Shown piece after piece: positions 1 through 64,000 of a DNA stretch of 64,000 nt. Source of the DNA: Eledone cirrhosa. Its lineage: Eukaryota. The stretch is from positions 94,984,001 to 95,048,000 of the forward strand of contig OZ024742.1 of assembly GCA_964016885.1 (NCBI GenBank). The letters run 5' to 3'. Each line of letters opens with the position of its first letter. Within the stretch, counting starts at the first letter, position 1. A program made the position numbers and the translations under genes. The notes beneath the pieces are model-generated. The model did not search any database. It had not been told where the DNA came from and saw only the letters and a program-made list of their open reading frames with translations.

Positions 1-3000
1 TTACATATTTACCATTATATTTCATTTTTTCTTTTTATAATTTTCTTGCTATTATTTCATGTTATGGTTAAGATTATTCTGGGAAAGCCAGTACAATACA
101 CGTTAGAACTACAAGAGTGAAAATTAAAGTAGAGTGAAGAAAGAAGACCAACTTAAGACATTTTATGCTCATCATTTTTACAGATAGTATTTTATAGTGT
201 AAGGGTCTGCAAATATTTTGGGAAGTGGGTTGGATTGAAAATATGTTTGTCTTTTGGACCAAGGCAAATATAAAATGAAACCATGATCATATGAAAATAA
301 TTTGTTTATTTAATTTATGTTCATGTTTTGCATCATAAGTAATACAGATTAGAGAGAGAGAGAAGGAAAGAGTGACGTTAACTTTAAGCATCCTGTTATA
401 GTGAACAGATAGGTTTTACATGATATTGAGAAAACTTGTGATGGTGCTGTTTGAAGATATACAACTGCATTGAATGTAAGGGTATTTATCTGCTGAAGCA
501 TAAGTGATGTAAAGAGATGTGCTTGTGTGCACAAAACATGAATGGTTATAACTGCAAGAAGTTGTAAGCCATGTAAGTCATATCTCAAAAAGTGCTTGTA
601 TTTCTAAAGTTTTATGATAGAAAAGTACTTGAAAATTATTATTCTATATTGTTTGATTGCTTTAAAAGCAGCAATAACTCTATATCCTATGTTTGTTTCA
701 CAAAAAAATCTGAAGAATTCAGCTGCAATTCAAGTGTCTATATATATGTAAAGGAATAAAATTGGACTTGCAGGTTCCAATACAGGTTTCATACTTTTTA
801 TGGGGTCCTTTTGAGACAATATTTTACGACTGGATGGCTTTCCTTGTGCTAAACTATTTTGTTGTAGCTTATGACAAGCAGGGATATGGTGTGCCTATAT
901 TAAACTGGATTCATACAGAATACTATCTTAATTAACTGAGCTGTAGTAAAAATATAGTAATTGTTATCATTACTGCCACTTCACAAATATTAGTCAGTAT
1001 TTTATAATAGCACCAACATTACTATTTTACAGAGTGCAGTCCGTTAAGGGTTAGTGCTGGTATACAATCAAATGCACCCAGTATAGCCTGTAAAGTAGTA
1101 GTGCTGGTGCCATGATAAAATCCACCCCATATACTCTGTAGGGTCTAGTGTTTATACAATGATGAAATACAGCCAGTAGACTTTGTAAAGTGTTTGGCAT
1201 TAGGAAAAGCATCCAGCTGTAGAAACCATGCAAAAATATGAGTGGGACAAGGTTTTCTAATTCATTCAGTTTAAAACTGTCACAACTTATCCAAACAATG
1301 CCACTATGGAAAGTGGTCATAAAATGATAATTTTGATATTTTCTCTTATCCAATTTAATCATATTCACCACCACTGTCATCATAATTCCTTACACACTTC
1401 AGTATTAACTCAAATTTATCCAGCAATGACTGATTATCTCCAGGCATTGCTAGATTATTTTAGACGTGATGTGATGTGTTTGTCAAGTAGCAAATCTGTA
1501 AACTTAGTCATTCGTTTTTAAACTACCCAGTCCGTAATCTATCTACATATATATGTCTCATACTTACACACACATCAGGCATATGAGGATGGGGGCGGGC
1601 AGAGATTACATATAAAACAATATAAAGAAAATAAAAAGAAATAAGTACATTATAGCAATATCTTATTCATAAATAAAATGTATAAATAAATCAGTGATAC
1701 TTTTATATAGCTACTATAGTCTCGATTCATCAGGAAGGCATTGCTGTGATTTTTGTCAAGTTGGTACATCCTTTGTTTTTTCTTCTTTTTTAACCTCTTA
1801 TGTTCCAAACACCATCTTAATAATGAGAAACTATTAAATCTGGCCAAAATCTTGAATATTGTCACAATTATTTGAAACTGAATGACATGGTTTTCATTAA
1901 AAATATGGTAACAAAAGGATAAATAGATGAATACCATTTTCCTCAGTGATTTTTGTATGGAGACCTCACAGGTGACAGATAATCAGTTGGAAGGGTTAAT
2001 CAGTGTATTCTAGTAATATGGTGCCCTAAATAGTCTCTAACCTAGTGAAATCTATAGAAGTAAAACCTTTACAAATTGCTTCTTATTCAGGCCTGTAAGA
2101 TGTATTTCAACATCACCTTCATAGCCAAAGGCCAAAGAAAAGATTAGGTGAATTTCAACATCAACTGACTCAAGTATAAGTAAGGCCTGTAACATATGAT
2201 GATTTACTTGTAGGCAGAGAAGTAAGATCTGCTGTGATGCTCATGCCTTCCTCATAGTTCTCATAACCAACGTTAGTGAAGAAAGAACTGAAATTGTTTC
2301 AATCTCTGTTGAAACATTGTTACAATCTAATCACAGTTCATTGTGAAAGTTTTGCTGCCTTAAAATAATAATAATTAATAACAACGTTAACACCACCAAT
2401 AATAATAACAACAATCAAAACCAGCATAACTACCAACACTATTGCTGTGCAATTACATAATAGTATTAATAATAATAATAATAATTGTGATGATAATAAT
2501 AAATAAGATTAGTATGATGGTGATGAAAGCTTATTTCATTACACATTGAATAGTTAACTGAAGTTGCTGCAAGCTACATTGCAGATAAACTTTTCAAACT
2601 GATTACTACTGAACAATCAGAGAATTAGAGAGAGAGAGTCAGACAGTGGCTCTTGGTTTGATTGCAATCAAAAGTTTGAGGGTTTAGTCAGCGTAATTAA
2701 ACTCCTTACACTAATAGCTACTAACTGGATAGCTTGCAAATACTGCCTTTGGGCGGAAAACCTAGTGTAATGAAACTGTGAACTAAGAGATTTCTTTCTG
2801 TCTAAGCAAAATCCATTAACCATGCTCAGAATTGTTTTATTTTTAAACGATTTAATTATGCTGTTGTTTCATAATATCTAATTCTCTATGTGTGAAATAC
2901 AAATTTAGAATTTTCAAATTTTGCCTAAAATTCATTACAGTATATTATCACTATTATTATTGTTATTGTCTTCATCGTTTTGTAATGTTGTATGTATATA

Positions 3001-3349
3001 TATATATATATATATATATAAATTCAGTGAGAATCGCATTTCGGCGGGTAGAAAAAGTGAAACGAAACGCAAAACCAGAGCTAAACAATATGTTAAACTG
3101 CCATACAAACTGAAAAAGTGGTCAAGAAGGCATTAACCACCTAAGCCATAAAACAAAACAAGCTAAACAGGTCAAACAAAATAAATGATAAAAACAGACC
3201 TGGAGCCATTGGAATTGATGGTAAAATCCAAATGCAGGGTTTCTATGACACCTAAATCAATAATAGTGTCTGCTTAAAATTATAAGCTTTTGGTATAATG
3301 ATCGAACAAGGAATATCACGTTATCAACAGGTATTTTGCTCTGCATCAA

Positions 3350-3493
3350 TATATATATATATATATATGCACACAAACACATATATATATATACACACAC
3401 ATATATATAGAGAGATATATATTTATATACACACACATATATATATAGATATATATACACACACACATATATATAGATATATATACACACATG

Positions 3494-3549
<56 letters not shown>

Positions 3550-3590
3550 CACACACATATATATACACACGTATATACATACATATATGT
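3350..3590. repeat. Compound (TA)n/(CA)n microsatellite
   Basis: Dinucleotide runs read directly. They explain the YIYI/HTHT/VCVC ORFs at 3257-3765. Confidence 0.95.
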
Positions 3591-3913
3591 GTCTAACCCA
3601 TACTTGCTGGGGAAATGGATGTTAAACGATGATGATGTATATATGCCTGTATGTATATATATACATATATATGTGTCTTTGGGAAGGACTATATATATAT
3701 GTATAAACAGAGAGAAAGAGAAAGAGAGATTCAAGTATAGGTGTGTGGCTAAGAAGTTGGTTTAGGAACCACATGTCTTTGGGTTCAATCACAGTCTGTG
3801 AAATACTGAGCAAGTGTATTTTGCTACAGCCTAGGCTCTAGTGCTGACCTGTGCTTGAAAAGAAATGCAAATAGTGATGTTTGTAGTATGACAGAAATCA
3901 CCAGTATATACCT

Positions 3914-4256
3914 GGAGGCACATGGCTTAGTGGTTAGAGCATTGGCCTTGCAATCGAAAGGTTGTGAGTTCAATTCTCAGATCGGGCAATGTATTGTTTC
4001 CTTGAGCAAGACACTTTATTTCACATTGCTTCAGTTTACTCAGCTGTAGAAATGAGATGATAGGGGCTGGGGTCCATATCATTCCACTATAAAGTGGACG
4101 TGTAGGTGCCACAGCAAAAAAGCACCCAGCACTCACTGTAAATGAGGTTGGAGTTAGGAAGGGCATCCAGCTGTAGAAATCAAGCCAGAATCAGTTCCCG
4201 TGCCACCCTTGCAAGCAGGAAAAGAAGCGGACGTAAAATGAAATGATGATGATGAT
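3914..4256 (+). mobile_element. tRNA-derived CORE-type SINE (family A), full length, RTE-like 3' tail
   Basis: A box (tggcttagtgg) and B box (gagttcaattc); MIR/CORE-like centre (ccttgagcaagacactttatttcacattgct..cagtttactcagctgtagaaatgag); 3' part shared with the RTE 3' UTR (ttaggaagggcatccagc); (GAT)n tail. Closely similar copies at 7433-7743 and 61920-62276. Confidence 0.85.
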
Positions 4257-6472
4257 ACCGTGATATTGTCGGGGAGAAGTGTGTCCTTAATGATGATGGT
4301 GTACTTGCCATCACTGATGCTCATAAGAAGGTAGCTTGGAAGTGTCACTACGAAAGGCTACTAAATGAGGAGAATAAATGGGAGAAAGACAGTCTCCTCC
4401 ACATCGATCCAATAGAGGGACCAACAGTGCTAGTTGAAGGTAGTATAATAAGTAAGGCAATCAAAGATATGAAGATGGGTAAGGCGGCTGGGCCTTTGGA
4501 AATAGTTGCTGAAATGCTGAAAGCTTCTGGAATGGTGGGGCACACTATGGTCACCCGGAAGGTAAACCAAGTCATACAGAATGGGGTCGTTCCGAAGGAC
4601 TGGTGTAGCAGCATCATCATTAACTGCTACAAGGGTAAAGGAGATGCCCTAGATAGGGGTAACTATAGAGGCATTAAATTAATCGACCAGGTCATGAAGG
4701 TCACAGAAAACGTAATAGCGCAACTAATCAGAGAGCGAATTGATCTAGATGAAATGCAGTTCGGCTTTATGTCAGGTAAAAGTACCACAGACGCTCTTTT
4801 CATTGTACGACAACTACAGGAGAAGTACCTAGCTAAAAGTAAACCCCTATACTTAGCTTTTATTGACTTGGGGAAAGTCTTTGACAGAGTCCCCCCCCCC
4901 CTCCATTATCTGGTGGGCTCTTAGAAAACTAGGTGTTGATGAATGGCTTGTGAGAGCTATACAAGCCATGTATAAAGAAAGAATCAGCAAGGTTAGAATT
5001 AACAACGAATATAGTGAAGAGTTTAGCGTAAAAGTTGGTGTTCATCAGGGCTCCGTTCTTAGCCCCTTACTATTTATTATTGCCCTTCAGGCTATCACAG
5101 AGGAGTTCAAGACCGGCTGCCCATGGGAACTCATATACGCAGATGATCTAACGCTCATAGCTGAATCAATGGCTTAACTAGAGAAAAAAATCCAAACATG
5201 GAAGCATGGCCTAGAATCAAAAGGCCTTAAAATTAACCTGTCTAAGACTAAAGTACTAGTTTGTAGGAAGGAAAATAGGGCACCGGTCCCATCTGGGAAA
5301 TGGCCATGCTCAGTGTGTAGGAAAGGAGTAGGCAGAAACTCCATTTTATGTCCCAAATGCAAAGTATGGGTGCAGAAAAGATGTAGTGGGATCACAGATA
5401 AGCTAACTAAGTATATAGATTTTATATGTGGCCGGTGCTCTGGTGCAATAAATAGCAGCAAGTGCCCAGAGAATACTAGCTCATTCCATTGCACAGATGG
5501 TTCTATAGAAATAGTGGACACCTTCCGTTACCTGGGTGACAAAATCAGCAGTGGTGGAGGGTGCTCTGAAAGTACAGTAACTAGAGTCAGAACGGGATGG
5601 AAAAAGTTCAGAGAGCTTATACCACTATTGGCCGCTAAAGGGTTCTCTCTAAAAATGAAAGGCAGGCTGTATGATGCATGCATACGAACAGCAATGTTAC
5701 ATGGCAGTGAGACCTGGGCATTGTGTGCAGAGGATATACACAGACTGGAGAGGAACGAAGCTTGCATGCTCCACTGGATGTGTAATAGTAATATACGTGA
5801 ACGGCAAAGCGTAAACGAACTAAGGGAGAACTTAGGAATAAGAAGGATCAGATGTTGTTTACTCGAGAGAAGACTACGTTGGTACGGTCACGTGATGCGC
5901 ATGAAAGACGACAGCTGTATAAAAAAGTGCAGGGCGATAAAAATAGACGGTAGCCACGGAGTAGGCAGACCCAGAAAAACCTGGGACGACTTGATAAATT
6001 CCGACCTCACACACTTACACCTCTCCAAGACAATATCACTGGACCGAGATCTTTGGTGCTACACAGTAATACAGAAGACCCGCCTTGCCTAAGTACAAAG
6101 CGAAACCTACAGTCAGTAGGCACCTCTAACAAAAATACACCCCCCGTCCACTACCCCCACCCCATCCAATGTAAAGTTATGTTGGTACCACAACATCCAG
6201 TCCGAAATAAATGAGGTCGTGTAGGTGTCACGACAAAAAAACACACAGTCCACGCTGTAATGAGGCCGTGTAGGTAACACGGTAAAAACCTGCCAGTCCA
6301 CACTGTAAACGTGGTTGGTGTTAGGAAGGGCATCCAGCCGTAGAAAACCCGCCAGACAGTCCTATACGAGCAAGACAACCAATCTTGCCTCAAGTGGGAA
6401 AATTCCTGTCCAAACCCATGCAAGCGTGGAATATGAACGTTAAACGATGATGATGATGATGATGATGATACC
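4257..6472 (+). mobile_element. RTE-clade LINE, 5'-truncated and inactivated
   Basis: RT motifs across three ORF pieces (KGKGD..NYRGI, QFGF, FIDLGKVFDRVP, GVHQGSVLSP, YADD at 5136-5147, FRYLG, RRLRWYGHV, GRPRKTW). 3' UTR ends in (GAT)n. Confidence 0.95.
4260..6092 (+). pseudogene. Disrupted RTE reverse transcriptase ORF
   Basis: ORFs 4427-4924, 4863-5177 and 5313-6092 are consecutive parts of one RT. Frameshift at poly-C near 4891-4901 and in-frame TAA at 5175-5177. No endonuclease domain. Confidence 0.9.
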
Positions 6473-6859
6473 ATTCAGAGCATAATTGACCAGTTGGTAT
6501 CAGGTAGAGCATCCAATCATAAAAAAACCTGCCCCAAATGTATTATTCAAACTATGCAAGCTTTGAAAAAGCAGGTGTACAAATTATGATAATTAAGGTA
6601 TGTACATGTGTGTGTGTATCCACTCCAATTCAGGACCTCCTCACTCCCGTGGGAGTAACCCCTCCCTGGCTGATCTTCACTTTTGTTTTGGTCATGTCAG
6701 GTGTGTAACTGTACTCAACAAACTTGGCCAATTACCAGCGGTGAGGCTATTAAACTCATAATTAGGTTGGATGACTGTTAACTTTGAGCAATTCCTCTGC
6801 CTATTTAACAGCTCTGCTTGCACCCCCACATTCATAGCAGCTGCCACCCTGCCCCTGTG

Positions 6860-7118
6860 TGAATTGGTTGGTAATAGGAAAGGCATTCAGCCATAGAATT
6901 CTTGCTAAACTAATTGTGGGGAAGTCCATCAATTGTATCAAAGGTGTGACAACCTCTCCTGAGCATTTGGTGGAATGTAAGACTATACACAAGCAATATG
7001 TAGATCCCTGGTTTGCCTGGGAGATCAGTAACTCCACTTCACTAACGACTTGATTTGTATGAACCCATCCAACCCTTGCGAGCAAGTAAAGCGGACATTA
7101 AAATGACAATGATGATGA
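6860..7118 (+). mobile_element. Diverged SINE/RTE 3'-tail remnant
   Basis: ggttggtaataggaaaggcattcagcc...aacccttgcgagcaag..gcggacattaaaatgacaatgatgatg resembles the family A and RTE 3' end. Confidence 0.55.
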
Positions 7119-7432
7119 ATGGGCAGTAGCACTAAAAATGTGTTGTGCATAAATAGGGGAGTATTTGAAAGCATATAGTATATGTGTAGATACAATAAAC
7201 ACATGAGAGCCTCACTATCAAAGAAAAAATATTATTTCATTACTCAGTGAACATGTCTCAGATATCTCAGTAGCTGATGTGAATGCCAGACAGATATTTA
7301 GATTACATTAATCTCTCATCACTGAACTGGTGTTAAGATGAAAATAGACTAGAGCCTATATAGACTTTGCATTTTGAACATTTGCTGGAGATGCTCCTTT
7401 GCATATAGTGTGAACCTGACTGGTTATAATAT

Positions 7433-7743
7433 ATCATCATCATCATCATCATCATTTTACGTCCGCTTTTCCCTGCATGCAAGGGTGGGACGGGAACTGA
7501 TTCTGGCTTGATTTCTACAGCTGGATGCCCTTCCTAACGCCAACCTCATTTACAATGAGTACTGGGTGCTTTTTTTTCCGTGGCGCCTACATGTACACTT
7601 TACAGTGTAATGATAGGGAACACAGTCCTATCATCTCATTTCTACAGCTGAGTAAACTGGAGCAATGTGAAATAAAGTGTCTTGCTCAAGGAAACAACAC
7701 ATCACCCGGTCTGAGAATTGAACTCTCAAAGAATTGAACTCAC
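7433..7743 (-). mobile_element. SINE family A, 5'-truncated
   Basis: Reverse complement of most of 3914-4256, starting with (ATC)n and ending at the B box. Confidence 0.85.
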
Positions 7744-8023
7744 ACAATCATACACCTGCGTTTCCCTGCTTTAAACACTATACAAAAAATGTTTCATATA
7801 TCTAGTTGAGGAATAACTAGTATTATATATATACATATATAATAGCAAATAATAAATGTATTCACTTATAGAAGGAATTAAGCCAAAATTGTCTAAATTT
7901 CACGTATACAGCCGTTTCATAATATATTCCAGAATATGATTCCTATAACCAATCTTGTGATTGAGCTCAACCACCAATCATCGATCTTAGTGATAAGTAT
8001 CATCAAGCCCAGGGGACATCATA

Positions 8024-8070
<47 letters not shown>

Positions 8071-8862
8071 CTGTATGAGCAAAACAAGGTCAGCTGACCG
8101 AGCACTGCCCACAACAGGATATCCCGTCTAACCCATGCTAGCGTGGAAGAATGGACGTAAAAGTGGTGATGATGATGATATATATTCAAAGTGAAGGGAA
8201 TCAAGGTTTTTAAATTCAATCTATCTTTAACATCTACAATCGTGTTTATACAGGTGATAAGCTTGCATGTATATTCAAACAACATATCAATCAGATATAA
8301 TTAATTAACAGTTATTCACAAAAGATACACACACACCTGCATATCATAAGGAACATCAAGAACGACTGAATTCAACAGAAACACGTATCAAGAACATTAG
8401 CCTGTTCTGAATGTAGGTAAACAACGAAGAAAGCAGACGAATGGTAATTATACATGCTGTTAAATATCATGCTGCTTTATGTTTTCTGCTCCTGATCTTC
8501 TGTTATATCAAAGTGATAATAATAATGTACTTATCTATTTCACATCTATTAATGCAAAAACTACTTAATTACTGTTGTGGGTTTTGGACTTTGTTTTTTC
8601 TCTCTCTGTATGTTGCAGCATATCACCAATCTATTGCTTTTTTTTCAAATGCTTAGGTTAAATAATCTATAATTCCTTATGTCTCATAAGCCTACAAAAA
8701 TACTTCTTCAACAGCTCATACGTTCACCCAATTCACCTGCTTTTTGTTTTTGTTATATTCGAAGGTATTGTTCTCAAAATAAATATCAAAATCTCGTAGA
8801 TTCGATATTATGTAAGATAATTATGTGAGATAAAGCCTTTACCATTAAAATACAATAGTAAC

Positions 8863-9222
8863 TGTAGTGACCTACATTCCGCGGGCTCACATACATTCTC
8901 TGTGCGTGATTTGGCTCAGTTCAGCCAATCAGCGCCAGTAGAAGAGGATGTATCCCTACGCGCCCCGAGGAAGAAATTCCCCGCGAAGATTTGAAGAATC
9001 TCTCTCTTGTACCAGAAACTTCGAGCAAGCAACACGCATAATGCAACGGTGAGATTTTGCACCCTAGCCTCGCCGGCTTAACGGCGCAATGGCACATTCC
9101 CTTTTGTAACCTCTTTTATCTGTAACTTCAACCATATAAGTTAACAAACATTGTTTGTACTACATCAAAAATAAACATACATTTCATCTCTAATTACTGC
9201 TGTTGAAATCATTTCTGCTAAA
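8863..9222 (+). repeat. 5' LTR
   Basis: Starts TGTAGTGACC, ends CTGCTAAA, contains AATAAA. About 7 substitutions relative to the 3' LTR. Confidence 0.92.
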
Positions 9223-9223
9223 G

Positions 9224-9236
9224 TGGTGACCGACGT
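9224..9236 (+). promoter_or_regulatory. Primer-binding site, tRNA-Trp-like
   Basis: TGGTGACCGACGT lies 1 nt after the LTR and matches the tRNA-Trp PBS TGGTGACCCCGACGT except for two missing C. Confidence 0.65.
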
Positions 9237-10823
9237 AAGAATTTAACGCAGCCCTTCTTTTTCATTCAGTTGAACTTTTATTGCCACGTTGCCAACCTTT
9301 TTCGCACCTTGCGAAAATTCAATATATTCCTTTCAAATTTTTTTTGAAAAATTAGCAGTATTTCGAAAACTCTTTCGCCACGAAAAAATTTCAAGATGGC
9401 TACCGACATGTCATGGCTACACTTGACAACAACAACGACAGCAGCAGCGACAGCGTTGTTTAACCACTGACCAATACGGGGAACAGTGAGTGGCAGCTTC
9501 ATAGCCTTACCGACGCAAACCACCACACATCGGAAATTTCGAAACGGCTTGTAACTTTACCGACGCAACCACCATACCTTCTGTCTCGTTACCACAGGGA
9601 CGCGAGAAATTGAGACAGTAGTTTTCTCACCATTATGGCGCCAGACGTGGCTGCCATGTTTGGTGACTGCTACTCTACAGAAGATTCTTTGACTTTGCTT
9701 TAACAATAAGCAACACAACCGTGTGGCGGGACGGTAAAATAGCCACGAAAACTCACAAAAACACCATACATCTAACCCCTAACGGCATTAACAAACTTCT
9801 TTTTCAGTTTTCAGATAGAACTAGTGTCTGTACACTGGTGATGTGTGAACTATTTGACTTTGAAAAACTTTGAACTTATGGGGCAATTTCTCTGCTCCCT
9901 TAGATTGACTTTGAATTATCAGTTTCTTACATTCACATATTTCTTTGTAGAATGCATTTACTTGTTTTGTGCTCTTTTGCTATTTGCTTGCTAATGGTTT
10001 TTGTTCATTCACATTCTTTGCTGTTTTACATGCCTGCATATGCACACATTTTTTTTATCACACACCAACATGTTGTTCTTGGTATATGTTCTTCAAACGT
10101 AATATTCTGCGAGTCCCTTTTCACCTGGTCGAGGTGCTGTCACATGCTAGCAGCTCACAGAGCTTAATCCACTGGATTCAAACAGGCACCGCAACACGAG
10201 AATACTAATTGCAGCTGAACTCAAACAGCTTCGCATCTCGTTGCACACTGATCGTCCATGACGGCCATCCGTCTTGTTGTTTTTGCCCGACTCGCTGGGA
10301 AAGCAACAAATTGAACTGGACTTGTCAGCATTTCGGCCACTTCTGTGGATTCGCCCGAATTATGCAATTTACACTGCACCCCACCTACAGATTAAACTTG
10401 CCTTTTTTTCTTTACAAAGCAACCAGCCATTTTTTCCTGGCTCCACAGCACATTCGACAATACATCTGGGGGCCATCATTTTCTCGCCAGCACTGGTAAA
10501 CTACCATAATAGCTTCGTTGACAGCTACTGGTACAACGCTTACCATTAACATTTAATGCAAGAACAGCAACTTCGCCCATGTCAGACTTTATCTGTTTTC
10601 TGGTAGTCCCTTGAGGGTCTCGTTTAAACTAAAAAACAGCTAGTCATTTGACAGCGGCTCAACACGGCCCGTCGCGCCTAATTTTTTTTGTTCTTGCATG
10701 AATCTTTCTGCTCAATTATTTTTTCACTGATGTGCTCTTTCAGCATTTGTTCTTGCTGAGTCAATGTGTGGGTCCTTGGTTTCTTCGTTATCGATTTTCG
10801 GCTGAAAATCTGGTCGTAAGTGA

Positions 10824-11183
10824 TGTAGTGACCTACATTCCGCGGGCTCACATACATTCTCTGTGCGTGATTTGGCTCAGTTCAGCCAATCAGTGCAAGT
10901 AGAAGAGGATGTATCCCTACGCGCCCTGAGGAAGAAATTCCCCGCGAAGATTTGAAGAATCTCTCTCTTGTACCAGAGACTTCGAGCCAGCAACACGCAT
11001 AATGTAACGGTGAGATTTTGCACCCTAGCCTCGCCGGCTTAACGGCGCAATGGCACATTCCCTTTTGTAACCTCTTTTATCTGTAACTTCAACCATATAA
11101 GTTAACAAACATTGTTTGTACTACATCAAAAATAAACATACATTTCATCTCTAATTACTGCTGTTGAAATTATTTCTGCTAAA
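10824..11183 (+). repeat. 3' LTR
   Basis: Direct repeat of 8863-9222, followed by TAAC. Confidence 0.92.
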
Positions 11184-12557
11184 TAACTATAGAATAATGT
11201 AAAAGCTACAGGGTTAAAGTTATTTAGTCAACAATATTGACCACAGTACTTATTTCTTCTGGTCTGACACATGTTATCTCCTTTTGTTAAAGTACTAATT
11301 TGCAGGACATATATAACAGACACACATGTAAACACAGGCATGGACATACACTAAAAGAATATCACCCTCTAGGTGGTTCCCTGCTGGTGTCCATATATCT
11401 GTGTGCATGTTTTTCAAAAATGCTTCAAAAATGAAAACTACATTTTTGACATGTAAATGATACTTACACCAATATATAATGTCTTGTGATTTATTTAATA
11501 TAACAATGTTTATATTCTACAAAATGACAAGCCACATCATAATTAAGCAAAAATGGGATATGAGCAAATAAACAGAGCAATGATTGAAAGTGTAGCACCT
11601 TCGAAAACATTTAAACCCACACAGATTTTCAAATGAAACTTTTTTTTATGGACTATCAGCTACTCTGTTCTGGGAGGATGCTGTGTACCAGATTACTTTA
11701 TAAATAAATGGCAACACATTTTCTTAAGGTGCAACTGATACACAATCACAATGATATGATTGATTTGGTGGTTCATTTATTTCAAAGCTAAAGTATAGTA
11801 TATATATTTGCTGTTATTGTTGTTGACATGTGTACACTGTGTGTGTATTATTTAGAAACTGTGTCTTTATTATGTAGAAACTACATAATATGACAGCTGC
11901 AGCTTGATAACATTTGTCTTCACTTTTTGGTAGCTGCTGCAGTCTGGTTACATATGCCGAGTTTGGGAAGATGGGTGATCTGTGTTCAAATTGCCAAATT
12001 TGAAGGTTGAGTATGGTTTAGTTTGGCAGGTGTCATGAGTACAGGTTGGCATCCAGTTTAGGGAGTTTGCTGACTGTTTGTAGATGGATTGGAGTAATAA
12101 CTGTCTTATTTACGTATATATTATAGATAACTGGGTAGTGTATTGCTTATAAAAGTGAACATAATATTTTGATCACAACAGCAATATTATCACACATCAG
12201 TGGAATTTGATTTCTTGCTTCGATTGAATACCACGTGATATGTAATTTCCTTGGTTTACATCACCAACAGCAGCAGTAGACACACACATAGAAATATTCC
12301 TTTATTATGTAAACATGCATCTGTTAAATGGAAGAAAAAGAAGAGAAAGAGAGACTCTTTCTTATGGTGCTCTTGGCAACCATGGTAATCTCCGGCATGT
12401 AGGTTTCCTTGATTAGCTTTGGGTGGTTCACCCCCATTGGGGAATTCTGTTATTAGTAATTTATTGTTATTTATAACCTGTTTATTTTTCTCTGTTAACT
12501 AATTTCACGTAAATTCCCACTGTTACACTGTCTTCAATGTTTTCGGCATCAGTGACA

Positions 12558-12565
12558 TATACATA

Positions 12566-12632
<67 letters not shown>
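12558..12632. repeat. (TA)n microsatellite
   Basis: Read directly. Confidence 0.95.
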
Positions 12633-12636
<4 letters not shown>

Positions 12637-13225
12637 AATATAATATCCGGTTACTGTAAGAACTCAATGCATAGTTTCCAGAAAGTATTGAGGTGTAGAA
12701 CTAAGCAGAGTGTAATTAAAATAATAAAAAGGATGATTTATGTCTTCACTATGTTTATTGAATAGTGATGTGCGTTTCACTATTGTTCAGCTCAAGGTTT
12801 GATCTGTATAAATCTAGCCTGATTCTGGAATAAAAAGCTTGCTGGACCTCTGCCATGGTCATGCCGACAAGTTTTTGATTCCTGAGTCTGGTTAGATTGA
12901 TACAGATCGTACTTTGAGCTGATTAATAGCGAAACGCACATCACTACATAATAAATATAATGAAGACATAACAAATCGTCCTTTTTATTATCATTATTAT
13001 TATTATTATTGAATGCTATGGTTGACGGAGACTCGGCTCTGTAAGGTATTGTAAATTTTGACCGCTATAACAATTGTAAATTGTTTAAAACTTTAACCAA
13101 CTTGTAGACAAAAACACCCTCCTCCTCGTGAGAGGGGTCTTTCTGCCCGTTATTTAGCCCTTCGGGGTTAAATAACCGCTTATTGGGGTTTTGTGCCCAA
13201 TATTTATTTTAAACAAAAAAAAAAC

Positions 13226-15329
13226 ATGGCTACGAAAAAGAATTTTCATAGGTCACTCCCACTCATTCCGTCTTCTTCTTCCTCAATCGTCACTACAGTA
13301 GAGAGAAGAGTGTCTCTCTCCCTCCCTTCTCTTTCGCAAGCGACGCCAGAAAAGAAAAATCACGTGCAAAGCGTGCAAGATTTCTACACGACGAAAAAGG
13401 TGTGCGGGAAATACAAAAACCCATTTCATTCGTCTGACGTCAGGAATAATAGCAGTAGCAGCCGTAATAACAGCAGCAGCAGCAACAGTGACAAGGAAAA
13501 CAACAGTAGCAGCCGCAACAGCATCAGCAGCAGCATAAACAACAACAGCATTAGCAGCAACAACAACAGCAGCAGCAGCAGCAACAACAACAACCACAGC
13601 AACAGCGGCGGCGGCAGTAGTCGTAGTACCTGCAGCAACAAGAAAAGTAACAGCAGCTCTGACGACAACAACAACAACAACAACAGCAGCAAAGAAAAAC
13701 CAATCTCGTTTGCAGGTATCGCAAAGAACCTGGAAACCATCCTCATAACAAATGAGGAATTAGAGGAAGCGAAGAAGATGGTGAAAAAAACTGGACACCG
13801 AGCAATCTGCAAGGCAGCCGAAACATTTTTCAAAACCCAACAGCATTGTACGCTCACGTACCGTACAGTAAGCAAAAAATCCCGTAGGGTTGAAAGAGCC
13901 ACAGAGGCTCAAATACAAAAAGTCTTAGGGTGTGTGTGGCAGCGGAAAACGCACATCACCCGAGGCAAGAAATATGCCACCGTAGACGTACTTTTTGCCA
14001 CACCCCAGGAGGCAAAGGCTCAATCCTTAGTGACCCTAAGGAGCGAGGAAATGGTGTTGGTGCCCTCCTACTGCGGGCAAAAAATTGTGAGGGTCAAACT
14101 GACCCACGTCCCCCCCCCCCCCCCCCGGGATGGACCCTTCTTGGCTGGCCGCGTCTGTCCTCGTCGGAATCGAGGACAAAACAATTGTACTGCAAGTACA
14201 GAAAAAAGTAAGAGAAGATTGGGTCGGCACCTCCATTGAGATGTTAATCCAAACCAACCAGGAGTGCATCGAAGCTATCCCGGATGTGATAGACTTCGAT
14301 AACGGCACTCAACTGCCCATAAGTGTTGAGGGCAAACGCCCGAATTGTTTTCGCTGTGGATCGAAGACTCACCTCAGGGCCTTCTGCAACGAGAAGACCC
14401 TGAGAAAGGAGAAAACCCCCCTCCTTCCGAAACAGGCTCCACGGCTACCAGCAACAGGATAAGCGGCAACCAGGAACGATAGGTCCGTGGCATCCATACC
14501 CACGCCACGGAAATCAAAAACAGCAGCAGCAGTGGAAGTATTAACAAAAATAACAGCAATACCAAATGCAGCTGCAACAGAGACTCCAGTGGAAACATGA
14601 CCAACAACAACAAGTGAAAGAGTGGAGCTGGTACCCCTCCCCGACCTCACAGAATCATACATGGAGTGTGAGGTGGGAGAGGGATGGCAAAAGGTCGTAA
14701 GAAGGCACAAACGCAGAAGCAGCGCATCGTCACCTTCGAAAAGGGAGGAAAGAAATGAAAAAAGGGTAAAGGCTACTGCAAAGAGACTCATAGCAGCAAC
14801 ACCACCAACACCATCACCACCCACACTAGCACCACCATCACCACCGGCGACAACTCCACCACCAACAACAACAACACCTACAACACCACCACCACAAGCA
14901 CCAACATCGCAAACACAACAAAACACACACACACAGCAACAACGACAAGAAAATAGCAGAACCACACCCCACCCCCAGAAAAACAAATGCACGGCAATAA
15001 ATACACACAACAAGAAACTAATGACTTACATAATTGAAAACACAGACATTTCACAGCACGACTACATAATACCAGCACCAATCAAAACGCTAACTAACAT
15101 AAGACTGCTAAAAATAGCACAGAAACAATACACAAACATTAAAACGAAATTCCCCAACGCAGTTGGTGATTTTAGAGACCGAGGAGGGACTCTCAACCGG
15201 AGAGTATATTCGGACATACTCATAGAAGAGCCGACGCCCAGCCGAAGGGACGATTCAACGGTCCCTTCACCAGACGATCAAGTGAAAAGGGATGGAAAAA
15301 CCATCCTTCCTCTACGAAAAGTACGGTAA
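13226..15329 (+). pseudogene. LINE ORF1 (Asn/Ser-rich N-terminus, RRM-like core, CCHC zinc knuckle, Pro/Thr-rich C-terminus)
   Basis: ORFs 13193-14239, 14130-14462 and 14622-15329 join across a poly-C frameshift (about 14110-14127) and premature stop(s). Knuckle CFRCGSKTHLRAFC. Clearly homologous to 16642-18661. Confidence 0.85.
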
Positions 15330-15364
15330 GTGGTCTTTCCCATCTTTTCCACTCTATTTTAAAC

Positions 15365-16196
15365 ATGACCTCACTCAGAATAGGCAGCATAAATGCGCGT
15401 GGCTTGGGGTCGTCATGGAAGCAGCAGGGTCACCTGCTCAACGACCTCAGGTCACTAAACATAGATGTAGTGGCCATCAGCGAGACCAGAATCTCCGAAG
15501 CACGGGCCTTCGCACCGATCTTCGGCGGCTACGATGTGTACGCATCTCCCAGCCGTCCTGGATCGGGGGGAGGAGTTGCTGTGCTTTTTCGGAGAAGTTT
15601 GGATCTCGCCATACGGGTCATAATCCTGGACCCAGAGGGTAAGTTGGTGGTGCTGGACGTTACCAGCGGAGACGGGCAAGCTTTCAGGCTAGTGGCCGTC
15701 TATGCCCCGACAGGAGCAGAGCGGCCTGATTTCTTCCGGCGCCTGGAGACCTTTCTTGGAACGTCCCGCTCTTTAGTGTTAGTGGGCGACTGGAACGGGA
15801 TCTTAGATGCAGCTGAGACTGTGTGGGATTAGCGGATAGGGGTGGAGGGTGCAAGAGCCTCACCAACCTGCTCAGGCGTTTTGAACTGTCTGACAGGTAC
15901 CGATTGGATTTCCCGAATGTGCCAATGTGGACTTGGACAAATGGCATAGGGTCATCCAGATCATATCTAGATAGAGTATTTTGTAGGGAAATAGATAGGT
16001 CTACAATTCAAGATAGTCAGCTACACGGACCACAAATGTGTGATCTGTGTGCTTGACTTAGATAGGCTTTATAGGCGAGGACCCGGCTACTGGAAGCTAA
16101 ACGCGTCCTTACCAGCGCGCAAGGCCTACAGAGACCGGATTAGCGAACTAGTTAAGCGGGCGTTGACGGAGGGCATCGTCAACAACAAGTGGTGGT
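15365..16196 (+). pseudogene. LINE ORF2 fragment: APE endonuclease
   Basis: LRIGSINARGL, DVVAISET, AVYAP, LVGDWN, SYLDRVF, GPGYWKLN. Frameshifted and truncated by the deletion. Confidence 0.9.
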
Positions 16197-16641
16197 CAGG
16201 GTCACTGTGGTCTTTTACTGGGCTTTCTCCACAAATGTTCCTCGGAAGTCTCCCCCCTATTGGGGAATTTTTCCTTGTTATTTTTTTGTTACATCCTCTG
16301 TTTTTGTTTTTTACACGCAGAAATGCCCATTTGTACCGTCCTGTATTGTCCTGCTCTATCCTTAATGTCTACTTTATGTAAACCCTTGTGGTTAATAAAG
16401 AAATTATTATTATTATTATTATTATTGGTTGGTGAAGCCACGCTTCTTATCGCCTCCAGTTTTTTTCAAAGTTTTACCTCTTTTTCAACCGTTCTAAATC
16501 TTTTATTCAAGTTTTAAATTTGATAAAAGTTTAGAAGAAGTGACCCACCCAATACAGGGGTTCACTAGTAAATAATACGGCACCCCTTTACGGGGTGTAG
16601 TATTCGTATTTGTGTAAAAATATTTTTTGAAAAATTTCAAC

Positions 16642-18661
16642 ATGGATAACACAAAAAAGAGAGAGAGCGCTGTCAGACAATACAGAGAGAGGGAGACTTT
16701 ATCAGCATGTCAACTCGACAGCGTTCCAGCAGAGGTAAATATAAACGAAAATATTACAAAGGAAAAAAAGATTGTTACAGATTTAAAATTAACAAATATT
16801 TCTAACACAAACAACACCAACAATAACACCAACAACAACACCAAAAATAACAGCGGTAAAGTCGAGAACGACAATAACAAAAATAACAGCGGTAAGGTCG
16901 AGAACGACAATAACAAAAATAACACCGGTAAGGTCGAGAACGACAATAACAATGACAATAACAACAGCCACAACAACAATAATAGTAGGAACAGTATCAA
17001 CAAAAACAACAATAATAACAACAGCCACAATAACAGTAACAGCAGCAACAGTATCAACGAAAACAACACCAACAACTGTACCAGCGAAAAGAACAACAAT
17101 GACACCGATACCTGTAATAGCGGCCTCAGCACCACCAGTAAGACCAGTAGCGGCAGCAATAGTGGCGCTGCTGAAAAAGGGACCACTTCTTTTGCAGGTG
17201 TCGCCCGAAATATCGAGACAGTGTTAGTCACAGAGGAGGAGATGGCCATGATGACAAGAAGCGCAAATAGAGTATCCCTGAAACCTCCACCCGATTTTTT
17301 CAAGGACCAGCAGCTACGAACGGTGACTTACCGCACCGTAAGCAAAATCTCACATCGAGTGGAGAGAGTCACGGAGGCTCAAATCCAAAAGGCCTTGGGG
17401 TGCGTCTGGGCACGTAAAACCCACATCACCCGAGGCAGAAAATACACCACAGTAGACGTACTTTTCGCCACCCCCCAGGAAGCAAAGTCTCACTCTTTGG
17501 AAACCCTAAAGAGTGAAGAGTTAGTCTTGGTGCCCTCTTACTGCGGGCAGGAAATTGTGAGGGTCAAAGTGACCCAGGTCCCACCCGACGTGCCCATACC
17601 TTGGCTGGCCGCGTCTGTCCTTGCTGGAATTGAGAACAGGGCGACCATGCTGCAAGTAGAAAAAATAGGGAGAGAGAACTGGTCAGGTATAGGCATGCAA
17701 ATGGTTATACAAACTGACCAGGAATGTAACGAGGCTATCCCCGATATCATAGACTTTGAGGAAGGACTCCAACTCCCTATAAGTGTAGAAGGAAGACGGC
17801 CAAAATGTTATTTCTGTGGGTCGAAAGGTCACTTCAGGGCCTTTTGCCCGCAGAAGACACCGAAGAGGGCCCCCCTTCTTCCAATACCTGGTCCGCTGCT
17901 ACCAAGAGCAGGACAGGCAACAAACGAAGAAGCCCCTTCCACGGTGAGTAGGAGGGCAACGTCCATAGCACCCGTACCAAGGCCACGGATAACTAAAGCA
18001 GCATCATCAGTAGCGGCAACACCAATAGCTACATTTGAAATAGCTACACCAGCAACAACATTGCCGAAGAGGGCTCCTCCACTACCACCACCAACAGCCG
18101 TGGGACACATACCCCTCCCAGACGCCACAGAATCCGACATGGAGTTTGAGGCGGAAGTGACGTGGCAAACAGTCTGCCACAAAAAACAAAAAACAAAAAA
18201 AACCCTTAGATTCACCCTCCAAAAGCGAAGGCATACAAAGAGGGGTAAAGGCAGCAAGGAAACTTGCAGCAACACCACCACCATCACCACCAAACACCAA
18301 CAACGCAAACACAACAAGACACACACACCAAACAGCAACAAAATCACCCCTCCCCCCAAAAAGTACACAACCATAAACATGGCAAAAAAAGAACTCATAC
18401 AACATATAAAGCAGCACACAGACATCACGGAAAAAAAATTACTACACCCTACCAACACCAAAAAGTCTCCCGACAAGCATAAGCATCATCGAAATCTCAT
18501 TAGAACAATACAAACCTTTAAAACAAAAATTCACCAACGCAGTTGGAGACTTCAGAGGGATGGTTACCAAGAGGATATACACTGACATCCTCTTGGAAAC
18601 ACCCATGACCAGAGAAAGGGACGGTTCTACTGTCCCTTCACCACACGAACAAGGTGAGTGA
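16642..18661 (+). pseudogene. LINE ORF1 with CCHC zinc knuckle
   Basis: 652-aa ORF 16627-18585 (likely ATG 16642); CYFCGSKGHFRAFC. The C-terminus is frameshifted relative to copy 1, and the TVPSP motif is recovered in another frame ending in TGA at about 18659-18661. Confidence 0.85.
16843..16950 (+). repeat. 36-bp coding tandem repeat x3 (KNNSGKVENDNN)
   Basis: aaaaataacagcggtaaggtcgagaacgacaataac repeated three times within ORF1. Confidence 0.9.
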
Positions 18662-18693
18662 CCCTTTCTCATTTGCCTCATTTCTCATCCAAC

Positions 18694-21600
18694 ATGGCTG
18701 TACTCAGAATAGGAAGTATAAATGCACGTGGCCTGGGGTCATCTTGGAAGCAGGGTCGCCTCCTTAATGACCTCAGGTCACGAAACATAGATGTGGTGGC
18801 CATCAGTGAAACCAGAATCTCTGAGGCACGGGCCTTCACACCGATCTTCGGCGGCTACGATGTATACGCATCTCCCAGCCGTCCAGGATCGGGGGGAGGG
18901 TGCTGCCGTCCTTTTTCGGAGAGGCTTGGATCTCGCGATACGGGCCATCTTCCTGGATCCAGAAGGTAAGTCGGTGGTGCTGGACGTGACCGGCAACGAA
19001 GGCAATGCTTTCAGGCTAGTAGCCGTCTATGCCCCAACAGGGGCAGGATGGCCAGATTTCTTCAAACGTCTAGAGACCTTTCTTGGAACGTCCCTGCTCT
19101 TTAGTGTTAGTGGGCAACTGGAACGGTATCTTGGATGCACACTGAGATCCTGTGGGGCTAGTGGATAGGGGAGGAGGGTGCAAGAGCCTCACCAACCTGC
19201 TCAGACGTTTTGAACTGTCTGACAGGTATCGACTGGATCACCCGAATGTGCCAATGTGGACATGGACAAACCGCGTCGGGTCATCCAGATCGTATCTAGA
19301 TAGGGTATTCTGCAGGGAACTAGATAAGGCTAGTATAAGTTGTCCACAATTTAAAATAGTCGACTACACAGACCACAAATTTGTGATCTGTGAGATCGAC
19401 AGAGACAGACTTCATAGACAAGGACCCGGTTACTGGAAGCTGAACGCGTCTTTCCTGGCACGCAAAGCCTACAGAGACCGGATTAGCGTATTAGTTAAGC
19501 GGGCGTTGACGGGAGCGGTCGTCAACAACAGGTGGAGGTTCGCCCTGAAAAGGGCAATTAAAGTAGAGTTGATTAGGTTTAGCAAAGGAGTAGTGATAGA
19601 GGAAAATAGAGTAGAGGTAGAGCTAGTCAGAAAGCTAGAAGAGGCGTTTAGGACAGGCATCGCAACCGACGTGCTTGCGGCGAGATTGGCACTCGACCAA
19701 TTCTTCAACGCAAAACACGAAGGCTGCGTTGTCAGAGCTAGAGCGCGTGCTCTGAAACACGAGGGGACAAAAGCCGTCCAATGGGCCCGGGTGGCAGAGG
19801 CGCGACGTGGCAATAAAGCCACAATTCGGTCTTTGTCTGACCAAAACGGGTGCGTGATGCTCGAACCCGAGCGGATGTGTGAAGCTTTTCAGCAGCACTT
19901 TGCTGAACTGTTCGGGAGCGGCAGCAGCCTGGATCGGGACATGGACTTCAATGCATACCTCGACGGACTGCCTCGGCTCTCGACGACCGCAGCACAGTGT
20001 TGCGAAAAGCCAATAACAGCCTGTGAAATACGGGATGCGATGGCTAACTGCACAAGAGGTAAATCACCAGGTTTCGATGGTCTGCCCTACGAGCTTTATG
20101 CATTTATGCCAGACTTGTTCGGTGACCTCTTGGCAGACGTCTACTGCAACTGGCAGCAGAACGGGAACATTCCCAGTTTTGTGAGCCGCTGAGAAAAGAC
20201 CCGAACAAGGAGGATGTTATTTATAAATTCAGGCCCATAACTCTGCTAAACGCAGAGTTCAAGATTTTGGCCAAGGTGTTAGCAACGAGGTTGGCACTTG
20301 TCGTCAAGGGTCTGGTGGGAGAGGCGCAGACATGCGCCATCCCGGACAGATCCATACACGACAACCTGCACCTCATGCGATACATCATAGAGAGGGTGGT
20401 TAAGGAACCTGGCAAGGGTGGGGCCCTGATCAACTTGGATCAATCCAAAGCATTCGATAGGGTCGACCATCGGTACCTGGCGGCGGTCCTCGAGGCAGCC
20501 GGTTTCGGGCCCGTTTTCAGGCGTTGGATCGCGGCAATGTACAGTGACATCTGCTCAGTTGTGAGGTTGAATGGTCACCCATCGCAGGCGTTCAGCATCA
20601 TGCGCTCAGTCCGCCAGGGTTGTCCCCTCTCGTCCCTCTTGTACGTATTGGCTCTCGAGCCATTACTGCACAAACTGGGGGCGATGAGGGGCGTCCCACG
20701 CGAACTAGGATGCGGGAAATCCGAGTCGGCTTACGCAGACGACGTCACCGTGGTGGTGTCGAGCACCAGACACGTCCAGATGCTCGGCACCGCTCTCAAG
20801 GAATACGAAACGGTGACAGGATCAAAGATAAACCAGGAAAAGTCGGTGGGCTTGCAGCTAGGCACCTGGAGAGGCAAGTCCATGCAGTCCGACAGCGTCG
20901 TGGGGCGTTGGACGGACGGACCGGTTAAATTGCTCGGAGTCTGGTTGGGACCGGACCTCCAGATGGAGAAAAAACTGGAACGAGGTGACGAACAGGGTGG
21001 CCTCCCTCACCCAGAAATGGGCTGAGAGGAAGCTGTCCCTGAAAGGCCGGGCGGAAGTGGCAAATGCGTACATCGCATCCGTCATCTGCTACCGCCTCAC
21101 CGTCGTCCCTTGCTCCAGCCCAACTCTCACCAAAATGGAGCGCCTCCTCTTCCGCTTTTTGTGGAAGGGACGCGCTCCCATGGTCAGACGATCCATCTGC
21201 TGTCAACGCCCGTTGCGTGGAGGACTGGGCATGCCATGGCTGATGATGCGCTGAGGCTGCGCAATCTCTGGTGCTTCCTTGATGGTGAACGGGTGTGGTC
21301 GCCGTTCGCCAGACACATTTTCCCACAGCTCGTCTCCTTGACGGAGCTGCAGTCCTGGGTCAGAAAAAGACCGAGGGATAGCGCTTGGAAACTGGAATGT
21401 CTCCAGGCGCTCACTCCCCTCTCCCAGTTGGGCACCATTTTCGGTGGAACATCCACCTCGGCGTTCTATAGAGGACTAGTGGAGGAGAAGAGCGACGACG
21501 TTCTCGGAGAGATCCTGGGCGTTGAAGAAGATCAGCTGCTTGCTCTCTTCTGGAGAACTTTCAGCCCGGGGCCTATGGATAACTTCCAAAAATCCCTGGC

Positions 21601-22089
21601 CTGGCAGTGCTACAGGGGAGCGTTGCCGGTTCGAGATAAGATCTACAGGCACGGAAGTGCCGTCAGCCGAGCCTGTCCGAGATACGCACAGAGCGACGTA
21701 ACCGTCGTGCACGCACTCGTTCAGTGCCCGAGCATTGCTGACTTGTGGAGCTATGTCGAACAGTTGCTGTCACGTGTGGGACTGATCCGGTTGTCGACTG
21801 AGTCCATTGTGCAGATGATCTCGCCGTCTTCCTTTGAGGAGGAAGGGCAGGCGGTTTTCATCTGCCTGGTGGCCATGGCAAAAGAGATTGTGTGGTGGAC
21901 AAGGTTAAAAGGATTAAAGACAAACACTTTCCTCTTCGGCGAATCCCTGATTAACTTTTTCAAGTTTCATTGAAGAGGAAAATCAGGGTGGAGAGGCAAG
22001 TGCTGCTTTTTAGCAAGTTTGTTGAAAGGTGGGTGAATGTAGCGAGAATGGTCCGAGTGAACGGGACCACTCTGAACATACGTCTGTAG
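18694..22089 (+). pseudogene. LINE ORF2 (APE endonuclease + reverse transcriptase), multiple frameshifts
   Basis: SINARGL, TDHK, GYWKLN, GKSPGFDGLPYE, RPITLLN, LDQSKAFDRVDH, SVRQGCPLS, YADD at 20732-20743, LSLKGR, GGLGMP, CPRY..TVVHALVQCP. This is L1/Tx1 architecture. Confidence 0.93.
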
Positions 22090-22378
22090 TTTGAGAGATG
22101 GAAAAGTTGAGAGAGGGCGCTTGCCCTGGTAGTCAGGGTGGCCGTGGTCTTTTGTGTGGTTTTTGCCACGAGTAACCCTCGGAGGTTTCCCCCCTATTGG
22201 GGAATTTTTCATTGTTTCAATTTTCATTTTATTGTTTATATATATATATATGTTTTATGTCTTTTTTCTTTTCTTATATAAATAATACAAATATTTACAC
22301 GCACAAAACCCACAACGTACCGTCCTGTTCCGTCTGTGATGTTTTGCTTGATGTCAGCCCTTGTGGCCAATAAAGAAA

Positions 22379-22438
<60 letters not shown>

Positions 22439-23920
22439 CATATATAAATAAGTGACAGTGCTGGTGCCATGAAAATAGCTCCCAATATATGCTATAACAT
22501 GGTTGGTATTAGAAAGGTCATCCAGCCATAGAAAATCAACCCAGTAATGGAATGTATGAGTAAGCCATGGTTAGTGATCTGTCTAGCATCATAATGTGAC
22601 AGCACATCTAATTCATGCAAGCATGGAAAATAGAAGTTAAATTATAAGAGTATATGGTGGACTTCTACAGTTTCAATCTCCCAAATGTCTCTCACAGAGT
22701 ATAGTAGAAGACACTTGCAGTGGGAATGACCCCCCCCCCCCCCCCCACCCCCAAAACGAAACCAACAGCACAGCCATGCCTATTATGATATAAAATGACC
22801 ACAATGTCTGTATAATTTGCTGAATTGCATTGACATCAAGTCTGGCAGTAATTTAAGATAAAATGTTCAAGGTTTCCCCATATACATTAGTGATTTAAGT
22901 GAAAATATATGGCTATTATTAATATTTCATATTGTATTGCAAACTGTATTCTCCTCATTTCAATTTTCACAGTTCTTATGTTTAATTTTACTTACTCTGC
23001 ATCTCTGTATTTTATTTTCTCTTTTACCCAGAAGGTTCTGTCATATATGGTGTGATTTCTTGCTAAATATAATTTTGGTTAGGTCTTGGATTAATGGATG
23101 ACAAAATACATTTCTATTTCTTTGTTCTGAACATGACTTTCTTTAATACTACTCATAACACAAGTTACCATACCTTGTTGTATTCTTGTCTTTGTCTCTA
23201 AGGTTGAGAGGACTCTTCAATTGTAACAAAGACATGACAATCTCCCTTGTGTTAGTGTCATATTTAAAACATACTCTCCACACTCTAGGAAGGTCATTCG
23301 TCTGTGGAGTCTATGCCTAAAACTAGAACTTTTGAATGTGTGACCCCACCAGTCCATCTGGGACAACAGTAAAGGTTAAAATTAGAAGACAGCAACTCCC
23401 ATTAAATACTGACATGGCCTAACCCTTGACAGCATGGAAAAACAGATAGTAAATGATGAAAAAAAAGAAAGAAATTTATTTGATGGCAAATTGGCAAAGT
23501 AGTTAGGGAGTCTTAGGTATTTGTTCTGGCTCACTGCACTCTGAGATCAAATTCAATCAATCCAAAGTTTGTCTTTCATCTTTTTAGAATAAATAAATAA
23601 AGTACCAATCCAGGAGTATTGGATTGGTGGAACTGATAAAGAGTTGAACAGGATGCCTTTTGCTATCTGATCCAGCTCTGCGAATGGCAGATAGCATTAA
23701 AAATGAAAAGACCAATGGAATCATTGTTTCCTTGGTCTGATATGATGATTGGCTACTTTGCTTTTCTTTGTTATCATTTTGTGTTTATTTGTGTATCTAC
23801 TCTCCTATATGGATCAGGAAATCCTGTCTAGCGCAATATGTTCCATTTTGATCATTATTTCTACATAATGCCTAAGGCATAAATATCATATAATCTATTT
23901 TTTTTCTCATCCAATAAACA

Positions 23921-24173
23921 TTAACTCTTTCATTACTTTGTTAGCATATTTCTAATGAGAGACACTATCTTATGCTCTTGAATACAAACAAGAATCTAGA
24001 TGGATTTAATGATATAGCTAACTTTCACATTAAGATGGTGTTTCAAGTATAATTTAACAGTGGTTCTTACATAAAATTATAATAAAATGTTTTAGTAAAT
24101 ATTAACATTTTAAAATAGTTTTGTATCATAGACCCAAGGGCAGTTTCAGGTGATTTGATAGCTAAAGAATTAA
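23921..24173. mobile_element. Degenerate TTAA-flanked (piggyBac-like) MITE, family 2
   Basis: TTAActcttt...aaagaaTTAA. Its right end is the reverse complement of about 30243-30280. Similar remnants near 54056 and 61630-61843. Confidence 0.45.
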
Positions 24174-27100
24174 GATGGTAGGCAATGATTTGACAGCGAT
24201 TTGGCTGGGAGTTTTTTTACTGTCTTTCAAAACCACAGAAATATCACAGTTGATAAAGCACACTCATTAAAAAATCCAAATGTTCACAAATTACAATTAT
24301 AAATTGCTCCTGATTTCAACATAATTTTATACAAATGACATAAACATCACTTCATCTTTCTCATTCATATTAACAAGCTTGTAAAGGTTCATTCTCATAA
24401 ATATATGTTGTTTTCCTTGCTGGTATGGGTTGGATGGTTCGTCATGGTCAGATAACTAAATATTAGGTTTGGTCATATCTTCCATAATCTGGCAAGGATG
24501 CCGCTTTTAATGCATTTTATTTTGGCATTGGTGTTACCATTTTACAGTGTACTGGCTACATTGTGACACCAGCACTACCCTATTACAGAGTCTACTGAAG
24601 TATTTTATCAAAGTACCAACACTAGAGAAAAAGTCATGTACTTTGCCTGACTGAAGAGTTCTTTCAACTCTATATCGTCTCCCTCAACCACTTTATAGAG
24701 TTTCACTACTTTACAGAATCATAAAATATATTTTGTAATACATGAACTCTAGTAAACCACAGGGAGAGAAATGTTTTGTTTTGATACTTTCTAGTGGCAC
24801 TCTGTAACAGGAAATCTTTTATAATATTTTACATAGGCTTGAAGTTAATATATATTGGAATAGAAACAAAATGGTGCGATATTTCACTCCTTTTATATAA
24901 AACCATGTCTTAGATTTTGTAGAATCTTATATCTTAGATATTTTTTTATTACCTGTTCAGCTATGTTAAAATGAAAAGAATATATATAACAGGAAAATGA
25001 AAATGTCTGTAAAATTTTCATAAGATATTTTTTATATCAGAAATTCAGTGATATTGGTATAAATGTGCAATATAATTAGATAATATATATGCTGTTTATT
25101 TTTTGCAAATATTTCATGTTTGAATATAAATATAATGCTAGTGTCTGCATCTATACTTCTGAGTTTGTATTAGTTGAGCTGTGCTTTATTGTAGTGTTAA
25201 TGGCAGGGGATGGGGTAAAGGAGTACTGAATATGGAGGAATATATGTGCTTATGTGTATGTATGTTTGCACAAGTCTATATATGTGCAGGAATGTATATG
25301 TAGAAAGACAAACATACAAAGTAGATAATATAGTGTATATATATATATATGCATATGAATATAAAACAAATAGGATAATTCCAAAACAAAATAAAAACAA
25401 ACAGCTATCTTTACTTTGCTTTCAAGAATTGTTTGTTAGTCTTGTTGCAAAATCTTTGAGATGGGGATTTGAGATATTAATTAAATACTTTTAACAATGT
25501 CTAGCAAAAGTCATACCTGTCCACAAATTTTTTCTTGCTTATATATATATATATATTGTCACCATCAACATCATCATGTCAAATTTTCCAAGCTGATATG
25601 GGTTGGATTGAATGTTTTGAGACACTTCAAAGCAGCTAGATCCCCTTTTCTGAAATCAACTCTTTCAGTTACTACTTATAGCACACATGGATAGGAAGTA
25701 CCTATTCTAAAAACTGGGCATATACACACATTCACACACAGAGAAAAAGAAAGAGAGAAACAGAGAGTCTTACAGTCTAGATAAGGCAAGTAGAATAAAA
25801 CTTTGATCTGCTGAAGCTTTCCTCGCATAGGTGTTCAGATAATGAGAAGCAAACAAAAGACAACTTCTCACAAGTTCACCATAGAGCCAGTTACCGACCA
25901 GTGTAGTTAATAATCTACTAAATAGCCATCCTTATAGTTAATATCTATCTGCATGTAACTGCATAGTATACTATGGATAGCTTTATAAGACAAGTATTGA
26001 AATCCTTACAATATGATAACTTACCACATGACAGAAACCCTATAGAAGATGAAAGGGAGTAAGGTAGGATGGCCAAATAATAAGAACGCTACATAATAAC
26101 TAGATTGTGAGAGCATTTTACCAGGATTTTCTAAACTCCAGACTATTTACAACCACTACTAACCAAATAAAAATGCTTAGTTTCAGAGACTACTACCACC
26201 ACCACCGCCACCACTACAATGATATATGACTGGACAATGTAGAACAATCTATTATGTTCAGAACCACAGGTTCATGCTGCACTATTGTTCCAGAGGCTAG
26301 AATAAAGAAAGTATTAACCCAGGGGATAGCAAAGGAGCCACATTGAAATAGCCCTTCCACTTTGTGTTTCAATCTTGCAGATGGTAAACAACATCCTAAT
26401 AGCAGCAAGTAGGAACATAGTTTGAGGGCGAAGAACTCCAGAGGTTGCCACTGCTATAGGTTCAATGACAAGCCTATTGAAAAGTCACTGATCCTTCAAC
26501 AACATGTGATTGTCAAACAATGAAACCTGGATCTATCTCTGAATTTGCTAGTTTGCTGTTGGAGAAAGTGTTGCTGCATGCTGAGTCCAAGGTAAAGGTT
26601 AACCTATCTAGCAATCTTCCTAGCTACTTATATATATATATATATACCCTTCAGTCATAACTGGCTTGATAAGTTTGCATCTGGAAAGTTCCTCAATTAG
26701 TCAAATGTTTTGGCAAGGTGTTTTATGAAAGACCAACACTCACTCATGCATGCTAGTCCATGCCACCTATGTTGTCCAAGGGAAAGGCAAAAGTTTATGC
26801 TGCTTGACATCAGTGTCATTGCAGCTTATTATTCCCATCTAAGCAGACTGAAGCAATGTGAAATAACGTGTTTTGATACTTTTAAACTAAGAAGTAGTGT
26901 ACACTCACTGATTGTTTTTGTCAACTTGCAATTACGTAGTTGTGTAGCAGGTGGTTTGGTCACTTTAGCATCCTATTTAAAATATATATTCATATAAGTG
27001 AACCGTAGATTATGGCTTCACCAGATATTGAACAGAACAAACTCAGTTCATAACATAATATGCATTTTGAACCAAGACAGCAGCAATCAATGTGCTCATA

Positions 27101-27872
27101 GAGTATAGAATAGATACAGTTTCCCTGTATGTAAGAGACGATTGAATGGATTGGTACCAAGACGAGCCTCTGGTCATAAAATATACTATGTATATGAAAT
27201 ATGCCAACATCCCCACAAGACTGGCTCTACTTTTAGCAAAGAAAATGGTTTCAAGTCACTTGTTGAGCAATTAATGTTATGAATATTTCGTATCTTTCAT
27301 ATTATTTGTGTAAAGTGGGAAAATAGCATACCTTTCTGTAGATAATATAGGTGTGATTGTTTATATTTGGATGGTTAAGTGTGCAGTTGAAAGGACCATA
27401 TATACTAAATATAAGCCGAAAAATATGTGACCAGAGTCAATATTCTGATGATTTTCAAATTCTACATAAATAAGGTGCTAAAATATCTAGAATGATTATT
27501 TCACAATTAAACATTGTTTTTCTACATTTACTATATCGTCTTGAGATTTATTTATGATTTGCCTTGAGAACTTTCCCAATAAATTTTTATTTGTACATTT
27601 TAACACATAAATATACCCTCACATATACACATACACACATGCAGACATGCACCAACTGATTTTCTTTGTGATTTAATTATACTTTTTCTTTCAATCTTCT
27701 TTTATTCTATTTCACTCGCTCTCTTCCTCCTTTCTTTTGCTCTTTCCTATTCTCATTCTGTCTCTTCCTTCACATTCTACTCTGAATAGTTTAACTATTC
27801 CCTATTCAATTTGATCTTTCCCTAGTATTTTTAATGATCTCCATAATGGTTAAAGGAATTTCTTTTAAAGTA

Positions 27873-28055
27873 ATTGTTTCTACTTTTGGCACAAGGCCAG
27901 CAATTACCCCAGTGCATTACTGGTGATTTATTTTATCGACCCCGTAAGGATAAAATACGAAGCTAAACTCAGCGGCATTTGAACTCAGAACGTAAATGCC
28001 ATAACTCTATGTTCCAACATGTGGTGTCTGATGCTCTGCTAATACTGCCAATCCA
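27873..28055 (-). mobile_element. tRNA-derived SINE family B
   Basis: Reverse complement of 32517-32694. Confidence 0.8.
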
Positions 28056-28384
28056 TTGCTTTTATTATTTTTTTATATAATACCTTAAATTAAGAATATA
28101 TCTTCATTTCTATATATCATATTAATTTAGAATTTTCTCATGTTTTTTATATTTTCTAAAAATGTGAGAATAGTCTGCTTTGTTTTCACTTGGGAGTTTG
28201 TCTGTACCTTGCAGTGATTATTTTGCACTTGTTACAGGTTTCTGTCTGAGTTCAAAACCTGGAACTATTAATTTCTTTTCTCATTGAACCCTACCAAAAA
28301 GGATAAAAGTATCTGGTGGCTGAAAAGTTAAAAACATACAGTAGATATCTAGTGAGAGTAGTTATTTAGATGGTAGTTGTAATG

Positions 28385-28491
28385 ATTGTTTCACAAGGCC
28401 ATCAATTACCCAGTGCATTACTGGTACTTTATTTTATCAACCCCGTAAGGATGAAAGGCAAAGTTAACTTCGGCGGGATTTGAACTCAGAA
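28385..28491 (-). mobile_element. SINE family B, partial
   Basis: cacaaggccatcaattacccagtgcattactggtac...ggatttgaactcagaa. Confidence 0.75.
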
Positions 28492-31400
28492 TGGCAAGAT
28501 GGTAGTTGTAATGATGATAGTTGTAATGATGATTGTTAATTGGTTGTAGCGGGGGAAGATGTGTTGGTGATATTAGTTAGTTCTGTGGTTTATTGTTCAC
28601 TTGTGGATTGCTTTGTGATGTGGTCACCATTGTGTAACATGTAGGTAAAAGGAGATAGATATGCCTGTACATGTGGGTATGCAAGTGAGCTACAGTGTTC
28701 ATTATGATGATGTAGATGTGATGATTTCTTGGGTAAGTGATTTACCCTGATCACATAGTTAATGAAATTAAAAAAACAAATTGCTACTTAATTTGATAGC
28801 CTGTTATGAAGTTATTGTTGCCAATATATAAAACAAGGATGTGTTGTTGTTGTGTATGCATGTGTGCAGAAGTTTGAAAGATGATATTTACAGTTGTGTA
28901 ATGACTAAACTTTATGGATGTGCTAATGGGAATAGAGCTAGCAGGCCCTCATCGAGAGGGGCGGCATGTTTGGCTAAGAACTACATGTCACTGCTTGGTG
29001 GAACAAACTGTTGTGGTGTGTTTCCTTTAAGAGATGTGAACAGAATGAATTTGATCAAGCTAGTATTCTTTAATAAACTGTCAATGACTTCTACCTGGAT
29101 ATTTCTCCAGACAGTGACAAATCTTGAAAGAAAAGAAAAGAAAATGATTATCGTGTTGCCCAGAGGTCAGCATGTGTGATCACACTGACCTACGTTGCTA
29201 ACATCAGAACAAGAGTTCAAATTACTGTTTACAGATATACTGCTTCTTTTAAATAAAAAGCAACAGATACTGCTAAAAATCAACTAATAGTGTGGCTGCT
29301 AGAGAATTTGGACTGGACATTAAAACATTTTAAATATCAAAATATTAAAGCATCCCAAATATTTTCTCCACTCATGAGAATTTCAAAATGCCATAATGTG
29401 TTGATTAGCTGCCTCAGCTTATAAACAGGGCTTAGAATGTTGTCCTTTTCTCAGACATAAAATAGTGAGGGTGCTTATATTTGAGTACATATTTATTTGA
29501 TTTGTCAGCTATGAATTCTGTTCATTTCCCTTTTTCCCCCTTGGAAGAAAGTTAAATCCTCATTTGATGCATTATCTAGTGATATATTCTCCTGTCCCAT
29601 TTCAAGGGTTGCTCCTATCACCAAAAACAGAGGAACAGAAGATAAATAAAAACCAGTAATTAACTGACATATATTTAACATTAGACCTTCAGTGTCCTTT
29701 GTCCTTAAACTGCGTCTCTCCTCTGCCAAAGTGGGACAAGGGAGCCCTATGAAGTGAGTCTTTTCTCAAGGATGATGAGGGTTACTGGATGACACAAGCA
29801 CCTACTTTTCAATATTGCAACCTCAGATATAGAAAATAGAACATTTATTGGGTAGAAATGTATGGTGCAGTAACAGTGGATGGAATCCATAGTAGAGAAA
29901 GAATAAGGTAGGTAAGAAGTTAAGACATTGGGCTTCACAGAGTTGTGATTACACAACTGAAAAACATGGAATTTTGCCAGACTACACACCAATCCAACAC
30001 AAACCATGCTACAGGAAAAATAAACAGGGAAATAATATGAATAATGATGATCACCATCATTATGCAAGGATTGGTTTCAGTGATGGACAGTGTGGAAGTC
30101 AGACATGTCATAAAAGCTTTGTAAACTTGTGTGAATTATCTAAAGTTTATTAGAAATACATGCTTAGAAATATATTTGTTTGGAAAGGTCAACCAAGGTG
30201 GACAATAATCACTGAATGAAACTCTTTGTATATTGATATATATTGACCCGTTTTATACCAACCTACCTGAAATTGCCCCAGTTATACAAAGTGCAAAAAG
30301 TACCAATTTTAATGAGTCCTTATGTAAAGTAAGATATTCCAGCACGTTGTGAAGTTATGTTACTAATATCACCTTAATGATATAATTAATCATTTTAGTA
30401 AATCCCCTTCAACTCAATAATTAAATGAAATACAGCATATTTTATTAGAAACATGGTCATGTTAAGGGCAAGTTAGTTATTTAACAATGAAGCTCTTTTT
30501 GAAATAGATGTGTATTTTGTAAATATGTAGATCAGGAATAAGGAAGTTTTGTAATATTTTTCATGAATGTTACTGACTTCAACGTATTAGCAAATTGACT
30601 GTGCATACTGCACACAGACGTATGCAAAGTCTGATGAGGTTTCAATGATTCCATGCAACAGGAATGGTTTTACATCTGGTTGCCCTTCATAATGCCAACA
30701 TATTTGCTAATTATACTAAGTGCTTCATTGTGGTGTTGACATTAGAAAGGTTGTCATGCTTTCAGCATGATTGCAGTATTTTCCCTAATATAATTCTGTT
30801 ATCTTTCTTTCAAATGCTCTTTCCTTTTATACACTAAATAACTTTGGAGAGTGGGAAAAACAAAAAAAATATACATTGCAATCAAATTATATGCAAATCC
30901 GGCAAGTGAATGTGTATTTAAATATATAGCATTTAAATATCCAGCAACCACAAAATTGGATATTAACTAGAATTGAAATTTGCTGGACCTGTAACATCTT
31001 GCTTTGATCAACTACAACAAAACAACAAGCATTTGCAGGCCATTTTGGAGCAGGGGTTAGTATTGTGGGTACAAACAAGTTTTTCCATTTTGTGCTATAA
31101 TTCGCATCCTTCTTCAACAGCCCTTTGGCTTTCATTTTCTCCTCCAATATCTTTAGTCATATCTTTTTTAGTCTTCTCCTTCTACTTTTCACATTCATTT
31201 CTATCACTCCCCCCACACCTCATTTTCATTTTCTCTACATATGAGCCAACCACCCTATTTCATTTCTCATCTCAACATTCTCATCAACTTCTGCAAATAA
31301 TATGTAGTATCCAGTAGCCACAAATAGTGAAATCAAATGGAATAGCAAAATTCAATACATGTGAACTTTTGCTTCGGTCAACTGCTGTTAATATAGTGAG

Positions 31401-32516
31401 AAAATATTCAGTTGTCTGGTGAAGCTGCAACAATATGGTCAATGCATCTTTAGAAATGACAATGAAGAAGACAACTATGCAGTTTGTCAAAATCATCAAC
31501 AATATGCGGTAAAGTAAAATAAATAATCTAATTACATCAAAAGGAGAATTCACATTATTTGACGTATTTTATAAATTTTGTATAACATGTTGATATTTTG
31601 TATAACATGTTATTTTGTATAACAATGTTGATATTGCAATAATCCTCCATCCATAAAATCAAGGAAGCAGTTATTCTCTGGTGTCTGAAATGCATAAGCA
31701 TACTTTCTTATGGTTTCTGTGTACAGAGAAATAGCTGAAATTGGTTACACTCCCAGTTCATTACTTTCAAAGCACAGGCTTCAAATTCAAGAATGTAAAA
31801 AAAGCTTCAAATATTCACAGTGTTCTAGTAAAAATAAGCAAATATGTATATATATATATATCCAGCATACATATATATATTTGTGTTTGTATGAACGCTT
31901 GTGTGTGTGCATGTAACTTTGTGTATGTATGTGTACATATAAATATATATATATAGTACCAAAATTATATTAAGGATGTCATGTCTGAGAATATCAGAAT
32001 CATGCGCCATACCACCTGTGAAATATGCTCAAAGATTCCAAAGTAAATCCGAGTATTTATATTAAGTCAAAAGAAGGATGATATATATATATATATATAA
32101 AATAAACACATCAAACAATTACAGGGGATAATTTGTAAAGAGTGAAACCACACATAGTTACGGAGGTAACATATTAAAAATTAAACAAGAACTTTGAATA
32201 TAGATACCTTGCAATAATGATTAATCTCCTTTGTATATATTCCATAGAAGATATATATTTCACCCTTAATCGGTAATTCATAAATGACAAATATTGAATC
32301 GTCGACAAAGGAGAAGATTTAACTATTTATGATTATGCACTCAAAGCAAATCAGGGGATAACAGTGTAAAAGCATGTGTGGTTTAAAAAACACACATCAC
32401 TCTGCTGTCATGCCAGTGGCATGAATATATACGTATATACATATATACATGTTCATATAGAAATAATTAGTTTAGATATATATCTAGAGATTTCGATCTC
32501 ATTATTTACAATTCAT

Positions 32517-32694
32517 GGATTGGCAGTATTGGTAGAGGGCCGGACGCCATGCTTTCCAGCATAGTTACGTCCCTTTACGATCTGAGTTCAAATCCCACCG
32601 AGGTTGACTTTGCTTTTCATCCTTACGGGGTCGATAAAATAAAGTACCAGTAATGCACTGGGTAATTGCTGGCCTTGTGCCTAAAGTAGAAACA
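32517..32694 (+). mobile_element. tRNA-derived SINE family B with 16-bp TSD
   Basis: A box (tggcagtattgg), B box (gagttcaaatcc), central gcttttcatccttacggggtcgataaaataaagtaccag. TSD attatttacaattcat at 32501-32516 and 32695-32710. Confidence 0.9.
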
Positions 32695-33405
32695 ATTATT
32701 TACAATTCATTTGGAGCACATATGTAGGATTAATTATAATACTACATTCCCAGCCAGAAGCCTAAGCTGTGAAAACAGTGTAATTATTGTATTGACAGAT
32801 TAACACATGAAAATGTTACTCACAATTTCATCGATTGAAACAGCCAATATCCTCTTAGTTTAGCACACACAAATCTGTCGGAGTACAAAAATCCACGCTT
32901 AAGCTGGTACAGTTCTATTTCAAATTCCATGCTGAATTCAGTCATCATTGATTAACAATAAATTCATTACAAGTGAATTCTGAACGAGGGAATTCTCATT
33001 GGACATATGAAGGATTTCTGAAAATCGACCTTACTACTAAATTTTAAAGTTGGTGCCGGATAGCCGCAGTGGTAGACTAGCTGAGGTTGGAGGAAATGGT
33101 TAATATAGGAATATCATTGAACCATAATTAAAGAAAAAGTTTTGGGAGTCAATTATATTAAGGGTCTAGATCAGTATCCAGTGATTTTGATGTTGTTGTT
33201 TACAACTTACTTAACAAATTCATTTGGAGCACAGGCACAGGATTAATGGTAATATAACATTCCCAGCCAAATGCTTAAACTATGAAAACTGTGTAATTAT
33301 TGTATCGACAAATTAACAAGGAAACGTTAAAGTACTCACAATTTCATCATTTGAAACAACCATTATCCTCCTACATAAGTGCATATTAAATATGTATATA
33401 TATAT

Positions 33406-36023
33406 ATCATCATCATTGTTTAACATCTATCTTCCATGCTAGCATGGGTTTAGATGGGAATTGTCCCACTTGAGGCAAGATTGGTCGTCTTGCTCGTATA
33501 GCACTGTCTGGCAGGTTTTCAACAGCTGGATGCCCTTCCTAACACCAACCACGTTTACAGTGTGGACTGGGAGATTTTTACAGTGTTACCTACATGGCCA
33601 CATTACAGCATGGACTGTGTGTTTTTTTGTCGTGACACCTACATGACCACATTTATTTAGGATTGGATGCTGTGGTACCAACATAACTTAACAGAGAAAG
33701 GAGTGGTGTTGATGGCAGTGGGGGTGGGTGGAGTAGTGGAATGGGGTGTATATTTGGCTAAGAGGTGCCTACTGACTGTAGGTTTCGCTTTGTACATAAG
33801 CAAGGTGGGTCTTCTGTATTACTGCGTAGTGCCAAAGATCTCGGTCCAGTGACATTGTCTTAGAGAGGTGTAAGTGTGTAAGGTCGTAATTTATCAAATC
33901 GTCCCAGCTTTTTCTGGGTCTGCCTACTCCGTAACTTCCATCAATTTTGATCGCCCTGCACTTTTTTATACAGCTGTCGTCTTTCATGTGCATCACGTGA
34001 CCATACCAATGCACTCTTCTCTCGAGTAAACAGCATCTGATCCCTCTTATTCTTAATTTCTTAGTTCATTTATGCTTTGCCATTCACGTATATCATATTA
34101 CACATCCAACGGAGCATGCATGCTTCATTCCTCTCCAGTCTGCGCAGATCCTCCGCACACAATGCCCATGTCTCACTGCCATGTAGTATTGCTGTTTGCA
34201 TGCAGGCATCATACAGTCTGCCTTTCATTTTTAGAGAGAAACCTTTAGTGGCCAACAGTGGTATAAGCTCTCTGAATTTTTTCCATCCCGTTCTGACTCT
34301 GGCTACTGTACTTTCAGAGCACCCTCCACCACTGCTGATTTTGTCACCCAGGTAACAGAAGGTGTCCACTATTTCTATAGTACCATCTGGGCAATAGAAG
34401 GAGCTAGTATCCTGTGGACATTTGCTACTTATTGCACCTGAGCACCGGCCACATATAAAAGTTATGTTCTTAGATAGCTTACCTGTGATATCACTACATC
34501 TTTTATGCACCCATACTTTGCATTTGGGACATAAAATGGAATTCCTGCCTACACCTTTCCTACATACTGACCATGGCTATTTCCCAGAGGGGACTTGTGC
34601 CCTATTTTCCTTCCTCCATACTAGAACTTTAGTTTTAGACGAGTTAGCTTTAAAGCCTTTGATTCTAGGCCATGCTTCCATGTTTGGAATTTCTTCTCTA
34701 GTTCAGCCATCCATTCAGCTATGAGTGTTAGATCATCTGCATATAGAAGTTCCCATGGGCCAGCCAGTCTTGAATTCCTCTGTTATAGCCTGAAGGGCAA
34801 TAATAAATAGGAGGGGGCTAAGGACAGGGCTTAAATTCTTCACTATATTCGTTGTTAATTCTAACCTTGCTGACTGTTTCTTTATACATGGCTTCTATAG
34901 CTCTCACAAGCCATTCATCAACAGCTAGCTTTCTAAGGGCCCACCAGATACTGTCGCGGGGAACTCTGCCAAAAGCTTTCTCCAAGTCAACAAAAGCTAA
35001 GTATAGGGGTTTACTTTTAGCTAGGTACTTCTATAGTTGTCGTGCAAGGAAAAGAGCATCTGTGGTACTTTTACCTGACACAAACCCAAACTGCATTTCA
35101 TCTAGATCAATTCGCTCTCTGATTAGTTGCGCTATAACTTTTTCTGTGACCTTCATGACATGGTCAAGTAATTTAATGCCTCTATAGTTTCCCCTATCTA
35201 GGGCATCTCCTTTACCCTTGTAGCAGTTAATGATGCTGCTGCTACGCCAGTCATTTGGTATGACCCTGTTCTGTATGACTTGGTTTACTATCCGGGTGAC
35301 TATAGAGTGCCCCACCGTTCCAGATGCTTTCAGCATTTCAGCAACTATCTCCGAAGGCCCAGCTTCCTTGCCTGTCTTCATATCTTTGATTGCCTTACTT
35401 ATTATACTACCTTTAACTTGTACCGCTGGTCCTTCTATTGAATCGATTTGGGGTAGACTATCTTTTTCCCATTTATTATCGTCATTTAATAGTCTCTCGT
35501 AGTGACACTTCCAAGCTATCTTCTTATCAGTATCAGTGAGGGCAAGTACACTGTTATTATTATGAACACACTTCTCCCCAACAATATCATGGTTTTCCTT
35601 GACAGATTGCCTAGCAATATGCACACCTCACGTTTTTGGTCCTCGCCTAGTAGAACATGCTTAAACTTTCTTTCCTCTGCTTCCTCTCGTGCATAGTACA
35701 CTTGTCCCCTAGCTTCCCTCCTGGCCACTTGATAGTGTTCTCTACATCCCCCATCCCATCATACTTTCCAAGCCTGCTTTTTGGCCTTGATTGACTCCTC
35801 CACCTTACTGTTCCACCACCACGTTACTCTCCTCCTGCCTATAGGTCTGCTCCGGCCACTGATTTCATCTGTCGCCATCAGCAGGTTAATTTTAGGAATT
35901 CCCACTGTTCCTCTATATTGTATGTCTCTAATTGCTTTTCCTTACTGTCAAAAGCATCAAGTAATATGCTTTTAAATTTGTTACTGGCTGTGGGGTCATT
36001 TAACTTCCATATTCTTCTCCTTA

Positions 36024-36024
<1 letters not shown>
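33406..36024 (-). mobile_element. RTE-clade LINE, 5'-truncated and decayed, same family as 4257-6472
   Basis: Minus-strand ORFs 35031-35624, 34070-34510 and 33769-34014 closely match the first copy. Extends further 5' (RRRIWKL, TWWWN, ARREAR). (ATC)n at 33406; (TA)n on both flanks. Confidence 0.95.
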
Positions 36025-36070
<46 letters not shown>

Positions 36071-36332
36071 AGTATGTATATACATACAAATGTATATATA
36101 TATATATGTATATATATACATACATATGTATATATATATTTATGTATATACATACATATGTATATATGTATATACATATAATGAAGGAAGTCTGGTAAGG
36201 AACCAGATGGAACATAACGCATCAGAGTACTCAATACTTAGTGAAGTAGAGTGGGTAATAGGAACATTTTCAAGACGCCGATGGCAGAGCTCAAGCTGTC
36301 GAAACCTCTTGTGCTCTGCCATCTGGGTCTTG

Positions 36333-36371
<39 letters not shown>

Positions 36372-36499
36372 TTTCCGAATTTGTTTAGCAAGATTTTTCA
36401 TCTGAAAACGTGTGTTGAAACCGATATTATTATACTTTGGGAGGTTCATGTTGCCAATAAGAAACACACGCACCAGTTGCTTTCACTTCAATTTATTAT

Positions 36500-36857
36500 A
36501 AATTTACGGTTGGTTGGTTCCACAACCGAGTGGTTTTTCATATATTGTCAAAGTTCTTTCGTAACACATTCTGTGACCTCTTCAGTGACTGGCGATTCTT
36601 ATCTTTGTTTTGTGCCTCTCCTTTGTTCTGTCCTACGCCATCTTGTTTTTGAGTGTGTTGTGTGCTTATTTTGTGCATGTGTTACATCGGGGTGTCTGTG
36701 TGTGTTTTTATTTGTTTATTTATGTGTTTATTTTCATGTTACTAGTTAGTTGTTTGTTCTATGTGTGTGTGTTTTCATTTTGTCCTTAATTATAAGTTGT
36801 GATGTTGTTATGAACAACCATCCGGTTGTGGAACCAACCAACCAACCAACCGGAAAT
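36500..36857 (-). mobile_element. Inverted-repeat element with hammerhead motif (Penelope-like remnant)
   Basis: About 45-bp inverted repeats at 36500-36542 and 36810-36857, with gtcaCTGAAGA..GAAAgaacTTtgac on the minus strand at 36547-36589. Confidence 0.55.
36547..36589 (-). ncRNA. Minimal type I hammerhead ribozyme motif
   Basis: Stem I gtca/tgac, core CUGAAGA, imperfect stem II, GAAA, short stem III, CUU cleavage triplet. Confidence 0.55.
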
Positions 36858-37590
36858 CTGTATATATATAAAATTAAGTATGTGTGTGTGTGTCTGTGTA
36901 TTACCTATAGGGGCCTACATCTTACGACCGATTTTCATGAAACTTTACAGGCTCATAGATTAGTCATCGGAGAGTATTTTCTATATATCAGCGTATCTTT
37001 GTTTTTATTCCGGGGTCATTCTGCAGATAAAAGTCGATAGGAGGATCACCTTTTTTTAGGTATAAAAAAATAAGATTTTGGGCTCTAGCTCCCACATTTT
37101 GCCAACAATTTCGTTCACATTTCAAATCAAAATAGAATGTATCATTTCACATCCTGTAATGCTTTTATATTTTGCATTTGTTGTTCAGGGACAGCGTAGC
37201 AGCCGCTTAAATATTCAAAAATTCCACTTTTAGACTCAAATAATGGCTCTAGCTCCCACATTAATCAACCTACATTGTTCAAATTTTACACTACGCTAGA
37301 TCTGATCATTTTACGTCTTAAAGTGGCTTTACATTTTGGATTTTTTGTTCAGGAATGGCGTGGCAGCTGCTTAAATATTCGAAAAGACCACCTTTTCGCT
37401 CAAATTTCCGCCTTTTCGGATCTAGCTCCCACATTTTTAAACCGATTTCGTTCAAATTCGAAACTCCCTCCTCCAGCATGCCCGTTCGTCAGTCACTCGC
37501 GTTTCTCAGTGATAGAGGTCATCACCACTCTCCCCCGCATGACTTGTGTGTGGCCATAGATGAGTCATCAAGAAGCAGTCGCTAAGATCA
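36857..37590 (+). mobile_element. Non-autonomous Helitron/Helentron-like element with internal tandem repeats
   Basis: Start a|TCtgtatatatataaaa, then (GT)n, then ccgattttcatgaaacttt. About 165-175-bp repeats begin with tctagctcccacatt near 37082, 37246 and 37419. 3' end uncertain. Confidence 0.5.
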
Positions 37591-38135
37591 ACACCTTTTC
37601 AACATATATACATATATACATATATAATATATATGTATATATGTATATATGTTTATACATACATATGTATGTATATACACACATATGTATGTATATACAC
37701 ACATATATATATATTTTTTGTGTTTGTGTATTTTATACATATGTATTTGCCCATATATATTTGGAAATACTAACCTATATTTGATTGATTCTGTTTGAAG
37801 AAAATATTTAACACAAAAAAAATCTACCACAAACATTACCACTAACACCACCACCAATACCTGTAAACATATTATAACAACAAAAAAAAATACAAGAGAC
37901 AGAAATGTGGGTTATTTCTTTGTCATAGTTTGCTGGCTTTATCTCACAATTTTAGTCTTCAGTTGTCAAATGGTGACAAAATCGAGCTTCTATGGTAGAT
38001 GTCATCCAATCCTAGTTGCTCTTATCTCTAGAGATAGTATTCTTTTGGGTCATATATGTCGAACATTTTTGTCGTTACCAACAATGAATGTTTTTTTGTA
38101 GCTTTTATTGTTTTTAGCATTTGTCTATGTCATCA

Positions 38136-38192
<57 letters not shown>

Positions 38193-38274
38193 CACACGTA
38201 CACATACACACACACATACATATATATCAAAACAAAATTTGTTTTCGCTGTTAACATGGTCGATAGCAAAATGT

Positions 38275-38520
38275 ATTCATGAGTGAATAATAACAATATT
38301 ATAACAATATTATAACAATATCATAATATTATTAATATTCAGTTTGCAAGCAAACAATGTCATAAACACCAACGTCATCCTTTTGTTCCAGCAGTAGCTG
38401 AGAGAACACAATCTTGACAACTGTTTCAGAGATTTTGCTCCGTATCATGGTTGTGTTTTCTCTCAGCTTTCACTGGAACAAAAGGATGACGTATGTCATC
38501 TAACACATCGTGCTTATGAG
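38275..38520. mobile_element. Fold-back MITE-like element, related to 54275-54671
   Basis: Shares the terminus attcatgagtgaataa. Internal inverted repeat at 38372-38492. Confidence 0.5.
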
Positions 38521-39100
38521 GCTGTTGACGCCCCATAGGAGCTTTCTAAATCTATATTTAACCAAAAAGTCCTTTAGCTTCCAAATCCTCCATCGCCATA
38601 TTTTTCTGTGTATCTTGTTCTGTCTTGTGCTTTTTTGATGCCAATAACTTGCGTTGGGTTGTGCATTCTTCCCCAAGGAAGACCTTAATACTTTTTACAG
38701 TCCAGTTATCACATTGTCTTACAAGTAAGTAATCAATTTGGCTTTTGTGTTTGCCTGATTCATATGAGATCAGGTGGTTGGCTGGTGTCCTGAAATTTGT
38801 GTTGCAAACTGTTAGTTCATTTGCATCACAGAATTACAAGAGCCTCAATCCCTCTTCATTTCTTGAGCCATAACAATAGCTGCCATGATCTCCATAGAAT
38901 CCGTCCTAGTACTGCTCCACATGTCCATTGAAGTCATATGCCAGGATGATAGGTTACCTTTATTGGTACCTGAAGTTGTCTGTAAAATTTCTCCAAAGAA
39001 CCTATCCTTTTTTCTTTACTCAGTCCTGCCTCTGGGGCATAGATAGATGTAATTGTCACCATTCTATTTCCTACTGCTAATCTATGCTTTATAATCCTGT
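38520..39100 (-). pseudogene. RTE-type APE endonuclease remnant
   Basis: Minus strand reads GSRNEEGLRLL*FCDANELTVCNTNFRTPANHLISYESGKHKSQIDYLLVR, with DFNGHV upstream. Confidence 0.8.
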
Positions 39101-40344
39101 CTTATTGGATTCAATGATACACTCCACTCTGTATCGGTTTTTATTTGGGGTGTCTAATCTACCCTCCTAGATGGGTTGCCTTTGCTATGGCTTATGGAGC
39201 CCAAGTCTGCACCATGCAGTCATTTTTAATCAATGTTAGTGCTCCCATACATGGGTTGTTGTCACCATGGCTTGCAGAGTCCATGTCAGCCTCATGCAGT
39301 CATTTTTAATCTGAGTCACTGCTCTCCTAGATGGGCTATCTTCTTTTTAGGTGAGGTGTCTCTGTTTTCTCTGTGAATTCATTTGTAATTTCGGGTTTCT
39401 TCCATCTTAGACATTCTGCCATCTCAATAGCTTACAAAGCTCAGCATCTGCCCTGTGCAACCATAATCTTAATTTTCTTGGGGTGAATCAACATTGTTGA
39501 TGTAGAAGACAGTGTGTGAAGGTGCGAAAAGCAACAGGCAGGAATTTGGGGGAAAGAGAGATGCAATGCCATGTCTGCCAAACTGTGAGCTGGTAGGCGG
39601 TGCATTGGGAGTGGGTGAAAGGGATCTGGAAATGCTCTAGCAAGAAGTTAGAGCATGAAAATCAGCTGTTAAACATCATGCCAAAGGTTGAGAGAGAAGA
39701 GGAGAGAGCCAGTGTCATGGTGGCCTGACTCGAGGGAGGAGGGGGAGCAACCTGTCAACATGACAAACCATTGCAATAATATAGCTATATATATACACAC
39801 ATACACAATTCAATATTAGAAAAAATCAAGGATATAAAATTATATTTATTCATTAATTTCTATGCTCCTTTCAATATGATTATAATGTTATATGCATTTG
39901 TAAAACTGCAAATTATTAATCAACAATTACTTACATCATACATGTTACATACAATCCTTATATGCTCAGGAAATATAAATAAGATATAAATGAGAATAGA
40001 ATAAATAAGATATAAATGAGGTTTCACAACCTTACAAGGATTAAAGAACACAAAAACAATATCAAAAACATTTAGCATAAAGCAAGCAGTTAGATTTAAA
40101 GACATGCTATGCAGATAGAATCTTTTTTAAAAGTCATGCAAGACTATGTATATGGTGATTTCTGTCATTAGATTGTAGGGAAATTGTGAAGTACTACAAT
40201 ATAATCACATATTTTATTATATATATATATATAGTAATAATAATAAATTTGAAGACTAAAATCCAAAGAGGGCTCAATAAGGAGTTTCAGAAGATCCCGT
40301 TAAGGGTGAAAGCAGTGATTCTTTGCTTAAACTTTAATCTGTTA

Positions 40345-40386
<42 letters not shown>

Positions 40387-41933
40387 TATATAATGTATAT
40401 GTTTGGATTTATGGATGCACTCACACAAATTGGTATTTCAGGGTTTATGTTGTCTTGATTATGTTTATTGTTATACACATATACACTTACATGTATATTG
40501 TTTTTATGTATATAATGTTTTAAAATAATTTTCTAGTATCACTGGGAATAATATTTATATCATCTTTTGTAACTTTCTCATTTTTATATGTTTATCTTAT
40601 TGTATCAGTGTGTCATTTCTTTACTTGTATACATTGTTGATATTGACTTATGATTATATATCTTTAAGTTTGCTTTCCTTTCTGTTATATTTTACTATAT
40701 AGACATCACCCTCACCATTTAATGTCTATTTTCCATACATGACTTAGTCAGGCTGTCACATTACGATGTTATATAGGTCAGGTAAACACATCTTGTTCAT
40801 GCACCATTCTGCTTTTGGCTTGGTTTCTTTGGCTGGATACCCTTCTTAATGTCAACCACTTTAGAGTGTCTACTGGGAACTGTTTTCATGGCACCAGGGT
40901 GGATCAATTGCTTTTGTTGTGACACCATTACAATCACTTTACAGAGTTAACTGGATGTTCCTTTTTCATAGTACCAACATTGCCACCTTACAGGGTGGAC
41001 TGATTACATTTTGTCATGTCACCAACACTAAAGATCTTCCAAGGTGGATTCAATGCTATGATTGGAAGTTTTCATACTTCTTCTATAAAACTTCTTCTCT
41101 AATTTCATATTGATGGATTCTCCATTGACTTTTACTTTTAGCATTCAGTTTTTTTATCAACTTGTTATCCAATTCATGAATTAACATGTAAGTGGCTGAG
41201 TATTCCACTGACATATTTACATGAATGTAGTCTCCAAGCCAACTCAACATGACACAATATGTGGTACAGCTGGCTATCTTAATTAACAAACTTCCATACA
41301 TTGTTATCTATCCAATATCACTGACAAAGGCTTGAGTCACCCTGGGACTATGGTAAAATCATTTGCTCATAATGTTAGACTGTTTAACTGAAATTAAGAC
41401 CTGATGATTGTGAAGGAAACTTTTTAACTACTCAGTCATAGCTGCATCTATATTATAAATGTGTGCACATACATAGACTATCAGAAATGCACAAGCATGT
41501 GTGGGTGCATACACACACATACACACACAGATACTACATACATAATTTTAACATTAAATTACAATTTAATTTAATATCAATTTCTTCATGCAGACTTATA
41601 ATTTAGTTACACTTTCAGATAATTGGCATCTCTTGGTGCTGAAAATTTGATTCCATAGAAATTAACTAGTAAGTAGTTATAAATTCATAACTCGTCATCT
41701 CAGATATATATCAACAACAAAAACAACAATGTGATTTAAGACCATTTTCATTACTAAAGCAGTGGTTAGCCTTGTGGGTCACATGCCAAATTTGTCCATT
41801 TTGCTCTATCCTCTGTTTCCCCATCAACAAACTCTTAGCTTTCATTTTTCTTCCCCCATGTTTAGCCATGTCTTCCTCAGTCGTTATATTTCTCTACTTA
41901 TTACCATATTAATTTCCATCACTTCTCTCATCT

Positions 41934-42060
41934 GTATATATATATAAAATTCTTTGTTTCTCTGTCTGTCTGTCTTTTTCCTTAGGCCTTCTTGAATGGC
42001 TCGACCAAATCAAACCAAATTGTACAAGGTAATAGTATTAGATCCTGAGATTAACATGTC
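41934..42060 (+). mobile_element. Second Helitron-like 5' end remnant
   Basis: atctgtatatatatataaaatt followed by (tgtc)n, as at 36856. Confidence 0.35.
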
Positions 42061-43244
42061 ATTTTTATTTTTATTTGGATTAAAACACTATAACATTTTA
42101 TCTAAAATAATCTTTCTATAGTCAACTATATTTTATAACATGATGATGACAACATCACAATTTTATATGTGCGTATGTGTCTGTGAGTGTGTGTGTGCTT
42201 GCGCGTTCGTTACATATGTTAGGCCTTAGTAAGTTACATGCACACACATCTTCACATAAATATTTAATCAGATACACAGAGAAGTAAACACACATACACA
42301 TCTACACATGTGATGACATAATGAATATTGTTTACCCTGAGGTGCTTCAAGATTGACAGATTTTCATTTCTAAATTCTATTATCATTACAATTTTGCTAT
42401 TTTTAAAAATTAAAATATAGATATTTAGAAATAATTATGAAAAAAAAATATATCTTCATATTTATCATTTACTAACCTGAATAGGAACAGCAGTAACCCG
42501 AACTAGGTTAAGATATACAATCTTTAAATTTGTATGTATAAAATGAAATTTACAATTCACATCCATTTAATTTAGATGGCCTGTAACAAGGTTACATCAT
42601 ATAGGATGTTCCTTGGTTGTTTTAACGATAGGGAGTCCAACCCTATTATGAAAAGTAACATGAAATGAAGCATCTTGCTCAAGAACACAATGTGCTGATG
42701 AAGCTGAGATTTAAACTAATGATTTTATGCTCTTGAGTCCAATCTTTTAACCACTAGGCCACATGCTCCCCCTATTTTTTCCTAGCATGATGTGTGAATG
42801 TAAAATTATATAGTTCACTGTTGTTAGTAGTAATGCAGTACTTTATTTTTACTGATATCTAAATTCTATTTCATTAATCAAAACGCAAAACTTATTCAAA
42901 ATAACCAACACAGATCTTCAGTCATGTCTGGTTCTACATGTTATTCCTCTCATTTTCTTTACATTTATCCCATCATTCATTTTTCTGAGATTACTGACCT
43001 GAACATGTTGTTTCTAAATGAAACACAAGGCCAGCAATTTTGAGGAGAGGACGACGTCAGTTAAACTAAACGTAGAACATTATTTCAACAATCTCTGAAG
43101 GATGAAAAGTTGTGTCTGAACACAGAACATAAAGGCTTATAACCAAATATCACAAGGCATTTCGTCTGATGATCAATTTATTCTGCTAATCCATATAACA
43201 CTAAATGTATGTATGTATGAATACACACTCACATACATATCTTC

Positions 43245-43520
43245 GTCATCATCATCGTTTAACGTCTATATTTCCATGATAGCATGGGTTAGATGGGTTG
43301 TCTTGTTTGAGGCAAGCTGGGTCAGGAAACCATATCTTACTCACACAGAACTGTTTCTGGATTGGTTTCTACAGATGGATGCCCTTCCTAATGCCAACCA
43401 CATTCACAGTGTGTGCTGGGTGCTTTTTGTTGTGATTCCTACATGACAACTTTGCAGTGAGGGCTGGGTACTTTTTGTTATGACAACTACATGACCATTT
43501 TACATTATGGGCTGTGTGCA
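43245..43520 (-). mobile_element. RTE/SINE 3'-tail fragment
   Basis: tcatcatcgtttaacgtc...gcatgggtt...ggatgcccttcctaa. Confidence 0.7.
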
Positions 43521-44229
43521 TTTTCTTGGACCCACTGGAAGGAGTGATGCGGGACCTCTCCCCAGGAAATAGAGCAACGTCCTGTAAGCTGTTTATTGAT
43601 GAAAGATTCTGTCCCCAGCTGTGAAGTATATTTTATGTAACTGGAAAGATCCAGGATAACCATAAATGAACTAACTCAAAAACAAAAATTGTCTCCCTTT
43701 CAACAATCTAATTTAAGTTGTCTCCCTCATCACAAAACTACTGTCGTCTGTTGTGCAGAATCCAATCAGCTCATATACACTTCTATTCTCACCACAGCCA
43801 TACACAGGTTAAAATCCATTTAGTGAAGTGCCTGCCCTAAAGTATGGCCTTTTTGCAGGCAGTCCCTGAATAGAATTTTTTAAATTTTCTATTCCCTATC
43901 TTCTATCATATGTTTGGGTTCAACGAAACTTGGTTATGTAATTCAGTGGAAGTTGCCTGATGAGATTGTTCTGTCTTGCATCATATTTGGATGATGGAGC
44001 TGCATCATCGAAATATGTATAGTGATTTGAGGGAATTAAAATTGTCCAGTCCAGCCTTCTGTTGTTGTTTAATAAATAATTTACTCTGTTCCTGCACTAA
44101 CAACAGAATACCTCATCTACAATGGATAACTTGCATAATGTACTTTGATAGGTTTGTTATATCATGTTTTGCCAACCAGAACCACTACTTCTGCCCATTA
44201 GTAAACAAACTAACTTAAATAGTATATAT

Positions 44230-44360
44230 ATATATACTCCAAACCCATGCAAGCATGGAAGATGGATGTTAAACGATGATGATGATGATGATGATATATA
44301 TACTCCAAACCCATGCAAGTGTGGAAGATGGACGTTAAACGATGATGATGATGATGATGA

Positions 44361-44363
<3 letters not shown>
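44230..44363 (+). repeat. Tandem pair of very short RTE 3' tails
   Basis: tatatactccaaacccatgcaag..tggaagatgga.gttaaac(gat)n occurs twice. Confidence 0.85.
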
Positions 44364-44412
<49 letters not shown>

Positions 44413-44544
44413 CACACACACACACACACATATAGCACATTTAAAAAAAAATGAAATACTTTGGAACAAAAGCATCTATCTTCCTCATCAGCTACCCTCT
44501 GGACAGTGCAATTTAATGCACAAGGGAAGTTATATCTTTCTATT

Positions 44545-45805
44545 TCATCATCATTGTTTACCATCTATTTTCCCTGCTAGCATGGGTTAGATGCGTTTTT
44601 TCCGTTATGAAGCAGCCAGGTCCGTGGCCCATGTTTTGCTGACACAACTGATTTTGGCTTGGTTTCTATGACTCTTCCTAATTCCAACAATATTTACTGT
44701 GTGTACTTGAATTCTTTTTCTTGTGATACCTACATGAAAACGTTGTAGTGTGGACTGTGCACTTTTTGTAGCGACTACCACTTTACAGTGTGGACTAGGT
44801 GCCTTTTGTCATGACTCCTATACAACTACTTTACAGTATGTGCTGGACATTTTTGTCATGTCAACACAACCACTTTACATTGTGAGCTGGGTGCTTTTTG
44901 TCATGACATCTACACAACCACTTTACAATGTGGGCTGGTCACTTTATGGTGTGAATTGTGGACTTGTGTGTGTGTGTGTGGGGGGGGGGGGTATGGAGAA
45001 TTGGAGAGGCAGATATAGGGGTTGTGTAAATAGAACGTTGGAGGTGTATGGGAAGGAAGGTGGTGCATAGTAGATGTATGCTTCAGCTCCTGCATACAGG
45101 TAGGTGAGTCTTCTGTATTACTGCATAGCACCAGAGATCAAGGTCTTATGTCATCACCTTTGAGAGTTGTAGTTGTGCAAGGTCAACTTTTATCTTCTCA
45201 CTCCAAGTCTTCCTAGGCCTGCTCACTCAGGAGCTCCCATCGACTTTGAGTGCTCTGCAACTTCTCATACAGCTGTCATCTATATACATGCAACACATGT
45301 CCATACAAATGCAATCTCCTCTCTTACACACTGAATCTGGTCTCTCTTATGCCTAATTTCTCTCTCAGTTTATTTATGCTTTGCTGTTTTTGTATATTAC
45401 TATTGCACATCTATCGAAGCAGAGAGGCTTCATTTCTTTCCAATATTCACAGGTCCCCTGCATTCAGTGCCCAGGTCTCACTGTCGTGCAACAGTGTCGT
45501 ATACATGTACCATACAGTCTGCCTTTAATATTGAGGGAAGAATCTTTTGTAGTTAGCAATGGTAGTAACACTTTGAACTTTCTCCAACCCTTTCTCACTC
45601 TAGTTACTGTACGCTTGGAACATGCTCTTCCACTGTTAGTTTCTGTCACCTAGGTGACCAAATTATCTACTACTTCTACAGAGCCCTCTGGGCATTTGAA
45701 GGAGATTGAATCCTGAAAGCTCTTGCTACTCACTGCCCCCATGCACCAACCACATGTAAAATCTGCATTCTTTGTTAGCCTGCCTGAGATCCTACTACAT
45801 CTATT
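44545..45805 (-). mobile_element. Old RTE LINE 3' fragment with about 48-bp tandem repeats in the 3' UTR
   Basis: Minus-strand TVTRVRKGWRKFKVLLPLLTTK..IKGRLY (45464-45649). Repeats of ccactttacagtgtggactgggtgctttttgtcatgac at about 44690-44940. Confidence 0.8.
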
Positions 45806-45822
45806 TTACTATTTATCTATCA

Positions 45823-45872
<50 letters not shown>

Positions 45873-46032
45873 ATGTGTGGTTGGTATAGGAAGGGCATTT
45901 AGCTGTAGAAACTAAACCAGAAATGGCTCTGTATGAGTAAAACATAGTCATCTGATCTGAGTTGTCTCTCAATAAGACAACCCATATAACCCATACTAGT
46001 GTGGAAAATGAATGTTAAACAGTGATGATGAT

Positions 46033-46066
<34 letters not shown>

Positions 46067-46884
46067 GTGTGTGTGTGTGTAATTTAAATCACTCAGTGTT
46101 TCTATACATCTAAGGAGTCTGTGATCTAAGGAGTCAAGCCACATTGTTACATAATGTTACATAACCCAGAACAATTCTGACACTGATCATTGTAGAAATT
46201 TGTTTCATGTAATAAACGTATGTCACACTGATATTTCTGTTCTGATTTTATACACATATGAATGAAATATTTGTGGTATGGAGACTGGAAAAATCATAAA
46301 ACCAGTTAGCACTCAATGCATGTTTATATACACAGTTTTGGTATAGCAATTTATGACATTGGTTCATTGCATTTCTGTTGAGATTTACTAATTGCTACAT
46401 CTGTCTGTCTATTTATATACATACATAATACATACATACATACATGTGCATGTGTGTGTGTCTGTGGAATAGGCTTCTTTGTAAACATATTATTGAAACG
46501 TGACTATATTTCTCCAGTTTAGACATTTTTTTTCATATTTACATTGACTGTAATACATTTTTGTTTGGAAATTATCTTCTGTCGTCTGGTTTTAGCAATG
46601 TTGTTGTCACGATTGTTAATATGGTTTTTATTGTAGTCCAAATATTATGGGAACATTCTTATCTCTTTCTCATTTATTTTCAACCTAACTATTAATATGT
46701 GGTTTGTTTGAGCAATAAGTAAATAGTCTAGTATTTGTGACTGATATTACTTTGTTACTGGGATACATTAGATGTCTGTAGACTCTGGCATTGTGTTTTA
46801 CTGTTTATACACCTTTCTTTATGTATCTCCTAGTTTTTTCGTGGAATCTTCTCTCAAATTGGCAGAGTTGTTAGAGTATAAGAT

Positions 46885-47075
46885 TATCATATTCACTCAA
46901 ATATAAGCCATTCCACTCTATTTTATGCTTGAGAAATGGGCAAAAATACAAACCCTGTTATTAAGCTGAGGCAGCTAATCAATATATTGTTTAGGCAGAA
47001 TATATAAGCTGCCTCCATTTTGCCATCACTTTCTTGGTCATCTATTCCTCAGCTTATATTTGAATATATATGGTA
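46885..47075. mobile_element. Tc1/mariner(pogo)-like MITE
   Basis: Imperfect TIR ta.catattcactcaaatataagc / gcttatatttgaatatatatggta with TA ends. Interior matches 29400-29492 in reverse complement. Confidence 0.45.
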
Positions 47076-49179
47076 AGTGCCTTCATATGTGTTATAAATC
47101 TCTGCATTGTAAGGCTAAATCCTGTCTTTCATCCTTCTGGGATTAATGAAAAATGTACCAGTCCAGAGTTGAGGATTTGATAGAACTTTGAAATCCAATA
47201 GGATGCTGTGTTGCATATGATCTGTCTCTGCACATTCTGAGCTCAAATTCCACTTCCTTCCACCATGGGTTGCAACTGGCAGATAGTATCAGTAATGGAC
47301 AAAATCAATGGAAATAATCTTTCGTTGGTCCAATCTGATGATCAGTTTTTCTCCCTTTTTTCTTTTTTATATAAATCTTAGTAAGGTGCAGAATCACATG
47401 TGAGATGCTTCTACCCATCCTGTTAGATCCAGTAATAATGTATGGGAACAAATGTAAGCAAGATGCAATCCCCAAGCACCTGTAAGATTCAATGGCTCCA
47501 ATCGAGTTGTGATTAGTCTGAGAAAACACTTGCTTGTAGAGAAAACAGTCATTAACTAATAAGGATGATTTCAATATATATTTAAAGCATGACAAGGGTG
47601 GGGACTGACTGAACTAAAGGGCTATTTACTGCAACCCACTTAGACCAAATGTAAATTCAGAACTAATGCTAGCTCACAAATTCACTGTCTCATTTTGTGC
47701 TTCTCTTATCAATACATTAACAAATTTTGTGTTTTTAAATAAGTAACTTCATACACTGCCTATCACACATACTGTTTTGTTCCATTCATATTCTCTCTTC
47801 TTGTAACCCTTACAACTCATTATCATACTAATCATTTTCTCATGTTCTACTGCCCCAAACTTGCATGCATCCTACAGAAATTGATTTACAGATAGTCAAG
47901 CTCAATTCAGCCCATACACATCATCAATTTCTGAGCTTTTGAATTTCAACAATACATGCTTTTTCTTTTCTGACTATCTTTAAAAAGAAAATGAATACTC
48001 TTTCACTGGTTTCTGTAATTAGACTGTGGCCATAATAAAGGTACAACCTTTGAAGGAGTTAACCAATTACATTGAAACTACTACATAGTTTTTTCTAGTC
48101 TGGTACTTATTTTATTAATTTTTTTTGTGAAATTGCTAAAGTGACATAACCACAAACACATATACATGATGTTTTCTACAGTTCTGTCTACCAAAGTTTT
48201 CTCATAAGGAATCGGTGAACACATTGCCTGAAACCAACAGAATTAAGTAATGAAAGAATAAAAGAATCATCATCATAATTGGTTTTACATCAGCTAGTCT
48301 GTAACGACATGGGTTGAATAGGTTTGCAATATAGTAGTTTTCACAAAACATAATATAATACTGAATATAAGTATATATTTTATGAGGTATTATGGAAGGA
48401 CATTTTATAATTGGAGATGTAAATATAAAACTTCTAGAGTTGTTTTGAGAATATATATATACTAATTGAAATATAGTGTAGAAAATAGAAAACCAAACAT
48501 GTCATTGATTTTGAAAAGCAAAACTTATTCATTTTTCTTTTCCGTTCCGTCCATGTGTTTTTCTACTTGCAGCTATCATCGTGTTGTTGGGAATTTTTAA
48601 ATTCCCAAATGTCAATTTATTTGGTCATCCATAGGTTGTTCTTGTCACAATGTTGGCACTTCTGGCATTTGATTTTCCTGTTTTTCTACACACATACATA
48701 AACAACACTGCAACACACACACACATGACACAACTTTGTACATACATACAGGCACATACACACTGTCCAACTACCCATCCACACAATTCTTAACATATTC
48801 CATGTATGTTTGTTTTTCTCATTCTCTCCTTAAGTATCTCTTCGATATGATATAGTAGGGGTTAGAGTGGGGGAGTAATTTAGAGCAGGCATGGTATGTG
48901 TATTTGTGTGCATGTGCTTGTATGTGTGGGTGTGTGCCTGTATATATATATATATGGGGGAGTGTATTAGTGTGTGTATGTGTGTGTGCATGTATATATG
49001 TATATATAATGGACGATAAATAGTTTTATATTTATATATTTACCAACATGTGTATCCACATGTATGATGGCATTTTTAGATTGTATGTACACATTTCTGC
49101 ATAGATTGGTATATATGCATCATCATCATCATCATCATCATTTTATATATATATGACAGATATATATAGAAAAATATGG

Positions 49180-49436
49180 ATTTATATATAGTTTACACAC
49201 ACACACACATACACATATACACACACATTCACATACACATACATACACACACGGACACACACACACACACGTGCACATACACGCACACATATATATACAT
49301 TCTGGCACAATTTTTAAACTACTTTCAGCAGAAACATTTGTTTAATTTGCTTCTGCATCACTTCTACCTTATCTCCTATCATTTTGTGTGTATTTACACA
49401 CCCACACACATATGTATATATATAAATATATACGTA

Positions 49437-49494
<58 letters not shown>

Positions 49495-49592
49495 CATACA
49501 CATATATATAGGTTTTGAAATATATGTATGTGTATACGATATTAAATAAATGTGTATATATATATATATACACATACATATATTTCAAAACC

Positions 49593-49629
<37 letters not shown>

Positions 49630-49642
49630 ATATATATATATG

Positions 49643-49672
<30 letters not shown>
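49180..49672. repeat. Compound (CA)n/(TA)n microsatellite
   Basis: Read directly. Confidence 0.9.
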
Positions 49673-49674
<2 letters not shown>

Positions 49675-49760
49675 ATTGTTTCTACTATTGGCAAAAGGCC
49701 AGCAATTTCCCAGTACATTACTGGTACTTTATTGTATCGACCCCGTAAGGATGAAAGGCA
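49675..49760 (-). mobile_element. SINE family B, 3' fragment
   Basis: ttgtttctactattggcaaaaggccagcaat...cgaccccgtaaggatgaaaggca. Confidence 0.75.
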
Positions 49761-49782
49761 TATATATAATACACACAAACAC

Positions 49783-50030
49783 ATCATTATCATCATTTAA
49801 CGTCCATCTTCCATGCTAGCATGGGTTAGATGGGATTGTTCCACTTGAGGCAAGATTGGGCGGTTGACCGTGTATCACTCGTATAGAACTGTAGCTGGCA
49901 GGTTTTCTATGGCTGGATGCCCTTCCTAATACCAACCACATCTACAGTGTGGACTGGGAGCCTTTTTACTGTGTCTCTTACATGACCACTTTACAGTGTG
50001 GACTGGCCGCTTTTTGTCATGGCACCTACA
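49783..50030 (-). mobile_element. RTE 3' UTR fragment
   Basis: Matches about 33410-33645 (ccacttgaggcaagattgg, ggatgcccttcctaa, cagtgtggactggg). Confidence 0.8.
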
Positions 50031-50033
50031 CAT

Positions 50034-50625
50034 AGGTATACAATCTTGATGAAGTGTAATGACGTAGAAACTTGTTGATTTCCTCAAAGCCAGTGTTGAA
50101 CAAACAGGCGATGATCAGTCACTGACACAGCTTCAAATTGTGTCATTTGTGTACAAACGAATCAAACATTATTTTTAATGTTGTTCAATATAACCCATAC
50201 ATTCATATGTATATACATATATATATGTGTGTGTCTGTATGTATATATATGTGTATTTATGTGTCTCTACGTGTGCATACTTACATTTATGTATCAGCTG
50301 TAATAGAGTGAGAAATAAAATTCTAATTTTATATTTAATATTCAGCTAGGCCAGCCGTAACTCACTCAGTATGCAAATGAGGCTACTCAGCCGTGTGTAC
50401 TTAAGAAAATGCTATATATTTTCCATCGTTCAACAAACTAGCAGAGGTATACAGTCCTGATGAAGGGTAATGATCCAGAAACATGTTGATCGTTCTTTAA
50501 AGCCAGTGTTGAACAAACAGGTGATGACCGGTCACTGGCATGTCACAGCTTTAAATCAGGCTGTTTGTCATAACCGAATTGAACATTATTCTTAATGTTC
50601 CATATAACCCATACATACATATGCA

Positions 50626-50627
<2 letters not shown>
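50034..50627 (+). repeat. Direct repeat, 411-bp period, each unit starting with a hammerhead-like motif
   Basis: About 50034-50208 and 50445-50622 are similar. (C/T)TGATGA...GAAA at 50046 and 50457. Confidence 0.7.
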
Positions 50628-50674
<47 letters not shown>

Positions 50675-50802
50675 GTGAGGGTTTTACAAAATGAAAAATA
50701 ACCGAGGTGTCCTACACGAGTGAAAGTATAAAGAAAAAAAGATGAAATCGAAAATGCAACTGGAGTCTTATTTTTAAAAAAATATATATATTTATTTGGT
50801 TC

Positions 50803-50838
50803 CTTTACCGGTTTCGCAGTTCTTCTGCTTATCAAAAG
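50803..50838 (-). ncRNA. Minimal type I hammerhead (U3-A8 variant)
   Basis: ctt UUGAUAA gcag aagaa cugc GAAA ccgg UA aag. Confidence 0.6.
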
Positions 50839-51729
50839 TAGAGTTGAGATGGAGGGTCTGTGGTTTTTCTCACATCTGGTTGGTCTTTGAATGTTACTTG
50901 TTTTATATGGAAAAAAGTGGCTTGAAACGCCAGGTTTTTAGAGAAGTAATTTGATTGGTTGGTCAATAAGTATAATAAATTTCACGCCAGTTCGCATTAC
51001 AAAGTTCTTCAAACAAGAGGTGGGGGCTTAGGTTGTTTTTTTTTCATATATGAGTGTTTGAATATCTTTTTACTTAAAAAAAGGGGCTTGATTGGTTATA
51101 AATGAAATTATGGCTGTCACATGAACAAGTTCATTAAATATCGCGCCTGTATTTGGGAATTTATTTTGTAGCCTTTTAGAGAATTTTATGACAATAAAAA
51201 AAGTGGCTCCCGAAGGCTTTTTTTTAAAAATGCAATTTGATTGGTTATAAATGAAATTATAACTGTCAAGTGAACAAGTTCCGCACCCGTATTTGGGAAT
51301 TTATGTTGTAGCCTTTTAGAGAATTTTATGACAAGCAAAAGAATGGTCAAGAGAAATGGGATGGGAGAATTGTTCTGGTTCAGTGAATATGGCTAGTTCG
51401 CTGGGGTGTCAGAGTTCAGATTTTCTATTGAAATAAAGAAAGTAGACATATGTATGTTTATTTGTGTGTTTGTGTGTGTGTGTGTGTGTGTGTATAGGAA
51501 GGTGATTCTATTGGTAGAAATGGAGGAGGGAGTTGTGTGTGTGTGTATATGGGTGTTATGTGTGTGTGTGGGGATGTCTTATGTGTGTGTGTATGGGTGT
51601 TATGTGTGTGTGGGAGTATGGTTAGCATGTTAAGATGAAGAGAATATATATTTTTTTCCATATAAAACAAGTAACTTTCAAAGACCAACCAGATGTGAGA
51701 AAAACCACAGACCCTCCATCTCAACTCTA

Positions 51730-51765
51730 CTTTTGAAAAGCAGAAGAACTGCGAAACCGGTAAAG
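51730..51765 (+). ncRNA. Minimal type I hammerhead (U3-A8 variant)
   Basis: ctt UUGAAAA gcag aagaa cugc GAAA ccgg UA aag. Confidence 0.6.
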
Positions 51766-51847
51766 GAACCAAATAAATATATATATTTTTTTAAAAATAA
51801 GACTCCAGTTGCATTTTCGATTTCATCTTTTTCATATATATATATAT

Positions 51848-52015
51848 ATCATAATCATCATTTTACGTCCGCTTTTCCCTGCTTGCAAGGATGGGATGGG
51901 CATTTGTTGTGCTCATCATTTTTGGCACTAATATATACTGGTTGGATGCCCTTCCTAACACCAGCACCACTTTACAGCATGGACTGGGTGCTTTTATTCG
52001 TGCCACCAGCACTAG
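51848..52015 (-). mobile_element. SINE/RTE 3'-tail fragment
   Basis: catcattttacgtccgcttttccctgcttgcaagg...ggatgcccttcctaacacc. Confidence 0.7.
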
Positions 52016-52839
52016 AGGGGTTGTCTTACTGGACTCAGGGGCCCTCTCCATATCTATATATTTGTGTACATGTTCATACTTACATTCATATTTATATATA
52101 TATATATATATAGGATTAGCGTCAGAAACTTTAAGATACTCTTCTTGCTATAACAAGCGTTAACCTAATATATACCTTCCATATACTGTACTGATTGTGT
52201 TGTTATTTCTGTTTACCTTTTACATATATATATATATATTTATCCTGGGTTCAATCGGGGTATTACCTAGCAACGTATATATATATATACATACACCCAC
52301 ACATACTAAGAATGACATAGATGTCGTCAGAAAACTGTTGCTTTCTCTGTTGTCATGACAAAAGAAACAAAATATAAAAATTACTACTAAATCACCAACT
52401 ACTGGTATAATTATTATTATTATTATCAATAATAATAATAATAAGGATGATAATGATTTCTTTTATATAATAATAATAAAATAATCAGACGCACCAATAG
52501 CATTAAGTATAACTGAAAATAGATAGGCAGAAACAAATAGAAGAATTGAAAATAAACAGACAAAATAATTAAAACAATCGCAATAAGGATTCTACTATAT
52601 ATTATATACCTTTAAAAGTATCATATTTTTAGATATGGACTATTTCTAAATCAATAATGCTAAGACTTAGAATAAACAGTTTACTGACAGTGTAAGAGAA
52701 TGGTATTAAGATATTTGTCCAAGATGGAGTTGCATTGACATAAGCTGGCATCTCTTGTCTTTGTATATAGTAAAATCTGGAATCTGAGAAAACTCGTGAA
52801 GGTGTGTGTCAGCAATGATAGGAATAATGACTAATCCGT

Positions 52840-53027
52840 TTAACCTCTTAGCATTTAAACCAACCGTATTCAGCCAGAATTCTCTCACCGCTTTCTGTAA
52901 CCATTCAAACTGATGTTAAGGTATTGTTCTCAAAATAAATAATATTAAAATCTCATAGAGTTGATATTATGTGAGGTAAAGCCTTTACAGTAGTAAATAT
53001 AGAGTAATATTGATGCTAAAGAATTAA
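52840..53027. mobile_element. piggyBac-like MITE, family 1
   Basis: TTAAcctcttagcatt...atgctaaagaaTTAA. Interior homologous to 8760-8860 and, inverted, to 59143-59355. Confidence 0.65.
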
Positions 53028-53034
53028 AGATACT

Positions 53035-53715
53035 TTCTAACACTCTCCAACATCAGACCCACAGACATGCTGTCTCTTCCTCTTGCATCTACCATTACTA
53101 CAGTGGTTTCTGTTTCTTAGCTTAGTGGCTTTATGCCATCTCCACACAGGCTCTCCTGAAGCACTCATCACTACTATAAATTCCCATGTTGTATTCAGCT
53201 CTTTATGCTCTGCACTGGCTATTATATCCTGTCTATCCTGCACAGAATATCAGCATTCTGGATCTCATTTCTGACTAACCTCTTGCCTCATCATCCCTGC
53301 TGTATTCAGCCTTATATGCTCTACATTAACTGCTATACCCAGTCAGTCCTTGCCAGAATATTTGAAACACCTTCCTGACTCAAGTCTTTCCCAATGCAAT
53401 AGACCTATGGTTAATCAGTTTGAAGTCACTCCAGATCTCTCCTGTCTCTGGCTCGCATACATGCCATCTCCTTCCTTTGCCCCTTCTACCATTAATACAG
53501 TGGTTTCTACTCCTCAGAGCTTGCAGGATCCATTTACAACTCACTCATCATTCCTATCATCACCCATGTCTCCAGCCATATATGCCCTACAATAATCACT
53601 ATACCCAGTTTTTTCTTCCCAGAATATCGGCCATTTGGAACTCCATTCCTACTAGAGTCTTTACTAAAGCAGTTGACCTGCAATAATTAAATAAAACATC
53701 AATGGCCTCAATTTC
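53035..53715 (+). mobile_element. CR1/L2/Jockey-group LINE 3' remnant
   Basis: Degenerate FYH*YSGFYSSELA and QFFLPRISAIWNSIP resemble the post-RT C-terminus (SFFPRT...WNSLP). One segment is duplicated. Confidence 0.55.
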
Positions 53716-54274
53716 AATAATCCGAGGACCCGTGAAAATAATGTGTATAGCCCTCCTCCCTCAGACCTATTAAATGGAAGAAAAGAATGGAGAAAAAGGG
53801 AAGATTTTTTAAGTGCCAGTAAGTTTAGTTGCTTTAAGGAGTGGAGCAGTTTGATATTTTGGACACAGGACTTTTGACCTATTATTAGATAATGATTCTT
53901 TTGAATGGTCTGTGTTCAAATTGTTAGATTGCTCTACTTTTTCATGACAACCAAACATAGTAGCACCTACAAATCCTCTTAGATACTAGACTTGATTTAA
54001 ATTATTTCTGGATTTTTCTGAGAGATCATCATAAATAACCATATCTTTTGTATCATTAACCTTTTTGATACAATATTTCTATTGAAAAACATAGCCTATG
54101 ATTTTCAAATAATTTTGAAAAAAAAGAATTCAGTAGTATTTTTTAATATTATAGACAATCATTATTAAGCTAACAAGTCTCTGTCACAAAATTATAATAG
54201 AAAGCTCTTTAAATATATATAAACAATTTAAAACAAAATTAATTTTCACTCTAACATAACGGATATGTAAAAAC

Positions 54275-54671
54275 ATTCATGAGTGAATAATGATAATACA
54301 ATAATAATGTTATTAATATTTGATTGGGGTAATAACCTCAAAACGATTGTAGATTATTTTACTCTCTGCCACTGCTGGAACAAAGATATGGTGTTAGTCA
54401 TCTAGAACATATGATGTTATGAGGTTATTTGCTTGCAGAGGAATCAAATAATAATAATATTAATAATAATAATAATAATTGATTCTACTTTTGGCACAAG
54501 GCCAGCAATTACTCAGTGCATTACTGGTATTTTATTTTATCGACCCCGTAAGGATGAAAGGCAAAGTTAACCTCGGCGGGATTTGAACTCAGACCGTAAA
54601 AGGCTGCAAAGCATGGTGTCCGACCCTCTACCAATTAATATTAATACTATTATTTTTATTCACTCACAAAT
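54275..54671. mobile_element. Fold-back MITE-like element interrupted by a SINE
   Basis: Termini attcatgagtgaataa / ttattcactcacaaat. Interior similar to 38340-38520. Confidence 0.5.
54478..54635 (-). mobile_element. SINE family B
   Basis: Reverse complement of 32517-32694 with an (AAT)n tail to its left. Confidence 0.85.
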
Positions 54672-55772
54672 GAATTTAAACAAACAGTAATGTATTGTAA
54701 ACTGCCTGAAAACTGAGGCTGTTTTCAGGCAGTTTTTATCAAAAGGAATAAAGAAGCTGCATATATGTATCTTTGTCCATGTAGCATTAGCAGATGTTGT
54801 GCTTTATAGTGTGTGAGCATTGATGTACTGACTGATAGCTTCTCAAAACTATACTTCAGCAATTTGTATATCCAACAGAACCATCTAAAATGTAACTAAA
54901 ACACATAATAAAGTAGTTGATATGAAGAAGGGCATCCAACTATACAAACCATGCCAAATTTGGAATGTATGAGCAAGATATGGTTTTCTGACTTGCTTAG
55001 TCTTGGATCATGACAAATTATTTACTTCATGCCAGCATGAGAAACAGACATATGATGACAATGACCACAACAAGGATTTCAATTTCTAACATTGACTCAG
55101 GGCCAGATATTACGAAGGAAGTGGAGTATTGTTTGTACCAATCACTGGTACCTTGTTTACAGATCCCTGCAAGAGTAAACATTGATTCTATCTTTGCTAG
55201 ATTTGGGCTCTCAACATGAAATGGTGTAAATAGTTACAACAAATCTTTTCTTCTCAATAAATCAATAAATTTTACCATTTCTACCACATCATTAAATAGC
55301 AATACCAATAAATGATCAATGAGTACTTACTCTACCATCTTTCTATACCAAAGATAGCCAAAGATATATGTAATCTCAACCAGATTCCCATTAAAGTGGT
55401 AATGAACAACATACGAAGAAGAAAAAAGATAAAATACTAAAAAAAGACAACTGATTATGTTGCAGCTTTGTAGTAACATGTGTTTGTAATTCATTGTTAA
55501 TGGCCCTTTAGCTGTTGTTTACCTTTGTTTTTGATTTTTTAAAAATGGATTATATCGTGATGAAGTGACCATGAGATGAACCCGCACTTTGTCTTGTAAA
55601 CGAGCAAGGCATACATTCTTTCTAATTAAGGAACTATTGGTGATATTTATTCTATGAACGAATAATCAGCAAGAATTTCAACAAGTTTACCCTTCTGAAC
55701 ACAGCAAGAATGATTTAGACAATGAAAGTGGTGAGGAAAGTAATTTTGGTGAACAAATTCAGTGTGTGTGTG

Positions 55773-55804
<32 letters not shown>

Positions 55805-58800
55805 ACACACACCTAGTATTGATAGGGGTGATGGAGATTATGTAAATGTAGATGAAGGGAGAGATAGATACATTTATACTACACCGTGTTGATTCTATAC
55901 ATTAATTTGCCTGCAATCATTACATTTGAGCTGTGTATGTGCAACTATTTATCATTTTATTCAGGAGCCCCAGTTGAAAATAAAGTTAGATACAGGGGCC
56001 CAGATCTGAAATGGTTTATAGTAGTAATACAAACAATACTGCTATTAGTTTTCTACTAATTCTACCACTCTATTGACAGTAGTATTACCAACAACAGACC
56101 CATTAATACTCTACCACTCCTCTTCTGTACCACCGAGAGTAGTAGTAATAATAACAGTCGCATTAGTACTCTACCACATTACTGATTGTATTAATATCAA
56201 CAACAGCACTAAAACATTATTACCATCATTTTAAAAGTAAACATTCTTCAGCTGTTTCAGTTTTATTTATTGGAATTCAATTCTAGAACAAACTCTATCA
56301 CTTTATTTATCAACATTGCAAATTATTTTATTTAATAGTAATAACTATTTTGTTGTTTACTTAAATAATATATATTTTCCTGCAATGGTTTAGAAGAATA
56401 TATCTAAAAGCTTGTTTGTTAATTCCAATATTTACTGTGTCTTTACTAGTCGACAAGTTTTGATAATTTACAGTATTGGAGTGAAGACATTAATTTGTAA
56501 TGTGATGCATTCATTTCCAGTTTCTAGTGGTGCCGGATGTTAAGAGTTAAACAATACTTTAAAAGAAGTCAGTTGTCAGATCAGACCAAGGAAACAATGT
56601 TTCCATTGATCTTTCTCTTGCTGATAATATCTGTTGTTCACAACTTCTAGAAAAAGGAGATGGGATTTGTCATCAGAATGCACACAACATGCCATCCAAC
56701 ACTTTAACAATTCTATCAATTTAGCATCCCATGACTAGTTTATTTATTGACTCTTAAAAAATATAAGGGAAAATTGTACAGAAAGGTTGCATGACTATGT
56801 GTTTTGCTCGGACAAGGCCAGATGATGGACATCTATGTCTGTATTGTTTATCCCAATCTGGCAACACCCTTCAGTAGGACGTCCAGTCCAGAAAAGTTTG
56901 GAAGTTGTCCATAGTCCCACAAAGTGAAAGTCCTTCTGAATAGTTTGTTCAATTGATCATCTGTATTGTTTAATATCAATCTCTCAAGAGTGCAAGGCAT
57001 TGTTACTAACCCTTAAATTTAGCATTCTCGCTGATGGAAAGGGAATGAAGACATGGAGGAGAAATGCTCTCAACATTACCAAAAGAAGCGAAGAAGGCAT
57101 GCCTACATATTAATACCTAGTTACTCCAACCCCAAATTCCCCATGTCCAATCTGTAGATAGAACTGCACATCAAAGGTTGAGACGTACAGTGTCCAAAGG
57201 ATCCACAATTAAAGAAGATTGTCATCATTGAATTTGATAAGGTAAGGTCTTCTCTTTTGACCATCATTAATCCTCTGTGCAATGGTTGACATAGTGCTGA
57301 CTGTATTATCGACATAGTAAAAAAACTATGAGTGCCCAACAACATTTCAGATGGCAGACACCTAATATTCATATTTGCTCCCCCCCCCCACATACACACC
57401 TCTTCTATGCTTTGTCAATGAGATAAGCTGTGGGAGGGAGGACAGGCTCAATAGCTCGACAAATGTTGACCACACTTGTGCATTGGCCAGGAATCTCTGC
57501 ATATAATGTATCACCAGTAACTACTTGTGCATTCATTAGTCACAATATACTGAGGGTGTCAGTAACAGATGGACACTTTGGCCAATGGAAGAACATGCCT
57601 TGCACAAGAAGTAAAAGAGCAGACTCTAATAATAGAAATAATAACACAACATTCATGAAAAACATTCTACAGAATATATTTCATTGTTATTTTTAGTTAT
57701 TTTTATTCAATTTGTATCACATCTATCTATTTAGTAAAGCCAAGCACTTCTCTGACCTTTACGATTCTGAACTGAGTCTAACAATTGAGAAAGGTGAACA
57801 TATTATTTCTTGTATTCAACATTGGTACCCAACAAAAGAGATCGAAAAAGAAAATTTAACAGCAAAATATAAATATAAACAATCGGCAACAGCAGTATAA
57901 GTAACAAAACACAAAATAAACATAAGATGGCAGCACTGTCAGACCAAGTCTGTAGTTAGAGAAACACCATCTTAAAGACCTGCTATTGTTTGATAATATA
58001 ATCATAGAATGATGGAATGATAACATGATAGAATGCCTGCAATGAATTGGTGTTGGCATAATACAACAACAATGGTCCAGATATCTAGACTCCATCCCCA
58101 TTCCTCATCTCTTTAACCCCCCTCCTATAACTTCCTCCACTCATTCTCTGAAGCCCCTGCAACCTGCTGCTTATTACTGCTTCCATTGCACTGCTAAAGG
58201 TCATGCACTGGTTTAAAGCCGTCAGATGGTGGAAGGTTTGGGTATCATTATACTGTCCATCCATGGTGGGTTTTAAGAGTGTGTATGTGTGTATGTACAT
58301 ATATTTTTTCTGTGTATGTGTGTTTTGTGTGTGTTTTTTAAATGGGCTGGAGTATTCTATGTGGGGTGAGGGGCTTTGTGTAGTGTGTAGGGGTGTTGTA
58401 GGAGTGTGTTGTTGGGAGTTTCTGAGTGTGTATGTAAGAAAAAGATTGGTTTCATTTATCTAAGTATTGTTTAGAACTTTGTTTTAATGTATGTATATAT
58501 TTATGTTTGTATGTTTGTTTGTATCTATCTATCTATCTATCTTTCTAAATACATGTATGTGGTTGAACATGTGTGTTCTTTTTGTTTTTGTTATAAGCAT
58601 TACTATATGCACAAAAGTGTTTGACTGTGTGTGTGCTTATACAAATATATTTGATGATATGAATGTTTATACAGATACATTGAAGATGTCTGTGTTTATA
58701 CATATATATTACAATTTGTATCCCTGTAAATATATAATATAGCATGTATATAAAATGTCATTTCTGTGTGACTATTTTTTGTGTTTGTTTCTATGTTTGT

Positions 58801-58877
58801 ATATGTAAATTTGTGTGTATGTGTAAAACTGATTTGAGCATGGATCTTTTTAGTATTTGAGGGCTTGGTAAAGAGTT

Positions 58878-59020
58878 GGGAAATTGGTAGAGTTGTTAGA
58901 ATGTCAGCTAGAAAGCTTTGTGGAGTTAACTCTGGCACGCTGCTCTCCAAGTTCATATCCTACCAAGATCAACTTTGCTTTTCATCCTTCTGAGATCGAT
59001 AAAAATGAACTAGTTCAGTA
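58878..59020 (+). mobile_element. SINE family B, diverged
   Basis: aagttcatatcctaccaagatcaactttgcttttcatccttctgagatcgataaaa. Confidence 0.6.
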
Positions 59021-59138
59021 TTAGGGCTGGTTCTTCCTTTATATCACTTACTCATTTCTCTCTCACTTTCTCTCTCTCTTCCTCTCTGGAAGAAATTGGC
59101 TGTATCCATACCTGGTGGGAGGATGGGCTTCACCAGGT

Positions 59139-59359
59139 TTAACCATTTAGCATTTAAAATACTCTATATATTCTATTGTATTTTCAAAGTAAATGCTTTA
59201 TCTTACACAATTATCTCAGATAATATAGAATCTATGAGATTTTGATATAATCTATTTTGAGAACAATAACTTAACATCAGTATGAGTGGCCGGTTCCAGC
59301 CGGTTTAAACAAAGAGAGTGGTGAGAGAGTTCTGGTCAGTTTAAATGCTAAAGGGTTAA
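59139..59359. mobile_element. piggyBac-like MITE, family 1, both ends intact
   Basis: TTAA on both sides; TIR ccatttagcatttaaa / tttaaatgctaaaggg (15/16 match). Confidence 0.8.
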
Positions 59360-61919
59360 AGTCAATGTTCAAGACACACAGTTTCATACATACATTACAA
59401 TTTCTTTCTCAGTAATTATATATATTGGATGTATACAAGATGACATTGCAGCGTGAATATATTTTGTATTTCTTTTTATATAAGCATATAAATGTGTGTA
59501 TGTGGAAAACTGCTTAAATGCATATGTTTGTATTGATATATGTTTTACAGTTTGAAAATGTGGATATGAATATTTGAGTACATAGATATGTATGTACACA
59601 CACACACACATACAACGCTTATACATTTGTGCTTGCATATCTATCTGTGTATATATTTTTTTACACACACCAGCATGGAAAATAAACATAAAATGACGAT
59701 AATGTAACTATAAACAGCATATGTGTCCTTCATTCGGTACAATTATAATAGTTATCATCAGTTTTACATACATTTTTCTTTGCTGGTATGGGCTAGACAA
59801 GGGGTTTTTAGAGTAGAATTATACAGTGTGGCACCAAAATTCATCTGAGATTTAAAAAAAAATTTTATGAACAACAGATTTCTGCACATCTGACTGCTGA
59901 GTTGTGGAACATCAATTACCACTTGCGAATTGAAAGGAAAAAACAAGCATACACACACGACTATGCATATATAACGGGACTCAGATCAACTCACATGTCA
60001 TTTGCCAGTCCTATGTTCTAGTAAAAAAAGTGTGAATAGATTCTCAAGTCCCTGTGGTTGCAAAACAAACTTCTTAACCACATACCAATGTCTGCACTAA
60101 TATTAGATATAATTTTATGTATTCTAGAACAGAATATGTTGGTTGTAAATTTGATGTTGTTATGTGTTACTTAACACTTTTCACAATAATCCACTTGAAA
60201 TCACCCTGTTACTAATTTGTTTATTTTAGGGTGTATATAATTGTCCCAAAGCTTCCCCCTCATCATTTTATGTAAGAACCTTTTGATATGTTATATTTCC
60301 CATGTCAGATTAATTATGAGTAAGTTAGTTATATTACTAAAGGTTTTCAAATTCTTAATTGTTTACAAAAGTATTTGAAAATTATAGGCAAAGTCTTTCA
60401 TTAGAACTATGTTAACAAAAGATAGTTAGACAAACAGTGCTTGCTTTCAATAAAGAGAATTTGCTTTAATTTTGAGTGCATATAGTATATAACATAGATA
60501 CCAAAATTGTGGATTATATGCAGGTATTTGTCATTTAATGTGCAGCTTGTACAAATGTGTTGGCTGAGCTCTTTCTTTTATGCAGCAAAACCAACATAAA
60601 AGGTAAATAAGAAAAAAATGCCATGTCATTATAATCATTTAATGGATATAAAAGCTTGTGCCTTTTCTAGCATTAAAACAAAAGTTTTATGTTCATGGTA
60701 AATAACAGAAGACGAGTACTGAAATAAGTGTATAATGTTTTCTAACTCCGAGACTGTTTATTGCATATGGATCTAATGCTAATACACTCTGGCCACACCT
60801 ACGTTATGTAGCCAATGATTACATAATTAGTGGACACAGGCATGGCTGAGGATTAAGAAGTTTACTTTCAAATTATGAGGTTCGATCCTACTGCCAAGTA
60901 CCTTGTGTAAGTGCTTTTACCATAACCTTGGACAAGCCTAAGCCTTGTGAGTGAAATTGGGTAGGCAGAAATTGTTGAGCTGTATGGAAGCCTATAGGGT
61001 GTGCTGTACTTGTAGTTTAAAAGTCCAGCCTTATCACATATTGTGTCACACTGACTCTGAGGATAGCATTAAGTGTACATAGAATACTCAATCACACATT
61101 AATTCTTAAATTGGATGTTCATTTTTTTTCACAACTATCTGGTCATCATTGAAATTGATGGAAGAACCATCATTTTTCTATTAGTTTCTATTTAGTCAAC
61201 ATTTTATAGACTATGTTTATCTAATTAACATGTTTTACTATTTGATTCATTTCAGTAATTAGACTGATGACATGCTGGGGCATTGCCTTGAAATAATTTA
61301 GATGGTTCACAAATTGAATATTTAGTTGATCAAAGAACTTAATGCTCATTGTTGTTATCAATTGAGAATTCATCATATTACTTGATGACTCATATGAAAG
61401 GTCAGTATGGATTTAGTCGGTCACAATCCTTCCAAGCCTTGCTAGATGGGAGGATGGATGTTAAATGATTATGAGGGGGATGATGAATATGTATTAAAGT
61501 TGTAATTAGAGTTGTCATAGTCAAGAGACTTTCATTGGTTTCATAAAGAGATTTTATTTTAATTTTGTAGTATTGCTTTATTATTTATGTTTAGCTGGGA
61601 AAATGTTATTTATACTTTTCTAGTCTTCCTAAACTCATTTAATACCAAACCACTCTGAATTTATGATACACAAATGTGCCTTTTAAATAGTTTGTATTTA
61701 AATTAAATCCTTCTATCATAATTTTACATAAAACATGTTTATTAAATAACGTTCTAATTATCAGACTATTAATGACAGTCATTTTATTAAATTCCTACAA
61801 ATATTGGATTATTTCATTATAAATATAGTAACAAAAGGGTTGATAGTTATGTCTAACAAATACGTTTATATTCTAATTGTTGATTAAAATGATCCTATCA
61901 TTTTATAGTTACATACAAT

Positions 61920-62276
61920 GGAGGCACATGGCTTAGTGGATGGAGGCACATGGCTTAGTGGTTAGAGCATTGGCCTTGCAATCGAAAGGTTGTGAGTTCA
62001 ATTCTCAGACCGGGTGATGTGTTGTTTCCTTGAGCAAGAGACACTTTATTTCCCATTGCTCCAGTTTACTCAGCTGTAGAAATGAGATGATAGGGACTGG
62101 GGTCCCTATCATTCCACTGGAAAGTGGTCATGGAGGTGCCACGTCAAAAAAGCACCCAGCACTCACTGTAAATGAGGTTGGTGTTAGGAAGAGCATCCAG
62201 CTGTAGAAATCAAGCCAGAATCAGTTCCCGTCCCACCCTTGCAAGCAGGGAAAAGCGGACGTAAAATGATGATGAT
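61920..62276 (+). mobile_element. SINE family A, full length, TSD atacaatg
   Basis: Closely similar to 3914-4256. TSD at 61913-61920 and 62275-62282. First 22 nt tandemly duplicated. Confidence 0.9.
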
Positions 62277-63122
62277 ACAATGTTTCAAAAGTTGCTCTCA
62301 ATCTTAGTATGAGAGGCCATCAAAAGGAAAGAGCACACTTTAATCATCACTAACTATAGGTTCTTCACTCTGAATGACTGACCATGTGTGTGCCAGGGCA
62401 AGGTGTTTTGTATAATACAATCCGTCACCAATGTATGCCAATTTTGCTCCTCCACATTGTACATATAGCCAAGATGAAACTTCAAAGTCACGGTCACTTT
62501 GCTCAAAATCTGTTCAGTCTCTCCTAACAGTCATTAGTAGCCATAGCAAGCTGTCTTATTTGCTAAATTTAGACATTAAGCCTTTGATCAGAAACATTTT
62601 TTACAATATAATCCTTATGATACTAGGCTGCCTGAAAATATCTCTGATTCAACAATACAAGGGTGTTTTAAAGTGCTTATATTTATCTCAAGTCATTCCA
62701 TCATGATATTATATAAGAACATCGTTAAATTACATTCCAAGTGCCAGCTTAATAACGAGAAAGTTTGTTAAATCCCTTCAAATTCATGATTACTTTCGAA
62801 ATAAATTGAAAATCATAGGCAGTATCTTTCATTTGAAATATGTTAATGAAAGAGTTACATCCACACTCGTTCTTTAATTTCTATCACTATTGATGTCCAT
62901 TTATCTGCTAGCACATATTTCTCTCTACAACAATAATATACCATTGCTTTGTGAAAATATGAAACTATATTTGTACATTTCTACTACACATTATCCAATT
63001 GACTTTGTATTTATCTATATATACTCCCCCCCCCCCTTCTCTCTCTTTCTCTTTATATATATATGAGTGTGTTCTGTTATTAATTCTGGCAATATTACAC
63101 AAATATGACCCTCCCAAAGTAT

Positions 63123-63165
<43 letters not shown>

Positions 63166-63184
63166 TATGCACACACACACACTG

Positions 63185-63221
<37 letters not shown>

Positions 63222-63579
63222 AACATGGTATATTTGTATTGTATTGTACATTCTCATAAGACATATATATAAACATGTGTTAATTGATCTTGTAAATTAT
63301 GATATGTTGTGTTCCATACAGAATTCTATCAAATTTGTTCACACAAACTACATGCTGTGTAATTATTATTACATTATTATACCAATGAGATGAAGGTTTG
63401 ATTTTTGTAGGTATCTAGGAAATAAGATTGAAAAATTATATATAACTAGTTATCGTTATCTCTACAAAGTATCTTAGGTTGCTTACAATTGGTGACTCAA
63501 CATTCAAACAGGCCTATAAATTCATACATTCTTATATGCAGATAAACATTCGTATATGTGTGAATATCTTAATATATGA

Positions 63580-63700
63580 AGGCATGTGGCTTAGTAATTA
63601 AGGTAGTTAGCTCATAATATTGTGAGTTTGATTCTTGGTAGTGTGCTGTGAACTTGAACAAATCACTTTATTTCATGTTGCTCCAGTCCACTCAGCTAAC
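63580..63700 (+). mobile_element. Diverged CORE-SINE head
   Basis: ggcatgtggcttagt...gtgagtttgattct...cactttatttcatgttgctccagtccactcagct. Confidence 0.55.
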
Positions 63701-64000
63701 AAATATATGTTGTACCTCTAAATTCAGCTTTATCACATTCCATCTATCAATCTATCTCTTTATCTTGCTATCTACATACATATCTTTGTATCTATTTATC
63801 TACCTATTTTACTAACTGCCTGTCTGCTTGCCTAACTGTCTGACAGTTACTTTTTAGTTATCTATATATGTATATTTACCAATGTATCTATCATTGAACA
63901 AGAAGAAAAATAACCACACCAAAGCCCAAATATCAATAACAGTCCAAAGATAAATAGACTAACAGAGAGCTAGGTAGATAGATAGTTAGAACAAAGTCAG

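What the first reader, a model, noticed from the sequence alone, without database searches (positions are those of the whole stretch)
12987..22432. Two diverged Tx1/L1 LINEs stacked head-to-tail in (ATT)n tracts: candidate microsatellite-targeting, self-stacking family
Seen: (ATT)n at 12987-13010, copy 1, (ATT)n at 16403-16426, copy 2, (ATT)n at 22381-22430. Both copies have the same orientation and appear 5'-complete. Their 5' UTRs and ORF1 N-termini are not alignable by eye, so these look like independent insertions of two subfamilies rather than a duplication. Known: Tx1-clade elements such as Kibi, Koshi, Dewa and Keno use APE endonucleases to target specific repeats. Inference: this family targets (ATT)n, and because each copy ends in (ATT)n it leaves a landing site for the next. 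I do not know of a described cephalopod ATT-specific family, but I cannot search.
Basis: partly seen in the sequence, partly recalled or inferred. Interest (0 to 1): 0.75.

Follow-up and report, generated by a model that had tools for sequence, protein, structure and literature searches.

The report
Jumping genes stacked in ATT repeats
Two related jumping genes sit head-to-tail between ATT repeats here, as their relatives do at many places in this probably octopod genome, likely because they insert into that repeat and leave a fresh one behind; repeat-targeting is a known lifestyle, but a young sister family that sits in a different repeat makes the cause of target choice testable.

Summary
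Observation confirmed with one correction: copy 1 has lost about 2.6 kb, including the whole reverse transcriptase. Copies 1 and 2 belong to two families (A, B; ORF2 80% identical, unrelated 5' ends). All 60 5'-complete copies examined follow an (ATT)n tract (background 0.13%), and 19 of 60 sit directly behind a related element's tail. Truncated copies are less tidy: 13 of 44 follow a tract and 4 more show ordinary 14-21 bp duplications starting in ATT. Dong-like LINEs use the same tracts on the other strand. A SINE sharing the 3' hairpin inserts at short ATTAT(T) motifs. A young sister family (one intact ORF2) sits in (ATCT)n instead. Best reading: an APE-type, probably Tx1-clade LINE that nicks and primes in ATT repeats and so stacks. 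The uniform ATT|G junction likely reflects ATT carried at the RNA 5' end (inferred). Tx1 membership was not tested against named families, and no empty allele was found. Microsatellite targeting is known (Kibi, Koshi; Dong on TAA). I found no paper on an ATT-targeting Tx1, but Repbase was not searchable. The scan had noted this guild at 8 or more other loci of this genome.

The parts
12987..13010 (+). (ATT)n tract 5' of copy 1 (one ATC interruption)
13011..16402 (+). Copy 1: family A LINE, 5'-complete, internally deleted
   Evidence: 94% and 97% to full family A copy L178 on either side of the deletion; head matches 40 scored copies at 98-100%
13226..15329 (+). Copy 1 ORF1, frameshifted in the poly-C run near 14110-14127; CCHC-type knuckle seen by eye near 14350-14390
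   Evidence: uninterrupted 715-aa ORF1 frame in L173
15365..16196 (+). Copy 1 ORF2 remnant: APE-type endonuclease, frameshifted near 15811
   Evidence: PF03372 E=4e-11
16190..16196 (+). Deletion junction (7-bp microhomology); about 2.6 kb of family A missing, RT included
   Evidence: not seen in the 29 other family A 3'-end loci
16381..16393 (+). 3' hairpin of copy 1 (4-bp stem, CTTGT loop) before AATAAAGAA
16403..16426 (+). (ATT)8: tail of copy 1 and 5' flank of copy 2
16427..22380 (+). Copy 2: family B LINE, full length, frameshifted
16642..18585 (+). Copy 2 ORF1 (647 aa open; Asn/Ser-rich N-terminus, zinc knuckle)
   Evidence: PF00098 E=0.005, below the curated cut-off
18694..22089 (+). Copy 2 ORF2 (endonuclease, RT, C-terminal zinc-binding), in six reading-frame pieces
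   Evidence: PF00078 E=4e-29, PF13966 E=1e-5; pieces against an intact sister ORF2
22357..22367 (+). 3' hairpin of copy 2 (3-bp stem, CTTGT loop)
22381..22431 (+). (ATT)17 tail of copy 2 / right part of the host tract

Best explanation
These are two decayed copies from two families of a non-LTR retrotransposon with an APE-type endonuclease, likely of the Tx1 clade, whose full-length copies sit behind (ATT)n tracts genome-wide and which likely insert into those tracts. Shown: the ATT flanks, the head-to-tail stacking, the Dong-like elements on the other strand, and a sister family in (ATCT)n. Inferred: ORF2p binds the 3' hairpin, nicks the AAT strand at a short ATTAT(T)-type site, and the RNA's (AUU)n tail pairs with the nicked strand to prime reverse transcription, which favours long tracts. 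The second nick lies about 12-20 bp downstream, so each insertion leaves a tract on both sides that is a target for the next element. Inferred with about even odds: full-length RNA starts inside the upstream tract, so the cDNA end anneals to ATT and gives the uniform ATT|G junction, whereas truncated cDNAs join by microhomology. Which of the two copies arrived first is not resolved.
For: 60 of 60 5'-complete copies follow a tract, 58 of 60 ending exactly in ATT; background 0.13%. Among 78 copies picked by their 3' end, 33 of 34 full-length and 13 of 44 others follow a tract. Four truncated copies have 14-21 bp duplications starting in ATT (L108, L115, L140, L204). 19 of 60 sit directly behind a related tail and 12 behind a SINE tail. 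Downstream neighbours of the 78: 21 Dong-like (all opposite strand), 15 same-strand A/B/C pieces, 10 same-strand SINE, 2 opposite-strand A/B/C or SINE, 30 none. A third 5' module (family C) on the family A ORF2 has an ATT tract at its head in 8 of the 9 copies with ORF2 junctions at 2235-2251. The young sister family has (ATCT)n before 13 of 23 truncated and 3 of 3 full copies resolved (background 0.05%); tail unit equals flank unit in both lineages. Motifs aligning to L1-EN catalytic positions (recalled) are present in intact A, B and sister endonucleases.
Against: 26 of 44 non-full copies show neither tract nor duplication; 17 of these abut another A/B/C, Dong-like or SINE piece and several are rearranged rather than truncated, but 9 have no such neighbour. 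The SINE that shares the 3' hairpin lies in a long tract in only 6 of 39 random copies, close to the 12% of ATTAT(A/T) sites that lie in tracts; 13 of 44 is not clearly above that. No empty allele was seen. No RNA data, no biochemistry. Hits are the best-scoring 40 per search, so they lean to young, intact copies; two pairs among the 78 look like duplicated DNA (L198/L199, L197/L158).
Confidence: 0.78

Rival explanations
1. The enzyme only prefers a short ATTAT(T) motif, as L1 prefers TTTT/AA; the long tracts at both ends are carried by the RNA or grow later by slippage, so there is no real preference for microsatellites.
For: SINE duplications of 11 nt or more in 22 of 39 copies, 16 of them starting ATTATT, only 6 of 39 in tracts. 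L108, L140 and L204 inserted at sites with 1-2 ATT units. Full-length versus truncated copies differ strongly (33 of 34 against 13 of 44, p=3e-10).
Against: 19 of 60 full copies lie directly behind a related tail, whereas 400 kb of random DNA holds 1,579 short motif sites and one such tail. In the young sister family 13 of 23 truncated copies lie in (ATCT)n.
Confidence: 0.15
2. Stacks are copied as units: read-through transcripts of an existing A+B pair are reverse transcribed together.
For: B heads follow family A tails in 7 of 30 loci; one other locus (L091) has the same tail variant before a B head.
Against: A-A, B-A, A-B, B-B, B-C, SINE-A and SINE-B orders all occur with different tract lengths; the A tail of L091 is not among the 40 best matches to copy 1's tail.
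Confidence: 0.05
3. The pair is a local tandem duplication that later diverged.
For: Same orientation and shared architecture.
Against: 80% identity over ORF2, non-alignable 5' ends, and each copy is 1.5-3% from its own family's majority sequence.
Confidence: 0.01

Closest known systems
Kibi (TC)n, Koshi (TTC)n and crocodilian Tx1 families on (TTCC)n/(TTTC)n (PMC4494074; passages and section 15 read; Fig. 3 and supplements not seen)
   Same: APE-type two-ORF LINE flanked by one microsatellite; related families on different repeat units.
   Different: Target here is (ATT)n, with a sister on (ATCT)n, in a probable octopod; relation to these families was not tested for want of named sequences.
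Dong (R4 clade) on (TAA)n in most insects, molluscs and cnidarians (PMC7998251; passages read)
   Same: Same repeat; Dong-like elements occupy the same tracts here (21 of 78 downstream neighbours).
   Different: Dong uses a restriction-like endonuclease and lies on the other strand; this family uses an APE.
R2 elements whose RNA carries upstream 28S sequence (PMC3774820; abstract and passages read)
   Same: Uniform 5' junctions explained by annealing of cDNA to the target: the model borrowed for ATT|G.
   Different: No Rfam ribozyme match here; the RNA start is unknown.
Stringent LINE/SINE pairs with a shared 3' stem-loop (PMC3747384; passages read)
   Same: Conserved loop with changing stems shared by LINE and SINE.
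   Different: Stem is only 3-4 bp and, in 3 of 4 folds, no more stable than shuffles; mobilisation of the SINE is inferred.
SaTar MULE arrays built by microsatellite targeting in guayule and rice (PMC5907723; abstract read)
   Same: Non-nested arrays of elements joined by a microsatellite.
   Different: DNA transposons in plants.
L1-Tx1 families of Octopus vulgaris (PMC13282606; first third read plus term search of the main text; supplement not read)
   Same: 13 recently active L1-Tx1 and 5 Dong-R4 families are listed in an octopod.
   Different: The word 'target' does not occur in its main text; no target specificity is described there.

Membership tests
L1 group non-LTR retrotransposon (APE type) | ORF1 plus ORF2 with APE endonuclease, RT and C-terminal zinc-binding domain | tested here: met
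   Pfam PF03372, PF00078, PF13966
L1 group non-LTR retrotransposon (APE type) | RT closer to L1 ORF2p than to R2 | tested here: met
   PDB: L1 ORF2p E about 1e-38, R2 E 4e-20 or weaker
Tx1 clade | RT groups with named Tx1 elements (Tx1L, Keno, Kibi, Koshi) | not testable with these tools
   No named Tx1 protein among the 120 best hits or the cluster members; the tree has no named Tx1 row
Tx1 clade | ORF1 with a CCHC knuckle rather than the vertebrate L1 ORF1 domain (feature recalled) | tested here: inconclusive
   PF00098 E=0.005, below cut-off; no L1 ORF1 family matched
Target-specific family (criterion of PMC4494074: over 20% of flanks hold the sequence) | One repeat in more than 20% of flanks | tested here: met
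   46 of 78 copies picked by 3' end have the tract at the 5' junction
Microsatellite-specific Tx1 (Kibi/Koshi type) | Endonuclease cleaves the repeat specifically | not testable with these tools
   Needs biochemistry; the SINE data point to a short motif
Microsatellite-specific Tx1 (Kibi/Koshi type) | Target is (TC)n, (TTC)n, (TTCC)n or (TTTC)n | tested here: not met
   Targets are (ATT)n and (ATCT)n
Dong/R4 | Restriction-like endonuclease C-terminal to RT, no APE | tested here: not met
   Both copies carry an N-terminal APE; only the opposite-strand neighbours are Dong-like

The most novel reading that the evidence does not exclude
An undescribed octopod LINE lineage has radiated by switching microsatellite targets (ATT versus ATCT, endonucleases 61% identical) and swapping 5' UTR/ORF1 modules; it has converged on Dong's repeat from the other strand, carries target repeat at both RNA ends so that pairing at both junctions does the aiming, and drives a SINE of roughly 10^5 copies. 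Its young sister with an intact ORF2 would be a natural swap experiment on how APE retrotransposons choose targets.
Probability: 0.35. Interest if true: 0.62.

Novelty: new variant of a known kind. Interest (0 to 1): 0.42.

Why it matters
APE-type LINEs that aim at a sequence are few, and whether the endonuclease loop or RNA-DNA pairing sets the target is testable only with close relatives on different targets. Here families A and B (endonucleases 89% identical) share ATT and a sister (61%) sits in ATCT, with changes in the hairpin loop region used in L1 loop-swap structures. It also offers an explanation for long element arrays and for microsatellites that make poor markers in cephalopods (inference). 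It is not a new kind of mechanism.

Tried and rejected
Empty allele: three contig sets of one sample and one RAD run were laid on 11500-24000; no joint skipping the elements was among the 15 joints shown (277 not shown), and contigs break at the tracts, so this is uninformative. Order of insertion: both copies are 1.5-3% from their family majority, not resolving. Search for a SINE's own duplication split by a later LINE: no informative case among 54 full copies. Rfam: no ribozyme or other credible match in 12900-22500. ARAGORN found no tRNA gene in the SINE-bearing locus L231, so the tRNA origin of the SINE is not shown. Protein atlas gave no result. The first sister 'head' query was an internal ORF1 piece of another ATCT-type family, not a 5' end. 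A-B dimer mobilisation: not supported. Literature: 9 searches gave no paper on an ATT- or ATCT-targeting Tx1 or a cephalopod target-specific Tx1; Repbase, Kojima and Fujiwara 2004, Fig. 3 and the supplements of PMC4494074 and the supplement of PMC13282606 were not seen and may list such a family.

Full report
Observation. The three ATT tracts and two same-strand elements are present as described. Pfam finds an APE endonuclease in copy 1 and RT and the C-terminal zinc-binding domain in copy 2. One correction: copy 1 is only 3,392 bp. Against a full family copy (L178) it matches at 94% to position 3140 and at 97% from 5753, so about 2.6 kb with all of the RT is missing, joined at a 7-bp microhomology. 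None of the other 29 family A 3'-end loci shown has this junction, so it is probably a local deletion. Both copies are frameshifted and 1.5-3% from their family majority.

Host and clade. The genome has 3.0 Gb. The closest named protein is from Argonauta hians (66%), so the host is probably an octopod. ORF2 is closer to L1 ORF2p than to R2. In an RT tree of 31 rows, families A and B group together (97/94, each with one single divergent piece), the two ATCT-type families group together (96/85), and all group with the Argonauta protein (100/99). No named Tx1 element was available, so 'Tx1' rests on architecture and recall, not on a test.

Two families, not a duplication. A and B share ORF2 at 80% and mid-ORF1 at 73%; their 5' ends do not align. 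Searches with the heads and tails gave 666-1,888 first-look candidates each, of which 40 were scored (96-100% identity) and 30 returned as loci. A third 5' UTR/ORF1 module (C) is joined to the family A ORF2 at the ORF boundary (95% from there on).

5' flanks. All 60 5'-complete loci (30 A, 30 B, the window's two included) follow an ATT tract of about 4-32 units; 58 end exactly in ATT. In 40 random 10-kb stretches 153 of 114,080 sampled positions meet the criterion used. To avoid choosing by the 5' end I took the 78 other copies scored by the two 3'-end searches: 34 are full length (33 after a tract) and 44 are not (13 after a tract, 5 labelled as duplications, 26 neither). Four of the five duplications are informative (L108, L115, L140, L204: 14-21 bp, starting in ATT and running into non-repeat DNA); L136 is only ATT-like. 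Of the 26, 17 abut another A/B/C, Dong-like or SINE piece, and by eye about seven are rearranged or carry another 5' module rather than being truncated. Two pairs look like duplicated DNA. The sample leans to young copies.

Stacking and neighbours. 19 of 60 full copies lie directly behind a related tail and 12 behind a SINE tail; 1 of 26 random tracts is such a LINE tail (p=0.005). Downstream of the 78 copies lie 21 Dong-like pieces, all on the other strand, 15 same-strand A/B/C pieces, 10 same-strand SINEs, 2 opposite-strand pieces and 30 with no library match. The Dong label rests on an RT followed by a restriction-like motif seen by eye, R2 as best PDB match, and the published (TAA)n target of Dong (PMC7998251).

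SINE. Following a lead from earlier scan notes, I tested a 187-bp SINE. It occurs with an intact 3' end 39 times in 400 kb of random DNA; 22 of 39 have duplications of 11-21 nt (shuffled pairings: mean 2.7, maximum 7 of 300 trials), 16 starting ATTATT; only 6 of 39 lie in a long tract, near the 12% of short motif sites that do. It shares with A, B and the ATCT sister a CTTGT loop closed by different 3-4 bp stems; in random DNA 27 of 37 such loops near element ends have a stem against 64 of 628 elsewhere. All four folded ends form the loop, but three are no more stable than shuffles. If these LINEs mobilise the SINE (inferred), the nicking motif is short.

Sister family. A random stretch (L228) held sister elements (70-73% identity) stacked in (ATCT)n. 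One family is young (median 0.5% from majority in 13 copies) and one copy has an intact 1,148-aa ORF2. Of 30 loci, 26 were resolved at both ends: 3 full copies after (ATCT)n; 23 truncated, 13 after (ATCT)n, 4 with 15-20 bp duplications, 6 neither; background 57 of 114,080. Its endonuclease is 61% identical to A's, while A and B share 89%; the loop aligned to the swapped loop of the L1 chimera structures differs.

Mechanism. Shown: flanks, stacking, opposite-strand sharing, duplications of about 12-20 bp, target change in the sister. From established TPRT biochemistry (recalled): bottom-strand nick, priming, second nick. Inferred: pairing of the RNA tail with the nicked strand favours long tracts for the LINE; each insertion leaves two tracts. 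The uniform ATT|G junction of full copies, against mixed phases in truncated ones, and four full copies with only 1-3 downstream units yet no non-ATT duplication (L178, L203, L211, L214), fit the R2 model in which RNA carries upstream target sequence (PMC3774820); I give this step even odds. The main rival, a short-motif preference only, explains the SINE but not the 19 of 60 stacked copies.

Novelty. Microsatellite-targeting Tx1 families, (TAA)n targeting by Dong and arrays built on microsatellites are all in print (PMC4494074, PMC7998251, PMC5907723). Nine searches found no ATT- or ATCT-targeting Tx1 and no target description for octopod L1-Tx1, but Repbase and several figures and supplements were not visible. 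Earlier, unreviewed scan notes report the same guild at eight listed loci of this genome; none lies near this window. Verdict: real, a new variant of a known kind; interest 0.42.

Noticed in passing
L228:1-10000; L289-L330: Sister LINE families stacked in (ATCT)n; one is about 0.5% diverged with an intact 1,148-aa ORF2 (L326:537-3983, minus strand).
   Followed up: yes
L180, L189, L192, L196, L200, L205 (junction at family A position 2235-2251); L195, L201 (2294): At least two other 5' UTR/ORF1 modules are joined to the family A ORF2 at the ORF boundary; L103 is an A 5' part on a B 3' part. Module swapping looks recurrent.
   Followed up: partly
L023, L156, L161 (downstream of the ATT tract): Two further recurring or ORF-bearing heads starting with G follow ATT tracts; probably more families of the group.
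   Followed up: no
L058, upstream of the family B head: A related 3' end followed by (ACT)n grading into (ATT)n; possibly a family with a third repeat unit.
   Followed up: no
L104:7330-7410 and downstream tract: A truncated family B copy is flanked by an apparent duplication of about 76 bp of a Dong-like 3' end.
   Followed up: no
L178, L203, L211: Three full copies end in one ATT unit followed at once by a long (CTT)n run.
   Followed up: partly
window 3904-6475 (+) and 33383-36811 (-): Two decayed copies of another LINE with RT and a PHD-finger insertion, RTE-like by recall; not flanked by ATT runs of 4 or more units.
   Followed up: partly
window 27875-28055, 28392-28490, 32516-32694, 49677-49760, 54480-54635: Five copies or pieces of the hairpin-sharing SINE.
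   Followed up: partly
window 56808-56947 (-): Short, old fragment (71%) of the same LINE group.
   Followed up: no
L092, L100, L110, L177 and copy 1: Large internal deletions are common in these families (many full copies align in 2-4 pieces).
   Followed up: no
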